Notes under the pieces: generated by a model
What the model saw: only the letters and a program-made list of their open reading frames with translations
Database searches by the model: none
Told to the model about the DNA's origin: nothing
Shown here: piece by piece, positions 1 through 64,000 of the stretch
Position numbering within the stretch: the stretch's first letter is position 1
Layout of the letters: each line of letters starts with the position of its first letter
Made by a program: the position numbers and the translations under genes
NCBI GenBank assembly: GCA_965222075.1
Contig: OZ244937.1
Coordinates: 1,216,001-1,280,000 of the forward strand
Direction of reading: 5' to 3'
DNA length: 64,000 nucleotides
From: Candidatus Latescibacterota bacterium
Lineage (GTDB): Bacteria > Latescibacterota > UBA2968 > GCA-2709665

Positions 1-474
1 TTCGCCCCGGATCGCGACATGCAGATCTCTGATGAGCTTCCCGACGCCCTGGAGGAGCAGAAGAAAGATGCCGGCGGCCAGCGCAATTTTAAAGGGATAG
101 ATCGGCGGGTTCCACGGCGAGCCGGAGGTTTCCCTCACCTCAAGCGAATCCCGTGCGTACTGCAGGGACGCCCACAACATCATGCCCAGGTAGAGCGCAA
201 AGAACAGGAAGGAGACGGCGTCGGCAATCGCCCGGCCCCTGGCCGAGAGGCGGCCGTAGACCAGCTCGATCTTCACGTGTTTTCCCTCGTGGGCGGTCCA
301 CGCTGCTCCCATCACATAGACCAGGGCGCAGCCAAACACCATCGATTCGCTGGCCCACAGGGTCGGCGCGTGGAAGATATACCGCATCAAGATTTCGTAG
401 ACCACCACGAAGACCACGAGTAGCGTCAGGAGGCTGAACAGCTTTCCGGTGCGGATGATGAAACGATCGATCAA
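1..474 (-). CDS. dctQ: TRAP transporter small permease (DctQ), runs off the left edge
   Basis: Not in the ORF track because it has no stop in the window. Manual translation from a TTG overlapping the dctP stop gives MIDRFIIRTGKLFSLLTLLVVFVVVYEILMRYIFHAPTLWASE...GKHVKIEL...PPIYPFKIAL, with typical DctQ motifs and 4 hydrophobic segments. Confidence 0.88.
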   Translation of the reverse strand, partial: MIDRFIIRTGKLFSLLTLLVVFVVVYEILMRYIFHAPTLWASESMVFGCALVYVMGAAWTAHEGKHVKIELVYGRLSARGRAIADAVSFLFFALYLGMMLWASLQYARDSLEVRETSGSPWNPPIYPFKIALAAGIFLLLLQGVGKLIRDLHVAIRGE

Positions 475-1520
475 TCGACGCTCCCTCCACCATCGTCGCT
501 CAGCAGCCCCAGCTCTTTAAGCCAGGCCTTCTGGGCATCGATGACTGTCTTGCACATGGGGCTCTTTTTGGCCCATTCATCCCACACTTCACGGGCTGCG
601 GCTCGAGCACGGGCCAGTTCCTGTTCGTTCCAGATAATCGGCGTTACGCCCTTGCTTTTCATCTCGCCGATTGCTCGCAGGTCGTCGATTGCCACACGTT
701 CAATCATGTCCCATGCCCACTGCCGGACGGCCGTCCGGAGGATCTGCTTGATATCGTCGGGCAGCTTGTCCCATTCCTCCTGGTTCACCGTGAAGTCGCC
801 CACGGGCATCGCGTGGAAGCCCGGAAAGTTGAAGTACCTGGCAACCTGATAGAAACCCATCCGCTGGTTCATGGAGGGGGTTCCCCAGTCCGTGCCGTCA
901 ATCATGCCCTTGTCCAGCGCGGAGTAGACTTCGCTTCCGGGGAGGGTCACGACAGAGGCGCCCAACCTGGCCAGCAGCTGCGCGGCCATGCCCTGGGGCG
1001 CCCGAAACTTCAAGCCCTTGAAGTCCTCGATCCTCCTGATGGGCGCCTTGGACGGCATGGACTCCATGCCCCATAAGGTCACGCCGACACAGTAGACGCC
1101 GAAAGGCCTGTAGATCTCGTTGAGCAAGTCGAGACCGCCGCGGTAGTGGTAGAAGGCGTCCACTTCCCAGGGATGACGCCAGGCCCCGATCAGGTCACTG
1201 ATTGGGGCAAAGGCCGGGTTCTTGCCGGTCCAGTATCCGGGCCACTGGTGCATGGCCTGCAGGATGTTGTGCCTCACCGCATCGAGGCACTCGAACGTCG
1301 GCACGATCGTCCCGGCCGGGTAGGGCGTGATTTTGAGCCGACCGTTCGTGAGTTTCTCAACGCGCTGGCAGAAATCGACGAATGTCCGGTAGGGCAGTTC
1401 CGATGCGCTCCAGAGCGCCTGGGCCTTCCACGTGATGGTCTCCGCCCCCTGCGCGGGAACCGTGAGCAGACCGACAGCGACCAGTACAAGAACTCCCGCT
1501 GAAATGCGTTTTTGTTTCAT
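471..1520 (-). CDS. dctP: TRAP transporter substrate-binding protein (DctP/TakP-like)
   Basis: Signal peptide; motifs TNGRLKITPYPAG, DFKGLKFRAP and EVYSALDKGMIDG; adjacent to dctQ. Confidence 0.93.
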   Translation of the reverse strand: MKQKRISAGVLVLVAVGLLTVPAQGAETITWKAQALWSASELPYRTFVDFCQRVEKLTNGRLKITPYPAGTIVPTFECLDAVRHNILQAMHQWPGYWTGKNPAFAPISDLIGAWRHPWEVDAFYHYRGGLDLLNEIYRPFGVYCVGVTLWGMESMPSKAPIRRIEDFKGLKFRAPQGMAAQLLARLGASVVTLPGSEVYSALDKGMIDGTDWGTPSMNQRMGFYQVARYFNFPGFHAMPVGDFTVNQEEWDKLPDDIKQILRTAVRQWAWDMIERVAIDDLRAIGEMKSKGVTPIIWNEQELARARAAAREVWDEWAKKSPMCKTVIDAQKAWLKELGLLSDDGGGSVD

Positions 1521-1567
1521 CCGCTCGGCTCCTCATGGGAATGACAACGCCGGTCAAGTCTTTGGCC

Positions 1568-1596
1568 AATGTATGATACCGACGCAATTTTGTCAA
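1568..1596 (-). promoter_or_regulatory. sigma70-type promoter for the TRAP operon
   Basis: Minus strand reads TTGACA-17 nt-TACATT, about 50 nt upstream of the dctP start. Confidence 0.6.
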
Positions 1597-1868
1597 GAAA
1601 AGATCGGATTTGCGGTGGAAGCGGGAATACTCGATGAGGATTTCTGTGAATTATCTTGATTTTAGCAAGAGGGTCGGACAAAATTTAGGGACTTATATAC
1701 TTGGTTGCGCACAGTGTTTTTATTGATTTAACCTTTTAATTTTGTTATAACTATGATAAGGACAGTAACAAAGACGGGGTATGTGAGCAAGGGGTGTCAC
1801 AGGAACCTAAGCGCTGTCCCTCGGGGTACCGTTCCGATTCACCACAGGTATCTGGAATTGGATAATCT

Positions 1869-4340
1869 ATGATTTCAAATTACTTCCGAACGTGGCTACG
1901 AAATGCACTCAGGTATAGGATCTACGCAATAATTAACCTGTTAGGCTTAGGGATAGGGATTGCCTGCGGCTATCTCTGTGTTCTTTACATCCTTCATGAT
2001 TGGAGCTTCGATAGGTTCCACCGAGACTATCATCGTATATACCGCGTTGTTCTGAAGGCGAGGTACAAACAATCCCAAAGTCTGGGTCCTCTTACGGGCG
2101 AATGGCTCGAGTCCACAAACCTTCCGGTTGCACTGACATCGGAGGCGACTGCCGAGATTCCAGAGATCGAGATCACGACTCGTGTACTTGGTGCCCCCCA
2201 TCCTCGTATGGCGACTTGGCATGTGGGTACTCACAGAGGCTTTCTGCGAGCTACAGACGAGGTCTTACTCGTGGACGAGAGTTTCTTGAAAATTTTCTCC
2301 TTTCCTGTCATTAGTGGCACTGTCCATTCAAGTCCGAATAAAGTCGTGCTAACGCGAGAATTCGCTCGTAGTCTATCCAACGATATCAACGGTCTGGTTG
2401 GCAAAGTACTATGGATTCGATCTCCAAGACAGCCGGATAACACGGCGGTAGCTGTTGAAATAGGGGGTATCGTGGAATCGCCCCCAAGCAACTCGAGCCT
2501 GAAGTTTGCGGTTCTTTTGCCATTTACTTTGTGTTCAACCTTTCTTGGCAAGAAAGATGGAGAGTGGAATTGGTTCTTTAACGCCACTCATTACGTCCGC
2601 CTTCCAGAAGAATTGGATGAAGAAGCTATAGAAAGAAAGCTCACGCAGATCGTCCAGAAGCATCCCGCGCCGATCTGGGATTTGGATTCATTTAAGGTTA
2701 GACTTCAACCGATCACGGACCTACACCATCATGGTCATCGTATGTCGGGTGTCTGGAAGGGATTGCGTCCCACCACGAATCCCTTGTATGGGTATGTCCT
2801 CGGAGGCCTGAGTGTCTTAGTTCTGTCTGCTTCCTGTTTGAATTATGTTCTTCTCTACGTCGCCCGGTTCAATTTGCGAGCCAAAGAATTCGGCTTACGG
2901 CAAGTTCTCGGAGCGAACCGTAATCACCTCACTCATCAGCTACTGGTTGAATGCCTTGGGTACAGCATCCTGGCTTGCGGCATCGGCTTGGTTGCTGCGG
3001 AATTGGCGTCAAAACCCCTCGAAGGAATTTTACAAATACGGTTCACTTCCACGGCAGACCCGATTCGAACGATCCTCATCCTGGGGGCAATGGCCTGCAT
3101 TACGGGTCTGGCAACGGCCATCTACCCGGTAGCCCTTATCCCGTCCGTTTCTGCAGTGAGCGTTCTACGCAAAACATCACAGGGCAGCAGGTCCGGGCCT
3201 TTCTTGAAGGTGTTGATGGCCGCCCAGTCCGGTGTGACGTTGATTCTCGTGTTTTGTGCGATCGTTATGTTTGAACAGATCTACTTCATGACCACGACTG
3301 ATCTGGGTTTTGAACCGACCAACCTGGTCAGGTTGGATATTAAAGGGTTGGACGGCAATGAGGCTGACCGCCTTCAACGGTCCCTGTCCGCGTATCTTCC
3401 AGTCACTTCCTGCGCCCGGACCCGCCAGCCGATCGGGTGGTCGAACGCAACCACGGTGAAGGGCGATAATGGCCTCCTGATTGATGGGGTGAACTACATT
3501 CAGGTGGATGGGCCATTTCTGAAGACGGTCGGCTTGAAGCTCTTGCGTGGAAGATCGTTGCATCAGAACCACATCCGGGGCGAGGTGATCGTGAACGAAT
3601 CTTTCCAAAGGCATCTGATGCCCTCGGATCCCATTGGACAGGCGCTTTATCCGGCGAATAAAGGGTCGCAGGTGTTTGGACATGATTCAAGTGGTCGCAT
3701 CGTGGGTGTGGTCAAAGACTTTCACTTCCGGAGTCTGCGCCACATTGTCCCCCCTACCATTATCACCGTTGCCGACATCTCGGGTAAGCGAGCAGACACC
3801 TTTCGGGAAATGCTGATTCGAATCCGAGAGGACAGCACCGATGAATTTCTGGCTCACCTCCGTGGGATCTGGAAAGAGCTGAACCTCGAACAGAAGCCGC
3901 TGTCGTTTTCCTTTGTAGAAGACGAGGTGCGAAAGTCTTACGCCAAAGATGTGAGATGGAGCAAGATTGTCTCCGGCGCGTCACTGTGCGCAATCCTTAT
4001 CGCGTCAATGGGCACACTGGGCATGACATCCCTGGCAGTCACGCGTAGAAGGAAGGAGATTGCCATCAGAAAGGCCATGGGCGCCTTGCCATCAAGAATC
4101 GCGAGTGGAATTGTGCTCAACTATGCGGTGCCTGGTTTCGCTGCAGCCGCCATCACGCTTCCCCTCTCGTATTTCTTTATGGATCAGTGGCTCTCGAGTT
4201 TTCCCTACCGTATCCAACCCGGAGCCGGAACTGCTTTGGCGGTGATTCTCTTAGGCGTTCTTCTTCCGCTTTTAGGCAGCTTCGTGCATTCAATGAGAGT
4301 AGCTTCTGAGAGCCCGAGCGTTGCTCTCCGGGAGGACTGA
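1869..4340 (+). CDS. MacB/FtsX-family ABC transporter permease (duplicated MacB_PCD + FtsX domains)
   Basis: N-terminus YFRTWLRNALR...INLLGLGIG; RAKEFGLRQVLGA and RRKEIAIRKAMGA repeats; IVGVVKDFHFRSL motif. Confidence 0.9.
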   Translation: MISNYFRTWLRNALRYRIYAIINLLGLGIGIACGYLCVLYILHDWSFDRFHRDYHRIYRVVLKARYKQSQSLGPLTGEWLESTNLPVALTSEATAEIPEIEITTRVLGAPHPRMATWHVGTHRGFLRATDEVLLVDESFLKIFSFPVISGTVHSSPNKVVLTREFARSLSNDINGLVGKVLWIRSPRQPDNTAVAVEIGGIVESPPSNSSLKFAVLLPFTLCSTFLGKKDGEWNWFFNATHYVRLPEELDEEAIERKLTQIVQKHPAPIWDLDSFKVRLQPITDLHHHGHRMSGVWKGLRPTTNPLYGYVLGGLSVLVLSASCLNYVLLYVARFNLRAKEFGLRQVLGANRNHLTHQLLVECLGYSILACGIGLVAAELASKPLEGILQIRFTSTADPIRTILILGAMACITGLATAIYPVALIPSVSAVSVLRKTSQGSRSGPFLKVLMAAQSGVTLILVFCAIVMFEQIYFMTTTDLGFEPTNLVRLDIKGLDGNEADRLQRSLSAYLPVTSCARTRQPIGWSNATTVKGDNGLLIDGVNYIQVDGPFLKTVGLKLLRGRSLHQNHIRGEVIVNESFQRHLMPSDPIGQALYPANKGSQVFGHDSSGRIVGVVKDFHFRSLRHIVPPTIITVADISGKRADTFREMLIRIREDSTDEFLAHLRGIWKELNLEQKPLSFSFVEDEVRKSYAKDVRWSKIVSGASLCAILIASMGTLGMTSLAVTRRRKEIAIRKAMGALPSRIASGIVLNYAVPGFAAAAITLPLSYFFMDQWLSSFPYRIQPGAGTALAVILLGVLLPLLGSFVHSMRVASESPSVALRED

Positions 4341-4346
4341 TACATT

Positions 4347-4648
4347 TTAAAGCCCCAATTCGTGCGCTTGTTTGAAATACTTGGCCAAGCTTATAAGCAG
4401 CACAATACAGATGCCAAGTATCTCATCGACACCTTTCCAATCCCTGTTTGTGATAACATTCGTATTCGTCGTTGCAGGCTCTATCAAGGCGAAGCCTTTC
4501 GAGGCTACATCCCCAGTAAAAGACGCTACTTCTATGGCTTGAAAATTCACCTGCCTGCCGAGCAAGCCCGGCGCAGGCAGGCCTGATGGTGACCCAGTCT
4601 GGAGAGCCTGTCGAACTCTTTTTCACTCCAGGCAGTGTGGGAGATGTG
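4347..4648 (+). mobile_element. IS982-family transposase fragment (pseudogene), frameshifted by a 32-bp palindromic insert
   Basis: YLIDTFPIPVCDNIRIRRC...FRGYIPSKRRYFYGLKIHL resumes as MVTQSGEPVELFFTPGSVGDV once 4550-4581 is removed; N- and C-termini are missing. Confidence 0.8.
4550..4581. repeat. CCTGCCTG...CAGGCAGG palindromic insertion, copy 1 (32 bp)
   Basis: cctgcctgccgagcaagcccggcgcaggcagg; removing it restores ATT CAC CTG ATG GTG (IHLMV). Confidence 0.8.
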
Positions 4649-4724
4649 GAATTGAAAGATAAGCAGAACGCGATTACCAACTCCGAATACAGCGACAATC
4701 GCTGGTAGAAAGAAAGACTGCCTG

Positions 4725-7700
4725 ATGCCACGCATTTTTGACAACATCGAACAATATCTCCTCCCGGCACTGGCGGAAACCATGGCGGTTTCCGACCATG
4801 CGGACTTTTGCGTGGGCTACTTCAACCTGCGCGGCTGGCGGTTAATCGATGAACATGTCGAAAGATGGAAGGGTGGGGAAGGACATTGCTGCCGTCTTCT
4901 CGTCGGTATGCAGCGGCTTCCCTACGAAGAGCTGCGTATCGCCAGAAGTCTATCGGCGAGTGAAAAAGGACTGGATAGCCAGACGGCGTCGCAGCTGAGG
5001 GTCAGGTTGGCGAAGGAATTTCGTGAGCAGTTGACAATCGGCGCGCCCACCAACGCGGATGAGGCCGGTCTGCGCAGGTTGTCCAGGCAGATCAAGGCAA
5101 AAAAGGTAGTCGTCAAGCTTTTCCTCCGGCATTCGCTTCACGCCAAGCTCTACCTGCTGTTCCGGCCGGACCCCATCAACCCGGCGGTCGGGTACCTGGG
5201 TAGCAGCAACCTCACGCAATCCGGTCTTTCCAAACAGGGCGAACTGAATATAGATGTGCTGGACCACGACACCTGCCAGAAACTCGCGCGATGGTTCGAA
5301 GATCGCTGGGCTGATCGCTGGTGCGTCGATATCTCGGACGAACTTGCGCAGATCATCGATGAAAGTTGGGCAGGGGAGCGGTTGATCCCGCCATATCACA
5401 TCTATGTGAAGATCGCTTACCACCTGTCGCAGGAAGCCCGGGCGGGTTTGACCGAATTTCGCATCCCGCAAGTGTTCGGCAACAAACTGCTCGATTTCCA
5501 GACGGCCGCCGTGAAGATTGCCGCGCATCATCTGAACAAGCGTGGCGGCGTTATTATCGGCGATGTCGTGGGACTCGGTAAGACGCTGATGGCCACGGCC
5601 ATCGCGCGCGTGTTCGAAGACGATCACGGGTTGGAAACGCTGATTATCTGTCCGAAAAATCTCGTTTCCATGTGGGAGGACTACCGCGAGCAGTATCAGT
5701 TGCGCGCGCGTGTGCTATCGATCAGCCGGGTGACCAGGGAACTCCCCGATATGCGCCGTTACCGCCTGATTGTGATTGACGAGAGTCACAATCTGAGAAA
5801 CCGTGAAGGAAAGCGTTACCGCGCGATCCAGGAATATATCAGGGAAAACGAGAGCAAGTGCATCCTGCTGTCGGCAACGCCGTACAACAAGACGTATCAG
5901 GACCTCTCCAGCCAGATCCGTTTGTTCGTGTACGAGGATGAAGACCTGGGCATTCGTCCCGAACGTCTGTTGCAGGAGATCGGCGAAACCGGGTTCATTC
6001 GCCGCCACCAGGCCTCTGTCCGGTCCCTGGCGGCATTCGAGCAGTCGGAATATGCCGACGACTGGCGTGAATTGATGCGTCTGTACCTCGTGCGCCGGAC
6101 CCGTAGCTTTATCCAGGAAAACTACGCCGCGACGGATCCGACGAACGGGCGGAAGTACCTGACGTTCGACGACGGCACCCGATCCTATTTTCCCGTTCGC
6201 GTTCCCAGGACGGTGCGATTCGATATTGACGAGCAATACGCGCGCCTGTTTGCCGACGATGTGGTGTCCGCCATCAACGGGCTGGAGCTCCCGCGCTACG
6301 GCCTCGGAAATTACGTCACGTCCTCGGGCGATGCGACGACAACGTCGACCGAAGACAAAAAAATCCTGGATGACCTGTCACGCGCCGGTAAGCGCCTCAT
6401 GGGCTTCTGTCGAACGAATCTGCTCAAGCGCCTTGAAAGCAGCGGGCATGTGTTCCTGCTATCGTTGGAGAGACATATTCTCCGGAACTTCATCTTTCTC
6501 CACGCCATCGAAAACGAACTGGCCCTGCCAATCGGCACGACGGACGCGGGGCTTCTGGACCCGCAATCCTTCGACGAAGATCCAGACGGCGCGGCCGGCG
6601 ACATTTTTGACGATGGAGACGAGGAAGGGACCACAGAAACCGAGGCGCCGGTGCGGCTGAGAACGGAAGAAGACTTCCGCAAGCGCGCCGCGGAAATCTA
6701 TGGGTCGTACGCCGTGCGATACAAGAGGCGATTCCGCTGGTTGGCCCCGCGTCATTTCGACAGGGCACTGCGGGATAACCTGTTGTCGGATGCGAGAACG
6801 CTGCGCAACATGCTGGACGGATTCGGCGAATGGGACCCGTCACACGACGCCAAGCTTGACGCGTTGCGCCAAATCCTCGTGGAGAAACATCCTGCTGAGA
6901 AGGTTCTGGTCTTCACGCAATTTGCGGACACAGTGACATACCTGGAACATCAGCTGAAGGCCGGCGGGATTGAACGGCTGGCTGCTGTTACCGGGGACTC
7001 CGCCGATCCAACGCGGCTGGCCTGGCAATTCAGTCCGAAAAGCAACGAGAAGGGTAGCCGTATCCGGCCTGAGGAGGAACTGCGGGTGCTGGTTGCTACG
7101 GATGTGTTGAGCGAGGGGCAAAACCTGCAGGATTGCGCCATCGTCGTGAACTATGACCTGCCGTGGGCCATTATTCGCCTGATTCAAAGAGCCGGACGCG
7201 TGGACCGCATCGGGCAGCACGCGCAAGACATCCTCTGTTATTCCTTTCTTCCTGCCGAAGGAATTGAACGGCTGATCCGGCTACGGGCGCGGGTACGGAC
7301 ACGTCTCAACGAAAACGCCGAGGTGGTCGGTACGGATGAGGCATTCTTTGAGGATGAAGATACCCGTGCCGTTGTTGATCTCTTTAACGAGAGCGCCGGA
7401 ATCCTCGACGGCGATGACGAGTCTGAGGTGGACCTTTCCTCCTACGCCTATCAGATCTGGAAAAATGCGACGACAGCCGATCCATCGCTTAAGAAGAAAG
7501 TCGAGGAGATGTCGGCCGTCGTCCATTCCTCCAAAGCCTACGAACAACAACAGGAGCGGCCCGAGGGCGTCCTGGTCTACATGCGCACAACGCAGGACAA
7601 TGACGCTCTGGTCTGGATGGACCGCGACGGTGGCAGCGTAACGGAAAGCCAGTTCGAGATTCTTCGCGTTGCCGAGTGCTCACCGGATACGCCGGCGCTA

Positions 7701-8081
7701 CCGCGGCACGAAAACCACCATGATCTTGTCCGAAAGGCCGCGGAACAGATCGCCCGGGAGGAAAAACATGTCGGCGGCCAACTGGGACGCCCATCCGGCG
7801 CGCGCTTCCGCACCTATGAACGGCTCAAGAACCACGCCGAGAGGGTCAAGGGCACTTTGTTCGATTCCGAACCTCTGCGGAAAACCATTGACGACATTTA
7901 CCGTTATCCACTTCGTCAGACGGCTGTGGATACGCTGAACCGTCAGTTGCGCAGCGGAATCTCCGACGACGATCTCGCCGGACGGGTCATCGAACTGCGG
8001 GAGGATGGCCGGCTTTGTATCGTCCACGAGGAGGATGAACCTCAGGAACCGCGAATCATCTGCTCAATGGGCTTGATTTGA
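4725..8081 (+). CDS. PLD-nuclease domain (NgoFVII-like) fused to an SNF2-family helicase; putative restriction/defence component
   Basis: N-terminal CVGYF, LHAKLYL and GSSNLT (PLD HxK-type); helicase motifs [34 protein letters not shown] and [10 protein letters not shown]. Confidence 0.9.
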
Positions 8082-8089
8082 CGTCAGAC

Positions 8090-8127
8090 TTGACACTTTG
8101 CCTTACTTTATTATATTTTTAGTAAGG
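8090..8127 (+). promoter_or_regulatory. TA operon promoter with an overlapping inverted-repeat operator
   Basis: TTGACA (8090-8095)-16 nt-TATATT (8112-8117); inverted repeat CCTTACT (8101-8107)/AGTAAGG (8121-8127) flanks the -10; AAGGAG RBS follows. Confidence 0.65.
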
Positions 8128-8136
8128 AGATATGCC

Positions 8137-8379
8137 ATGATCGTCAAAATAACTTCAAAACGCCAGGTCACTTTTCCTGCACGGGTGCTGGACGCTCTGG
8201 GGGTTGGCCCGGGCGACCAACTCGAAATCGTAGAAGGGCCCGACGGGTTCGCCCTGCGGCCCAGACGCATTGATCATTCCCGTCTTGGGACGTTGCGCGA
8301 TAAGATCCGGCGCGGACGTGGGACGTTTGATCTCCAGGACTTCAGGGAGCAATCGTATGACCCGTCGCTTCGGGATTGA
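8137..8379 (+). CDS. AbrB/MazE/SpoVT-family antitoxin
   Basis: MIVKITSKRQVTFPARVLDALGVGPGD swapped-hairpin motif; ATG at 8137 follows an AAGGAG RBS. Confidence 0.9.
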   Translation: MIVKITSKRQVTFPARVLDALGVGPGDQLEIVEGPDGFALRPRRIDHSRLGTLRDKIRRGRGTFDLQDFREQSYDPSLRD

Positions 8380-8755
8380 CACGTCAGTCCTCGTGCGGTT
8401 ACTCACCAGAGACCCGGAAAAAGATTTCGTGTATTGCGTAAGCAAACTTGGCGCGCTGGTCAACGAGCATGGCCACGAGATCTTCGTTTCAAACCAGGTC
8501 GTTGGAGAGACCTACGTTGCGGTACAGCACCACTATGGCGTATCAAAGGCCGATGCCCGCGCCTCTTTGCTCGACGCGCTGCGGAGCGGTCTGGTCTCCC
8601 CCCTGAACGGGCGCTCAGTTATCGAAGCCCTTAAGGCTTCCGGCGGCGCCGGCCTGTTTGACCGGCTCATCGCCGACGACTATTCACGCGCTGGCATGGA
8701 AGTCCTGACGCTGGATCAAAAGATGGCCGCCCTGCCCGACGTTCGTTACCTGTAG
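8357..8755 (+). CDS. PIN-domain (VapC-like) toxin
   Basis: GIDTSVLVR, VVGE, FDRLI and LTLD acidic PIN motifs; overlaps the antitoxin. Confidence 0.9.
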   Translation: MTRRFGIDTSVLVRLLTRDPEKDFVYCVSKLGALVNEHGHEIFVSNQVVGETYVAVQHHYGVSKADARASLLDALRSGLVSPLNGRSVIEALKASGGAGLFDRLIADDYSRAGMEVLTLDQKMAALPDVRYL

Positions 8756-8820
8756 AAAGAAACCCTTGCGGGCCAATCCCGCTCTGACGATATCATTGCC
8801 TGATTCAAGCCAGGACCAAC

Positions 8821-11800
8821 ATGATAATCCGGATGTTCCGAATGCCGACAATCCTCAACAGAAACAAAGTCAAAAAACATCTGGAGGAATTCAACCTCCG
8901 ACCTCTCTTTATCGAGGAATTTGGTTGGGACCATGGGGGCGTTGACACAGAGGTTAGCGTAGCCGAGCGTTCGTACGCCCTCGAAGTCATCGCCCAAAAG
9001 CGCGGCATGGTCGCCTACCAGTATGTCGCCGGCGCGGAGGCGACGTTTCCCGATCACCCCACCCGCCGGAAGATCGAGAGAGCCGTCGCGAAGGAGGTGC
9101 GTGAACACATCATCGTTTACGCCACCCACGACAGGACTGAGCAATCCTGGCAATGGGTAAAACGCGAACCCGGCCAGCCGGATCGGCAACGTTCGGAGTC
9201 CTACCGCCACGGGGATACCGGAGAACGGCTTATCCAGAAGCTGGAGTATCTCATCTTCACGCTGGACGAAGAAGAAGACCTGACCATCGTCGATGTATCG
9301 CGCTGGGTGCGGGCTGCCTTTGACGTAGAGAGGGTCACCAGGCGGTTCTACGACCGCTTCAAAAAGGGGCATCAGACCTTTCTGGGGTTCATCGAGGGGA
9401 TCGGGAACCTGGCCGACCGCGAATGGTACGCCTCGCTGATGTTGAACCGGATGATGTTCATCTATTTCATCCAGAAGCGTGGATTCCTCGACAACAATGT
9501 GGACTACCTGCGTGATCGTCTCGAAACGGTGCGGCAGCGGCAGGGAGAGGGCAGATTCATCAGTTTCTACCGCCTGTTCCTCCTGAAGCTGTTCCATGAG
9601 GGGTTGGGCCAGCCGGAGGCCGACCGCGCCCCTGAACTGGCGGAGTTGCTTGGCCAGGTGCCGTATCTCAACGGCGGCCTGTTCGACGTGCACGATCTGG
9701 AGCGGGACAATCCGGAGATCCACATTCCCGATGAAGCGTTCGAGCAGATCTTCGCCTTCTTCGATGCCTACCAGTGGCACCTCGACGACCGGCCGCTCCG
9801 CAACGACAACGAGATCAATCCCGACGTGCTCGGCTACATCTTCGAGAAGTACATCAACCAGAAGCAGATGGGGGCCTATTACACGAAGGAGGACATCACC
9901 GGGTACATCAGCCGCAACACCGTCATCCCCTTCCTGTTCGACTGGGCGAAGAAGGCCTGTCCCATCGCCTTCAGGCCCGGCGGCGGCGTGTGGCGGCTGT
10001 TACAGGACGATCCGGACCGCTATTTCTACGAGGCGGTCCGCCACGGCGTTACTGAGGACTTGGGCGACAAGCGCGAACTGCCGCCAGAGATAGCCGCAGG
10101 GCTGGATGACGTGTCCAAACGCGACGGCTGGAACAAACCGGCCCCGAGCGACTATGCCCTGCCGACGGAGACGTGGCGCGAGCACGTGGCCCGGCGCCAG
10201 CGCTACGAGGAAGTCCACGCCAAACTCGCCGCGGGGGAGGTCACGTCGATCAACGACCTCATCACGTACAACCTGGACATCGAGAAGTTCGCCCAGGACG
10301 TCATCGCCGGCAGCGAGGGGCCTGAACTCATCCGCGCCTTCTGGAAGGCGCTTACCGGGGTCTCGATTCTCGATCCCACCTGCGGCTCCGGCGCGTTCCT
10401 GTTCGCGGCGCTCAACATCCTGGAACCGATATACACCGCCTGCCTGGAGTCCATGCAGGGATTCCTCGACGATCTGGAGCGCTCGAAGTGTAAGCACCAC
10501 CCGGAGAAAATGCGTGACTTTCGCCAGGTGCTGAAGCGGGTCGAAGAGCACGCCAGCGAACGCTACTTCATTCTCAAGTCCATCATTATTGACAACCTAT
10601 ACGGTGTTGATATTATGGAAGAGGCCGTGGAGATCTGCAAACTCCGCCTGTTCCTGAAACTGGTCGCCCAGCTGGAGAGTTACGAGCAGATTGAGCCATT
10701 GCCCGACATTGATTTCAACGTCCGCGCCGGCAACACGCTCGTCGGCTTTACGACTCTTGAGGAAATACAGGATGCATTCGTCGTCACCCCGGATGACCAG
10801 CGCAGAATGCTCTATGCCGAAGACACGGCCAAGTTGAAACGTATCGAGGAGGATGCCAAGATCGCCGACCAAGCCTTCCGTATGTTCCGCAAGATGCAAA
10901 CCAAGCACGGCATGGACGCCGGCGCGTTTGCCGACACCAAGTTGGAATTGCGAAGACGGCTGGATGACCTGCGCGACGAATTGGACCGGTATCTGGCCGT
11001 GGAATACGGCGTCAAAGACAGCGACACAGCGGCCTATGAGCAATGGCGCGCCAGCCACCAGCCCTTCCACTGGTTCGTGGAGTTCTACGGAATCATGCAC
11101 AATGGCGGGTTTGACGTGATTATTGGTAATCCGCCGTATGTAGAGTACAAGAAGATAAAGAAAAACTACGAGGTCCACGGTTTCAAAACTCTGGCCTGCG
11201 GTGATTTATATGCATTTTGTACAGAGCGCGCTTTGGAGCTTCTTCTCTTGAAAGGTCACTTGGGATTGATTGTCCCAATATCGATATTCGGAACTGATGG
11301 CTTCAGCCCCTTGCAAGAGCTGTCGCTGAATATGCTCGATCCAGTGTGGATTTCATGCTTCGCAAATCGTCCATCCCAGCTGTTCGATGGAGCACAGAAA
11401 AGACTTACGATCTTATTGGGCCGACGGTGCGGTGGGCGTTCGCCCACGGTCTTCACTTCTACGTACCTGCGCTGGCGTCGAGAAGAGTTCACTGACCTCT
11501 TTAGTTCTCGGATTCGATACGCGTCTCCGCATCAAAACTTCTGTATATTTCCAGCGTCGCTTGAGAAACTCGGATCGCAACTTGAGGTCCGAGCCTTTAG
11601 TCGGTTGGCACAAAGGCGGAGGAAACTCGCCGAATCAGTCACACAATACAGTCGGTTTCGAGTCTTCTACACACGTAAATTTGGGTACTTCTTAGCGTTT
11701 CTTGATTTTGTTCCGGAGATAGTTGATGGCGAGACCGACTGCCGAGTGTCCCCGTCAGAACTGAAAGATCTCGGACTATCGTCGTCGGAATCAGTACAGG

Positions 11801-12150
11801 TGGTTGTCGCGGTTTTGAGCTCGTCAACTTTCTTCTGGTTTTGGAATGTTCTTTCTGATTGCCGCAACCTAAACAAACGGGATCTACTAGCTTTCCCATT
11901 TCACCCCGAAGGCCTTGCCTCGACGCTCAGGAGAAAAATGGCTGGTTTGGGGAAGCGCTACCTGCGTGAGCTTCGCACGACCTCGCGGACGATGCTGAAA
12001 AGCAGTCTGCGAATAGAGACCTTCGACTACGCGGCGTGCAAACCGATCGTTGACGAAATCGATCGGTTGCTAGCTGGTCACTACGGATTCACGGAGGAGG
12101 AGCTCGACTTCATCATCAATTACGACATCAAATATCGTATGGGGCTGTAG
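8821..12150 (+). CDS. Eco57I/type IIG-like N6-adenine DNA methyltransferase with C-terminal target recognition domain
   Basis: YLNGGLF, LGYIFE, GAYYT, motif I ILDPTCGSGAFL, LYGVDI, motif IV IIGNPPY; alternative start at 8842. Confidence 0.92.
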   Translation: MIIRMFRMPTILNRNKVKKHLEEFNLRPLFIEEFGWDHGGVDTEVSVAERSYALEVIAQKRGMVAYQYVAGAEATFPDHPTRRKIERAVAKEVREHIIVYATHDRTEQSWQWVKREPGQPDRQRSESYRHGDTGERLIQKLEYLIFTLDEEEDLTIVDVSRWVRAAFDVERVTRRFYDRFKKGHQTFLGFIEGIGNLADREWYASLMLNRMMFIYFIQKRGFLDNNVDYLRDRLETVRQRQGEGRFISFYRLFLLKLFHEGLGQPEADRAPELAELLGQVPYLNGGLFDVHDLERDNPEIHIPDEAFEQIFAFFDAYQWHLDDRPLRNDNEINPDVLGYIFEKYINQKQMGAYYTKEDITGYISRNTVIPFLFDWAKKACPIAFRPGGGVWRLLQDDPDRYFYEAVRHGVTEDLGDKRELPPEIAAGLDDVSKRDGWNKPAPSDYALPTETWREHVARRQRYEEVHAKLAAGEVTSINDLITYNLDIEKFAQDVIAGSEGPELIRAFWKALTGVSILDPTCGSGAFLFAALNILEPIYTACLESMQGFLDDLERSKCKHHPEKMRDFRQVLKRVEEHASERYFILKSIIIDNLYGVDIMEEAVEICKLRLFLKLVAQLESYEQIEPLPDIDFNVRAGNTLVGFTTLEEIQDAFVVTPDDQRRMLYAEDTAKLKRIEEDAKIADQAFRMFRKMQTKHGMDAGAFADTKLELRRRLDDLRDELDRYLAVEYGVKDSDTAAYEQWRASHQPFHWFVEFYGIMHNGGFDVIIGNPPYVEYKKIKKNYEVHGFKTLACGDLYAFCTERALELLLLKGHLGLIVPISIFGTDGFSPLQELSLNMLDPVWISCFANRPSQLFDGAQKRLTILLGRRCGGRSPTVFTSTYLRWRREEFTDLFSSRIRYASPHQNFCIFPASLEKLGSQLEVRAFSRLAQRRRKLAESVTQYSRFRVFYTRKFGYFLAFLDFVPEIVDGETDCRVSPSELKDLGLSSSESVQVVVAVLSSSTFFWFWNVLSDCRNLNKRDLLAFPFHPEGLASTLRRKMAGLGKRYLRELRTTSRTMLKSSLRIETFDYAACKPIVDEIDRLLAGHYGFTEEELDFIINYDIKYRMGL

Positions 12151-12155
12151 CCGGT

Positions 12156-12788
12156 ATGTTAATGCTTACAGCGGAACAACATCAGATCTTCAAATGGATC
12201 TACTGTAAACTCCAGTTGCCGGTTTATGCGGAAGCATACAAGGGTGCCGCGCATTCACTGCAAAATAGGTCTCCCGGATATATTACTTTCGTATCGCACG
12301 TGGCTAGAGATCTTATGAACGGCCTACCTCGAGCGGTCGCGGGTATTCGGTCATCTCAAGTTCAGTATCGTCAACATCTGGATAAACTTCAAAAGAAATG
12401 GAAAGATGAATGGCGCGGACAAGGGCTAGTCTCTCCCCAACAGGATGAGGGCCACATGATTCCTTACACCGTATGCGAGATGATTGCGGAACTGATAAGC
12501 GAACACAAGGAGGGACATCGTAGAAGTGAAGAGGCTGGTGATATTTTTTTTGATACCTTTCTTGGATATTCGGATAGAGATAGGATTACCAATTTGAGTA
12601 GATGGAGAGAAGCAAGAAGGTTTTTTTTGGCCAATACTCACCTTCGGGAGAAAGCCTTCTCAGCGGAAGTGTACACCAGAGTGGAAGAGAATTTCAGGAT
12701 ACTCGAGAAATTTCTACACATCGCGGCAACAAGTGAATATAGTCGAATAGGGAGTTTAGATGCAATCTTGGAAGAAGCCAACAAGTGA
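12156..12788 (+). CDS. hypothetical protein, possibly HEPN-like
   Basis: 210 aa helical ORF with lower GC by eye; SHVARDLMN and RRFFLANTH (Rx5-6H-like) motifs; overlaps the next gene. Confidence 0.7.
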   Translation: MLMLTAEQHQIFKWIYCKLQLPVYAEAYKGAAHSLQNRSPGYITFVSHVARDLMNGLPRAVAGIRSSQVQYRQHLDKLQKKWKDEWRGQGLVSPQQDEGHMIPYTVCEMIAELISEHKEGHRRSEEAGDIFFDTFLGYSDRDRITNLSRWREARRFFLANTHLREKAFSAEVYTRVEENFRILEKFLHIAATSEYSRIGSLDAILEEANK

Positions 12789-15700
12789 AACGGTAGAGCG
12801 ATCTCTGGCGTTGATTGAGAAAGAAACTGACCGCCAATATTTCTTTTCTCGTCTGAGAAACCCTTGGTGGATTCAGCCGCTTGCCGAGCGTGGGTGTTTT
12901 AAGTCTCCTCCTGATATTAGGTATTTGCCAGATGGTTATGTCCAGCTTCCTTTCTGGCCGGAGCTTCAATATCTCAAGAATATATGCAAAAAAGATGCCC
13001 CAAAGGAAATCATCCAGGAGATTATTCAGATCGTGCTGCAACTTCCGGCAGTCGATAATCCAAGGGTCTATAATGATATTTTGGACATAGCATTGGAACT
13101 CGACGGTGAGCAATCCGCACGACTCAACCCCAAAATGCTTGAATACGCCAGGCTCGAACACCAATTCTTGCCTTTTCAGTATCCCGAACTGCTGGCTCAT
13201 TGGACGGCCCAGGACCAAACGGAAGCCGTATTGGAACTCGCGAATATACTTGTCCAATTCGACCCCGACCCCCAAGCAGAAGAAAAGCAGAAGCAACGAA
13301 AAGAGATCAATGATGACCAGACGGCCTCTGTCAAGGATCAGGTGGCCTCAATGAGGACCATACTCAGACCTGTCCCTCGATTCAACGAAAACTATCAGGA
13401 GATCTTGAATGAAGGCGTTCGCCCGCTGGCCGAGAAAGTGCCTTACAAGGTCGCCCGTATGTTGATGGATGCTACGGCGAGCATGATTCGTCTCGGAAAG
13501 CACGAAGACGACCTTGAAAGCGGTAAGAGCTCTGATTATTCCGAAATCTGGTGTCCGCGGCTCAATCAACAAAGCCGGGACTATCCAGACCCCCAGGAAA
13601 CCCTCGTCAATACGCTTACCTATGCCTGCGAGAAGGTTTATGAGAAATTGCCCGCGTCAATTGAAGCCCTGGACAGCGCTTTAAGGAACCAGCAGTGGGA
13701 TGTTTTCAGGCGTCTCCGGCAACACCTGTACGCTTTATACCCGGGCGAGCAAACTCGGCCGTGGATTCGGGAGTTGGTCCTGGTGTATGGTGACTATGCG
13801 AAATGGGAACACTACTATGAGTTTCAGCGGATGATACGAGTGGCTTGCGAGCATTTTGGCGCGGAGTTGCTCACGGAAGACGAGCGGGCCCAAATTTTCG
13901 ATGCGATCCTCAGCGGTCCTTCGAAGGAAGATTTTCGCGAAAAGATGGGTGAGCAATTCACGGAAGATGGTTTCGAGCAGAGGAGACGGGAGTTCCATCG
14001 CCAGCAACTCAGGCCGTTCACAACGGTGCTCTTTGGGGAGCATGCGGGCTACTTCCAGGAACTCGAAAACGATGAAACCGCAGACGAGGTCACGGATGAG
14101 AACTACTGGCCCGTCAAAGAATCTAAAGGGGGAAGGGTTACTTCTCGTAGCCCAAGATCACCCGAAGAACTCGCGAATCTCCCGGATGAGGAGCTACTTG
14201 CCTACATTAATGATTGGCAGGACGAACACTGGGACAGAGATGATGGGCACACACAGATCACCATTGAAGCGCTGTCCGGAGCGTTTCAGACGGTATTCAA
14301 GGATCCGATCATCACGGACGCCAGCAGACTCAGCTTTTGGATGAAGAATCGTGACAAAATCCTCCGGCCCACTTACGTACGGGCGATGATTGATGCAATG
14401 CAGGAGCACATAAAGGCAAAGAACTTCGATAAGCTCGACGAGTGGTTCCCATTTTGCGAATGGGTGCTTTCACATCCCGATTCGGAAAACGAGGAAGGCG
14501 TCGGAAGTGGGCTATTCGGAGATGAATCCCGCGAGTCTCCCAATTGGCATACCTCGCGGCGAGCGGTCTGTGACTTTATCGAAGCCTGCCTGCCTGCAGC
14601 GCAGTACGCTGCGCAGGCAGGTCTTAAACCGGATGTAGATGTGCCGCTTTTATTTCGTGGACAACTGGGCAGGCTTCTGGAGATGCTCTGCACACAATAT
14701 GATTGGCATCTGGATCAAGACAATTCGACCCTGTTGAACCGCGACGATCAACTGGCCGAGGCCATTAACACGACGCGGGGCCGCGCGCTGGAGAATCTGG
14801 TCAATTTCGGACTATGGGTACGCAGGCATGATGACAGAGCGGAAGTTCACGAAATGAAGGCGATCCTCGAAAAAAGGTTCAGTTCGGAAGCGGAGTATCC
14901 GCTGACGCTTCCGGAGCACGCTATCCTGGGCATGTGGTACAGGCAGATTTTCGATCTTGATGAGAAGTGGGCTATTGCCCGAAAATCGGTTTTCTTTCCC
15001 CAAAACAATATGCGTGCATGGCGGGAGGCGTTTGGAAACTTTCTTCGCCGGAGCCGCCCCGACAAACCGATTTTTAATGAATTTCGCGATGACTTCGAGT
15101 TTGCTCTGGAACATCTGGATTGTTTGAGACAACAAAAGCAGTCTGGGCCAAAGTCGACCGATATCCTCGGTCAGCACCTGTTCAAATACTATGTGTGGGA
15201 AGTATATCCATTGAAAGGCGCCGGTAGCTTGCTGGAGGACTTTTACAAGGCAACCGGCGGCGAACGGGCGCATTGGGCGACGTTATTTGCCTATGTCGGA
15301 CGTTCATTGGAAAATACCGGCAAACGGCTTGACGAAGGCTTGAAGGACAGGATCGTTGCCTTCTTCGAGTGGCGGTTAGAAGTCGGGGAACCGGCGGAAC
15401 TTCGAGAGTTCGCCTCATGGCTGAAAGCTGAGTGCATGGATGCCGAATGGCGGTTGAAAGCCTTGTTGGAGGTTTTGGAAATAGGTGAAACTCTGGATGA
15501 AACCGGGACTCTTGAGGTGGGTTGGTGGGACCACCCGAGGACATGGCTCCCTCACGAGGTTACGCGGTCAATGCCAGCACTGCTCCCGATGCATACTCCT
15601 CGGGCGGTCGAATGCTTTGCCAAGCTGATCGATTCCATGCCCAAAAGTGGCGAGGTCCACATCCCAACCGACGATGCAAAAGCCATCTTGAAAGCCGGTT

Positions 15701-15789
15701 TCGAGCACGACGACGAAAGCGTCCGCAAGAACGCCAAGCACGCCCAGGACAACCTGCTCAAAAGGGGTTACTTTAGCGTCATGGACTGA
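12760..15789 (+). CDS. large all-helical hypothetical protein in the defence island
   Basis: 1009 aa ORF with YFFSRLRNPWWIQPL..G.FKSPP..WP..YL and AINTTRGRALE motifs; no P-loop recognised. Confidence 0.8.
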   Translation: MQSWKKPTSETVERSLALIEKETDRQYFFSRLRNPWWIQPLAERGCFKSPPDIRYLPDGYVQLPFWPELQYLKNICKKDAPKEIIQEIIQIVLQLPAVDNPRVYNDILDIALELDGEQSARLNPKMLEYARLEHQFLPFQYPELLAHWTAQDQTEAVLELANILVQFDPDPQAEEKQKQRKEINDDQTASVKDQVASMRTILRPVPRFNENYQEILNEGVRPLAEKVPYKVARMLMDATASMIRLGKHEDDLESGKSSDYSEIWCPRLNQQSRDYPDPQETLVNTLTYACEKVYEKLPASIEALDSALRNQQWDVFRRLRQHLYALYPGEQTRPWIRELVLVYGDYAKWEHYYEFQRMIRVACEHFGAELLTEDERAQIFDAILSGPSKEDFREKMGEQFTEDGFEQRRREFHRQQLRPFTTVLFGEHAGYFQELENDETADEVTDENYWPVKESKGGRVTSRSPRSPEELANLPDEELLAYINDWQDEHWDRDDGHTQITIEALSGAFQTVFKDPIITDASRLSFWMKNRDKILRPTYVRAMIDAMQEHIKAKNFDKLDEWFPFCEWVLSHPDSENEEGVGSGLFGDESRESPNWHTSRRAVCDFIEACLPAAQYAAQAGLKPDVDVPLLFRGQLGRLLEMLCTQYDWHLDQDNSTLLNRDDQLAEAINTTRGRALENLVNFGLWVRRHDDRAEVHEMKAILEKRFSSEAEYPLTLPEHAILGMWYRQIFDLDEKWAIARKSVFFPQNNMRAWREAFGNFLRRSRPDKPIFNEFRDDFEFALEHLDCLRQQKQSGPKSTDILGQHLFKYYVWEVYPLKGAGSLLEDFYKATGGERAHWATLFAYVGRSLENTGKRLDEGLKDRIVAFFEWRLEVGEPAELREFASWLKAECMDAEWRLKALLEVLEIGETLDETGTLEVGWWDHPRTWLPHEVTRSMPALLPMHTPRAVECFAKLIDSMPKSGEVHIPTDDAKAILKAGFEHDDESVRKNAKHAQDNLLKRGYFSVMD
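14589..14621. repeat. CCTGCCTG...CAGGCAGG palindromic insertion, copy 2 (33 bp, in frame)
   Basis: cctgcctgcagcgcagtacgctgcgcaggcagg adds LPAAQYAAQAG; removal gives GAA GCC TGT CTT AAA (EACLK). Confidence 0.8.
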
Positions 15790-15842
15790 GCAATCTGAGC
15801 CGGGATGTGGGGTGACGGTACGCTAACGAAGAAGAGATAAAT

Positions 15843-16187
15843 ATGGAAATGACCGACGCCAACCTTGACGACATTGTTTCGTGTCTTCTGACTGTTGATC
15901 CCTACAGGATTGTACTTTTTGGATCGCTTGCAGCGGAGACGGGGAGCTCGGAAAGTGATATCGATTTGCTGGTCATCCTGGACTCTGAGGCTATCTCGCA
16001 GACCTATGAGGAAAGGATGAAAAGAAGGCTAACAGTGAGGAACAGTATCCGAGAGATCAACAGGCAGATCCCCATCGACCTTGTTGTCTACACCAAAGCC
16101 GAGTACGAGCTTCTTCAGAAGCAGGGCGCTTCGTTTCTTAACGGCATAGAAAGTTCAGGGAAGACGTTGTATGAGAAGGCAAGCTAA
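15843..16187 (+). CDS. minimal nucleotidyltransferase (MNT antitoxin)
   Basis: IVLFGSLA...SDIDLLVI and IDLVV motifs. Confidence 0.9.
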   Translation: MEMTDANLDDIVSCLLTVDPYRIVLFGSLAAETGSSESDIDLLVILDSEAISQTYEERMKRRLTVRNSIREINRQIPIDLVVYTKAEYELLQKQGASFLNGIESSGKTLYEKAS

Positions 16188-16305
16188 GCTGGAATCGGCT
16201 CGCGATGACCTGGGCGTTGTAGAGGAACTTATCCACCGCGACGAACTGACGCATATGGTTGCCTTTCACTTGAATGGATTCCATGGTGAAGATCAGACGT
16301 TATGA
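16171..16305 (+). pseudogene. truncated HEPN-domain protein (partner of the MNT)
   Basis: ATG overlaps the MNT end: MRRQAKLESARDDLGVVEELIHRDELTHMVAFH, then unrelated sequence where HEPN proteins continue (AQQA.EK). Confidence 0.7.
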
Positions 16306-16936
16306 ACCGGGGGCGCCTGACTACCCGCCAGCGTTACGACGTTGTTCTGACGGCGGGGGGCCGCCTGCCGTCACGGCACGGGGCAACCTCAGCACACTCG
16401 ACGGAACACTGACCGGCTTCTTCTGCTCGGTGCGTTGTCCGGGCGACGTGATCCTCAAGACCTACGATCTTGCGCGGAGGCTGCGCGAAACCGACCTGAC
16501 GATTGCCGGCGGTTTCCAGTCGCCCATGGAGAAGGAGTGCCTGGACCTGCTGCTGCGAGGTTCGGCGTCCGTCGTGGTCTGTCCGGCTCGGGGGCTTGGC
16601 CGGATGCGGATTCCGAAAGGCTGGCAGAACCCGCTCGCCGAAGGACGTCTCCTGATTCTTTCCTTTTTCAACGACAGCGTTCGACGCGCCACGGTAAGCA
16701 CCGCCGCCAGGCGCAATGCCTGTGTCGCCGCGCTTGCCGACCGTATCCTGATCGCCCACGCCGAAAAGGGCGGAAAAATCGAGGCTTTGTGCAAAAATGC
16801 GCTGGCCAGCGGAAAACCGGTGTTCACCCTGGAGTCCGCGGACAATGCCCACCTCATGGAACTCGGCGCCCGGTCGGTGCCTGCTGACAACCCCGCGTGC
16901 CTCATAGCAGACCGAATCGATCCTTCAACCGACTGA
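16274..16936 (+). CDS. short DprA/Smf-like (SLOG Rossmann fold) protein
   Basis: DYPPAL, RGNL, GFFCSVRCPG, GGFQSPMEKECL and RRNACVAALADRILIAHA; lacks the SAM and winged-helix domains of competence DprA. Confidence 0.82.
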   Translation: MDSMVKIRRYEPGAPDYPPALRRCSDGGGPPAVTARGNLSTLDGTLTGFFCSVRCPGDVILKTYDLARRLRETDLTIAGGFQSPMEKECLDLLLRGSASVVVCPARGLGRMRIPKGWQNPLAEGRLLILSFFNDSVRRATVSTAARRNACVAALADRILIAHAEKGGKIEALCKNALASGKPVFTLESADNAHLMELGARSVPADNPACLIADRIDPSTD

Positions 16937-16988
16937 GAGGACCTGCCGGAGACGGCCGATAGGCTGTCACTTTGCGAGGGAGGTAGAT

Positions 16989-17939
16989 ATGGCACGACCG
17001 GTCACGGTCTCGCTTGTGAGTTTCCCTACGTTTCCGCCCGAAGCACCCGACCGGCTTGCAAGGACGATAGGGCGCATGGAGGCATTCGTGGACGAGGCCG
17101 CACGCCGCAACAGTGCCCTGGTCGCGTTTCCGGAAACGTGCAATTATCTTGCTTCGGGACCCACCTGGCTTAAGGCCGAACCGATAGACGGCCCCACGCT
17201 TTCGGCCATGCGCAAGAAGGCCTCAGAGCACGGCGTGTATGTCGTGTGTCCCCTGGTCCTTGATGAAGACGGAACACGTCGGAACAGTTCCGTGCTGATC
17301 GGCCGTGACGGCCGGGTCGCCGGCATATATCGCAAGAATTTCCCCACCCACGAGGAATTGGACGCGGGCGTCATCCCCGGCACGGAGGCACCCGTATTTG
17401 AGACTGACTTCGGTCGCCTGGGTCTGTCCATCTGTTTCGACCTGTTTTTCTGGGAGGTCGGCTCCCGGCTTGCAGCGGGTGGGGCGGAATTGGTCATCTG
17501 GTCCAGCATGCCCCCGGGCGGGCGGATGTTGGCCAGATGGCCGACCGAGTTCGGCTTTCAGATGGGCGCCGTCACGTCCAACCGCTCCACATTCGTGGAC
17601 GTGGCCGGGCGCGAGATCGCGATGATGCGCGGCGGCATCTACAACGCCACCGGGGGGGCGGTTGCGCCCCTGACGACGGCCACATTGGACCTCGACCGCC
17701 GGCTGCTGTGTCACGACTACAACCTCCGGCGGATTGAAGCGGTCTGCGAAAAATACGGAAGCAGCAATATTTACGCCGAGTGGATCAGAAGCGAGTGTCT
17801 GGTGGTCTTCGGTTCCCAGATGCCGGACATCACCACCGACGAATTGATCGAGGAGTTCAAAATGGAGACGATGCGCGACTATCTGGGACGCGCCCGACGC
17901 AGCCGCAAGCGGGCGCTGAAAGGCACCTACTTGCGGTGA
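16989..17939 (+). CDS. carbon-nitrogen hydrolase (nitrilase superfamily)
   Basis: Catalytic triad motifs AFPE, YRK and ICFD; GGAGG RBS. Confidence 0.9.
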   Translation: MARPVTVSLVSFPTFPPEAPDRLARTIGRMEAFVDEAARRNSALVAFPETCNYLASGPTWLKAEPIDGPTLSAMRKKASEHGVYVVCPLVLDEDGTRRNSSVLIGRDGRVAGIYRKNFPTHEELDAGVIPGTEAPVFETDFGRLGLSICFDLFFWEVGSRLAAGGAELVIWSSMPPGGRMLARWPTEFGFQMGAVTSNRSTFVDVAGREIAMMRGGIYNATGGAVAPLTTATLDLDRRLLCHDYNLRRIEAVCEKYGSSNIYAEWIRSECLVVFGSQMPDITTDELIEEFKMETMRDYLGRARRSRKRALKGTYLR

Positions 17940-17952
17940 GCTTGTCGAACCG
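17934..17952. repeat. short REP-like element CGGTGAGCTTGTCGAACCG supplying the nitrilase stop codon
   Basis: CGGT...ACCG arms around GAGCTTGTCGA; from memory, resembles the widespread TGAGCTTGTCGAA short repeat. Single copy in this window. Confidence 0.5.
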
Positions 17953-18056
17953 TTTGTCCGGATGATGTTGAGAAGCTGCTGCTTGGAAAATAAGATGGCT
18001 TTGTCGCTCAGTCCCGGGCGGTTTCCGTCATCCGCAATCCCACCCCGCCCTTCCCA

Positions 18057-18330
18057 TGCCTTCGGCGAGGCCTTTTTCTTGATCGCCCAAGAAAAAGGCC
18101 GAAAAAGAAGGGCGCCGCTCAGACGCCGCGGGGGCTGCTTTTCCGCGAATTGTCCCTGTGGTGGAAACGGAAGCTTCTGCCCTGCGGACCTTTCGGGCAT
18201 GCCTGGACGATGGTGATGGACGGAACCGCGCGGAAAAGCCCCATCACCCCGCACCGTGGTGCCCCAAAGGGAGCATGACAACTGTCTTAAGCCCCCGGCG
18301 GTCTTCGCGCGGTTGCTGGCAGGGGTTTTT
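18057..18330. repeat. structured intergenic element (MITE/REP-like)
   Basis: Hairpin ggcctttttcttg-atcgcc-caagaaaaaggcc (18069-18100); long-range inverted repeat cttttccgcg/cgcggaaaag (~18139-18238); terminal stem followed by a T-run at ~18288-18330. Confidence 0.5.
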
Positions 18331-18353
18331 GTATCCGATCAGAGGACGATACC

Positions 18354-20003
18354 TTGGACAGGCCGCTGACCTGCGCAACCGTGATTGCGCAGACCCTGAA
18401 ATCATCCGGAGTTCGTTATGTTTTCGGCCACCCGGGCGGCGAGGTGGTGGACCTGATCGAGGCGCTGGAGACGCACGGCATCCGGTTCGTGCTGACCGGA
18501 CACGAGTCGGCGGCCGCGTTTATGGCGAGCACGGCCGGGCGGATGACGGGGATACCGGGCGTGTGTCTGGCGACGCTTGGACCGGGGGCGTGTAACCTGG
18601 TACTGGGTGTGGGTTGCGCGTACCTTGACAGGGACCCCATGCTGGCCATTTCCGCCCGGACGGTTGATTCGCGCATTCGGATGAGCGACAAGCAGAACCT
18701 GCGGCTCAACGAGATTTTTGCGCCCATCAGCAAGTGGTCGGCCGCCTTAGACGGCGCAGACACGGGAGGGACGGTCCGGTCCGCATTGTCGGTTGCCGCG
18801 ACTCCGCCGTGCGGGCCGGTCTACCTGACGCTGCCGAACGACGTTGCCGTGGCGCTTGATCGGCCTGCGGCGGCCGGACCCTCGCCGCCTGGCGGACCGG
18901 CTTGGGACGACCTGCCTGCGCCGAGGGTCTCTGCTCGGCAGGCAGGTGGGGTGTTTGAGGAGATCGTACAGGCGTTGAACAACGCGAAGCGGCCCATCGG
19001 TGTGGTTGGCATTGCGCTGGATGCGGAGAAAGACGTCCGGGCCGTCCGCGGTTTCTTCGAGCAGACCGGGATTCCTTACGTGTCGCTGCCACAGGCCAAG
19101 GGGATTGCCAACGAAGCGGGCGGGGGGTATCTGGGCACGGTCGCGTCGGCGGCCGGGGATGCGGTTCTTGTCGAAGCGCTGGAGCAGAGCGATTGTCTGC
19201 TGGGCGTCGGGTTCGATCCCGTGGAATCGGCTCAGGACTGGCATTTCCACCGTCCGGTCTACTCGCTGGCCAATACGTCCATCCGATTTGGGGACTACCG
19301 GCCCGCTGCGGAGTGCGTGGGCGACGTGAGCGCGTTGTTGCAGCGATTGGGGAAGGCATACCGGGGAGGTTCGGAGTGGACACAGGCAGAAGCGGGGGAG
19401 GTGCGAGAGCGGGTTGAGGCTGAGATGCGGCCACCCGATGCGTCGGGACCTGCGGGGGTATCGCCCTACCACCTGATGCAGGCGCTTGCGGCGGCGCTGC
19501 CGGAGGAGACCATTGTTTCAACCGACGTGGGGGCGCACAAGATGCTGCTCTCGCAGGTCTGGAAGGCACGGTATGCCCGCTCCTTTCTGGTTTCCAACGG
19601 TCTCTCGGCGATGGGCTACGGCGTGCCTGCGGCGCTTGCGGCGGCGCTGCTGCGGCCGGAGCGACCTGTGGTGGGGGTGCTCGGCGATGCCGGGTTTGCG
19701 ATGATGGCGCAGGAGCTGGAGACCGCCCGACGGATGGAGGTTTCACCGTTGCTGGTTGTGCTGTGCGATCGATCTCTGGCGATCATCAAGGTCGCTCAGG
19801 ATATGCGTGAGATTCCCTATCGGGGCGTGGATTTCGGGCCGGTGGACTGGGGAAGGGTGGCCGAGGGGTTCGGTGCAAAAGGGGTGGGGGCGACGACACC
19901 GGGTGAGGTGAACAAAGCCGTGCAGGACTGGCTGGGACATCCCAGGCTCACGGTGCTGGCCGTAGAGGTGGATGAGGCGCTCTATGCAGGTCTGACGTAC
20001 TGA
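18354..20003 (+). CDS. thiamine pyrophosphate-binding enzyme (acetolactate synthase large-subunit family)
   Basis: VFGHPGG, HESAAAFMA, TLGPGACN, DVGAHK, NGLSAMGYGVP and GDAGF motifs. Confidence 0.92.
   Translation: MDRPLTCATVIAQTLKSSGVRYVFGHPGGEVVDLIEALETHGIRFVLTGHESAAAFMASTAGRMTGIPGVCLATLGPGACNLVLGVGCAYLDRDPMLAISARTVDSRIRMSDKQNLRLNEIFAPISKWSAALDGADTGGTVRSALSVAATPPCGPVYLTLPNDVAVALDRPAAAGPSPPGGPAWDDLPAPRVSARQAGGVFEEIVQALNNAKRPIGVVGIALDAEKDVRAVRGFFEQTGIPYVSLPQAKGIANEAGGGYLGTVASAAGDAVLVEALEQSDCLLGVGFDPVESAQDWHFHRPVYSLANTSIRFGDYRPAAECVGDVSALLQRLGKAYRGGSEWTQAEAGEVRERVEAEMRPPDASGPAGVSPYHLMQALAAALPEETIVSTDVGAHKMLLSQVWKARYARSFLVSNGLSAMGYGVPAALAAALLRPERPVVGVLGDAGFAMMAQELETARRMEVSPLLVVLCDRSLAIIKVAQDMREIPYRGVDFGPVDWGRVAEGFGAKGVGATTPGEVNKAVQDWLGHPRLTVLAVEVDEALYAGLTY
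18911..18946. repeat. CCTGCCTG...CAGGCAGG palindromic insertion, copy 3 (36 bp, in frame)
   Basis: cctgcctgcgccgagggtctctgctcggcaggcagg adds LPAPRVSARQAG in the interdomain linker; removal gives GAC GAT GGG GTG. Confidence 0.8.
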
Positions 20004-20142
20004 CTCTGATGTTGACCGATGTCTATTTAATATTTGAACAATTATTCATATAACCTGCGCGAACTTATCGGGAACATCCGAAGCGAAAAAGGGGTCTAAC
20101 CAACGCATTCTCATCTTTCCACCTGTATTTCTCACGATTTCA

Positions 20143-21051
20143 ATGCAAATCCAAATCTCAGGCCTCACCAAGGTTTATCACAAAGGCGCTCCGCCCGCGC
20201 TGGATTGTGTGGACCTGGAGATCCGGCACGGCACCTTCGGGCTGCTGGGCCCCAACGGCGCTGGAAAGACGACGCTGATCAAGGTCCTGTCGACCCAGAT
20301 GGTTCCCACCGAAGGTTGGGTGAGGATCGACGGCCGGGACCTTCAAAGCGACCGCGTAGAGGTCCGCAGCCGTCTGGGGTATCTGCCTCAGCATTTTGGG
20401 GCGTATCCCAAGCTTACAGGCTGGGAGTTTCTGGACTACATGGGGCGGCTTGCCGGGCTGCACGAAGGCCGGAAGCGCAGGGAACGGGTTGCCGAAGCGC
20501 TGCGCGACGTGGGGCTTTATGAGGATCGCAACCGCCGGGCCGGCACCTATTCGGGGGGGATGATGCGCCGGCTGGGCATTGCGCAGGCCATCCTTGCCGA
20601 ACCGGAATTTCTGATTGTGGACGAACCCACGGTGGGTCTCGACCCGGAGGAGCGGATCCGCTTCCGGTCTATTCTGGGCCGTCTCAGCCGGGACCGGGCC
20701 ATCCTGATCTCCACGCATATTGTCAGCGATATTTCCAGCACCTGTGAAGACCTGGCGGTGCTGAATGCGGGCCGGATCGTTTACCACGGCCCCCCTGAAG
20801 ACCTCGCACAGCAGGCAGAGGGGAAGACCTGGCACGTCCGGGTGGACGATGCCGGGTTTGAAGCCCTGACCAAACGGTTCTACGTGGTGACGATTGCCGT
20901 GGATGGAGACCGGATGGATCTCAGGATGGTGGGAGACGGCGATCCGCCTCCGGAGGCCGAACCGGTGGCGCCCAACCTGGAAGACGCGTATGTTTACTTT
21001 ATGCGGATGGAGACCGAAGGCGCAGAAGTAGGTAATACGAAACTGAGATGA
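20143..21051 (+). CDS. ABC-2 type exporter ATP-binding protein
   Basis: [23 protein letters not shown] and C-terminal PNLEDAY. Confidence 0.95.
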   Translation: MQIQISGLTKVYHKGAPPALDCVDLEIRHGTFGLLGPNGAGKTTLIKVLSTQMVPTEGWVRIDGRDLQSDRVEVRSRLGYLPQHFGAYPKLTGWEFLDYMGRLAGLHEGRKRRERVAEALRDVGLYEDRNRRAGTYSGGMMRRLGIAQAILAEPEFLIVDEPTVGLDPEERIRFRSILGRLSRDRAILISTHIVSDISSTCEDLAVLNAGRIVYHGPPEDLAQQAEGKTWHVRVDDAGFEALTKRFYVVTIAVDGDRMDLRMVGDGDPPPEAEPVAPNLEDAYVYFMRMETEGAEVGNTKLR

Positions 21052-24000
21052 ATGCCATCAAGAACATTCTGGGCGTGGCCCGATATGAACGGAAGATGCT
21101 CCTGCGGACCACCAAGTTCCGCATCCTGGGGGGCATCGGGGTCGCCATTCCGCTCCTTCAGGGCATCGGTATGGCGGTTGCGGAGGCCAATGGGGTCGAC
21201 CTGGGGTCGGGGCTGGACGCCTACATACCGTTCTACACCTACAGCTACCTCCAGGCGGTGGTGATTGCCTTTATTGTGGGAGATTTCCGGGCCGCAGACG
21301 AGCGAGCCTCGGTCTACGAGGTGGTGGCTGCCCGCCCGATTTCCACGGCCGAGTTGGTGATGGGGAAGTATCTGGGGGTGGTGGGGGCGCTCTTTACGCT
21401 GAGTCTGGGCGTGCTGCTGCTGGCGCTGGCGGTTCAGGCCGCCAAGATCAGCATTACCAAAACGCCCTTTACCCTCAAGCCCTACCTGATCTACCTGCTG
21501 CTGATGAACCTGCCCGCGCTGATCTATATGTCGGCGGTGACCTTCTTCCTGGGGGCTCTGCTGCGGCGGCAGACGGCGGTCACCCTCATCACCATTGCCT
21601 ATGGGCTGGCCGTACTCTTCTTCCTGGGGCGGCGCTACGGGGGCATCTACGATTTTGGGGCATTTTTCGCACCGCTCTTCTACTCGGACCTGCTGGGCCT
21701 GGGAGATGTCGAGCGCGTGATCGACCAGCGCTTTTTTTACCTGGCGCTGGCCCTCTGTTTCTTCGGGCTGTCCATCGAGCGTTACCCCCGGCTGCCGCAG
21801 TCGGCCGCCTGGACCTGGTTTGGTCGGGGGGTTGCGGTATTCGGGCTGGCTGCCGCCGCGGGGCTTTACGTTTATATGGACCGGCAGGACGTTGAGAGAG
21901 AGGCCTATCGGGCGGCCCTGTTTGAGGAGCAGACGCAGTATGCGCAGGCGTCCGCGCCGGAGGTGGTACACTACGACCTCCAGGTGGATCTGATGGCTGA
22001 TGGGACTCCGCTGCAGGCCCGGGCCCGGATGCAGTTGAAAAATGCTGGGGATGCGGCCCTGGATACGCTGGTTTTCAGTTTGAATCCGGGGTTGACGCTG
22101 CGTTCGGTTTACGGGCCGTCCGGAGCGGAGGTGGCCTGGAGACGGAAGGCCGCAGTCATCCGGGTCTCCCCGGGCGACCCGCTGGCCCCGGGGGGGGAAT
22201 ACCGGTTGACCTTTGTCTACGAAGGGGAGATCGACCGCGATGGGTTTGACCTGTTCCGGCAGCGCTCCCAAAGGCGGCTTCACAAGCGGCGGGCGGCGGG
22301 GCCGTTCGATACCAAAGGGGATCTGACGGCGTGGATCCGGAAGGACTCGGCCTTCCTGCCGCCCCGTAGCCGGTGGTATCCCGTGCCCGGCGTGGATTAT
22401 GGTCACACGGGAGACCGGCCCGTCTCTTTTGCCACGGCGGATATTGTTGTCTGGGCGCCCGCGGGGCTGGAGGTCGTGACGCAGGGAAGGCCCGCCGGGC
22501 GAAAGCGGGAGGGGGACCGGGAGCGGACGGCCTGGAAGGTGGAGCGGCCGGTGCCGTTTTTTTCGCTGAATGCCGGGACCTATGAGGTCTTCAAGGCCCA
22601 GGTCCATGGCCTGGAGATCGCGTTCTACCTGCACCCGGCGCACCGGAAGCAGGTCGTCTTTTTTGAAGATGCAAAAGAGGAGGTGCTGGAGGTCTTAGAC
22701 CAGATGCTGGATTCGATGGAGCAGGAGACCGGGCTGGCCTATCCCTATCCCAGGCTCTCCGTAGTGGAGGTGCCCTTTCAGGTGCAGTGGTATTACGAGG
22801 GCTGGCAGGAAAATGGAGGGCTGACGCAGCCGGGCGTGCTGATGGTGGAGGAAGACGTGCTGATGGGCCTGCGCCTGAGGCAGAGGCTGAAGCGGATGAG
22901 CAAGAGACAGCGCCGAAACGACGATCCGGCGCGGCTCAAGCGGGATCTGCTGGTGAGCGCGATTTTTCGGACCTTTTTCAGTCGAGAAAGCTCCCGAGAC
23001 GGGGTTTTCCGGAGCCCGGTCGCCCAGCTCTGGTCTTTTGACAAGGCCTTCCGGGGTGAGAATTTCTCCCTGCTGAAGCGGGGGCTGCCCCTTTATATGC
23101 AGGAGGACCTCAATACGGAGCTCCAGCAGGCCTTTTATACCAGCCGGCGCCGGCGGGGATTCTCAAGGTTTCGGCGCCCGCCGCGGACGGCGGGGACGTC
23201 GTGGGATACGCTGGTGGTGCGGATGCAGCAGCGGTCTTTTTCGGATGTCGATCCGGCCGAGGAGGCCGATCTGTATCGGGCGGTCCTGGACGCCAAGGGG
23301 CCGCCGCTGTTCCGGATGATCGAGGCGGTGGTGGGTGACGAGGATTTTCGAGAGGTCCTGAAGGGGTTCGAAGCGGACCATCGCTACGGCGAGGCCACCT
23401 TTGCCTCCTTCGAGAAGGCGGCCCTTTCCGATACGGCCAAAACCGGCGGCCGGACCAACCTGTCCCGGCTCCTCCACGACTGGCTCTATGACACCCACGT
23501 GCCGGGCTACACCCTGACCCGCGTGAAGGCCTACAAGGTGGACGACGATTTGGGTATGATGGTCTACCAGGTGGTCGTGCGCATCCGAAACGGGGAACCG
23601 GGGCGCGGATTCGTACAGATCCGGGTGATGGGCAGGGAGGATGAGGCGGTCAAGGGGGTGGAGATCGAAGGCGGCCAGGAGGTGGAGGTGGGCATGATCC
23701 TCTGGGACCGCCCGTTTCGGGTGATGGTCGAACCGTTTTTCGCCCGCAACCGGCGGCCCCTGGTTGCCCCGCTACGCATTCCGGAGCAGCCGATGGAGGG
23801 GGGCGCCAGGTCCTACGTCCGGGAGGTGACCGAAGAGGAGAGGACCATTTCGGAGATTATTGTGGACAACGACGACGAGGGGTTCTCCATGCCGATCCGC
23901 CGGGTGCAGCGCTACCTGCGGCCCGAACTGAAGGGCGACAACTGGAAAGAGGGCCAGTTCCCGTTCGCGTTTGGCCGTTACGAGACGACCTACCGCTGGA

Positions 24001-24413
24001 AGCGCCCCGGAGACGGGGCGCAGCCGGCCGTCTGGACGGCCCGGCTGCCCCATGGCGGCGACTACGATGTGGCTTTCTACACGATTCCCCGCTGGAAACG
24101 CCGGAAAGGGGCCACGTCCTTTACGCTGAGGGTGTCCCACAGCGGCAAGACGGATACACTGAAGCTCGAAACCGGCGCGACCAAAGGTGGGTGGCATACC
24201 CTGGGTCGGTTCCGGTTTGAGGCGGGAGAGGAGGCCCGCGTGGAGCTGTCGGACCTGGCCAACGGCAGGGTCTATGCCGACGCCGTGCGGTGGCGTTATG
24301 TGGACCCGGAGCATCCCGATGAGGTGTATGAGGAGGACGTTCCAACCTGGACGTTTGGCGGGCGTGGGCGGGGTGGGAGAGGGAGAGGTGGGAGAGGGTT
24401 CCGGAGGTTTTGA
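21048..24413 (+). CDS. ABC-2 permease fused to an M1-aminopeptidase-like extracytoplasmic domain and a golvesin/xanthan-lyase C-terminal-like domain
   Basis: N-terminal TM block (ARYERK, RPISTAELVMGKYLG); M1-like segments (VVHYDL, WYPVPG, YPYPRLSVVEVP) with no HEXXH seen; C-terminal IIVDNDD...GWHTLGRFRF...VYADAVRW; RGG-rich tail. Confidence 0.8.
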   Translation: MNAIKNILGVARYERKMLLRTTKFRILGGIGVAIPLLQGIGMAVAEANGVDLGSGLDAYIPFYTYSYLQAVVIAFIVGDFRAADERASVYEVVAARPISTAELVMGKYLGVVGALFTLSLGVLLLALAVQAAKISITKTPFTLKPYLIYLLLMNLPALIYMSAVTFFLGALLRRQTAVTLITIAYGLAVLFFLGRRYGGIYDFGAFFAPLFYSDLLGLGDVERVIDQRFFYLALALCFFGLSIERYPRLPQSAAWTWFGRGVAVFGLAAAAGLYVYMDRQDVEREAYRAALFEEQTQYAQASAPEVVHYDLQVDLMADGTPLQARARMQLKNAGDAALDTLVFSLNPGLTLRSVYGPSGAEVAWRRKAAVIRVSPGDPLAPGGEYRLTFVYEGEIDRDGFDLFRQRSQRRLHKRRAAGPFDTKGDLTAWIRKDSAFLPPRSRWYPVPGVDYGHTGDRPVSFATADIVVWAPAGLEVVTQGRPAGRKREGDRERTAWKVERPVPFFSLNAGTYEVFKAQVHGLEIAFYLHPAHRKQVVFFEDAKEEVLEVLDQMLDSMEQETGLAYPYPRLSVVEVPFQVQWYYEGWQENGGLTQPGVLMVEEDVLMGLRLRQRLKRMSKRQRRNDDPARLKRDLLVSAIFRTFFSRESSRDGVFRSPVAQLWSFDKAFRGENFSLLKRGLPLYMQEDLNTELQQAFYTSRRRRGFSRFRRPPRTAGTSWDTLVVRMQQRSFSDVDPAEEADLYRAVLDAKGPPLFRMIEAVVGDEDFREVLKGFEADHRYGEATFASFEKAALSDTAKTGGRTNLSRLLHDWLYDTHVPGYTLTRVKAYKVDDDLGMMVYQVVVRIRNGEPGRGFVQIRVMGREDEAVKGVEIEGGQEVEVGMILWDRPFRVMVEPFFARNRRPLVAPLRIPEQPMEGGARSYVREVTEEERTISEIIVDNDDEGFSMPIRRVQRYLRPELKGDNWKEGQFPFAFGRYETTYRWKRPGDGAQPAVWTARLPHGGDYDVAFYTIPRWKRRKGATSFTLRVSHSGKTDTLKLETGATKGGWHTLGRFRFEAGEEARVELSDLANGRVYADAVRWRYVDPEHPDEVYEEDVPTWTFGGRGRGGRGRGGRGFRRF

Positions 24414-24497
24414 TGGGCTTTGCCCGACAAGCTGAGGACATTAACTTTCAGTAATCGTTGCAACATATTCTACAACAATAAATTAAAGGGGTCAAGA

Positions 24498-25571
24498 TTG
24501 GGCATTCGATGGGTCGGATATCCGGGCGTCTTTCTCGTGCTGCTGGCCGGTTGCAGCCGCCAGACGGAACAGCGGTCTGTGGACCTCACGGTTCCGGTGA
24601 CGGTGCAAACGGTTGAACTGGGGGCTATGGAATCTACGGTTACGGCCACCGGCACGCTGCGGTCTGTGCGGGAGGCGCAGCTGATCACGGAGGTAGAGGG
24701 CATTTTTCACCTGGTGACGACCGATGGGGGGAGGAAGCCTGCCGAAGGGATGCGGGTTTCTCAAGGGCAGATGATTGCCAGGCTGAAAAACGAGGAACAC
24801 GTGGTGGGGGCCCGGCTGGAATCGCGGAAGCTGGCGCGGGAGACTGCGGGCAAGACGTTGAAGGAGCAGGAGATCCTCTTCAAGCGGGGACTGGTCACGG
24901 AAAAAGAGGTCGAAGATGCCCGTCGGGAATCCGCTGATGCCGAGTCAAACCATCAGGATGCCCTTATCCAGATCGAAAAGACCCGGATCCGGGCACCGAT
25001 TTCCGGGTTTTTGACCGGGGTAACCGACGCCACAGAGGGCACCCTGATTGGTCAGGCAACGCTGATCGGCAAGGTGATGGACTACGGCGAGGTGGTGGTG
25101 GATCTGAAGATCCCGAATGCCTATATTGCCGCCATCGCTCTGGGGCAGGTGGTTCGGGTGGAGAACTATGCTTTTGCGGGTCGGGTATTTGCCGGCCGAA
25201 TCACGGCCGTGGATCCGGCGCTGGATCCCACCACCCGCACCTTCCGGGCCAAGGCAACAGTCCGGAATCCCGGTCTCCTCCTCCGGCCCGGGATGTTTGT
25301 CAAGGCCCGGATTGTGACGGATTCCCACGAGGACGTGGTGGTGATTCCCCGCCGGTTCGTGCTCAACCGCCAGAATCAAAAGGTCGTGTTTATCGAAGAA
25401 AGCGGCCGCGCCCAGATGCGACAGGTCAAGACCGGGTTGGAAGACAAAGAGAATATCGAGGTCCTGGACGGACTCGAAGCGGGCGAACGCCTGATTACAA
25501 GCAACTATGAGACCCTCCGCCGCCGCACGCGGGTGCGTGTAACAGGAGAAGGCGTGCCTGGAGGGAATTGA
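24498..25571 (+). CDS. RND periplasmic adaptor (membrane fusion protein), lipoprotein
   Basis: Lipobox LLAGC; IRAPISG, DPTTRTF, LRPGMF and GLEAGE motifs. TTG start at 24498 preferred after AAAGGGG (track start 24420). Confidence 0.9.
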   Translation: MGIRWVGYPGVFLVLLAGCSRQTEQRSVDLTVPVTVQTVELGAMESTVTATGTLRSVREAQLITEVEGIFHLVTTDGGRKPAEGMRVSQGQMIARLKNEEHVVGARLESRKLARETAGKTLKEQEILFKRGLVTEKEVEDARRESADAESNHQDALIQIEKTRIRAPISGFLTGVTDATEGTLIGQATLIGKVMDYGEVVVDLKIPNAYIAAIALGQVVRVENYAFAGRVFAGRITAVDPALDPTTRTFRAKATVRNPGLLLRPGMFVKARIVTDSHEDVVVIPRRFVLNRQNQKVVFIEESGRAQMRQVKTGLEDKENIEVLDGLEAGERLITSNYETLRRRTRVRVTGEGVPGGN

Positions 25572-25621
25572 AAGCCTTTAAATCCGCATTCCCAAGCTCC
25601 TTAAAAAAATCCTTACCTTAT

Positions 25622-28600
25622 ATGTCCCTTCCTGAATTCTCTACTCGATATCCGGTTACCATTGCGATGGCCACCCTGGCGGTTGTGCTGCTGGGGTGGA
25701 TTTCGCTGGAGCGGCTGGGGGTGGACCTGCTGCCGGATCTGCAGACGCCGGTGGTGACGGTAGACCTGCGGGCGCCGGGGAAGTCGCCGCGCGAGATGGA
25801 GGAGCGGTATGCCCGCCGCCTGGAGGGGGATATCAGCACGGTGCGCAAAGTCAAGCGGGTGCATTCTGTCTCGAGGGCCGGGCAGGCGGTGGTGGTGGCG
25901 GAGTTTTCCTGGGATGCGGATATGGACTTCGCCCTGTTGGACGTGCAGAAGAAGGTGGGGCGCTATGCTGCGGACACGGAGGTGACCACGCTGGACGTCA
26001 CGCGGGAAGACCCCCAGGCCCTCCCGGTGATGCGGGTGGCGGTCACCTCGGGGGAAAGGGTGGATCTGGATGCGCTGGTGGGGACGGTGGAGACGGTGGT
26101 CAAGCCCAGGCTGGAGGGGCTGGATGGGGTGGCTTCAGCAGAGATCGAGGGCGGGGCGGAGAAGGAGGTCCGGATTATCCTGGATGCTTATTTGCTGGAG
26201 GCCTACGGACTGACGCCGCAGACGATTGTGAACCGCGTGCAGTCGGCCAATGCGGATGTCTCGGGCGGCACCCTCAAAGACGGCCAGCGCGCCTACCTGG
26301 TCAAAGGGATGGGGCGGCTGGTGGATATAGAGAGCATCCGAAACCTGGTGGTGGGTGAGCGGCGGGGGATGGATGCCAGCGGCCAGCCGGACCCCGGTGC
26401 GCCAAGGGTGCCGGTGAGCGTGGGCGATGTGGGGCGGGTGGACCTCCGGTTTGAGGAGCGGGAGACGATGGTGCGGCTAAACGGCCCCGAGTGCGTGGGG
26501 CTGGCCGTTTACCGGGAGGCCGGTGCGAATACGGTATCCGTGGTGAGGTCCGTGTTCGAGATGCTGAGGGAACTGGAGCGTGACCTGCCTGATACCCGAT
26601 TTATTGTGGTGGAAAACCAGGCCCGGTTCGTGGAGCAGGCCGTGGGAGAGGTAGAAGCGTCGGCAATCTACGGCGCCCTGCTGGCCGTGGGGGTGCTCCT
26701 GCTGGCCCTGCGCAACTGGACGGCGACGCTGGTGATCGGCCTGGCCATTCCGATTTCCGTGCTGGCCACGTTCACGCTGATGTATTTTCAGGGGCTGACC
26801 TTAAACGTGATGACGCTTGGGGGGCTGGCCCTGGGCGCTGGCATGCTGGTGGACAACGCGATTGTGGTGATCGAAAATATCTACCGCCACCTGGAACTGG
26901 GCGAGGATGCGCGCACCGCGTCCGCCCGGGGCGCCGGGGAGGTGGGGGTGGCTATTCTGGCGTCCACGATGACCACGGTGTCTGTGTTTTTGCCCATTGT
27001 CTACCTGCACGGGCTGGCCGGCGAGCTCTTCAAGGAACAGGCCTGGACCGTGGCGTTCTCGCTCATCTCCTCGCTGGGCGTGGCCATGGCCACAGTGCCC
27101 ATGCTCACCTCCCGCGTGCTGCGCCGGGCGCCGGTGGGTGGGGCGGGCATCCGGTCTGAACGGTTCCAGGGTTTCCTGGAACGCGCCTTGAACCGGAAGG
27201 TCATCGTTGTGCTGGTGACCCTGGGGGCGCTGGGGACCGCGGCCTACCTGAGCCGGTCGATTCACACCGAGTTTATCCCCCGGGAAGACCAGGGGATTTT
27301 TCAGGTGGACCTGGCGCTGCCGGAGGGCACCCGGCTGGAGGCGACAGACCGGGTTGCGCTGCGGGCTGCGGCGATTGTCGAGGAGGTCTGCGATCCCGAT
27401 GCGGAGCATATCTACCTGAGGGTCGGCGTCGATCCGGCCAGGCTCACCAGCGCCGGGCAACCGACCGGCCCCAACAGGGCCACGATCTCGGTTGTCCTGG
27501 CCCAGGGTGCACAGCGGCGCACGGCTGCAGAGCTGGTGGCCATACTGGATACGCCCCTGCGCGAGATTCCTGAGCTTAAGGTGAACTACCAGCTTCATGA
27601 TACTGCACTGGAAGGGGTTATGGGAGGCAGCGAAGCGCCTGTCCAGGTGGAGGTCACCGGGGAGAATCTGGACCTGCTCCGGGATCTGACGGCGGATTTG
27701 AAGGCCCGGATCGAAGCCCTGCCGGCGGTTTACAACGTGAGGACGAGCTTTCAGGACGGACAGCCGGAGATTGACCTGGTCCTGCGCGACGATGTTGCAG
27801 CGGCGTTCGGGCTTACGGCCCAGTCAATTGTCCAGGATCTGGAGCGGAGGCTTTCTGGTGAAGTGGCCGGCGAACTGTCCAAGGACCAGCGGGAGCGGAC
27901 CATCCGGGTGGGGTTTGAGGATGTGGACCTGCGTGAATTGGAGGGCATCCGGGTTGACGGCGTAGACGGGGCCCTGCTCACGCTGGGGGATATTGCAAAG
28001 CTGCAGATCGTGGAGGGCCCCAGGGAGATTCTCAGAAATGGACAGCGCCGGGTGGGGCATATTACCGGCTACCTGGCCGAAGGCGCGGTTTTAAGCGAGG
28101 CCATCGATCAGATCGGCCTGGTGATCCGGAATACGGCGCTTCCCTACGGGTATCGGGTGGCCATTGGGGGGGAAGAGCGGGAGCGGGCCGAGTCGTTCGG
28201 CAGCCTGAAGTTTGCTCTGCTGCTGTCCGTGGTGCTGGTTTACATGGTGATGGCCTCGCTCTTTGAGTCCCTGCTGCACCCCTTTACGGTGATGTTCACA
28301 GTGCCCTTAGCGGGCATCGGGGTGGTCCTGGCGTTCTGGGGGCTGGAAGAGCCCTTCAGCGTGATGGCCTATATCGGCATGATTATGCTGGGCGGCATTG
28401 CGGTGAACGATGCCATTATCCTGGTGGACCGGATCAACCAGCTGCGGCAGGGGGGCGGAGCGCTCCGGGTGGCGGTTCTGCAGGCCACACAGGACCGGCT
28501 GCGTCCCATCCTGATGACCAGCATGACCACCATTCTGGCCCTGATGCCGATGGCTTTCGGGGTGGGAGAAGGGGCCCGGCTGCGGGCGCCGATGGCGATT

Positions 28601-28729
28601 GCAGTGATCGGAGGGCTGGTGACTTCCACCCTGATGACCCTGATCGTGATCCCGGTGGTCTATGAGACGATCGACCGCCTGCGCCTGCCTGTGCGTCGCA
28701 CGCAGACAGGCAGGAGGCCATCCGGATGA
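25622..28729 (+). CDS. RND (AcrB-family) permease 1
   Basis: RYPVT, GMLVDNAIVVIENI, FESLLHP, GIAVNDAI, RLRPILMT and PMAIAVIGGL motifs. Confidence 0.95.
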   Translation: MSLPEFSTRYPVTIAMATLAVVLLGWISLERLGVDLLPDLQTPVVTVDLRAPGKSPREMEERYARRLEGDISTVRKVKRVHSVSRAGQAVVVAEFSWDADMDFALLDVQKKVGRYAADTEVTTLDVTREDPQALPVMRVAVTSGERVDLDALVGTVETVVKPRLEGLDGVASAEIEGGAEKEVRIILDAYLLEAYGLTPQTIVNRVQSANADVSGGTLKDGQRAYLVKGMGRLVDIESIRNLVVGERRGMDASGQPDPGAPRVPVSVGDVGRVDLRFEERETMVRLNGPECVGLAVYREAGANTVSVVRSVFEMLRELERDLPDTRFIVVENQARFVEQAVGEVEASAIYGALLAVGVLLLALRNWTATLVIGLAIPISVLATFTLMYFQGLTLNVMTLGGLALGAGMLVDNAIVVIENIYRHLELGEDARTASARGAGEVGVAILASTMTTVSVFLPIVYLHGLAGELFKEQAWTVAFSLISSLGVAMATVPMLTSRVLRRAPVGGAGIRSERFQGFLERALNRKVIVVLVTLGALGTAAYLSRSIHTEFIPREDQGIFQVDLALPEGTRLEATDRVALRAAAIVEEVCDPDAEHIYLRVGVDPARLTSAGQPTGPNRATISVVLAQGAQRRTAAELVAILDTPLREIPELKVNYQLHDTALEGVMGGSEAPVQVEVTGENLDLLRDLTADLKARIEALPAVYNVRTSFQDGQPEIDLVLRDDVAAAFGLTAQSIVQDLERRLSGEVAGELSKDQRERTIRVGFEDVDLRELEGIRVDGVDGALLTLGDIAKLQIVEGPREILRNGQRRVGHITGYLAEGAVLSEAIDQIGLVIRNTALPYGYRVAIGGEERERAESFGSLKFALLLSVVLVYMVMASLFESLLHPFTVMFTVPLAGIGVVLAFWGLEEPFSVMAYIGMIMLGGIAVNDAIILVDRINQLRQGGGALRVAVLQATQDRLRPILMTSMTTILALMPMAFGVGEGARLRAPMAIAVIGGLVTSTLMTLIVIPVVYETIDRLRLPVRRTQTGRRPSG
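28684..28710. repeat. CCTGCCTG...CAGACAGG palindromic insertion, copy 4 (27 bp, in frame)
   Basis: cctgcctgtgcgtcgcacgcagacagg adds LPVRRTQTG near the C-terminus of RND1; removal gives CTG CGC AGG AGG CCA TCC GGA TGA. Confidence 0.75.
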
Positions 28730-31700
28730 CCCTTTCCCATGTGGCCGTGCGCAGGCCGGTGACCACGGCCATGTTCTTTACCGCCCTGGCCCTTCTGGGG
28801 ATGATTTCCTGGACCAGGCTGCCCGTGCAGCTCTTTCCGGAGGTCATCTACCCGATGGTCCACGTGAGCCTGACCCTGCCGGGGGCCTCGCCCGAGCAGA
28901 TCGAACGGGATCTGCTGGTGCCCACCGAGGGGGAGATCGGGAAATTAGAGGGTATCCAGGATATCGATTCTTTCGCCCTGACCAATTCCGGGGGCATCCA
29001 GGTGTCGTACGATCCGGATGTGGATATGAAGTTTGCGATCCTGCAGCTGGAAAGCCGGATCAGCCAGCTCCAGCCCCTCTACCCGGAACGCGCCCGGGCG
29101 AGGGTGCAGCGGTTCGATTCCTCCGATCTGAGTTCGTCCGTTATGCAGCTTCACGTGCTGGGGGAAGGGGACCTGAACTGGCTGCGGGACTTTACGGAGG
29201 AGAAGGTCCGGCCCGAACTGGAGGCCGTGGACGGGGTGGTCAACGCCGCGGTGATGGGAGGGCGCCGCCGTGCTGTGGAGGTGATTGTGGACCCCACCCT
29301 CTGCCAGGCCTATCAGGTGACAATGGGCCAGATCCGGTCTCGAATCAATGGGTTTAACCGGCGGCGGGAGTACGTGGGCCGGGTTTACGACGGAGCGCAG
29401 GCCTACGCGGTGAGTCTGCAGGGGCAGTTTACCGACCTGCAGCAGATCCGGAACCTGGTGCTCAAGCCGGAGATCCCGTTGCGGCTGGGGGATGTGGCGG
29501 TGGTGCGCTATGGCCTCCAGGAGCAGACCGACCGGCACCGGGTCAACGGGAAGTCTTCGGTAGGTATCCGCATCCAGAAGGACGATGAGGCCAACCTGAT
29601 CGCCGTTTCCCGGGATGTGGAGGCTGTGGTGGCGCGCCTCAACCTGGAGTTTGCCGATGAGGGGGTCGAGCTGGGGGTCAGTTCCAGCCAGGCGGAATTG
29701 ATGGAGGAGGCCCTGTCCACGCTGAAGCAGGCGGCCGTGGTGGGGGGAGGGCTGGGGCTGTTTGTGCTTTTCCTTTTCCTGCGCAATTTCCGGTTCGTAT
29801 CGGTCCTGCTGCTGGCCATTCCGGTCTCCCTGCTGGTGACCTTTAATCTGATGTACGCCTGGGGCCTCTCCATCAACGTGCTGTCTCTCTGCGGCCTGGC
29901 ATTGGCCGTGGGGATGCTGACGGACAACGGGATTGTGGTGATGGAGAGCATCTTCAAGCACTACGAGCGGGGAAAGTCCCCCATGGACGCCGCCCGGGAC
30001 GGCACCACAGAGGTGGGGCGGGCCGTGGTGGCCGCCACGGCGACCACGGTGACGGTCTTCCTGCCGGTCGTGTTTATCCAAAGCGATGCCCAGGATATCC
30101 TCCGTGAACTGGCCCTCTCGATGACCTTTCCCCTGCTGGTCTCGCTGCTGGTCGCCCTTACCCTGGTGCCTACCCTGGCCGCCCGGACGCTTTCCAGACA
30201 GACCCGCCGCCCGGCCGGAACCGGGCGTTTGATGGAGCGATACACCCTTCTGCTGAAAGCTTGCCTCAGACACCGGGTGGCGGTGGTGGTGGGCGTGTGC
30301 GCTGCCATGGGGGGTACGCTGATCGTTTCCTTCTTTTTTATGCTCCAGCAGGAGGTCCGGGAAGAAGAGACCCGGTTTACGGTCTATATCGACCTCCCCG
30401 AAGGGACCACGCTGGATGCAACCGACGAGGTGGTCAAACAGGTGGAGACGGCCGTTGGGGAGATCGAAGGGCTGGACCGGTTCACAACCAGCGTGCAGGA
30501 GTCGGAGGCCAGCATTACGGTGATGCTTCACCATCGCCTGGAGCGTCCCGGGGAGATTTCACTTGAGGAGATCAAGCAGCAGTTAGAGGAAAAGACGCAG
30601 AATATCCAGGGGGGCGTAATCGGCTACGAACCCAAACCCAGGGCCAGGCGGGGAGGCGGGAGGGGAGGCATCGGCAGGCGCCGCCGGTCGGGCGGTTTTA
30701 ACCTGACGGGGAGCGCGCCGTCGGAACAGGCCGTGGTGCGGGGGTACGATTTTATCACCCTGCAGATGGTTGCCGACGATCTGGTCTTCCGCCTGCAGGA
30801 GCTTGAGGAGATTGACGAAAACAGCGTGCGTGCGGACGCCGAGCGGGGCGCGCCCGAGATCCAGGTGATCCCCGACGATGCGCGGATGTTCGACCGCCGA
30901 CTGGAGATCGAAGCTGTTCTGGCGGGCGTGGGGGATGCCCGGCCGGACGGGTTTCAGACTACGGTGCCTTTTTTGTGGCCCGATGCAACGGAGGTGCCGA
31001 TCGAGGTCCGGAATACGGAAGACCCGCAGAACGCGTCGATCACCTTAGCCGAATTCAGACAAATGCCGCTTCCCACCCAGACGGGGGACTTTGTTCCCTT
31101 AGAAGAGGTGGCCCGGGTGCGCACGGATGAAGGCAGGGGCAGTGTGCTGCGCACCGACCAGTCCCGGCGCGTGATGGTTTCCTACCGGTTTACCGGAGAA
31201 ATCCTGGACTCACAGCCCCGCTTGGATCAGGCCAGGCGGTTGGTCCGGACGCTGGTGTCGGACATGGTGCTGCCCCAAAGCTATACGGTCGAGATTGAAG
31301 AGGCGGAGGCGGATACGATCTACTACTGGATGATGGGCGTGGCGGGGGTGCTGATCTATATGATCCTGGCTTCCCTGTTTGAGTCTTTCTCTTCCCCGCT
31401 GATCATCCTCTGTACGCTGCCTTCTGCGGTGATCGGATCCTGCTGGGCGCTGATCCTCTCCCAGACCGGTCTGAGCCAGCAGGAGGGGCCGATGGCCCTG
31501 CTGGGATTCATCGTGCTGATCGGTATTGCCGTCAACAACGGGATTCTTCTGATCGATGCGGTCGGCACCCTTCGGAGCCGGGACGGGTACCGCCGGGAGC
31601 GGGCCGTGCTTGAGGCCGGGCGATCCCGCGTGCGGCCGATTCTGATGACCTCGGCCACCACGCTTTTGGGCGTTATGCCCCTGGCGTTGAAGTTCGGGGG

Positions 31701-33438
31701 GGATTTTGAGATCTGGCCGCCGTTCGCCATCACCGTGCTTGGAGGGCTTTCGGTCTCGATGCTCTCAACGCTGATCTTTATCCCGGTGGTCTATATGGGG
31801 CTGGATCAGGTCGTGCGGTGGCTTGTGGAGACCGGGGTGCCCGGCGTGGTGCTGGGCACGCTGGTTGGAGGGGCGGCAACATATGGCGTTTACACCCGGT
31901 ACGACAGCCTGTTCTGGACGTGCCTGGTGGCGCTTCCTTTCTGGTTCGCCGCCCTGGGGCTGGTCTGGGCAGGGCTCAGGGTGCACCGCGCACGGGTGGA
32001 GGCCCGCGGGCGGCTGGGCGCGGTTCGTTTGATTCAACTTAGAAATCTGACAAAGATCTACGGCGCCCCGGGCCGCTTCAGACGGGAATGGGCGCGGTAT
32101 ATTCGGCGTGTGCAGCGGCTGCAGGCCGAAGGGGCAGACCCGGTTGACCGGAAGGCGGTCAAAGAGGGCCTGGTGTGGAAGCTGCCGCTGCTGGGGCTGA
32201 TCGGGTACCTCCATACCTATTTTGAGGAGGGAATGTGGATCTACATCCATTCCCTGGTCACCTGGGGGATGCTGGCTCACCTGGCGCAGGCGGGGGCGGT
32301 TCTCCGGCCGTTTGAGGTCCGGCTGCCCGGGTGGATACGACGGGCGGGGAGGGGGGGGGTGCGCAATCTTCTGCCGGCCCTCTTTCTGGGCTATATCCAC
32401 TGGCGCTTGCGCCTGCCGTCGGTGACCGTGGCGTCTGCGGCGGTCTGGCTGGTCCTCCGTCTGGTCCGTTTTCTGGCCGGGCGGGTGCGGGACGGACGGG
32501 TGGATGTGGAGAAGATCACCGGGCGGCTGGGCTTTCTGAGGCGCTGGACCTACCGCGGAGCCTGCGCACTGCCCCTCATCGGGGTGCCCAGGCCGGCGTT
32601 CCGGGCCCTCTCGGGCGTGGACCTGGAGATCGGCCGGGGGATGTTCGGGCTTCTGGGCCCCAACGGGGCGGGGAAGACCACCCTGATGCGGATCGTCTGT
32701 CAGGTGCTGGAGCCGAGTTATGGATCGGTGAGCATCGACGGCCGCAATGTGCTGCGGGAGGGACGCATCCAGGGCCTGGTCGGGTACCTGCCCCAGCATT
32801 TTGGGCACTACAACCACCTTTCGGCCTATGCGTTCTTAGAATACCGTGCGCTTCTGGAAGGGCTTCGAGATGGGGCCGAACGGCGTGCCCGGGTGCTGGC
32901 GTGCTTAGAGCAGGTCAACCTCACAGACCGGAAGGAAGACCCGATCGGGTCCTTTTCGGGAGGGATGAAGCAGCGGGTGGGCATTGCGCAGACCCTGCTG
33001 CACATGCCCCGGATTATTGTAGTGGACGAGCCGACCGCCGGGCTCGACCCGTTAGAGCGCATCCGGTTTCGCAACCTTTTGGCCCGGGTGAGCCAGGACC
33101 GGATTGTGATCTTCTCCACCCATATCGTAGAGGATATTTCGGGCAGTTGCAACCGGCTGGCGGTCCTCAACGCCGGGCGCCTGCTGTATACCGGCACTCC
33201 CCAGTCCATGCGCGACCTGGCCCGGGGACGGGTGTGGGAAGCGGTGATTGCGGAGGGTGCCTTCTTGCAGGTTGAACGGGAGCTGAACCTGATTTCGCAC
33301 GTGCGGACGCCGTCCGGGGTGCGGGCAAGGTTCCTCTCAGAGGCCCCTTCCCGGGACTTCCACGCCCAGCAGGTTGATCCAACGCTTGAGGATGCCTATC
33401 TCTATCTCCTCAGGCAGGAGAGGGGCACCCCATGTTGA
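28726..33438 (+). CDS. RND (AcrB-family) permease fused to extra TM helices and a C-terminal ABC ATPase
   Basis: Full AcrB motifs (RRPVTT, GMLTDNGIVVMESI, RVRPILMT) followed by [26 protein letters not shown] and PTLEDAY in one uninterrupted 1570 aa ORF. Confidence 0.92.
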   Translation: MTLSHVAVRRPVTTAMFFTALALLGMISWTRLPVQLFPEVIYPMVHVSLTLPGASPEQIERDLLVPTEGEIGKLEGIQDIDSFALTNSGGIQVSYDPDVDMKFAILQLESRISQLQPLYPERARARVQRFDSSDLSSSVMQLHVLGEGDLNWLRDFTEEKVRPELEAVDGVVNAAVMGGRRRAVEVIVDPTLCQAYQVTMGQIRSRINGFNRRREYVGRVYDGAQAYAVSLQGQFTDLQQIRNLVLKPEIPLRLGDVAVVRYGLQEQTDRHRVNGKSSVGIRIQKDDEANLIAVSRDVEAVVARLNLEFADEGVELGVSSSQAELMEEALSTLKQAAVVGGGLGLFVLFLFLRNFRFVSVLLLAIPVSLLVTFNLMYAWGLSINVLSLCGLALAVGMLTDNGIVVMESIFKHYERGKSPMDAARDGTTEVGRAVVAATATTVTVFLPVVFIQSDAQDILRELALSMTFPLLVSLLVALTLVPTLAARTLSRQTRRPAGTGRLMERYTLLLKACLRHRVAVVVGVCAAMGGTLIVSFFFMLQQEVREEETRFTVYIDLPEGTTLDATDEVVKQVETAVGEIEGLDRFTTSVQESEASITVMLHHRLERPGEISLEEIKQQLEEKTQNIQGGVIGYEPKPRARRGGGRGGIGRRRRSGGFNLTGSAPSEQAVVRGYDFITLQMVADDLVFRLQELEEIDENSVRADAERGAPEIQVIPDDARMFDRRLEIEAVLAGVGDARPDGFQTTVPFLWPDATEVPIEVRNTEDPQNASITLAEFRQMPLPTQTGDFVPLEEVARVRTDEGRGSVLRTDQSRRVMVSYRFTGEILDSQPRLDQARRLVRTLVSDMVLPQSYTVEIEEAEADTIYYWMMGVAGVLIYMILASLFESFSSPLIILCTLPSAVIGSCWALILSQTGLSQQEGPMALLGFIVLIGIAVNNGILLIDAVGTLRSRDGYRRERAVLEAGRSRVRPILMTSATTLLGVMPLALKFGGDFEIWPPFAITVLGGLSVSMLSTLIFIPVVYMGLDQVVRWLVETGVPGVVLGTLVGGAATYGVYTRYDSLFWTCLVALPFWFAALGLVWAGLRVHRARVEARGRLGAVRLIQLRNLTKIYGAPGRFRREWARYIRRVQRLQAEGADPVDRKAVKEGLVWKLPLLGLIGYLHTYFEEGMWIYIHSLVTWGMLAHLAQAGAVLRPFEVRLPGWIRRAGRGGVRNLLPALFLGYIHWRLRLPSVTVASAAVWLVLRLVRFLAGRVRDGRVDVEKITGRLGFLRRWTYRGACALPLIGVPRPAFRALSGVDLEIGRGMFGLLGPNGAGKTTLMRIVCQVLEPSYGSVSIDGRNVLREGRIQGLVGYLPQHFGHYNHLSAYAFLEYRALLEGLRDGAERRARVLACLEQVNLTDRKEDPIGSFSGGMKQRVGIAQTLLHMPRIIVVDEPTAGLDPLERIRFRNLLARVSQDRIVIFSTHIVEDISGSCNRLAVLNAGRLLYTGTPQSMRDLARGRVWEAVIAEGAFLQVERELNLISHVRTPSGVRARFLSEAPSRDFHAQQVDPTLEDAYLYLLRQERGTPC

Positions 33439-34151
33439 CCTGGCGCGATCTAACGTGGAGCGCCTGGAGGCTTTCCCGGCTCAGCTTTCAGATCGTGTTC
33501 CACCGGAAGCTCCTCTTTATGGGGGGAGGCATCCTGGCCTATTACGCGATTCTTTACGCCCTGGCCGTCTTTCGCCCCGGAGAGGGGTTCAGTGCGATTC
33601 AGGCGCTGCACATTCTGGTTGAGGCCCCCGGCACCGTGCTTGCGATTTATCTCACCATGGATCTGGTGGCGGGGGAGCGGGACCGGGATACCCTGGAGGT
33701 GCTGTTCAGCACCTCTGCTTCGCACTATAAAATCTGGATGGTCCGCATGCTGTCCATCTATGTGGTGCTTGGGGCATCGCTGGTGGCGATGAGCACCCTC
33801 TGCTATTTCCTGTTTGCCGAATTCCTCGTTGTGGAGGGGGCGCTGAATGCCTTCCTGCCTGCGTTCCTGGTGGCCAATCTGACGTTCTTTTTTTCTGTCA
33901 CTTTCCGCAGCGGCAATGCCGCCGGGATGCTCTCGCTGGGGTTTTTGATTCTGATCTTGCTGGCTTCCGGCCCCCTGAGAGACACCCCGTATTTCCTTTT
34001 TCTCAACCCGTCCGATCCTCCCATAGGCGTAGACGATACGCTCTGGGAGGACCAGGTGCTGGTCAATCGCGCGGGCGTTGCCGCCCTGGGCTGTGTGCTG
34101 CTTTTCCTGGCGTTGCGCCGGATGGAAGGGAGGGAGCGGCTGTTGTCGTAA
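33432..34151 (+). CDS. ABC-2 type permease
   Basis: About 6 hydrophobic segments; GERDRDTLEVLFS EAA-like loop. Confidence 0.85.
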   Translation: MLTWRDLTWSAWRLSRLSFQIVFHRKLLFMGGGILAYYAILYALAVFRPGEGFSAIQALHILVEAPGTVLAIYLTMDLVAGERDRDTLEVLFSTSASHYKIWMVRMLSIYVVLGASLVAMSTLCYFLFAEFLVVEGALNAFLPAFLVANLTFFFSVTFRSGNAAGMLSLGFLILILLASGPLRDTPYFLFLNPSDPPIGVDDTLWEDQVLVNRAGVAALGCVLLFLALRRMEGRERLLS

Positions 34152-35274
34152 CACGTCTTATATACCCATCTCCCGGCCTTTGGACCGTCCCCCAGATTCC
34201 CGGAATCTTCCGGCCGCAATCGGGGCAGGAGCCGCTGTCTCCAATCCGTACTTGAAGGATGCGGAAGCCGAAGCGTTCAACCAGTAGCGCGCCACAGCCG
34301 GGACAGGTGGTATTTTCAAAATCTCCCACCTGTCCGGGAAGGTTGCCGGCGTAAACATAATGGAGACCGGCTTCTTTGCCGATCTCGGCCGCCCGAAGCA
34401 GGGTCCTGGCCGATGTGTTGGCAGGATCGGTCATCTTGTAGTCCTTGTGGAAGGCCGTGACGTGCCAGGGGATGTCCAGGGAAATGGAGGCGAGAAACTC
34501 GGCTGCGTCCCGCATTTCCTCCTCCGATGTGTTCCAGTCCGGCACCAGAAGGGTCACGATCTCCATCCAGAACCCTCGCTTGTATACCATCCGGACCGTG
34601 TCCAGGATGTTTTGGAGTACCCCCCCCAGTTTCCGATAGTTGCGGTCTGACATGGTCTTCAGGTCGATTTTATAACAATCGGTCCAGGGCCTGAGGTAGT
34701 CCAAAACTTCCGGCGTGGCGTTGCCGTTGGAGACAAAGGCCGTCTTTAGCCCTTCGGACCTGGCCAGCCGGAAGACCTCCAGGGCCCATTCGGAGGTGAT
34801 CAGGGGCTCGTTGTAAGAACTGCCCACCATCATCGCCCCCAGCTCTTTGCCTGTGGCAATCAGTTGTTCGGGAGAGATTTCGCGGGGACGGACGTCGGCC
34901 GCAGGGTCGCGTAAGGCCTGAGAAGTCAACCAGTTTTGACAGTAGGAACAATGCAGATCACATCCCAACATCCCAAAAGTCAACGTGTTAGACCCGGGAT
35001 AGACGTGAAAGAAGGGCTTCTTCTCCGTTGGGTCGCACTGGAGCCCGCCCACATACCCCCAGGGCACACGCAGTTTCCCCTCCTGATTAAACCGCACCTT
35101 GCAGATGCCCTGTCTCCCCTCCGGAATCCGGCAGCGGTGTCCGCACGCATAACAGCGGATCCGATTGCCCTCCAGGTGCTCCCACAGTTCGCCTTCCACG
35201 GCTTCTGCGGTCAGCCCGTTTAATACCTCGGCCAGGGTGGGTTTGGACACCAGGGGTAAACCCAGAGGTTTCAT
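34063..35274 (-). CDS. amrS: AmmeMemoRadiSam system radical SAM enzyme
   Basis: CYACGHRC..GICKVR N-terminal motif, DPTEKKPFFH, CDLHCSYC (CxxxCxxC), YNEP, PWHVTAFH, YVYAGN and C-terminal CxxC...CxxC...GIW. Confidence 0.9.
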   Translation of the reverse strand: MKPLGLPLVSKPTLAEVLNGLTAEAVEGELWEHLEGNRIRCYACGHRCRIPEGRQGICKVRFNQEGKLRVPWGYVGGLQCDPTEKKPFFHVYPGSNTLTFGMLGCDLHCSYCQNWLTSQALRDPAADVRPREISPEQLIATGKELGAMMVGSSYNEPLITSEWALEVFRLARSEGLKTAFVSNGNATPEVLDYLRPWTDCYKIDLKTMSDRNYRKLGGVLQNILDTVRMVYKRGFWMEIVTLLVPDWNTSEEEMRDAAEFLASISLDIPWHVTAFHKDYKMTDPANTSARTLLRAAEIGKEAGLHYVYAGNLPGQVGDFENTTCPGCGALLVERFGFRILQVRIGDSGSCPDCGRKIPGIWGTVQRPGDGYIRRVTTTAAPSLPSGATPGKAAHSPGRQRPRD

Positions 35275-35295
35275 CGGCGTTTCCACCTCATAAAA

Positions 35296-38200
35296 TTAAT
35301 GTGATCCATGTTCAAAATAACTTAACCCCCCTCCCGCCGTGCTGCATACGACCCCCTCACCGCAGGGCCATAAGCCACGAACAGCTCCTTTTGCGGTGGT
35401 AGACCCAACGCACTCGCCCTGTAGATCGTAAACCAGAAGATCGCCATTTTCAGCAGCGATGACACTGTGTTCTCCTACTGGAACGATGGCACGAATCCAT
35501 TCTGCCGCCTGCGCCTGCCAGAGCACCTCTCCCCGACGGCCAAAACCGTAGAGCCTGCCGTACTCATTGGCACCAATCAGGATGTCCGGAAAAACGGCCA
35601 GTCCCTTGACTTCGCCAACGATGTTGATGTGCCAGACCTCGGTCCCATCCTGTGGCTTCACCGCATAAATCCAGCCGTCCGCCGTGCCGTAGATAATCTC
35701 CCGGACACCGTCATCATCTACATCGCACAGCTGCATGCAGGTCAGGCAAATCCCTCGCCTGGGGGTAGTCGCATTGCCTTCCGAGCCCACTTCCTCAAAG
35801 GTGGACCAGCGGAAGGATCCATCGTCATTGTGCACGGTTAACGGGGTGGAATACTCGGTGCCTACCATCACTTCGGCCCTGCCGTCTCCGTCTGCATCCG
35901 CCACCGTGAGCGCCGTGATCGCATGGTAGCGGAACCAGTTGGCCCACTTAGGCGTTCCGTCGGCGGCAAAGGCGTTCACATACCAGCCCTCGGTTCCGGC
36001 CAGCACACTCAGATCGCCAGCACCTTCCAGGTCGGCCACGGCGATGTCGGACACTTTCGCTCCCCTGTGCCACATGTTCTTCAGTTCCCGGCGCCAGCGC
36101 TCTGCGCCCGTCTGCCCCTCCAGTGCAATCAGGTGAGAATCGGCCGTGCCCACCAGCGCCTCTGCCACACCATCCGAATCGATATCTGCCAGTCGAAAGC
36201 TGGTGGGATGTTCATCCAGCCGGTGCGACCAGGACGCCTTACCATCCTGAACCGCCACCTGAAAAACCTCTCCGTTCCCGGTCCCGGCCAGGAGGGTTTC
36301 ACCGAAGACATCCACAGCGCTGATTTCTGCGCCGGCCTGGCGGTCCCACCTCTGGTGAAAGCCCCCCTCCGGCCGTGGCGCGGACGGAATGCTGTAAGAT
36401 GCCGGTTTTGGAATAGCAGCCTGTATCGCTTCCCCCAATCGCCGAGCAGTGGTGTTAGACGCTGCATCAAGCGTTTGAACCCCGCCTTTGACGTCCTCTC
36501 CGTCTATGCGATCAAGCCCCTGAACGGTCAGTTTATCTCCAGAAAGGCAGACTACGAACACCGACGCTTCGATCTCCAGGTCTCCCAGACGAGCGTTGCC
36601 GACCCCCAGAACAGTCTGCGCTGCGCCGTCGGTGACCTTGACCATCAGATCGGTCAGACGTTCTATCTTTACATCTGCATGCGGGGTCAGCAGATTCACA
36701 AAGGTTATGTCCTCTCCATTTTGCAGCATCCCGCCGGACTTCTGGTGCAAAATGTTGAGCACACCATCCGCGTAGGGATAGGCCGTCCAGCGGCTCTTTT
36801 CGTGGAAGTCCGGAACGACTTCCTGTGCTGTTCCGCCGGCGCTGCGAATGTAGAAGGTCTCCCCCTGCTGGTGCAGGGCGACATCCGGCCCTTTTTCTTC
36901 CACCTCTCCCACCAGACGCCAGAGACACCGGCAGCGGTAGTCGCCGGCCTGTGTGCAGTGGAGCCGGTCGATCACGACAAAATAGCGCCCTTTGCCCCAG
37001 AAGATATTCCTCAGCCAGTTCACACCGTTGTAGCCGGAGGCCTCGGTCTGGACCAGGCCGAAGGTCGGACCATCGTTCGTGTTGTTCAGCGAAGCCACAG
37101 GAGGAATGACGATCCCGTCCCCCGGGGCATCCAGAACCCCTACTCCATTTCGGGTGACCACGATGGAATTGTGGAATTTGGGGGCCGCCCGGATGTAATC
37201 TCCATCCCCCAGCCAGGCCCTGTTCTTCCAGGTCAAACGGACGATGGCGTTGCTGTCTTCGTGGCCGTGGCAGGTGCTACCAAGCCCTTCAAGCAGCAGA
37301 TACTCGTCGTGGGGGTCGAAGTTGCGACGCAGGGAAAGCTTATCGAAATAGGTCTTTTCCGGATCGGGATGGTGGGATGCAGGATGGTGATTGCGCACCC
37401 ACCCCAGCACGGGTTCGGGAAGTTCGATCGCGCAGATGCCCAGCAGGTCAACCGGTTCTTCGGGCTGGCAACCCCTGAGGCAGAAGCGTCCGCCGTTCCA
37501 CTCGACCCCGGCATAAAGGCCGGATGGTACGCGGCTCAGAGGAGGCGTCTTACCCTCGCCCAGCCAGTTGAGGGCCCACAGGTGCTTTGGGCTGCGGGTA
37601 TACCAGGTCGAAACCATCAGCGGCCAGAGCCGGCCGTCCCACCCTGTGCCCGAGAAAGCGGAATACCCCGATGTATCTCCATAATTGCCTTCGCTGCGCA
37701 TATTGTCCGCCGTCACCACTGCCAGTTTGCACAGGTCTGCGACATGGCCATTTTCAATATAGCGATAATCATCCCTATACAACAGGTAGTAAAGCGTCTC
37801 CTGCGGCACGTGCCAGGCATATCCCACCCCGGCGTCGTCATTGGGTTTGTAGCAGTCCGCCTGTCCCGCAAAGATCCGTTCGGCTGTTTCCGCCTCGGGT
37901 ACAAATTCCTGGATGCCGTAGCGTTTGACCATATAATCGTGGCCAACGGCCAGGTTCAGGCCGATGAAGGTGGTGTGATTCTGGCGGATCTCGCCGGGGG
38001 GATTGACATCCTCTTTGAGGTAGAACAGGCCGCCAAGGTGGCGAAGCAGATCACAAAGCAGGGTCACCACACCGCGCCGGTCACCGTCCGTGTACAGCGG
38101 ACTGTCCTCGATCAGGTCCCAGAGGTGGATGAAACCGTGGAGATTGAAGAAGCAGTGGTAGCTCTCCGGAGACTCCCGCCGCTGCGCCCGCCAGGGGTCA

Positions 38201-38850
38201 ATAGAACCGGTCAGGATAGACGCAATCGCACGCGTCCACACCGGATGGTCGGTCAGATAAGCGTACCAGGCGTAGTTCGGCACTTTGCCCCCACGAAACG
38301 GGGAAGAGGCCCAGCCGCCGTTCCAGGTGTCCAGGTCGGCCCGGACCAGGCGGTCCAGTTCGGATTCGTCCGGAAAAGGCGGGAGGTCGTGCGCAAAGTG
38401 TGCGGCGTGCACCCTGTCCAGCGCTCCGCCGCTGTTGCGAACAATATCTTCAAAAACGGGGAGGGCCAGAGATAAGCCCTCCTTTGTGCTGGCGCCAATC
38501 GTGATGCAGTTCACCCCGTGACCAAAGGGATCGGAAACCGATTTGATAAAATAGCCGTCGCCGCCGGGAAAGAAGGTGTCCGCAAAACAGCAGCGGGCCG
38601 TATAAAGCCGGCACAGCGCGGCGTTGCTGGCCATATTGCCACAGGCGATAACCTGCGCATCCCGGAAGAGATCCCGGGTAAAATCCTTCTGAGAAAGGAT
38701 ATCCGGCGCTTTCCCCTGCCGGGCAATCACACGCTGAAGGCTCAGGACAGACGGGGCGTCGGCCATACCGTCCGGGACCACCAGAACGGTATGGGCGGAA
38801 AGGTTGGTGGGAGGAAAGTGGCGGGATCGCTTAAAGACAGGCTCTGCCAT
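35296..38850 (-). CDS. large hypothetical protein with a heparinase II/III-like middle region and a C-terminal FG-GAP/PQQ-like beta-propeller
   Basis: HGHEDSNAI and HNSIVV motifs as in heparinase II/III C-domains; repeated ADIDSDG/ADLEGAG/ADADGDG/DVDDDG loops. Confidence 0.7.
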   Translation of the reverse strand: MAEPVFKRSRHFPPTNLSAHTVLVVPDGMADAPSVLSLQRVIARQGKAPDILSQKDFTRDLFRDAQVIACGNMASNAALCRLYTARCCFADTFFPGGDGYFIKSVSDPFGHGVNCITIGASTKEGLSLALPVFEDIVRNSGGALDRVHAAHFAHDLPPFPDESELDRLVRADLDTWNGGWASSPFRGGKVPNYAWYAYLTDHPVWTRAIASILTGSIDPWRAQRRESPESYHCFFNLHGFIHLWDLIEDSPLYTDGDRRGVVTLLCDLLRHLGGLFYLKEDVNPPGEIRQNHTTFIGLNLAVGHDYMVKRYGIQEFVPEAETAERIFAGQADCYKPNDDAGVGYAWHVPQETLYYLLYRDDYRYIENGHVADLCKLAVVTADNMRSEGNYGDTSGYSAFSGTGWDGRLWPLMVSTWYTRSPKHLWALNWLGEGKTPPLSRVPSGLYAGVEWNGGRFCLRGCQPEEPVDLLGICAIELPEPVLGWVRNHHPASHHPDPEKTYFDKLSLRRNFDPHDEYLLLEGLGSTCHGHEDSNAIVRLTWKNRAWLGDGDYIRAAPKFHNSIVVTRNGVGVLDAPGDGIVIPPVASLNNTNDGPTFGLVQTEASGYNGVNWLRNIFWGKGRYFVVIDRLHCTQAGDYRCRCLWRLVGEVEEKGPDVALHQQGETFYIRSAGGTAQEVVPDFHEKSRWTAYPYADGVLNILHQKSGGMLQNGEDITFVNLLTPHADVKIERLTDLMVKVTDGAAQTVLGVGNARLGDLEIEASVFVVCLSGDKLTVQGLDRIDGEDVKGGVQTLDAASNTTARRLGEAIQAAIPKPASYSIPSAPRPEGGFHQRWDRQAGAEISAVDVFGETLLAGTGNGEVFQVAVQDGKASWSHRLDEHPTSFRLADIDSDGVAEALVGTADSHLIALEGQTGAERWRRELKNMWHRGAKVSDIAVADLEGAGDLSVLAGTEGWYVNAFAADGTPKWANWFRYHAITALTVADADGDGRAEVMVGTEYSTPLTVHNDDGSFRWSTFEEVGSEGNATTPRRGICLTCMQLCDVDDDGVREIIYGTADGWIYAVKPQDGTEVWHINIVGEVKGLAVFPDILIGANEYGRLYGFGRRGEVLWQAQAAEWIRAIVPVGEHSVIAAENGDLLVYDLQGECVGSTTAKGAVRGLWPCGEGVVCSTAGGGLSYFEHGSH

Positions 38851-38852
38851 GC

Positions 38853-39533
38853 TCAGTTCATCACCCCCATCTGTCGGAGTTCGGCCTTTGCGCTACGCAC
38901 GATGCTGCTCTTGGGGTAATCCTTCAGGATCCGCTGCAACGCACCCTGCGCTTTTTCCGGATTACCGGCGCCTGCGTAACACCGCGAAGCCTCTTTCAGA
39001 ACGATTGGCGCAAATGGTGATGCCCTGTATTGGTCTGCATATGCAACATATTTCTCTGCGGCTTCCACATAGCTGCCCTGCTCTTCCAGGCAGGCGGCAA
39101 TGCCTATCCAGGCGGCGTATCCGGCAGGCCCCTCATCCCCGTAGGTGCTCAAATACCCCTGGTAAGTGGTCTGCGCCTCCGCATAGCGCCCCAGGTCATA
39201 GTACAGCCCCCCCAGCAGCAGCAGCACCTGCTCGGCAGCCGGTTTCCCGCTGTATTCCTCTGCAACCCGCTCTGCCTGAAAAACGGCGTCTTCGACCTTT
39301 CCTTGATGAAGGGCAATCCGGACATCCCCCAGGGCGTCTATGGAGGCCTGTGTCTGTTGATCCGATTGACTTTTTATAAACATACCAGCAAGGACAGCAA
39401 CCACGATTGCGCCCAGTCCCGCCAGGAATTTGGGATAATTCTTCTCTATATACCCCCAGGCCTGTAACGCCCGGGTCACCAGTTCGTCCTCTTTGAGGTC
39501 CTTTTTGGTCAGCCGTCCATGCGCCCTCTGCAT
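38853..39533 (-). CDS. membrane-anchored TPR protein (YfgM-like)
   Basis: KKDLKEDE N-terminus, one TM helix, TPR repeats ending in YPKS. Confidence 0.85.
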   Translation of the reverse strand: MQRAHGRLTKKDLKEDELVTRALQAWGYIEKNYPKFLAGLGAIVVAVLAGMFIKSQSDQQTQASIDALGDVRIALHQGKVEDAVFQAERVAEEYSGKPAAEQVLLLLGGLYYDLGRYAEAQTTYQGYLSTYGDEGPAGYAAWIGIAACLEEQGSYVEAAEKYVAYADQYRASPFAPIVLKEASRCYAGAGNPEKAQGALQRILKDYPKSSIVRSAKAELRQMGVMN

Positions 39534-39619
39534 CTTCTCTCCTCCTTAGAAGCTGTGGATGAGGAGTTACCCCATCTGTTAGAAGTCTCCCCGCTTTTAT
39601 TGTGCGAGTTACGGGTTTC

Positions 39620-42160
39620 TCACTGCGTTTGTGACATAGGGTGCGCCACTGAGATCTGCAGGGGCAGGTTCAAAGTCGAGGGCGGCAGGCAGCGGCTGTC
39701 GTCGCAGGCCTGGAAATCGAGCTGGAGGTGGAGCCTGCCCCGTGCGCCCGGTTCTGTCTCCGGTGCCAGCTTGAGGGTTGCCCGGAGGATGACCTCGTCC
39801 TTGTAGACGGAGAGGGGCTGGTCGGCAAAGCCGAGGGTGAGCTGCCGGGCAGGGGGGTAGTCGACCGAGAGGACCTCCACCGGCAGGTCTGAGGTGACCT
39901 TGAGTTCGGTGGGGATCAGGAAGTCGAGCGAAGCGGGGTTGGCGTTGATGTGCCAGGTGTCCGCCACATGGAGGGTAAGCGTGATCTCAAAGGGCGTTTC
40001 GGGGACCACGCGGTCTACGGCGAGGGCGGCCCGGGCCTGGACCAGGTCTTCCCCTTTGGGGAGAGAAGAGGCCAGGCTCCCCCCGGGCGCTGGACCTGCC
40101 CGCGCGCTGCGCGCAGGCGGGTCGGATGGGGCAACCTGCAGGTAGCGCTGCACCCCTAAGAGCATCCGGTTGAAGGCCCTGGGGCTTTGTCCCATCAACC
40201 CGGCAAAGGCCTGCATGGTACGGCGTGCCCGGTCCAGATAGTCGCGGTTGCCCGTTGCTTCGTTGAGTGTCAGGAGGATGTGGACCGCCTCGGCGTTGCC
40301 CGAAGGGATGGCGGCTTCGTAGGGGCTTTTGGTGCGAACAATGAGGCGCTCCGAGCCGGTCGTAAAGTAGAATCCGCCCCCTGCTTTATCCCAGAAGAGG
40401 CGGTGCATCCGGTCCGTCAGGTCCTCCGCATGCTGGAGGTAACGGTCCTCTTTGGAGGCGCGGTAGAGGCCCAGCAGCCCCTGAATGAGAAAGGCGTAGT
40501 CTTCCTGGTAGCCCGTGTACTTGACCTTTCCCTTCCGGTAGGTACGCATCAGGTTGCCTTCCCGATCCCGCAGCTGCGCAAGGATAAAGTCGGCCGCCCG
40601 GCGGGCGCGCTGGAGGTAGACTTCTGTTTTTAAGACCTCATATCCGTAGGCGTAGGCGTCAATCATCATTCCGTTCCAGGCGGTGACGATTTTGGTGTCC
40701 AAAAGGGGGCGGTCCCGCCGCAGCCTGGCCTGCAGGAGCGCGGCCCTGGGGGGGCGCAGCCTGGCCTGGAGTTCCTCGGCGGAGATGCCTGCCGAATCGG
40801 CGGCAGTCTTTAAAGGGCGGGGCAAAAAGAGCACCCTGCCTTCTTCTTTGGGCAGGGGCGCCAGGCCGTAGACTTTCAGGAAGAGATCCGCCTCCCTTCC
40901 CAGGATGTCCCGGATTTCCCCTTCCGTCCAGAGATAATATTCCCCTTCTTTCCCGTGGGTTTCCGAATCCAGGGCCGAGTAGAACCCACCCTGCGGGGCG
41001 GTCATCACCCGGTCTACGAGTTGAAAGATGCCCTCCGCGGTCTGCCGGAAGGCCTCATCGCCTGTGGCGTGGTAGGCATGGAGGTAGACCTTTGCAAGCA
41101 TCGCCTGATTGTAGAGCATCTTCTCAAAGTGGGGCACCCACCAGCGGTCGTCGGTGGCGTAGCGGTGGAACCCGCCCCCGAGGTGGTCGTGCATGCCCCC
41201 CCGGGCCATCATGTTCAGGGTATGGGTGACGATTTCGAGCAGCCTGGAATTTCCAGTGCGTTTGTGTTCGGTCAGGAGGAGTTCCAGGACCTGGTCGGGA
41301 GGGAATTTGGGCGCCCTGCCAAACCCTCCGTAGGCGTTGTCGTAACTCCCCTCCAGCCGCCGGATGGCATTGTCCACCAGGGCCCGGTCCAGGTCCACTT
41401 TGCCGGGCGACGTTTCCGAGTTCTTCTCGGCCCGCCGGATGGCCTCGGCGACCTGCTCCGCCCGTGCGTTGACTTCCTCCCGACGGTTTGTCCAGAAGTC
41501 GTGCAGGCTTTTCAATACCCGGGGAAATCCCGGCCTGCCGAATTGCCTGTTGTCCTGCGGGGGGAAGTAGGTCCCGGCGAAGAAGGGCTTCAGGTCGGGG
41601 GTGAGGAAGACCGAATTGGGCCAGCCCCCGTGGCGGGTGATGATGCGCGTGGCCGTCATGTAGATTTCGTCGATGTCGGGGCGTTCCTCTCGGTCGACCT
41701 TGATGTTGATAAACCACCGGTTCATCAGGTTGGCGATTGCGGGATCGGAGAAGACGAGCCGTTCCATAACATGACACCAGTAGCAGGTGGAGTAGCCCAC
41801 GGAGAGAAAGACCGGTTTGTCTTCCTCCAGGGCCCGTTCCAGCGCCCTGGGACCCCAGGGGTACCAGTCCACCGGGTTGTGCGCGTGCAGCAGCAGATAG
41901 GGGCTGGTCTCGTGGATCAGGCGGTTGGTGTACTTCCAGGAGCCGTCGGGGGTTTTCAGTTTTGCTGCGTGGGGGTGGACCTCCTCTGTATAACCGGCCG
42001 ATGCGGTTGGCAGGGAGACCTCTGTCGCTTCCTCTTTCGATGTCCCTATCAAGTAGCCCGTCCCTCCGACCGCAGTGAGGAGCCCAATCCCGGCCAGGAG
42101 GAAAAGCCAGGTTTTTCTCCGCTTGAAGAGAGGTGTTTTTGACCCTTGTGTTGCATCCAT
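39620..42160 (-). CDS. thioredoxin-domain protein (YyaL/SPATA20 family) with C-terminal DsbD-N-like domain
   Basis: [49 protein letters not shown]; C-terminal WHINANP and [11 protein letters not shown]. Confidence 0.92.
40095..40121. repeat. variant CCTGCCCG...CAGGCGGG palindromic insertion, copy 5 (27 bp, in frame)
   Basis: cctgcccgcgcgctgcgcgcaggcggg; on the coding (minus) strand it adds PPARSARAG in the interdomain linker; removal gives TCC GAT CCA. Confidence 0.6.
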
Positions 42161-42198
42161 CAGGATGACCTCATAGGAAGATTTGGAGAGAGCACCCC

Positions 42199-43461
42199 TT
42201 AGAAGCGCCTGGAGAAAGACCCGAACGCCCGCTTGATTTTGGCTACGGCATCAACGATGTCGTCCATGTCCTTTTGTGTGCCCAGGAGCATGGACTGGTA
42301 GAGCCAGATGCTGTGGTTGCAGGCGAATTCGACGTTGGGGCAGGGGAGTCTTCGAACGAGGTGGGGATACTGTTGCGAGACGGTCTTGAGGGCGCCCTCA
42401 TCCGTGAGGGGTCTTTTGTAGCCCGGGGTGCTGGGGATGCCTTCGGCCTGAAGGGCCTTGACGAACGCGTCCCGGGTGCGGCCGCCAAAGGCATCCGGAT
42501 CGTAAAGCATCATGTAGAGGTGGTAGCCGTGCCGGGTGACCCAGGGGTGGTGCCGGGGGGGCATGATGCCTTCGATCTGTTCCAGCGCTTTAGAGAGGTA
42601 AGCGGCGTTTTCGTTGCGGATGCGGGTCTGTGCTTCCAGCCTGGGCAGCCGCTGCAGGAGGATCGCGGCTGTGTATTCCGAAGTCCGGTAGTTCCACCCG
42701 TGCCGGGGGTACTCCCAGCGCTCGCCGCCCGGACGCCGGCCCACGTCCTTGAAGGCGTAGGCCCGGTCCCGAATCTCCTGGTTGTTGGTGAGGATGCAGC
42801 CTCCCTCTCCTGAGGTGAGATTTTTGCTGGACTGGAAGCTGTAAGCGCCCACGTGGCCGAGGGGACCGACCTTGTGCCCTTTGTACTCCGCTCCGTGCGC
42901 CTGGGCGCAATCCTCGATGACAACAAGGTTGTGCTTTTCGGCAATCGCGTTCAGGCCGTCCATGTCGGCGGGGTGCCCCCCCACATGGACAGGGAGAATG
43001 CCGACGGTTTGGCTGGTGATGGCCGCTTCCACGGCTTTGGGATGTATTGTGAAGCAGACCGGGTCAATATCGACCAGGGCCAGGGAGCAGCGGGTGGACA
43101 GGGGGGCGCTGGCCGTGGCGATAAAGGTGTAGTTGGGGATGATGATCTCACCGCCGTCTCCCAGGCCGTCTAAGTCGAGCGCACCGGCCACGGCGGCCGA
43201 AATGGCGTCTGTACCGTGGGGCATGATGATGCCGTAGCGGGCATCGCAGTAAGCCGCAAGCGCCTGTCCAAAGGCCTCGCCCCGGGGGGCCGGGAGGCCC
43301 TCTACTGTCTGGAGATAGACCTCCCGCAGGGCAGGTTCAATCTTATGTTCCCATTCCTCCTGGGTGTTCCGGGGCCAGGCCGGCCAGGGTTTTTTTTCGG
43401 TATCGCGGACAGGCGTGCCCCCCTCAAGGGCGAGTTTTTCAGATACGGAGACAAATGCCAT
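42199..43461 (-). CDS. DegT/DnrJ/EryC1/StrS-family PLP aminotransferase
   Basis: [39 protein letters not shown]; ATG at 43461 after AAGGAGG. Confidence 0.93.
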
Positions 43462-44716
43462 GCACATCCTCCTTCACCAGTTCACAGGCCGCAGCCCGAA
43501 TGATGGGTTCGCCTTCCACGGCCAGGCCGGCGTATTTTGGCTCCATGCCGCCCTCCTTGTGCGCAAGCGGTGTGCTCAGGTAGCCGATGTCGGCCGAAGG
43601 GCCGGACAGGACAGCCGTGAGCCGATCGCCTGCGGCCTGTTTGATCGCTTTTGCAGTCTCGACGAAGATCTCACCCGGAAGGTGGAGGATGTCTGCGCCG
43701 TTGATGGAGACGCGGGTGATGGTGTAGGCCAGGCCTGTTCGGCCTGTCCGATAAAGCCGGTTTCCGTAGGCCTGAAACCGCTGCAGCCCGTCGGACCGTT
43801 TGGGGGTAGAGGCAAGTCCGGCTTCGATCTCACCGGGGTTGGGGTAGGAGAAGGCGGGCATCTGGATCGTTTTCTGTTTTACGGTGACTCCCTCACCTGA
43901 GGAGGTCTCTGTTTGTTCCAGGGCGTAGAGGGCCGCGCCCGCCACGCTGTGGCCCACGCGCTGATGGGTGCGCCCGCCCCGGCTGACGGGAACGACATTG
44001 CCGATGCTGCCCGGCAGGAAGAGAGACTGGATACCTGCGGTTTTCAAGACCTTCCGCACGACGCCGGGGTAGTCCGCCGAGATGTTCCCGGACTTGTCTG
44101 TGTTGCACAGCGCGTGACACCCAAAGATAAAGGCGCAACAGGTGGGGGTGCCTTCCTCGTTGTCCACCCGAATGACGTAGACATTCTCGTCGATATCCGC
44201 GTAGGTCAGTTCCGGCCGGGGATAGGGGAATTTGAAGTTGCTCATCACCAGCTTCCCGTCCCTGTCGTACGACCGCCTGTTGTAAAGGATGTCCGGGGCC
44301 GAGCAGGCGCCCACGCCGATGTGGGCAGGCGCCATCGCACCCGCCGCTTTTCGGATCGCAGCGGCCATCTGATCGGCGAAGTAATCGTCCCTACCGTAAT
44401 ATTTGAGGTCTTCACAGGGTGTGCTGACGTAGGACTGGAACAGGATCGGCGCGGTTGCAATGTGCGCCGCACAGGGCAGGATGTGGTCCAGGTTCAGCCA
44501 TACGATATCCGACAGGCGTTTTCTGACACGCCGGACCAGGTCATCTTCAATGCTGAAAAAATCCCCGGCGAGGAAGGTCACATTTGTATCTCCACCCTGC
44601 AGGATGAGCGCACGGAAAGAGATCGGATCAAAGACTTCAAAGGCCCCATCGGGCGGTTTTTTCGGCGTGAAGTCCTGTATTCCAAATCCGACGTTTAAAG
44701 GCAACGCATCCGACAT
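43439..44716 (-). CDS. neutral/alkaline ceramidase-like hydrolase
   Basis: DPISFRAL, AAHIATAP, NRR, GCHA, ISADYPG, LPGEIF and GYL..GGME motifs. Confidence 0.75.
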   Translation of the reverse strand: MSDALPLNVGFGIQDFTPKKPPDGAFEVFDPISFRALILQGGDTNVTFLAGDFFSIEDDLVRRVRKRLSDIVWLNLDHILPCAAHIATAPILFQSYVSTPCEDLKYYGRDDYFADQMAAAIRKAAGAMAPAHIGVGACSAPDILYNRRSYDRDGKLVMSNFKFPYPRPELTYADIDENVYVIRVDNEEGTPTCCAFIFGCHALCNTDKSGNISADYPGVVRKVLKTAGIQSLFLPGSIGNVVPVSRGGRTHQRVGHSVAGAALYALEQTETSSGEGVTVKQKTIQMPAFSYPNPGEIEAGLASTPKRSDGLQRFQAYGNRLYRTGRTGLAYTITRVSINGADILHLPGEIFVETAKAIKQAAGDRLTAVLSGPSADIGYLSTPLAHKEGGMEPKYAGLAVEGEPIIRAAACELVKEDVHGICLRI

Positions 44717-44839
44717 GGATCACGATCCTCTCTGATGGATTACCGTTGGTTTGCGACAGCCCACTATCAATAATCGGCGTAATCGGAGATCCTGTCAAGC
44801 TTTTTTCGTTTCACGGAGTCAGGTTGGGATGCCGGTACC

Positions 44840-44868
44840 TTGACCTATTCATTGGTATGATTTACATT
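44840..44868 (+). promoter_or_regulatory. sigma70-type promoter
   Basis: TTGACC-17 nt-TACATT in the divergent intergenic region. Confidence 0.5.
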
Positions 44869-45019
44869 ATATTCAGAATCTAACCGCGCTGTGCAGATCG
44901 CTCCGGGGCATCCGTGTGAGGTGGCCTACGAACCGGTCACGTTTGAGATGGTAGAAGCAGAAGTGACGCCGTTTCCGATTCAACCATAGGGCGATGCAGG
45001 CCAGGAAGGGAGAGGTGCG

Positions 45020-47887
45020 ATGGAGGCTTTGGTTGAGGCTCTGGAAGAGGCAGTTGAGGGAGAGGTGCGGTTCGACCGGGCATCGCGTGTGCTCTACAGC
45101 ACCGACGCCAGCCTGTATGAGATTGAACCGCTGGGGGTGGTGATCCCTAAAAAAAGGCAGGATGTCCTGGCCGTTCACCGGCTTGCGGACCAGTTCGGGG
45201 CGCCTGTGATTCCGCGCGGGGGAGGTACGGGGCTGGCCGGTCAGTCCGTGGGCCGTGCTGTGATTATGGATATGTCCAAGTACATGAACAGCATCCTGGA
45301 ACTGAACGCCGAAGAAGGGTGGGTGCGGGTGGAGCCGGGCGTGGTGCTGGACCAGTTGAACGCGTACTTGAACGCCCACGGGCTCCAGTTTGCCCCCGAT
45401 GTGGCCACCAGCAGCCGCGCGAATATCGGGGGAATGGTCGCCAACAACTCGGCCGGCGCGCATTCGGTGATCTATGGAAAGACGATCGACCATGTGCTTG
45501 AACTTTCTGTGGTCCTGGCGGACGGGACGGAGGCCGTGTTCCGGGAGATGGGGAAGGCAGAGGTCCGGCAGAAGGTGGAGCAGAAGGACCTGGAGGGTCA
45601 GGCCTACCGGGAGGTGGTGCGGCTGGCGAGGACGCACCGGGAGGAGATCGAGCGGCGCTATCCCAAGATCATGAGGCGCGTCGGGGGCTATAATCTGGAT
45701 GCGTTTGTGGGAGATCGGCCGTTTAATATGTGCCGGATGGTGGTTGGGTCCGAAGGCACCCTGGCCACGATCCTGGAGGCCAAACTCAGGGTGATCCCCC
45801 TGCCGAAGGCCAAGGTCCTGGGCGTGGTTCAGTTCCAGGATCTGATTGAGGCCATGGAGGCCGTAGCGCCCATTTTGGAGACGGGGCCGGCGGCGGTGGA
45901 ACTGATGGACAAGATGATCTTAGACCAGACCGTGGGATCGCTGGCCCTTTCCGGACAACGCGCCTGGGTTGAGGGCGACCCCGAGGCGGTGCTGGCCGTA
46001 GAATACTATGGGGAGACGAGCGAGGCGCTGCGCCCCAGGTTGGACGAGCTTGAAGCGGCGATGGCGGCAGTGGGGCTTGGGTATGGGTTCCATCGGGCGA
46101 TTTCGCCACAGGAACAGGCGAACGTCTGGAATGTGCGCAAGGCCGGGCTGGGGCTGTTGATGGGGATTAAGGGAGATACCAAGCCGGTGGCCTTTGTTGA
46201 GGACGCGGCGGTTTCTCCGGAAAAGCTGCCCGATTACATCCGGGAGTTTGACGGGATTGTGCGGTCCCACGGCACCACGGCCGGGTACTATGCCCATGCC
46301 AGTGTGGGGTTGCTGCACGTTCGCCCGCTGGTGAATCTGAAGACGGCGGAGGGGGTAGCGAAGATGCGGGCGATTGCCGAGCAGGTCCGGGACCTGGTCT
46401 TGAAGTACGGCGGGGCAATGAGCGGGGAGCACGGCGATGGGCTGGCCCGGAGTTGCTGGAACGAACAGATGTTCGGGACAAGGCTCTACGACGCGTTTCG
46501 GGAGGTGAAGCGGGCGTTTGATCCTAAAGGGTTGATGAACCCCGGAAAGATTGTGGATGCGCCCGTGATGACCCAAAACCTCCGGTTCGGGACCGGCTAC
46601 CGGGCCGAGGAGATCAAGACGCACTTCGACTTCTCCGCAGACGGGGGGTTTCACCGGGCCGTGGAAATGTGCAACGGTGTGGGGGCCTGCCGCAAGGTGC
46701 TGGAAGGGACGATGTGCCCGTCCTATATGGCCACCTTAGAGGAAGAGCACTCCACGCGGGGGCGGGCCAATGCCCTGCGGGCGGCGATTTCCGGGCGGTG
46801 GGAAGGGGGGCTGACGGACAAGCGGCTCTACGAGGTGCTCGACCTGTGTTTGGAGTGCAAGGCCTGCAAGGCGGAGTGTCCATCCAATGTGGATATGGCC
46901 AAGCTCAAGTACGAATTTCTCGCCCACTATTACGAGGACCACGGCAGGCCGCTGCGGGCGTGGCTTTTTGCGAATATCGAGATGGTTAACCGGGTCGGGT
47001 GTGCGCTTGCGCCCGTTTCGAACTGGGTTGCGAACAGCGGCCTGGGCCGGTTTGCCCTGGGGGCGCTTGGCATCGCCCCCCAACGGTCCCTGCCGCGGTT
47101 TGCCCGTCAGACCTTTACGGACTGGTTTTCCAGGCGAAAAGGGTTAAAAAGCGACCGCAAGGTCGTCCTTTTCCACGACACCTTTCTCACCTACAACCAT
47201 CCGGCCATCGGGGTGGCGGCCACACGGTTTTTTGAGGCAGCGGGAATCGAGGTGGTACTGCCGGAGAAGCGCTGCTGCGGGCGGCCCATGCTTTCCAGCG
47301 GTATGGTCGATGAGGCGAAGGCGAACGCTGCTTTCAATGTTGAAAGTCTCTATGCCTACGTGAAGAAGGGCTATGAGATTGTGGGGTTTGAGCCGAGTTG
47401 TGTGTCGATGCTCACGGATGACTACCTGGATCTGACGCCGGATTCGAGGGCACGCGCAGTGGCAGAAAAGAGCTATTTGTTTGAGGAGTACGTGGCGGTG
47501 TTGGGCGAACGGGACGAACTGGAGATCCCTTTTTCGAATCTCAAAAAGGAGATTCTGGTCCACGGGCACTGCCACCAGAAGGCGCTGGGGGGGATCGAAC
47601 CTGTGTTGGCCGCGTTGAACCTGCCGCCCGGATATACGGCCAGAGCCATCGATTCGGCCTGCTGCGGGATGGCGGGGGCATTCGGCTATGAGGCCGAGCA
47701 CTATGAGGTTTCGTTGAAGGTTGGAGAAGACCGGCTCTTGAAGGTCGTCCGGGAGGCGGCGCCCCACGTGGAGGTTGCAGCCGCAGGGCTTTCCTGTCGG
47801 CAGCAGATTGCGCACGCCACAGGGCGACAGGCCCGCCATCCCGTTGAGGTGCTCTGGGATGCGGTTGCGCCGGGAAGGGGTCTGTGA
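45020..47887 (+). CDS. FAD-binding and Fe-S (GlcD-GlcF fusion, YdiJ-like) oxidoreductase
   Basis: YSTDAS, PRGGGTGLAGQ, SGEHGDG, CNGVGAC, CLECKACKAECP and CCG domains. Confidence 0.93.
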   Translation: MEALVEALEEAVEGEVRFDRASRVLYSTDASLYEIEPLGVVIPKKRQDVLAVHRLADQFGAPVIPRGGGTGLAGQSVGRAVIMDMSKYMNSILELNAEEGWVRVEPGVVLDQLNAYLNAHGLQFAPDVATSSRANIGGMVANNSAGAHSVIYGKTIDHVLELSVVLADGTEAVFREMGKAEVRQKVEQKDLEGQAYREVVRLARTHREEIERRYPKIMRRVGGYNLDAFVGDRPFNMCRMVVGSEGTLATILEAKLRVIPLPKAKVLGVVQFQDLIEAMEAVAPILETGPAAVELMDKMILDQTVGSLALSGQRAWVEGDPEAVLAVEYYGETSEALRPRLDELEAAMAAVGLGYGFHRAISPQEQANVWNVRKAGLGLLMGIKGDTKPVAFVEDAAVSPEKLPDYIREFDGIVRSHGTTAGYYAHASVGLLHVRPLVNLKTAEGVAKMRAIAEQVRDLVLKYGGAMSGEHGDGLARSCWNEQMFGTRLYDAFREVKRAFDPKGLMNPGKIVDAPVMTQNLRFGTGYRAEEIKTHFDFSADGGFHRAVEMCNGVGACRKVLEGTMCPSYMATLEEEHSTRGRANALRAAISGRWEGGLTDKRLYEVLDLCLECKACKAECPSNVDMAKLKYEFLAHYYEDHGRPLRAWLFANIEMVNRVGCALAPVSNWVANSGLGRFALGALGIAPQRSLPRFARQTFTDWFSRRKGLKSDRKVVLFHDTFLTYNHPAIGVAATRFFEAAGIEVVLPEKRCCGRPMLSSGMVDEAKANAAFNVESLYAYVKKGYEIVGFEPSCVSMLTDDYLDLTPDSRARAVAEKSYLFEEYVAVLGERDELEIPFSNLKKEILVHGHCHQKALGGIEPVLAALNLPPGYTARAIDSACCGMAGAFGYEAEHYEVSLKVGEDRLLKVVREAAPHVEVAAAGLSCRQQIAHATGRQARHPVEVLWDAVAPGRGL

Positions 47888-48168
47888 TGGGCGGATTGAC
47901 GCGGGTTTACGTCCGGGTCGCCGGGGTCGTGCAGGGGGTAGGGTTCCGCTATTTTACCCAGCGGAAGGCCAGGGAGTTGGGCCTGGCGGGATACGTCCGA
48001 AACCTGCCCGATGGAGACGTGGAGATGGAAGTTGAGGGGCCGTCGGACCGGATTTCTGCGCTTGTTGGCGCGGCAAGCCAGGGGCCGCCAGGGGCAGATG
48101 TCCGGGAGGTCCACACGGACGAACGCCTCGTTGAAGGGGCCGGTTCGGGTTTTGAGGTCCGTTTTTAA
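47887..48168 (+). CDS. acyP: acylphosphatase
   Basis: GVVQGVGFR and GYVRNLPDG signatures. Confidence 0.93.
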   Translation: MGGLTRVYVRVAGVVQGVGFRYFTQRKARELGLAGYVRNLPDGDVEMEVEGPSDRISALVGAASQGPPGADVREVHTDERLVEGAGSGFEVRF

Positions 48169-48183
48169 CGCAAGGGAGGGCGC

Positions 48184-48702
48184 ATGTCGATCGATCTGGC
48201 GTCGTACATTCGAGAGGTTCCCGATTTCCCAAAGCCGGGAATTCTCTTTAAAGATATTACGACCCTGTTGAAGCACCCCGCCGCGCTGGAAACGTCCATC
48301 CGGAAGCTCGCCGATCCCTACCGGGACCGGGAGATCGAACTTGTGGCGAGTGTAGAGTCACGAGGGTTTATTTTTGGGACGGGACTGGCGCGGGAGCTCA
48401 AGGCCGGGTTTGTGCCCATCCGCAAGTCCGGCAAGCTGCCGGCAGAGACGATCTCGGTCTCTTACCAACTGGAATACGGCACGGACAGTGTAGAAATCCA
48501 CAAGGATGCGGTTGCCCCGGGCCAGCGCGTGCTGATGGTGGACGACCTGCTGGCCACCGGGGGGACCATGGAGGCCGCTTGCAGGCTCGTGGATGAGCTG
48601 AAGGGCGAGATTGTGGGGATCGCCTTCCTGATTGAGCTGACGTTTCTGGAGGGGCGAAAGAAACTGGACGACCGGGAGATATTTTCGGTTCTCCGGTATT
48701 AA
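48184..48702 (+). CDS. apt: adenine phosphoribosyltransferase
   Basis: PDFPKPGILFKDIT, ESRGF and VDDLLATGGT. Confidence 0.97.
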   Translation: MSIDLASYIREVPDFPKPGILFKDITTLLKHPAALETSIRKLADPYRDREIELVASVESRGFIFGTGLARELKAGFVPIRKSGKLPAETISVSYQLEYGTDSVEIHKDAVAPGQRVLMVDDLLATGGTMEAACRLVDELKGEIVGIAFLIELTFLEGRKKLDDREIFSVLRY

Positions 48703-48781
48703 GGCAGTCGCCAGTCCCGGGGCGCGCGGACTGATTTACTGTGCTCGTCGAGGTCGTCAGAGAGGCAGGGGAGCAAAATGC

Positions 48782-48810
48782 TTGACTGTTCGGATTCACA
48801 ATCTTATATT
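48782..48810 (+). promoter_or_regulatory. tRNA promoter
   Basis: TTGACT-17 nt-TATATT, 20 nt upstream of the tRNA. Confidence 0.7.
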
Positions 48811-48830
48811 CAAATTTTCTGAACAATGTA

Positions 48831-48906
48831 GCCCCTGTAGCTCAGAGGATAGAGCAGCGGATTCCTAATCCGTTGGTCGGGTGTTCGAGTCACCCCAGGG
48901 GTACCA
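48831..48906 (+). tRNA. tRNA-Arg (anticodon CCT)
   Basis: Acceptor stem GCCCCTG/CAGGGGT; D-arm GCTCAGAGGATAGAGC; anticodon arm GCGGA-TTCCTAA-TCCGT; T-loop GTTCGAGT; encoded CCA. Confidence 0.96.
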
Positions 48907-48932
48907 GATAAACGATTGTGGAAGAGCAGGTT

Positions 48933-48960
48933 GTAACGGCTCCCGGCGCGGAGCCGTTAC
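48933..48960 (+). terminator. hairpin downstream of the tRNA
   Basis: Perfect 11-bp stem gtaacggctcc/ggagccgttac; weak U-tract. Confidence 0.55.
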
Positions 48961-49096
48961 TGCGTGGCGAACCGTTTTTTCAGGGATTTTTATGAGTAGG
49001 ATCAGTGGAAGGCGTGTCGTCGTTATTCGCCGGTTGACAGATTCGAGAACTTTCTTTAAGTTTTAGGTTGAACACCTGGAAGTGGCATTCCAGGCC

Positions 49097-49125
49097 TTGA
49101 CAAAGCGATACCGGGGATTTATACT
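49097..49125 (+). promoter_or_regulatory. sigma70-type promoter
   Basis: TTGACA-17 nt-TATACT, about 60 nt upstream of ORF 49186. Confidence 0.7.
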
Positions 49126-49185
49126 ACACCCGGAATGCCCCCCGCAGGACAAGCCGGGCCGGATGGTTTGGAAGGAGGGACATAG

Positions 49186-49533
49186 ATGCCCCAGGAGATG
49201 TCCGATTACAGTGAAGACGAGCATATTCTGGCCAGTCTGAGCGATCCCATAGACGTCGAGGCGTTCTCCAATCTGATGGCGTATGCGCACCAGCAGGGGA
49301 TAAGTGCGGCAGATTTTATCCGCGAGGAGCCCGGGCGGACTTCTCGGAAGACCATTCGGAAGCTTTGTCTCAAGGATGTGAAGCGGTCGCTGCGGGCACG
49401 GGTCGCGTCTGTCTTCAAAACCCTCTGGGATCGCCCGGCAGAAGATCCTGAAGGCGCCTTTGTCCATTCGCTCTATGGCCCCGTAACACGGCTGCCGGCA
49501 TCGGGTAAGAATGGTCAGAAAGGGAGGACCTGA
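49186..49533 (+). CDS. hypothetical protein
   Basis: 115 aa ORF with AGGAGG RBS, downstream of a near-consensus promoter. Confidence 0.6.
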   Translation: MPQEMSDYSEDEHILASLSDPIDVEAFSNLMAYAHQQGISAADFIREEPGRTSRKTIRKLCLKDVKRSLRARVASVFKTLWDRPAEDPEGAFVHSLYGPVTRLPASGKNGQKGRT

Positions 49534-49535
49534 GG

Positions 49536-49712
49536 GTGGTAAAACGGCAGGCGCTGCTGGCCCATATTGTGGAGTTAGAGGAACTGGTGGAGAAGCTTTT
49601 GGTGGATGTCCGGTCGGGATCTACCCAGGCACGGGATCTGGTGGTGCACCTCCACAGGGAGGTTATGGAGAAACGGCAGCGTCTGAAGGATTTGTATGAA
49701 AAAGGTGGGTGA
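49536..49712 (+). CDS. small coiled-coil hypothetical protein (58 aa)
   Basis: Not in the track. GTG after GGGAGG: MVKRQALLAHIVELEELVEKLLVDVRSGSTQARDLVVHLHREVMEKRQRLKDLYEKGG. Confidence 0.55.
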   Translation: MVKRQALLAHIVELEELVEKLLVDVRSGSTQARDLVVHLHREVMEKRQRLKDLYEKGG

Positions 49713-49822
49713 GCCAGCACAGAAGGTCGTGACGCTGAGGTTGGAACCAGGTAGCGGAGTGCAAAGAGCAGTGACATCCGACAGAGGCTGTGCTGCGCAT
49801 TCCGCTCTTTTTATACCCGAAC

Positions 49823-50236
49823 ATGGCTCGAATTCTGGCTGTAGATTACGGACGGCGCCGGATCGGTCTGGCGGTTAGCGATGAACTGGGTTTGACCGCC
49901 CAGGGCATACCCACGGTCCGGGCCGGGGGAATGGCGGAGGCCACCGCGGCTGTTGCCGAGGTAGCTTCCAGGTGGAAGGTTGGGGAGATCGTGGTGGGGC
50001 TGCCCCTGAATATGGACAGCAGCCGCGGGCCGATGGCCGAAGCGGCGGAGGCCTTTGCCTGTGGCCTGCGGAAGGCGACTGGCCTGCGGGTGCGTTGCTG
50101 GGATGAACGGCTGACCAGCCGTTCGGCTCGACGGGCCGTGCAGGAGATGGGGAAGGGGGCACGGGGGCGGAAGGAAACGGTGGATCGTATAGCGGCCACG
50201 CTCCTGCTGGATACGTATCTGCGGGCGCAAGGATGA
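49823..50236 (+). CDS. ruvX: Holliday junction resolvase-like protein RuvX/YqgF
   Basis: ILAVDYGRRRIGLAVSD, VVGLPLNMD, WDERLTS and VDRIAATLLL. Confidence 0.95.
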   Translation: MARILAVDYGRRRIGLAVSDELGLTAQGIPTVRAGGMAEATAAVAEVASRWKVGEIVVGLPLNMDSSRGPMAEAAEAFACGLRKATGLRVRCWDERLTSRSARRAVQEMGKGARGRKETVDRIAATLLLDTYLRAQG

Positions 50237-51318
50237 CCATGGCAAAACAGAGATCTGAAGCGGGGCTCATCGGGGGCAGGGTCTCCATATGGGGTGCACG
50301 CCGCATCAGGGTTGTGGCTCTGCTGTGTGTGGGGATTTTGGGCACGGTTCTCGGACTTATGGGGGCTGTGTATATGCTGAACCGACCCACGGGCGTATCT
50401 GCGCACAACGTGACCATTCAGAAGGGCATGTCGGTCTCACAAATTGCCCATTTGCTCCATCGGAAAGGGATTATTCGGAGCTCCAGGCTGTTGCAGGTCT
50501 ACTCCGTAGTCAACGGAACCAGCCGGCGGCTCACCGCAGGGGTGCATCCTTTTCACGGGGGAATGACGGCGTGGCAGGTTCTGCTGGAACTGGAGGTGGG
50601 CCGGGATGTGACCCGGGATGTGACCATTCCCGAAGGGCTGCGGCGGGAGCAGACGGTCCACCTGCTGGCAGAGGCGCTGAACCTGGACGAAGAAATGCTC
50701 CTGAAGATCACCTCGGATGCCGAATTCTGCCGGAAATTGGGCGTTGAGGCGGACAACCTGGAGGGGTACCTGTTCCCCGAGACCTACAAATTTTCCCTGA
50801 TGATGGACGAGGTGCAGGTCGTTGGACTCCTGGTGAAGCATTTTTTTACTGTTTTTGATTCTGCGATGCAGGTCCGGGCCCGGAAGCTGGGCCTGTCGGT
50901 GCACGAGGCGGTGATCCTGGCCTCCATTGTTGAGGGCGAGGCCCGCCTGGATTCCGAGCGGCCGGTGATTTCAGCCGTGTATCACAACCGCCTGAAGCGG
51001 AGGATGCACCTGCAGGCCGACCCCACGGTCCAGTATGCGATTGCCGACGGTCCACGCCGGCTGTTTAACCGGGACTACAAGATTGACTCCCCTTACAACA
51101 CCTACCGGCACCGGGGGCTGCCTCCCGGCCCGATCCTGAGTCCGGGTGAGGCCTCGGTGAGGGGGGTGCTGTATCCCGCCGATGTGGACTATCTCTATTT
51201 TGTCGCCCGGGGAGACGGTTCCCATCTCTTCAGCAGAACGGTCAAAGAACACGAAGAAGCCAAACGCAAGACCCGGTGGGCGCGCCGGAAGGCCTGGCGG
51301 CGTTCGTCCATCGATTGA
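50233..51318 (+). CDS. mltG: endolytic transglycosylase MltG
   Basis: TIPEG, LEGYLFPETY, LASIVEGEA, LQADPTVQY, SPYNTY and GLPPGPI. Confidence 0.96.
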   Translation: MTMAKQRSEAGLIGGRVSIWGARRIRVVALLCVGILGTVLGLMGAVYMLNRPTGVSAHNVTIQKGMSVSQIAHLLHRKGIIRSSRLLQVYSVVNGTSRRLTAGVHPFHGGMTAWQVLLELEVGRDVTRDVTIPEGLRREQTVHLLAEALNLDEEMLLKITSDAEFCRKLGVEADNLEGYLFPETYKFSLMMDEVQVVGLLVKHFFTVFDSAMQVRARKLGLSVHEAVILASIVEGEARLDSERPVISAVYHNRLKRRMHLQADPTVQYAIADGPRRLFNRDYKIDSPYNTYRHRGLPPGPILSPGEASVRGVLYPADVDYLYFVARGDGSHLFSRTVKEHEEAKRKTRWARRKAWRRSSID

Positions 51319-51332
51319 CGGGGGTACAGGGG

Positions 51333-53456
51333 ATGTTTGAAGGGCTGAACGAGCAGCAGCAGAAAGCGGTTCACACCGTAGACGGACCGCTTCTCGTTTT
51401 GGCGGGTGCAGGATCTGGAAAGACGCGGGTGTTGACCTGCCGGATCGCCTATCTGATCGGAGCGATGGGCGTGCGTCCGGGGCAGGTCCTGGCCATGACG
51501 TTTACCAACAAGGCCGCAGGAGAGATGCGCGAGCGGGTCGAGGCCCTGCTGAACCGCTCGAGCCGGGGGATGTGGATCGGAACCTTCCACTCCCTTTGTG
51601 CCCGTATTCTCCGGATGGAGGCAGACGCGCTTGGCCTGCAGTCCAATTTTTCCATCTACGATCCGGACGATCAACTGGTCCTGTTGCGGCAGGTGATCCG
51701 GGACCAGGAGGTTTCCGACAAGCAGTTTCCTCCCAGACGGGTACGGGCGCGCATCAGCCGGGAGAAGAACCGGATGGTGGATCCTGGAATGTTTGCCCAG
51801 GAGGCAGGAACCTTTTACGAGCAGCAGGTTGCCCGAATCTACCGGCAGTACCAGGAGGCGTTGCGGCAGAACTGCGCGGTCGACTTCGACGATCTGCTGA
51901 TGCTGTCGGTTCGCCTTTTTCAGGACAATCCCGATATCCTGAAAAAATACCAGGAGCGGTTCCGGTACTGCCTGATTGATGAGTACCAGGACACCAACCG
52001 GCCGCAGTACCTGTTTGCCCACATGCTGACACAAACGCACGGCAACCTCTGCGTGGTGGGGGACGACGACCAGAGCATCTACGCCTGGCGGGGGGCCGAC
52101 CTCCGGAATATCCTGGATTTTGAGGTGGACTTTCCCAATGCCCGCGTGATCCGCTTAGAACGAAACTACCGGTCTACGTCGGTGATCCTGGGTGCGGGGA
52201 ATGCGGTGATCCGGAACAATCTGGGGCGAAAGGGGAAGGAGCTGTGGACCGACCGGACCGGGGGTGAGAAGATTCGGCTGAAGCGCTGTATGGACGAGGT
52301 CGAGGAGGCCGGGTGGATCACCGGGATGATGCGTGACCTTCAAAGGCAGTATACCTATCGGGATATGGCCGTCCTTTACCGGACCAACGCCCAGTCCCGG
52401 GCGCTTGAAGAGGGGCTGCGCAGGGCGGGCATCCCCTATGTGGTTGTGGGCGGGGTGCGCTTTTACGAGCGAAAGGAAGTCAAGGATATCCTGGCCTATC
52501 TCAGGCTGATCGTCAATCCCCGGGATTCGATCAGTCTGGGCCGGATTATCAATACGCCCAGACGGGGGATCGGAGAGGCGTCGGTGGCCAGGCTGGACGA
52601 CTTTGCTATGCGGGAGGGGATTGCGCCGTATTGGGCGCTGGAACGGCTGGATGAGATTGAGGAGGTTCCGGCCCGAACAGGGAGGGCGATGGCGGCGTTT
52701 TACGGGATGATGGAGGGGTTTCGGGACGATATGGCGGCCCTGCCGGCGGACCAGTTGGTGGCTCAGGTGGTGGACCGCACGGGATACTGGCGGGCCTTAG
52801 AGGCGTTGGGGCCGGTGGAAGCGGAGTCTCGAACCGAAAACGTAAAGGAACTCTTAGCCGCTATTCAGGACTTTACCGAACGGGCAGAAGACGCCTCCTT
52901 AGAGGCCTTCCTCCGGGAGGTCTCGCTGGTGACCGATGTGGATCAGTGGGACGAGAAGGTCTTATGCGTGACGCTGATGACGCTGCATGCCGCCAAGGGG
53001 CTGGAATTTCCCGTGGTTTTTATCGGCGGCATGGAAGAGGGGCTCTTCCCCATTTGGGGGGGGCGGGACGAGGACAGGGAGAAGGCGCTGGAAGAGGAGC
53101 GGCGGCTGTGCTATGTGGGTATTACCCGCGCCAAGGAGCGGCTTTTCCTCTCTTATGCGATGCAGCGGCGGCGCTACGGGGGTGCCTCAGGCAGCGCCGG
53201 GTCCCGTTTTCTGACGGAGATTCCAGAGGAGCTGCTCGACTTGGGATTCCACATTTCTGAGGCCGAGGCCGAACGCGACGAGGGGGGGGCGCCTTTTTCT
53301 CTGGAGGTGGGCACCTGGATTGTGCATCCGTCCTGGGGGCGTGGACAGATCCATGCGCGGTCCGGATATGGACAGGAAGCCAGGCTGACGGTCCGTTTTG
53401 GGAATGGTACGACCAAAAAGGTCGTGGTCAAATACGCCGGTCTCAAGCCTGGGTAG
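51333..53456 (+). CDS. pcrA: ATP-dependent DNA helicase PcrA/UvrD
   Basis: AGAGSGKT, TFTNKAA, DEYQDTN, VGDDDQSIY, NYRS, HAAKGLEF, EERRLCYVGITRA and a C-terminal Tudor-like domain. Confidence 0.95.
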   Translation: MFEGLNEQQQKAVHTVDGPLLVLAGAGSGKTRVLTCRIAYLIGAMGVRPGQVLAMTFTNKAAGEMRERVEALLNRSSRGMWIGTFHSLCARILRMEADALGLQSNFSIYDPDDQLVLLRQVIRDQEVSDKQFPPRRVRARISREKNRMVDPGMFAQEAGTFYEQQVARIYRQYQEALRQNCAVDFDDLLMLSVRLFQDNPDILKKYQERFRYCLIDEYQDTNRPQYLFAHMLTQTHGNLCVVGDDDQSIYAWRGADLRNILDFEVDFPNARVIRLERNYRSTSVILGAGNAVIRNNLGRKGKELWTDRTGGEKIRLKRCMDEVEEAGWITGMMRDLQRQYTYRDMAVLYRTNAQSRALEEGLRRAGIPYVVVGGVRFYERKEVKDILAYLRLIVNPRDSISLGRIINTPRRGIGEASVARLDDFAMREGIAPYWALERLDEIEEVPARTGRAMAAFYGMMEGFRDDMAALPADQLVAQVVDRTGYWRALEALGPVEAESRTENVKELLAAIQDFTERAEDASLEAFLREVSLVTDVDQWDEKVLCVTLMTLHAAKGLEFPVVFIGGMEEGLFPIWGGRDEDREKALEEERRLCYVGITRAKERLFLSYAMQRRRYGGASGSAGSRFLTEIPEELLDLGFHISEAEAERDEGGAPFSLEVGTWIVHPSWGRGQIHARSGYGQEARLTVRFGNGTTKKVVVKYAGLKPG

Positions 53457-53575
53457 GAGGGGTGCCCGGGCAAAATCCTCTTGATTTCGGGAGCGATTTG
53501 TCCCATATTATGTGGTAAGTGTTGTTCTGTACACCTTATGGCGTGATGAGGTTCTCCACGAGGTAAAACAGGGTT

Positions 53576-53863
53576 ATGCCAGTCTCGGTGGACGATGTTC
53601 GGAAGGTGGCCCAACTGGCCCGGCTGACGTTTGGTGCCCAGGAGGAACAGCGCCTGGTCGAGGAACTGAATCGGATGCTGGGATATGTGGCTTTACTGGA
53701 CGAACTCGACACAGCCGGTGTTGTTCCCACGGCCCATGTCCTTCCAATTTCCAATGTTTTTCGGGAGGACGAACCGAGGCCCTCTTTCTCCCAGGCGGAG
53801 GCGCTGGCAAATGCCCCCAGCTCGGGACACGGTCACTTTCGGGTCCCCAGGGTGATCGAATAG
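53576..53863 (+). CDS. gatC: Asp/Glu-tRNA amidotransferase subunit C
   Basis: VRKVAQLARL, LDELDT.GV.PT, FREDE, LANAP and FRVPRVI. Confidence 0.95.
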   Translation: MPVSVDDVRKVAQLARLTFGAQEEQRLVEELNRMLGYVALLDELDTAGVVPTAHVLPISNVFREDEPRPSFSQAEALANAPSSGHGHFRVPRVIE

Positions 53864-53871
53864 GACCGATG

Positions 53872-53908
53872 TCGGCGGTGGTTACTACGGAATCACCGCC
53901 GATTTTTT
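53872..53908 (+). terminator. intrinsic terminator after gatC
   Basis: Stem tcggcggtg/caccgccga followed by TTTTTT. Confidence 0.75.
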
Positions 53909-53953
53909 GGTTTGCGTATTGAATTTTTCGAGACGACGTGTGGAGGCGATATT

Positions 53954-55744
53954 GTGAAAAAGGACTATCAGGGCCCCAAGTACATTGTGGTTACCGGAGG
54001 TGTGATCAGCGGTGTGGGCAAGGGGTTGGCAACAGCGTCGATCGGCAAAATCCTGCAGCAGTACGGCTACAAGACAACGGCGATCAAGATCGATCCTTAT
54101 CTGAACTACGATGCGGGCACCCTGCGGCCCACCGAGCACGGGGAGGTATGGGTGACCGACGACGGGGGCGAGATCGATCTGGACCTGGGCAACTACGAAC
54201 GTCTTCTGGGGATCGACCTGCCCCGTATGAACAATCTGACCACGGGGCAGATCTATCACACGGTGATCGAGCGGGAGCGGCGGGGGGAGTACCTCGGCCA
54301 GACCGTTCAGCCCATTCCCCACATCACCGACGAGATCAAAGGGCGTGTGACCGAAGCAGCGAAAGGGGTCGACATCGCGCTGGTGGAGGTGGGGGGGACG
54401 ATCGGCGACTATGAAAACATGCCGTTTCTCTTTGCGATGAAGGGCTTGGAACGGGAAGTCGGCGGAGAGAACATGGTTTATGTGCTGGTCAGCTATCTTC
54501 CGGTTCCCGGACATATTCCGGAGATGAAGACAAAGCCGACCCAGCATGCCATCAAGCTGTTGACCGAGCACGGGATATTTCCCGATTTTGTCGTCTGCCG
54601 GGCTGTGGATTCCTTAGACGATGTGCGCAAGAAAAAGATCGAGGTCTCTGCCAACATCCCGGCAGACCGAATTATTTCCGCGCCCGATGTGGATAGCCTC
54701 TACCAGGTGCCGCTGGATTATGAGAAGGAGAACCTGGGGCTCAAGATCTTGGATCAACTCAACCTGGTCTCCAAGGAGGAGCCAGACTGGGACTTCTGGG
54801 TGAAGCTTGTGGATCGGGTTCGTCATCCTTCCAGGCGCGTTCGGGTGGCCATGGTCGGCAAATACGTGGAGATCGGGGAGTACGAGCTGACCGATTCTTA
54901 TATCTCGGTCAACCAGTCCCTCGAACACGCGGGGGCTTCCTTGGGTACGGAGGTCGAGATCTCCTGGATCGATTCTCGGCGGTTGGAGCAGTGCTGTGCA
55001 GGGGAGATTTTGGCGGCGTTCGACGGGATTATTGTGCCGGGGGCCTTCGGGGAGGGCGGGGCGGAGGGGGTGATTCAGGCCATTCGGTATGTCCGGGAGA
55101 ACGGTGTGCCCTTCCTGGGGCTGTGTTATGGACTTCAGATGGCTGTTGTGGAATATGCCCGCCACGTGGCCGGTTTGCATGAGGCCAATTCGGCTGAAAA
55201 CGACTTAGACACCCCCCATGCGGTTATCGATATCCAGTACAGCCAGCGGGAGATCGTTGAAGAGGGCCAGTTTGGGGGGACGATGCGGCTGGGGGGCTAC
55301 GCCGCCGTGCTCAGGCGGGACAGCTTCACGCTGGAGCTTTACGAACGGACCGGACGCCTTGAAGAGGATGCCTGGCGGATCGAACAGATCAGGCAAAGAC
55401 CGAACGAAGCTTTTCGCATGGGGGTGATTCTGGACAGCGAGCGGGCTGTAATTGAACGGCACCGGCACCGATATGAGATTTCGCCCAAGTATGTGGACCT
55501 GTTAGAGGAGTACGGGCTGGTCTTTTCGGGGTTCCACAGGCGTGAAGACGGTACCAAGCTGATGGAGTTCATCGAACTGCCCGATCATACCTTTTTCTTA
55601 GCGACGCAGGCGCATCCGGAATTTAAATCGCGTTTGGAGCAGCCGGCTCCTCTCTTTTACGGGTTTATTGAGGCCGCTGTGGCCCGTTCGAAGCATACCT
55701 CCAGCCGGCTGCTGCCCGGGGTACAGGCTGAGGTTGAGGCATGA
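53954..55744 (+). CDS. pyrG: CTP synthase
   Basis: VTGGVISGVGKG, KIDPY, EVGGTIGD, KTKPTQH, GLCYG, RHRHRYE and HPEF; GTG start after GGAGG. Confidence 0.96.
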   Translation: MKKDYQGPKYIVVTGGVISGVGKGLATASIGKILQQYGYKTTAIKIDPYLNYDAGTLRPTEHGEVWVTDDGGEIDLDLGNYERLLGIDLPRMNNLTTGQIYHTVIERERRGEYLGQTVQPIPHITDEIKGRVTEAAKGVDIALVEVGGTIGDYENMPFLFAMKGLEREVGGENMVYVLVSYLPVPGHIPEMKTKPTQHAIKLLTEHGIFPDFVVCRAVDSLDDVRKKKIEVSANIPADRIISAPDVDSLYQVPLDYEKENLGLKILDQLNLVSKEEPDWDFWVKLVDRVRHPSRRVRVAMVGKYVEIGEYELTDSYISVNQSLEHAGASLGTEVEISWIDSRRLEQCCAGEILAAFDGIIVPGAFGEGGAEGVIQAIRYVRENGVPFLGLCYGLQMAVVEYARHVAGLHEANSAENDLDTPHAVIDIQYSQREIVEEGQFGGTMRLGGYAAVLRRDSFTLELYERTGRLEEDAWRIEQIRQRPNEAFRMGVILDSERAVIERHRHRYEISPKYVDLLEEYGLVFSGFHRREDGTKLMEFIELPDHTFFLATQAHPEFKSRLEQPAPLFYGFIEAAVARSKHTSSRLLPGVQAEVEA

Positions 55745-56286
55745 GCCAATGGACGCTTATCCTGATTCTGGGGATAAGCGGTCTGGGCTGCACCGAGGTC
55801 GAGCATCCTCCAGCCCACCCCGAGTCCTCCAAATCCCGTCCGGACCAGGAGATCTGGGGGTGGACCGCGGCGTTGACCCGGGGGGGGCGCAGGCGGGCCG
55901 TGGTGAGGGCGGGCCATTTTCAAAAGTACGATCGTTCCCCAAAGATGGAGTTGGATGAGGGGGTAACGGTCATTTTTTACGATTCCTCTGGAAAGGTGCG
56001 GGTATCGCGATTGACGGCTCAGCGGGCCGAGATTGACGATAAAACCAACGATATGGTGGTATTCGGTCATGTTGTGCTCCTGGCCGAGGACAGCACCCGA
56101 CTGGAAACCGACACCCTGAAATGGTCCCGGCAGAGCGGGGGGATTAACGGTGAAGGCAGGGTGACCGTTTACCGCCCCGACGGTGTGGAGACGGGGGTGG
56201 GGTTTGAAGCCTCGTCCGATCTGAAGCGCTGGACCATGCGCCAGGTGATTACCCGTCTGGGTCAGCCCGATTCCCTCCGGCCCTGA
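55741..56286 (+). CDS. lptC: LPS export protein LptC
   Basis: Lipoprotein-like N-terminus (LGC), PDQE and LETDTLKW beta-jellyroll motifs; synteny with lptB-rpoN. Confidence 0.85.
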   Translation: MSQWTLILILGISGLGCTEVEHPPAHPESSKSRPDQEIWGWTAALTRGGRRRAVVRAGHFQKYDRSPKMELDEGVTVIFYDSSGKVRVSRLTAQRAEIDDKTNDMVVFGHVVLLAEDSTRLETDTLKWSRQSGGINGEGRVTVYRPDGVETGVGFEASSDLKRWTMRQVITRLGQPDSLRP

Positions 56287-56317
56287 TCTTTCCTCTCTGT
56301 TTCCTCCTTTCCTGCCT

Positions 56318-57649
56318 ATGACTCCCTTTGTATTGGGTGTGGCACTTGTCCTGGGTGCCCTGTGCCGACCCCTCTTTGCTGCCGAAGAAATCCGGGCCGA
56401 ACGGACCGAGACCATCCGCACGGCGGACGGCGTCCTCCGAATCTCTGTGGGAAGGGTATCCATGCAAGACTGGGCCCGGGGGGTTGCCATTTCGGCCGAT
56501 TCGGCACGCGCCTGGTTTCCAACCAACACGAATCTTGTGGAAAAATACCTGTTTTTTGGGCATGTCTTCCTGAAAGACTCCGTCCGGCAGGTTCGTTCTG
56601 CTGCCCTTGAGTACGACCCCAGAGAGGAAGTGGCGATTTTTACAGGCCGTGTGGAGGCCGTGGATGAAGGCCGCATCCTCACGGCCCGGAAAATGGTCTA
56701 TCCCTTGAAGAAAGGCCTCTTAGACGCCCATGGCGCCGTTGGGCTGGTCTATCCCAATCAGGGGGTGTCGGTGCAGGCAGAGGCGCTCCGATACGAGGCG
56801 GCGGGGGATTCGGGCGAGGCGGTGGGCGGCGCAGGTGCGGTGTGGGTGCCGGATCCGGATGGCGATACGCTACGGGTTCGTGCAGATACCCTCCGGTTTT
56901 ATGAGCAGGGGGAGCGCATGCGGTTTGTGGGGGGGGTACAGATCGTGCAGGCGGGAATGCGCGCCGGTTCCCAAACCGCCTGTTATTTGAAACAGGAGGG
57001 GCGGCTGGAGCTGGAAGGCGCCCCAGAGGCGACCTGGACACAGCAGGGAGACCCGGCCCGGGATTCGGTTGACATTCGGGCGGATCGGATGCTGCTTGGG
57101 CTGGAGGGGGGGCGCCTGAGCAGGATACTGCTTTATCAGAGGGCCGAGATCCGTATGGAAGCACCACAAGATCGTGCGGTGGAAACCCGCTTGATTCGAG
57201 CCGATACCGCTGTGGTAGGGCTAAGCGGAGACCGTCTGGAAGAGATTAAGGCCCGGGGGGGGGTTGAGGCCTTGTTCCGGTCGGGTGAGGGGGCAAAGAC
57301 GGACCTTTCGGGGGATAAAATCCAGATGGCCTTTGAAGAAGGACAACTGGACAGCCTGATGCTGGAAGGCAAGCAGGTCGCAACCTACGTTCCGGCGGAC
57401 GGGATGGCGGTGAGCCGTCTCTCCGGCGGGCGGATCGTCATCCGATTCCAGGACGGAGAGATCCGGCACATCCGGGCCGATCAGGAGGCTGTGTGCGAAC
57501 ATACGTCGCTGGAGGAGGGGGAGGAGAGGATCCGTTTGACCGGAGACCGGGTGGAGCTGGACTTTGAGGAAGGTCACCTGCAAAGGGTGCGATCGGCAGG
57601 CGGGGTGAGGGGAAGTTATACGCCTGCGAAGCAGGAGGTGCCGCCGTGA
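56318..57649 (+). CDS. LptA/OstA-like repeated beta-jellyroll protein
   Basis: Signal peptide; repeated ADS/ADT..G.V beta-strand pattern; lies between lptC and lptB. Confidence 0.75.
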
Positions 57650-58368
57650 TTCTGCGCGCGGAAGGCCTGGTCAAACAGTACAGGCACAGGCGGGTGGTCA
57701 ACGACGTGAGTTTAGAGGTGAAGGCGGGGGAGGTCGTCGGGTTGCTGGGCCCCAATGGGGCGGGGAAGACCACGACCTTTTATCTGATCGTTGGCCTGAT
57801 CGTTCCGCAAGAGGGGCATATCTTCATGGGAGACATGGAGGTCACCGCTTTGCCGATGTACGTCCGGGCGCGCAGGGGCATTGGGTATCTGTCGCAGGAG
57901 CCCTCGGTATTCCGCAAGCTGACGGTTTGGCAAAATGTCCTGGCCGTCCTGCAGACCTTAAATATTCCCCATGCAGAACGGGAGGACCGAGCCGGGGTGC
58001 TCCTGGATGAATTGGGGCTTGCCGATCTGGCAGAACAGCGGGCAGATCGGCTCTCCGGGGGAGAGGCCCGCCGGTTGGAGATCAGCCGGGCACTGGCCCG
58101 AGAGCCCAAATTCATGCTCTTAGACGAACCTTTTGCCGGGATCGATCCCAGGACCGTAGAGGATATCCAGGGCATTATCTCGGATCTGCAGCGGCGGCAG
58201 ATCGGGCTGTTGATTACCGACCACAACGTTCGGGAGACCCTGGCGATTACCGACTGTTCCTACATCCTTTCCGGGGGCCGCATTCTGGCATCGGGTACGC
58301 CCCGGGTCCTGGCGGAAGATCCCGAGGTGAGACGAATCTACCTGGGAGACCGGTTCCGGCTCGATTGA
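57646..58368 (+). CDS. lptB: LPS export ABC ATPase LptB
   Basis: [45 protein letters not shown] and VRRIYLG. Confidence 0.96.
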
Positions 58369-58482
58369 GGCGTAAGAAAAGAATATTATAGGGTTGCTTT
58401 TTTTATTATTTTCAGGTAAGCGCATACGTTGGTACGGATTTTGAATGTTCAGCTTTGACACTTTGACCTTGTGTAGACGGCC

Positions 58483-59934
58483 ATGATTCGTCTGACTCAG
58501 ACCACGTCCCTCCAGCAAAAGATGGCGCCGCAGTTGATTCACTCCCTGCGGTTGCTTCAGATGCCGACCTTAGAGCTGGGGCAGATTATCCAGCAGGAAC
58601 TGGAGATCAATCCTCTCTTAGAAATCGTAGAGGAGATGGATCAGGAGGAGGAGGAACCGGAGGAGGAGGAACCGGAGGGGGAGGACGAGGAGGGGGAGGA
58701 CGAGCTGGAACTGGATGAACTTGAGTTTGACGATGCGGATCTGGACGATGGGCAGTTCGATGGGGAAGACTGGAACGATTATCTCAATGATTCGGGGTAC
58801 AGCAGCCCCCCCGGAGAATACGATCCGAATGTGGAGGACTGGCAGAACGACGGAATGAGCCAGAGGTCTTTAGAAGAGGACCTGCTGGAGCAGTTGTTGT
58901 TGACCGACCTTTCCAGTGAAGACCGGATCATTGGGGAGTACATCATCGGGAATATAGACGAGGACGGTTTTCTCCGCAGCAATGTTGAGGATATTGCCAA
59001 TGTTTTGGGTGTTGACTCTGAGGACGTAGAGCGGGTGTTGCGGGTAGTGCAGACGTTCGATCCACCGGGGGTAGGCGCCTGGGATCTGCGCGAATGTCTG
59101 ATGATACAGCTTAAAGAGCAGGGCCTGGAAGATTCTTTAGCCATGGTGGTGGTTCGGGACTATCTGGACGACCTGATCAATCGGCGGTACAGTAAAATTT
59201 GTCGGGCGCTTGGGGTGGAGAAGGATGAAATTGGTGAGGCGGAGGAGGTTATTTCGGGGTTAAATCCCAAGCCGATGGTTTATCGCGAAGCGAGGATTAA
59301 TCACAATCTGGTGATACCCGATCTGGAAGTCCAGAAGGTGGGGGAGGAATATATCGTTTCTCTGACGGATCGGAATGTCCCTTCCCTGCGGGTCAGCCCG
59401 ATCTACCGCACGCTGCTCAGTCAGTCTGAAAAGGCCGGCCGGGAGGCCAAAAAATTCGTGGTGGATCGTCTCAATTCCGCCCGGTGGTTCATCAGTGCCA
59501 TTCATCAACGACGCACGACCATGCTCAAAGTGATGCGGTGTATCGTGGAAAACCAACGGGTGTTTTTTGATCAAGGCCCCGGCCATCTCAAGCCGATGGT
59601 CCTGCAAGAGGTGGCCGACAGGGTCAGCATGCACGTCTCTACAATCAGCCGGGTCAGCAATGGGAAATATGTACAGACCCCTCACGGGGTTTTTGAGTTG
59701 AAGTACTTCTTTGACGGGGGGTTGAGCCGGGAGGATGGGGAAGATATTTCGGCGAAAAGCGTCAAAGAGAAAATTGCCAATCTGATTCAGGAGGAAAATC
59801 CTCAAACGCCTTTAAGCGACCAGCGAATTGCCAATATTCTTAAGAAAGAAGGCATCGAGATCGCCCGAAGAACCGTGGCCAAGTACCGGGACCAGATGAA
59901 GATCAATCCGGCGCGTTACCGAAAGGCGATTTGA
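58483..59934 (+). CDS. rpoN: RNA polymerase sigma-54 factor
   Basis: APQLIHSLRLLQM, ELEINPLL, DPPGVGA, HVSTISR and RpoN box ARRTVAKYR. Confidence 0.97.
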   Translation: MIRLTQTTSLQQKMAPQLIHSLRLLQMPTLELGQIIQQELEINPLLEIVEEMDQEEEEPEEEEPEGEDEEGEDELELDELEFDDADLDDGQFDGEDWNDYLNDSGYSSPPGEYDPNVEDWQNDGMSQRSLEEDLLEQLLLTDLSSEDRIIGEYIIGNIDEDGFLRSNVEDIANVLGVDSEDVERVLRVVQTFDPPGVGAWDLRECLMIQLKEQGLEDSLAMVVVRDYLDDLINRRYSKICRALGVEKDEIGEAEEVISGLNPKPMVYREARINHNLVIPDLEVQKVGEEYIVSLTDRNVPSLRVSPIYRTLLSQSEKAGREAKKFVVDRLNSARWFISAIHQRRTTMLKVMRCIVENQRVFFDQGPGHLKPMVLQEVADRVSMHVSTISRVSNGKYVQTPHGVFELKYFFDGGLSREDGEDISAKSVKEKIANLIQEENPQTPLSDQRIANILKKEGIEIARRTVAKYRDQMKINPARYRKAI

Positions 59935-59975
59935 ACCCCGTGAGATAGTTTTCGCAGATTTTCCGACGCGAACAA

Positions 59976-60758
59976 TCACTCGGATTGCACGGTGCTGATT
60001 TCGTCTTTGGAGATCTTGTGGACGCTTTTGGGGTTAAAGGTCTGTTGCGTTTCCACCCTCAGGGCCACTTCGATCCTTCCCCCGGTCAGGACGAAGAACT
60101 GGAGGAGAAATCCGCCGCCCTGCATCGATTCGACCTGATACTGGTCACCTTCCAGACCGCCGACCCAGGCAGGGAGTCGGTCGGAAAACCCGGGGTGGTC
60201 AATCACCTCCTGGGGCAGGGCCATAATCAGCGTGCCCGGCTCATTTCCGATGGTCTCTCCAATCTGTTTGCGGGTTTGGACCATAAATGGAATGACGCGG
60301 TCTGCATACTCAAAATCGTCTGAACCGGCGCGGTCTGGGGGAACAACACCCCAGGTCATGTGGTGAATGAAGGGGTTTCCATACCCCTGGCTTAGCATGT
60401 GTTCGCGTGCCCCTTCATCCACAGGATACACAACGGCGACGTAGTCGAACCAGCCCCTGCTTCGAGACGGGCTGTTGGCCGGTAAGCCCGAGGGCACATT
60501 GATGTAGTCGTGGCCGTCTACGGGTGAGGGATAGCATCGGGTATCCCAGCCGGCAATGTAGCCAAGCCGTTTCAGGGGGCCGGCCAGGAGGTGGGGGGGG
60601 TCGGCAAAGATGGCGGCATGGTCGGGATTGGACAGCAGTTGAACGCCTGCCGCCATGATTTTTTCGGCGACTTCGAGGGCTTCGTTGAGCCGCTCGGGCG
60701 CATTGGGAATGTTGAGGTGTGCTTGAAAATCGTCCGGTAAAACGACTGGCTGTCCCAT
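59976..60758 (-). CDS. hypothetical protein, possible VOC/HPPD-like metalloenzyme
   Basis: 260 aa ORF with AGGAG RBS; PDHAA, IHHMTW, GFLLQFF and IEVALR motifs. Confidence 0.75.
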   Translation of the reverse strand: MGQPVVLPDDFQAHLNIPNAPERLNEALEVAEKIMAAGVQLLSNPDHAAIFADPPHLLAGPLKRLGYIAGWDTRCYPSPVDGHDYINVPSGLPANSPSRSRGWFDYVAVVYPVDEGAREHMLSQGYGNPFIHHMTWGVVPPDRAGSDDFEYADRVIPFMVQTRKQIGETIGNEPGTLIMALPQEVIDHPGFSDRLPAWVGGLEGDQYQVESMQGGGFLLQFFVLTGGRIEVALRVETQQTFNPKSVHKISKDEISTVQSE

Positions 60759-61095
60759 AAGTCTCTCCTCGTATTTTTTCCAGGTCGTGGCGTCGCCAGG
60801 GTGTCATAACAGGAATGTACATTTCAGACGGGGTGTCAAGCAGAATCAGTGGAGGTCAGAGATGGATGGAGGCCCCGGCGGTGGTTCGGTCGGGGCCTTT
60901 TCTATGCTTTTTTTGCACGAGAGAGCGCTTACCGGGGCCAGGCATCGCTTAACTGAATTTTTTACAATTGGTTAGTTCTATTATGAAATCCTGTACACCC
61001 AAATGAATTGACCACAAGAGCCAACTTTCATATATTTTTTCACGGTGTTTCTTTGTCTTCCTTAGCCTGAAAAATTCAGTGCGAGGATCGGTGCG

Positions 61096-61859
61096 ATGAA
61101 ACGTTCGGAACTTCTTGAACTGATAGCCGGGGGCGAGAACTCCGGCGTGGAGTTCAAGCGGGATGACCTGCGCCCGGAGCAACTCGCGAGGGAAGTGGTG
61201 GCGCTCGCCAACTTTCAGGGGGGCCGCGTCCTTCTCGGAGTGGAAGACGACGGTGCCATCACCGGCATACGGAGAGACCATATCGAACGTTGGGTGATGG
61301 ATTCCGTGTTCGGGCGCGTGGTGCATCCAATGATACTGCCGTTCTACGAGGAAGTTCGGATAGACGATGCACGCCGCGTCGCGGTCATCACCGTTACGCA
61401 AGGTGCTACCAAACCCTACGTCGTCCGGCATCGCGGCAGGGAAGACATCTACATACGGGTCGGCAGCACGTCTCGGCTGGCCTCGCGCGAGCAGCTTTTC
61501 GCTGCCGGCGGGTTGATTCACACGGAACGATTGCCCGTTTCCGGCAGCAGCCTTCGCGATTTGAGCAGGGAACGGCTGGCGGACTACCTCACGGCCATCG
61601 TCGGTGATCGAGATGCACCGGAGACCGACGAGGCATGGTCGCCGGCCAGCGCATTCCCCGCAATTTGCTCATCTCCGAGACGTTGCGGGACTACAGCTAT
61701 TCCGATGCACGCGGCATGGGGGTGCGGAACAAGATCATTCCGTTGATGCGGGCGCAAAACGGCGTTGACCCGGAGTTCAAGGCGACGGAGGACTACTTGC
61801 GGTTGACGCTGCGCAGAGGCTCGCCGAAGCGTTCAGCGCGAAGGTTGAGGGGCATTTGA
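61096..61859 (+). pseudogene. AlbA_2/Schlafen-domain ATP-binding regulator with internal deletion and frameshift
   Basis: GENSGVEFK, VALANFQGG..LGVEDDG and YIRVGS; after ~61637 the C-terminal HATPase-like part (PRNLLI...RGMGV...PEF) is in another frame and the middle of the protein is missing. Confidence 0.8.
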
Positions 61860-61901
61860 AGAAGATGGGCTATCACTATAAGCAAACGAAGGAGGAATAA
61901 C

Positions 61902-62177
61902 ATGTCCGTATCAAAACCCCGGTACAGCAAAGAGGAGTTCGCTCGTCGCGGCGATGAGATTTACGACCGGGACGTAAGCCCTCATGTTGAACCTGATGAC
62001 GAAGGTAAATTTGTGGTTATCGACATCGAGACGGGAGAATATGAGGTTGATCAGGACGAACTGGCTGCATCTGACCGGCTTCTTGCCCGCAGACTCGATG
62101 CACAAATGTGGACAAGACGTGTTGGATCCCGGTATGCCCGCCGATTTGGACCTCGCTACGGGGCGAGTGGGGCATGA
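61902..62177 (+). CDS. small hypothetical protein (YSKEEFARRGDEIY family)
   Basis: AAGGAGG RBS; GKFVVIDIETGEYE motif; ATGA overlap with a downstream protease remnant. Confidence 0.8.
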   Translation: MSVSKPRYSKEEFARRGDEIYDRDVSPHVEPDDEGKFVVIDIETGEYEVDQDELAASDRLLARRLDAQMWTRRVGSRYARRFGPRYGASGA

Positions 62178-62218
62178 TAACCGGCCATGTTACTGCATAT
62201 CGTGAGGGGGAGAACTGA
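62174..62218 (+). pseudogene. 5' remnant of a clan AA aspartic protease
   Basis: MITGHVTAYRE resembles the MITG.V...RE start of the proteases that, from memory, usually follow this small-protein family; it stops after 14 codons. Confidence 0.5.
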
Positions 62219-62221
62219 AAA

Positions 62222-64000
62222 ATGGCCCTGAAGAAGTCCCAACTCTATTCCTCACTCTGGCAAAGCTGCGACGAGTTGCGCGGCGGCATGGACGCCTCGC
62301 AGTACAAGGACTACGTCCTGACGCTGCTGTTCATGAAATACGTCTCGGACAAGCATGCCGGCAACCCCGACGCGCTCATCGAAGTGCCCGCGGGCGGCGG
62401 CTTCGCCGATATGGTGAAACTCAAGGGCGGCAAGGAGATCGGCGAAAAGATCAACAAGATCATCGGGCAACTCGCCGAGGCCAACGACCTCAAGGGTGTC
62501 ATCGATCAGGCCGACTTCAACGACGAGAGCAAGCTCGGCGGGGGCAAGGAGATGCAGGACCGGCTCTCCAGGCTGGTCGCCATATTCGACGGTCTCGACT
62601 TCCGAGCCAACCGGGCCGGGGGCGACGATCTGCTGGGCGACGCATACGAATACCTGATGCGGCACTTCGCCACCGAGTCGGGCAAGAGCAAGGGGCAGTT
62701 TTACACGCCGGCCGAGGTCTCCCGCATCATGGCGAAAGTGATCGGCATCGGCCCGGACACCCGCCCGGATCAGACGATCTACGATCCCACCTGCGGCTCC
62801 GGCTCGCTGCTGCTCAAAGCAGCCGACGAGGTGCCGGGAGGTATCACCATCTACGGCCAGGAGATGGATAACGCCACCTGGGCGCTGGCGCAGATGAATC
62901 TGATCCTGCACGACCACCCGACCGCTGAACTGTGGCGCGGCAACACACTGGCCGCCCCGTATTTCAAGAACCGGGACGGCAGCCTCAGGACCTTCGACTT
63001 CGCCGTTGCCAATCCGCCTTTCTCCGCCAAGGCCTGGTCCAGCGGTCTCAATCCGGAGCACGACGAGTACGGGCGCTTCGAGTACGGTATCCCTCCGGCC
63101 AAGAATGGCGACTACGCCTTCCTCCTGCATTTCATCGCATCGCTCAAGAGCAAGGGCAAGGGCGCGATCATCTTGCCGCACGGCGTGCTGTTCCGCGGCA
63201 ACAGGGAGGCCGATATCCGTAAGAATCTCATCCGACGCGGCCTCATCAAGGGCATCATCGGCCTGCCCGCCAACCTCTTCTACGGTACCGGCATCCCCGC
63301 CTGCATCCTGGTCATCGACAAGGAGAACGCCCACGCCCGCACCGGCATCTTCATGATCGACGCGAGCAAGGGTTTTCTCAAGGACGGCAACAAGAACCGC
63401 CTGCGCGCGCAGGACATCCACCGGATCGTGGAGGTGTTCAACAAGCAGACCGAATTGCCGCGCTCTTCCCGCATGGTGCCGGTAGCCGAGATCGCCAGCC
63501 CGGCCAACGACTATAACCTCAATATCCCGCGCTACATCGACTCCAGCGAGCCCGAGGATCTGCACGACCTCGACGCCCACCTGAACGGCGGCATCCCCGA
63601 CCCCGACCTTGACGCGCTCGACGACTACTGGACGGTCTTCCCCTCGCTGCGCCAGGCGCTGTTCGTGGGTAACGACCGAGCAGGCTACAGCGAGGCTCGC
63701 GTCGAGACGCAGCAGGTGAAGGCCGCCATCCTCGGCCACGACGAGTTCAAGGCTTACGAGCAGCGGGTCGCGGCCATCTTCGACGCCTGGCGCAAGGCCC
63801 ACGAGCCACTCCTTCGGGGTCTCGAGATCAACGCCCTCCCCAAAGAGATCATCCACACCCTGTCGGAAGATCTGCTCACGCGCTTCGCCAACCTGCCGCT
63901 GCTCGACCCCTACGACATCTACCAGAGGCTGCTGGACTATTGGGATGAGGAAATGCAGGACGACGTATACCTCATCGCTTCGGACGGCTGGCGAGCGGGC
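62222..64000 (+). CDS. hsdM: type I restriction-modification methyltransferase HsdM, runs off the right edge
   Basis: Not in the track because it has no stop in the window. MALKKSQLYSSLWQSCDELRGGMDASQYKDY, GQFYTP, YDPTCGSGSLL, ANPPF, LPHGVLFRG and YNLNIPRYI. Confidence 0.95.
   Translation, partial: MALKKSQLYSSLWQSCDELRGGMDASQYKDYVLTLLFMKYVSDKHAGNPDALIEVPAGGGFADMVKLKGGKEIGEKINKIIGQLAEANDLKGVIDQADFNDESKLGGGKEMQDRLSRLVAIFDGLDFRANRAGGDDLLGDAYEYLMRHFATESGKSKGQFYTPAEVSRIMAKVIGIGPDTRPDQTIYDPTCGSGSLLLKAADEVPGGITIYGQEMDNATWALAQMNLILHDHPTAELWRGNTLAAPYFKNRDGSLRTFDFAVANPPFSAKAWSSGLNPEHDEYGRFEYGIPPAKNGDYAFLLHFIASLKSKGKGAIILPHGVLFRGNREADIRKNLIRRGLIKGIIGLPANLFYGTGIPACILVIDKENAHARTGIFMIDASKGFLKDGNKNRLRAQDIHRIVEVFNKQTELPRSSRMVPVAEIASPANDYNLNIPRYIDSSEPEDLHDLDAHLNGGIPDPDLDALDDYWTVFPSLRQALFVGNDRAGYSEARVETQQVKAAILGHDEFKAYEQRVAAIFDAWRKAHEPLLRGLEINALPKEIIHTLSEDLLTRFANLPLLDPYDIYQRLLDYWDEEMQDDVYLIASDGWRAG

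Follow-up and report, generated by a model that had tools for sequence, protein, structure and literature searches.

A six-gene operon of a Latescibacterota bacterium encodes an RND permease fused to an ABC ATPase, possibly as part of a composite envelope transporter

In the MdtABC-TolC system of E. coli, two RND permeases, MdtB and MdtC, form a mixed trimer (an MdtB2C heterotrimer), and in the mdtABC operon the adaptor gene is followed by the genes of these two paralogues. The classic pattern of AcrB comprises D407, D408 and K940; as exemplified by SecDF, residues of the TM4 Asp and TM11 Arg type suffice for the proton path in members of the RND superfamily. In mycobacterial PDIM export, an RND-superfamily protein (MmpL7) and a DrrA-type ABC-2 transporter (DrrABC) are jointly needed for one lipid cargo, and in NosDFY, MacB and LolCDE ATP is used for periplasmic work. 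The literature searched held no published description of an RND-ABC fusion arrangement and, as stated in a preliminary description of the locus, no functional characterisation of it; we found no printed account of an RND subunit permanently joined to an ABC ATP motor.

The DNA analysed here (the window) is a stretch of 64,000 nucleotides from the genome of a Candidatus Latescibacterota bacterium. The six co-oriented, closely spaced genes previously noted at 20143–34151 match the ORF list exactly, and the Pfam and NCBIfam results agree with their assignment. These genes form one operon; in the ORF list, four of its junctions overlap by 4, 4, 4 and 7 nt and the remaining one is a 6-nt gap. Each ATPase gene is overlapped by the permease gene directly downstream. 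The operon and the parts of its products are as follows.

20143–21051, + strand: gene 1, ABC ATPase 1 (302 aa), free-standing, DrrA/GldA-like
21048–24413, + strand: gene 2, large ABC-2-like permease (1121 aa)
21048–21941, + strand: membrane domain of the large permease (residues 1–298), an amphipathic helix and seven long helices
21924–23990, + strand: M1-aminopeptidase-like domain of the large permease (residues 293–981; Foldseek, VIA-align)
23967–24290, + strand: Golvesin_C beta-sandwich of the large permease (residues 974–1081; Pfam PF25275)
24345–24410, + strand: Arg/Gly-rich C-terminal tail of the large permease (residues 1100–1121; from the translation)
24420–25571, + strand: gene 3, RND-type periplasmic adaptor (membrane fusion protein) lipoprotein (383 aa)
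25568–28729, + strand: gene 4, RND permease 1 (1053 aa from the first start)
28726–33438, + strand: gene 5, RND permease 2-ABC ATPase 2 fusion (1570 aa)
28726–31800, + strand: RND part of the fusion protein (permease 2, residues 1–1025; Pfam ACR_tran, 617.7 bits, residues 4–1025)
31786–32007, + strand: two extra helices after RND TM12 (residues 1021–1059 and 1062–1094; model helices H2–40 and H43–75)
32029–32061, + strand: first beta strand of ABC ATPase 2 (residues 1102–1112; model strand E83–93)
32074–32568, + strand: helical insertion within ATPase 2 (model, mean pLDDT 79.6)
32599–33435, + strand: ATPase 2 core with C-terminal domain (residues 1292–1570; Pfam ABC_tran)
33432–34151, + strand: gene 6, small ABC-2-like permease (239 aa), about six hydrophobic segments

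The Pfam search proposed in the preliminary description placed ACR_tran (617.7 bits) and ABC_tran (residues 1297–1438, 93 bits) on the single polypeptide encoded by gene 5. RND permease 2 runs in one frame through two helices, a first ATPase strand and a helical insertion and ends in an ATPase core that is catalytically complete, so that the ATPase forms an integral part of the RND subunit at the membrane. That this long ORF arose in one genome from an assembly join, from a frameshift or through loss of a stop codon might be suspected from a run of G at 32345–32360 within the linker and from a related long-read bin (L014), in which the operon genes are in pieces. Such an origin has a negligible probability and is ruled out by contigs of other studies, fused relatives and reading frames across the phylum. 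No stop or frame change occurs over 31700–32700, and single contigs from three other studies span 31000–32679 with 1, 1 and 10 base differences and 0 indels; their coverage is interrupted only at the Walker A words (32650–32681) and then extends to 33600. All of the 120 best relatives of residues 1040–1570 (39–100% identity) carry both ACR_tran and ABC_tran. The earlier concern that homologues of the RND part might mostly lack the ATPase proved unfounded, as ABC_tran is present in 109 of the best 120 clusters when this part alone is used as the query. With about ten exceptions, the linker matches in the phylum lie in open frames of approximately 1,500–2,600 residues, and the shorter frames are on contigs below about 10 kb or in incomplete genomes. 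Contig coverage informs on the DNA junction and not on a single transcript or a single protein; contigs of RNA libraries from one run, covering parts of 32106–33600, give a weak hint of expression.

The ATPase, described earlier as intact, is indeed fused and has its full set of motifs, but it is not merely appended to the RND protein, since its first strand is detached. In the model, a helical insertion of approximately 180 residues separates this strand, which aligns by sequence with the start of ATPase 1, from the ATPase 2 core. The two helices after TM12 reach a best 19-residue Kyte-Doolittle hydropathy of 1.46 and 2.06, and the insertion consists of an amphipathic helix (1117–1134), four helices (1142–1165, 1169–1193, 1202–1228 and 1231–1255; hydropathy 1.12, 1.07, 0.61 and 1.83, only the last clearly membrane-like here) and a short helix (1269–1281). 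The linker may be pictured as six membrane helices on the strength of the model (mean pLDDT 79.6); only three of the six are clearly hydrophobic in this protein. W1032, G1037, S1061, P1071 and W1073 in the helices following TM12 are invariant in 13 fused homologues, as are L1108, T1109, K1110, Y1112 and G1113 around strand 1 in the fused homologues. No Pfam family covers residues 1026–1290; a search of 1.84 billion representatives with the linker gave 52 relatives at E≤0.001, and it occupies positions ~1030–1290 in 23 of 24 full-length ones. Natural split forms of the gene are cut within the insertion and leave strand 1 on the RND polypeptide, which fits a docking element composed of strand 1 and the adjacent helices. 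Because such split versions exist, the covalent link itself may be dispensable.

All five catalytic motifs of ATPase 2 are kept in 31 of 31 sequences. Its predicted fold is closest to those of ABC-2 type ATPases, with Foldseek matches to TM_1403 (4yer, E 6e-21), NosF (7osf and 7o0y) and ABCA7, ABCA1 and ABCA4. The closest paralogue of ATPase 2 in the genome is ATPase 1 (44% identity, 242.5 bits; the next scores 144.2). The latter matches Pfam ABC_tran (107.7 bits) and, below the respective cut-offs, NCBIfam drrA (194.5 bits) and GldA (178.8 bits), and retains Walker A, Q-loop, signature, Walker B and H-loop in 16/16 aligned orthologues. The Walker B Glu is present in both ATPases (16/16 and 31/31 sequences, respectively).

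Analysis of the distribution of the operon revealed that its gene order is kept in 31 of the 32 loci examined, including those of cultured Bacteroidota, and the six genes thus co-occur elsewhere, as the preliminary description had required. Locus L024 is rearranged and L014 fragmented. An ORF assigned to the small permease follows the fusion gene in 28 loci, and is unassigned in L024, L041, L098 and L102; the flanking genes are not conserved among loci. Of the 168 genomes of the phylum, 83 contain the linker (33 of the 52 of high quality), as do 4 of the 401 Bacteroidota sampled, the query genome counted. Linker and large permease occur together in 80 of the 168 genomes, each occurs alone in 3, and 82 have neither; the six genomes with only one of them are all fragmented or incomplete. 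The operon of the window belongs to a distinct clade without the TolC-like gene found in other versions and, in agreement with the preliminary description, an OEP/TolC gene is absent from the window. The four OEP genes of the genome (at ~1.50, 2.06, 2.57 and 4.77 Mb; the window covers 1.216–1.280 Mb) all adjoin other RND-type transporters. No lipid-synthesis genes flank the operon. A true MacB-like gene is located elsewhere in the window (1869–4340).

The product of gene 3 passes the NCBIfam RND_mfp cut-off (184.7 versus 94.9 bits), matches Pfam HlyD_D23 (77.6 bits) and HlyD_3, and contains a lipobox (LLAGC, residues 41–45). RND permease 1 matches ACR_tran over residues 23–1035 (760.8 bits) and shares 33% identity with RND permease 2 in an alignment starting at its residue 19. 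The closest solved relative of permease 2 is MdtB (9lyq_B, E 2.9e-83), and among NCBIfam equivalogs both permeases score best with MdtB and MdtC. RND permease 1 has TM4 “DN” and TM11 “RxRP” in 31/31 orthologues and TM10 “ND” in 21/31. The two paralogues of the window carry D-N in TM4 and N-N or N-D in TM10, where MdtB has D-D and K; the TM4 Asp and TM11 Arg are retained in 31/31 orthologues of both.

The two proteins previously called ABC-2 permeases do give the corresponding HMM matches, but these are weak and fall below the Pfam gathering cut-offs: ABC2_membrane_3 for the large permease (E 2e-5, 24.3 bits, cut-off 31.6) and ABC2_membrane_2 for the small one (E 6e-6, 26.2 bits, slightly below 27.2). 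The small permease has six hydrophobic segments and matches the membrane domain of the large one in a profile-profile comparison (hhalign, 60%, E 8.5e-5); the ABC-2 label is used here because of these weak matches, the similarity between the two permeases and their context. The model of the large permease contains helices at residues 2–20, 22–47, 55–86, 100–137, 144–172, 175–196, 221–245 and 253–298, and one source names its homologues NosY-type “multi-copper enzyme maturation permease subunit”. The large extracytoplasmic domain of the preliminary description can now be resolved into a complete M1-aminopeptidase-like fold and Golvesin_C. The former matches IRAP, ERAP1, ERAP2 and F3 (Foldseek, E 2.5e-19, ~640–680 columns, 11% identity); VIA-align gave Z 24.8 (rmsd 5.5 Å, 500 aligned, model range 293–979) and, with a two-domain M1 peptidase, Z 23.7 (rmsd 3.5 Å, 399/433 aligned). 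Of the 26 orthologues, none has the HEXXH zinc motif and only 2 have a GxMEN-like motif. This pseudo-enzyme domain is probably located in the periplasm, a placement read solely from the helix count in the model. Golvesin_C, a domain resembling carbohydrate-binding modules, scores 62.4 bits (cut-off 31.6) and is also present in a Parabacteroides orthologue (53.1 bits). Residues 1092–1121 have a pLDDT below 50, and Arg/Gly-rich tails occur in 6/6 sequences of the window's clade and in 0/19 of the other.

Our preferred reading, to which we assign a probability of roughly 0.45, is a composite envelope transporter in which a tripartite-type RND pump is physically joined to an ABC-2 (type V) ATP-driven module. 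By analogy with MdtB/MdtC, the two RND paralogues would assemble into a mixed trimer, with the adaptor lipoprotein serving it. The fused ATPase would partner the small permease of the adjacent gene, giving an ABC-2 unit docked on the RND trimer, and the free ATPase and large permease would either complete this unit by making it a heterodimer or constitute a separate, second one. At the inner membrane, ATP hydrolysis could move or extract an amphipathic cargo; alternatively, it could move the periplasmic zinc-less M1-like/Golvesin_C domain holding the cargo. The proton-driven RND trimer with its adaptor would then hand the cargo outward. In the window's clade, an outer-membrane channel would have to be borrowed from another locus, or would not be used. 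A lipid or glycoconjugate is our best guess for the cargo, hinted at by Golvesin_C and by glycosyltransferase genes directly downstream of paralogous ATPase-large permease pairs (L117 and L118); these neighbours occur in two genomes of one genus, and the other stand-alone loci do not have them. The composite transporter is supported by the continuity and conservation of the fusion, the operon order with two RND paralogues after the adaptor gene as in mdtABC, the intact ATPase motifs and the adaptor passing RND_mfp. Permeases scoring below cut-offs, a linker with only three clearly hydrophobic helices, a locus without an outer-membrane gene and split gene versions speak against it, as do stand-alone pairs, which show that genes 1–2 need not depend on genes 5–6.

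Those pairs bear on how many transporters the operon encodes. L117 and L118 contain an ATPase and a large-permease paralogue without a small permease, a fused ATPase or any RND gene, and L120 and L121 have one ATPase with two large permeases, again lacking RND and small permease genes. Genes 1 and 2 may accordingly encode a self-sufficient unit, which argues partly against the “one heteromeric ABC exporter” proposed earlier; that overall interpretation is partly supported. The heteromeric RND complex and the relay export of a large substrate envisaged there are likewise putative. The operon could instead specify an RND pump accompanied by two distinct ABC-2 transporters: a homodimeric one from genes 1–2, and another from the fused ATPase and small permease, for which the trimer would contain two copies of RND permease 2. 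The main role of the fusion would then be to co-localise the parts and set their stoichiometry, and ATP use would not be energetically coupled to the RND cycle. Besides the stand-alone loci, this agrees with both ATPase genes directly preceding and overlapping a permease gene and with the complete catalytic motifs of both ATPases, owing to which neither needs a partner for a degenerate site. We nevertheless regard it as rather unlikely: both pairs remain in one operon in 31/32 loci across phyla, the two ATPases are mutual closest paralogues in the genome, as for partners derived by duplication, and co-localisation alone hardly explains so highly conserved a linker.

The use of ATP itself can also be read differently. 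The ABC-2 module might carry nothing across the inner membrane, ATP serving only to move the periplasmic zinc-less M1-like domain, which would capture periplasmic or outer-leaflet cargo and load or gate the RND pump, in keeping with the periplasmic work done with ATP in NosDFY, MacB and LolCDE. The presence of NosF (29–31% identity) among the top fold matches of the fused ATPase, the NosY-type name of the large permease homologues and an M1-like domain of ~690 residues point in this direction; since HEXXH is missing in 26/26 orthologues, that domain would be for binding or scaffolding rather than catalysis. However, the fold matches include ABCA-type true exporters and TM_1403, so the ATPase fold does not discriminate, the stand-alone paralogues adjoining glycosyltransferases resemble export systems, and the periplasmic location comes from model helices only. 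We regard this reading as somewhat improbable. An RND pump that has lost proton coupling, its conformational cycle being driven directly by the built-in ATPase, would suit the absence of the classic AcrB pattern from both RND paralogues and a conserved linker anchoring the ATPase to the RND subunit. This seems highly unlikely, as TM4 D-N occurs in seven of the ten RND paralogues of the genome (both operon genes counted) and Lys at the K940 position in none. Because these control paralogues share it, the TM4/TM10 pattern is a trait of the RND subfamily or lineage and not of the fusion; moreover, the conserved TM4 Asp and TM11 Arg are sufficient for the proton path in SecDF.

Compared with known systems, the composite transporter resembles MdtABC-TolC in having an adaptor gene followed by two paralogous RND permease genes and in having MdtB as the best solved relative of permease 2. 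It differs in scores far below the MdtB and MdtC cut-offs (394.9 versus 1584 and 349 versus 1774), in its TM4/TM10 residues, in the fusion of the second permease to an ABC ATPase and in the additional two ABC-2-like permeases and second ATPase. NosDFY, a complex of the ABC-2 type that has a partner domain in the periplasm, shares the NosF-like ATPase fold, the permease name and a large, here predicted, periplasmic module; in the window this module forms one chain with the permease and shows an M1-peptidase rather than a NosD fold, the system is joined to an RND pump, and nos genes are absent nearby. As in the ABC-driven tripartite pump MacAB-TolC, an ATP-driven inner-membrane unit and a membrane-fusion adaptor are encoded in one operon, with a TolC-like channel gene in other versions of it, but the permeases are weak ABC-2 matches without FtsX or MacB_PCD matches, and a putative RND trimer is additionally present. 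The M1 aminopeptidases (IRAP, ERAP1/2, tricorn factor F3 and LTA4 hydrolase) share the fold of residues 293–981 of the large permease, which lacks HEXXH, has Golvesin_C in place of the helical C-terminal domain and is fused to a membrane permease. A parallel with MmpL7/DrrABC is suggested by drrA as the best NCBIfam match of ATPase 1; the mycobacterial proteins are separate and their RND member is of the MmpL type, whereas that of the window is AcrB-like, has an adaptor, is not flanked by lipid-synthesis genes and is fused to its ATPase.

An ORF list combined with Pfam and NCBIfam searches bore out the six-gene set of the preliminary description, with the caveat that both permeases score below the Pfam ABC-2 cut-offs (24.3 against 31.6 for the large and 26.2 against 27.2 for the small permease).

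Genes of the six-gene operon
20143–21051, forward strand: ABC ATPase 1 (302 aa; Pfam ABC_tran, 107.7 bits)
21048–24413, forward strand: large permease (1121 aa; weak ABC-2 membrane and weak Peptidase_M1 matches, clear Golvesin_C match)
24420–25571, forward strand: RND adaptor (383 aa; RND_mfp match; lipobox LLAGC)
25568–28729, forward strand: RND permease 1 (1053 aa; ACR_tran, 760.8 bits, residues 23–1035)
28726–33438, forward strand: RND permease 2-ATPase fusion (1570 aa; ACR_tran, residues 4–1025; ABC_tran, residues 1297–1438)
33432–34151, forward strand: small permease (239 aa; weak ABC-2 matches)

Since four of the junctions are overlaps (4, 4, 4 and 7 nt) and the remaining one is a 6-nt gap, the six genes form one operon. 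The adaptor passed the NCBIfam RND_mfp model (TIGR01730; 184.7 against a cut-off of 94.9), while the best NCBIfam matches of ATPase 1, drrA and GldA, were both below cut-off. A profile comparison matched the large permease with the small one (60%, E 8.5e-5). The ACR_tran matches of both RND permeases extend over the whole 12-helix, two-loop RND architecture of the AcrB/AcrD/AcrF type (617.7 bits for RND permease 2; cut-off 28), but their scores lie below the cut-offs of NCBIfam RND_permease_2 (627.8 and 529 against 1250) and of the equivalogs MdtB (394.9 against 1584) and MdtC (349 against 1774). The two RND permeases share 33% identity. Within the Gly-rich periplasmic loop of RND permease 2 (approximately residues 636–665), positions 30631–30720 form an Arg/Gly-rich low-complexity stretch.

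Scans of the region 19800–34500 yielded nothing usable: 4 promoter-like sites were found where 2.8 were expected, and 17 terminator-like sites where 11.6 were. Metatranscriptome contigs from one run covered parts of 32106–33600 and none of 31000–32105; such contigs reveal neither a transcript, nor its ends, nor its level.

Several lines of evidence bear on whether the RND-ABC fusion is genuine. No stop codon separates the RND part from the ATPase in the reading frame. The junction (31000–32679) is spanned by single contigs from three other studies, with 1, 1 and 10 base changes and zero indels, so that the concern that it might be an assembly artefact was not upheld; the G run at 32345–32360 lies inside this indel-free coverage. 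Contig breaks are confined to 32650–32681, where the depth jumps and where the Walker A words are common to many ATPase genes, and further contigs continue from 32652 to 33600. When residues 1040–1570 were used as the query, ACR_tran and ABC_tran were both found in 120/120 listed relatives (39–100% identity), most of them 1524–1667 residues long; the taxon labels of these relatives are mixed (Gemmatimonadota, Latescibacterota, Acidobacteriota). With the RND part alone as the query, ABC_tran was present in 109/120 best clusters; the possibility that homologs of the second RND permease generally lack the ATPase therefore fails, and the fusion is typical of this family. A search of 1.84 billion representatives with the 251-residue linker between the RND part and the ATPase core retrieved just 52 relatives (E≤0.001), and in 23/24 full-length relatives the linker is placed at approximately residues 1030–1290. 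An artefactual fusion is accordingly given almost no weight.

The architecture of the junction was examined in a structural model of fusion residues 1020–1570, built from a 30-sequence alignment (mean pLDDT 79.6, pTM 0.60).

Predicted elements of the fusion protein following the RND part (gene on the forward strand)
Residues 1021–1059 and 1062–1094: two long helices past RND TM12
Residues 1102–1112: beta strand 1, whose sequence matches the first strand of the free ATPase (ATPase 1)
Residues 1117–1134: amphipathic helix
Residues 1142–1255: four helices, with a short helix after them
From residue 1292: ATPase core

In this model an insertion separates the first strand of the fused ATPase from the second. 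The hydropathy of the linker helices is clearly membrane-like in three cases (1.46, 2.06 and 1.83) and lower in the remainder (1.12, 1.07 and 0.61); since only 3/6 are clearly membrane-like here, six membrane helices are a feature of the model rather than a finding. The RND subunit incorporates an ABC ATPase with its full catalytic equipment: Walker A, Q-loop, signature, Walker B with the catalytic Glu and H-loop are kept in 31/31 orthologues of the fused ATPase, as well as in 16/16 orthologues of ATPase 1. The core of the fused ATPase is of the ABC-2 associated kind, its nearest folds being ABC-2 type ATPases (TM_1403, NosF and ABCA7/ABCA1/ABCA4). Within the genome, each of the two operon ATPases has the other as its nearest paralogue (44% identity; 242.5 bits, where the next scores 144.2).

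Natural split forms of the fusion were also identified. The search with the RND part returned six clusters of 1221–1242 residues without ABC_tran, and one relative, P0129, aligned to the window's fusion up to residue 1179, ending inside the insertion. One metagenomic lineage (80–94% identity to another relative, P0128) carries the fused form in 4/8 loci (L104, L105, L106 and L110) and a form split inside the ATPase insertion in the other four (L103, L107, L108 and L111), which shows that covalent RND-ATPase continuity can be lost. In L103 (9711–10943) a PemK/MazF toxin-antitoxin pair fills the gap together with a 147-aa ORF, and the flanking ORFs are intact. Strand 1 stays on the RND polypeptide in every split form, which fits a docking role for this strand and the neighbouring helices.

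The genome-contig search kept 80 loci, comprising 22 with full-length fused genes, 3 with partial ones and 55 with the ATPase only. The last group was set aside as ordinary ABC ATPases, with an RND gene in 0/55 and large-permease matches in three, two of these on short contigs. Carriers of the fusion include Parabacteroides massiliensis, Marivirga tractuosa and Draconibacterium mangrovi; the operon genes are whole in P. massiliensis and D. mangrovi. In the locus from M. tractuosa strain ac6 (L004), the large permease occupies two ORFs of 595 and 506 aa (2446–5776) and RND permease 1 two ORFs of 485 and 558 aa (8506–11677), while the fusion gene is whole; the split ORFs may be frameshifts or sequencing errors.

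Comparison of 32 loci, ten of them from the window's own phylum, revealed that the order ATPase, large permease, adaptor, RND permease 1, RND permease 2-ATPase is kept in 31/32, with an assigned small-permease ORF after the fusion gene in 28/32. One locus (L024) is rearranged and another (L014) fragmented. The expectation that the six genes travel together was thus upheld. Across 168 genomes of the phylum, the linker was detected in 83 (33/52 among the high-quality ones) and the large-permease profile likewise in 83; both were found in 80 genomes, one of them alone in 3 + 3 and neither in 82, the discordant genomes being fragmented or 58–91% complete. In a Bacteroidota sample the linker was present in 4/401 genomes, the query's own included.

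The genes flanking the operon (nitrilase-like, TPP enzyme, radical SAM and beta-propeller) stand beside it in no other fetched locus, and therefore give no clue to the cargo. Elsewhere in the window, positions 1869–4340, approximately 16 kb upstream of the operon, encode an 823-aa MacB-type permease (MacB_PCD and FtsX), so that this genome has a classical ABC tripartite-type permease alongside the fused system. The region 4725–15789, of lower GC content (0.49–0.59, against 0.60–0.65 in the operon), encodes a 1118-aa PLD and SNF2/helicase protein, a 1109-aa Eco57I/MmeI-type methylase and a 1009-aa ORF without a Pfam family, and resembles a defence island. Positions 56318–59934 bring together an LptA-like gene, an ABC ATPase (approximately 57691–58314) and rpoN (sigma-54), the usual lptA-lptB-rpoN arrangement of outer-membrane bacteria.

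The large permease, modelled from 25 sequences (pLDDT 79.6, pTM 0.73), consists up to residue 298 of one amphipathic and seven long helices, and continues with a large domain. Foldseek matched this domain to IRAP, ERAP1/2 and tricorn factor F3 (E 2.5e-19), and VIA-align gave Z 24.8 over 500 aligned residues (model range 293–979) and, against a two-domain M1 peptidase, Z 23.7 with 399/433 residues aligned. The N-terminal sandwich and thermolysin-like domain of the M1 fold are both present. M1 zinc aminopeptidases are recognized by an HEXXH(18)E zinc site and a GxMEN motif; the HEXXH motif was found in 0/26 large-permease orthologues and a GxMEN-like string in 2/26. The large domain is an M1 fold without the zinc site, and it was not filed as a peptidase. 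It is predicted to be periplasmic because an odd number of helices would follow a cytoplasmic start. After it, Pfam places Golvesin_C, which resembles carbohydrate-binding modules. A search of the ESM Atlas with the ectodomain returned clusters without names, and nothing beyond weak leads to M1 or Golvesin_C.

In agreement with the preliminary description, no OEP/TolC gene is present in the window, nor was one found in five related loci of its clade, whereas 26/32 loci carry one between the large permease and the adaptor. When 31 fusion proteins were set on a quick maximum-likelihood tree, the OEP-less versions fell on one side of a branch (99–100% SH-aLRT), far from the OEP-bearing ones, and both kinds occur within one class of the phylum. 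The large permease of the window ends in an Arg/Gly-rich low-complexity tail (24345–24410); such tails occur in 6/6 members of the OEP-less clade and 0/19 of the other. The four OEP genes of the genome are located elsewhere, all beside other RND-type transporters, and three adjoin AcrB-like genes. The fourth lies in a lipid-transport-like cluster (locus L116, 641–9364; approximately 4.76–4.77 Mb) with an MMPL-type RND protein, two MlaC-domain proteins (one with DUF3047) and lipid-synthesis genes, namely a nucleotidyltransferase/CDP-alcohol phosphatidyltransferase fusion and a gene for an LPG_synthase_TM protein. Either the six-gene system borrows one of these four channels, or it ends in the periplasm.

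We favour, with a probability of about 0.45, a composite machine in which an RND pump and an ATP-driven ABC-2-type module act as one envelope transporter. The two RND paralogues would form a mixed trimer, as do MdtB and MdtC, the fused ATPase and the small permease, encoded by overlapping genes, would work as partners, and an ATP-driven inner-membrane step would feed, or couple to, the proton-driven RND-adaptor path. It had been proposed that both ATPases and both permeases make up a single heteromeric exporter tethered to the RND complex. The mutual nearest-paralogue relation of the ATPases and the invariable co-encoding of the two ATPase-permease pairs argue for one heterodimeric exporter; the existence of stand-alone paralogous ATPase-large permease pairs argues against it. 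In loci L117 and L118 such a pair (ATPase 65–67% and large permease 50–52% identical) occurs without RND genes or a small permease, and in L120 and L121 one ATPase is followed by two tandem large-permease paralogues. That two independent ABC-2 units are merely co-localised with an RND pump is, in our view, improbable. Slightly better placed, though still unlikely, is a mechanotransmission role of the NosDFY or MacB kind for the ABC part.

A more speculative reading, which we consider rather improbable, is a dual-energy transporter: hydrolysis would take place at an ATPase that has its first strand and membrane hairpins in the RND subunit and would be mechanically coupled to the proton-driven RND cycle, a single cargo being pulled out of the inner membrane and driven through the envelope in one concerted, doubly powered step. 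If true, this would represent an energy-coupling class known for no transporter. Less probable still is an ATP-driven RND protein in which proton coupling has been lost. The proton relay of AcrB consists of TM4 Asp-Asp, TM10 Lys and TM11 Arg. Unlike AcrB, the operon RND pair is without this classic set, having D-N in TM4 and N-N or N-D without Lys in TM10, with the TM11 Arg kept. However, TM4 D-N occurs in 7/10 RND paralogues of the genome (the operon pair included) and TM10 Lys in 0/10. Because the pattern is common to most of these paralogues, it was rejected as evidence for relay loss in the fused protein.

Our best guess for the cargo of the composite machine is a glycolipid or other glycoconjugate, on account of Golvesin_C and of the glycosyltransferases beside the stand-alone pair. 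In L118 (6636–17225) the pair lies directly upstream of a GT4-GT28 C-terminal domain fusion and another GT4, as identified by Pfam scan, and of two ORFs without a Pfam family; the ORFs of L117 (4811–11834) match those of L118 in size and order. Since both genomes belong to one genus, this context amounts to a single weak hint.

A full-text literature search, with subscription journals and TCDB outside its scope, found no published description of a natural RND-ABC fusion; PMC10434189, as far as its gene tables go, is unrelated to the RND-ABC system.

If the parts do form one machine, it could reveal how a flippase or extractor in the inner membrane passes cargo on to a pump that spans the periplasm, a step that has only been inferred where the proteins are separate. 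Experiments can take direct hold of the natural split forms, of the conserved linker and of the strand that lies apart from its ATPase, and the cultured carriers make the question testable. A second part that awaits explanation is the zinc-less M1 peptidase fold carried by a permease.

The components of the operon are all of known kinds; no description is known of their fixed combination, of the split ATPase or of the zinc-less M1 permease. As in MdtABC, one adaptor gene is followed by two paralogous RND permease genes, both in the window and in 31/32 loci. RND pumps, driven by the proton gradient, and ABC transporters, driven by ATP, are in the textbook view alternative engines of envelope export; here the two are welded together, and several phyla have kept the weld: in one of them about half of the sampled species carry it, and among the Bacteroidota a few cultured members do.
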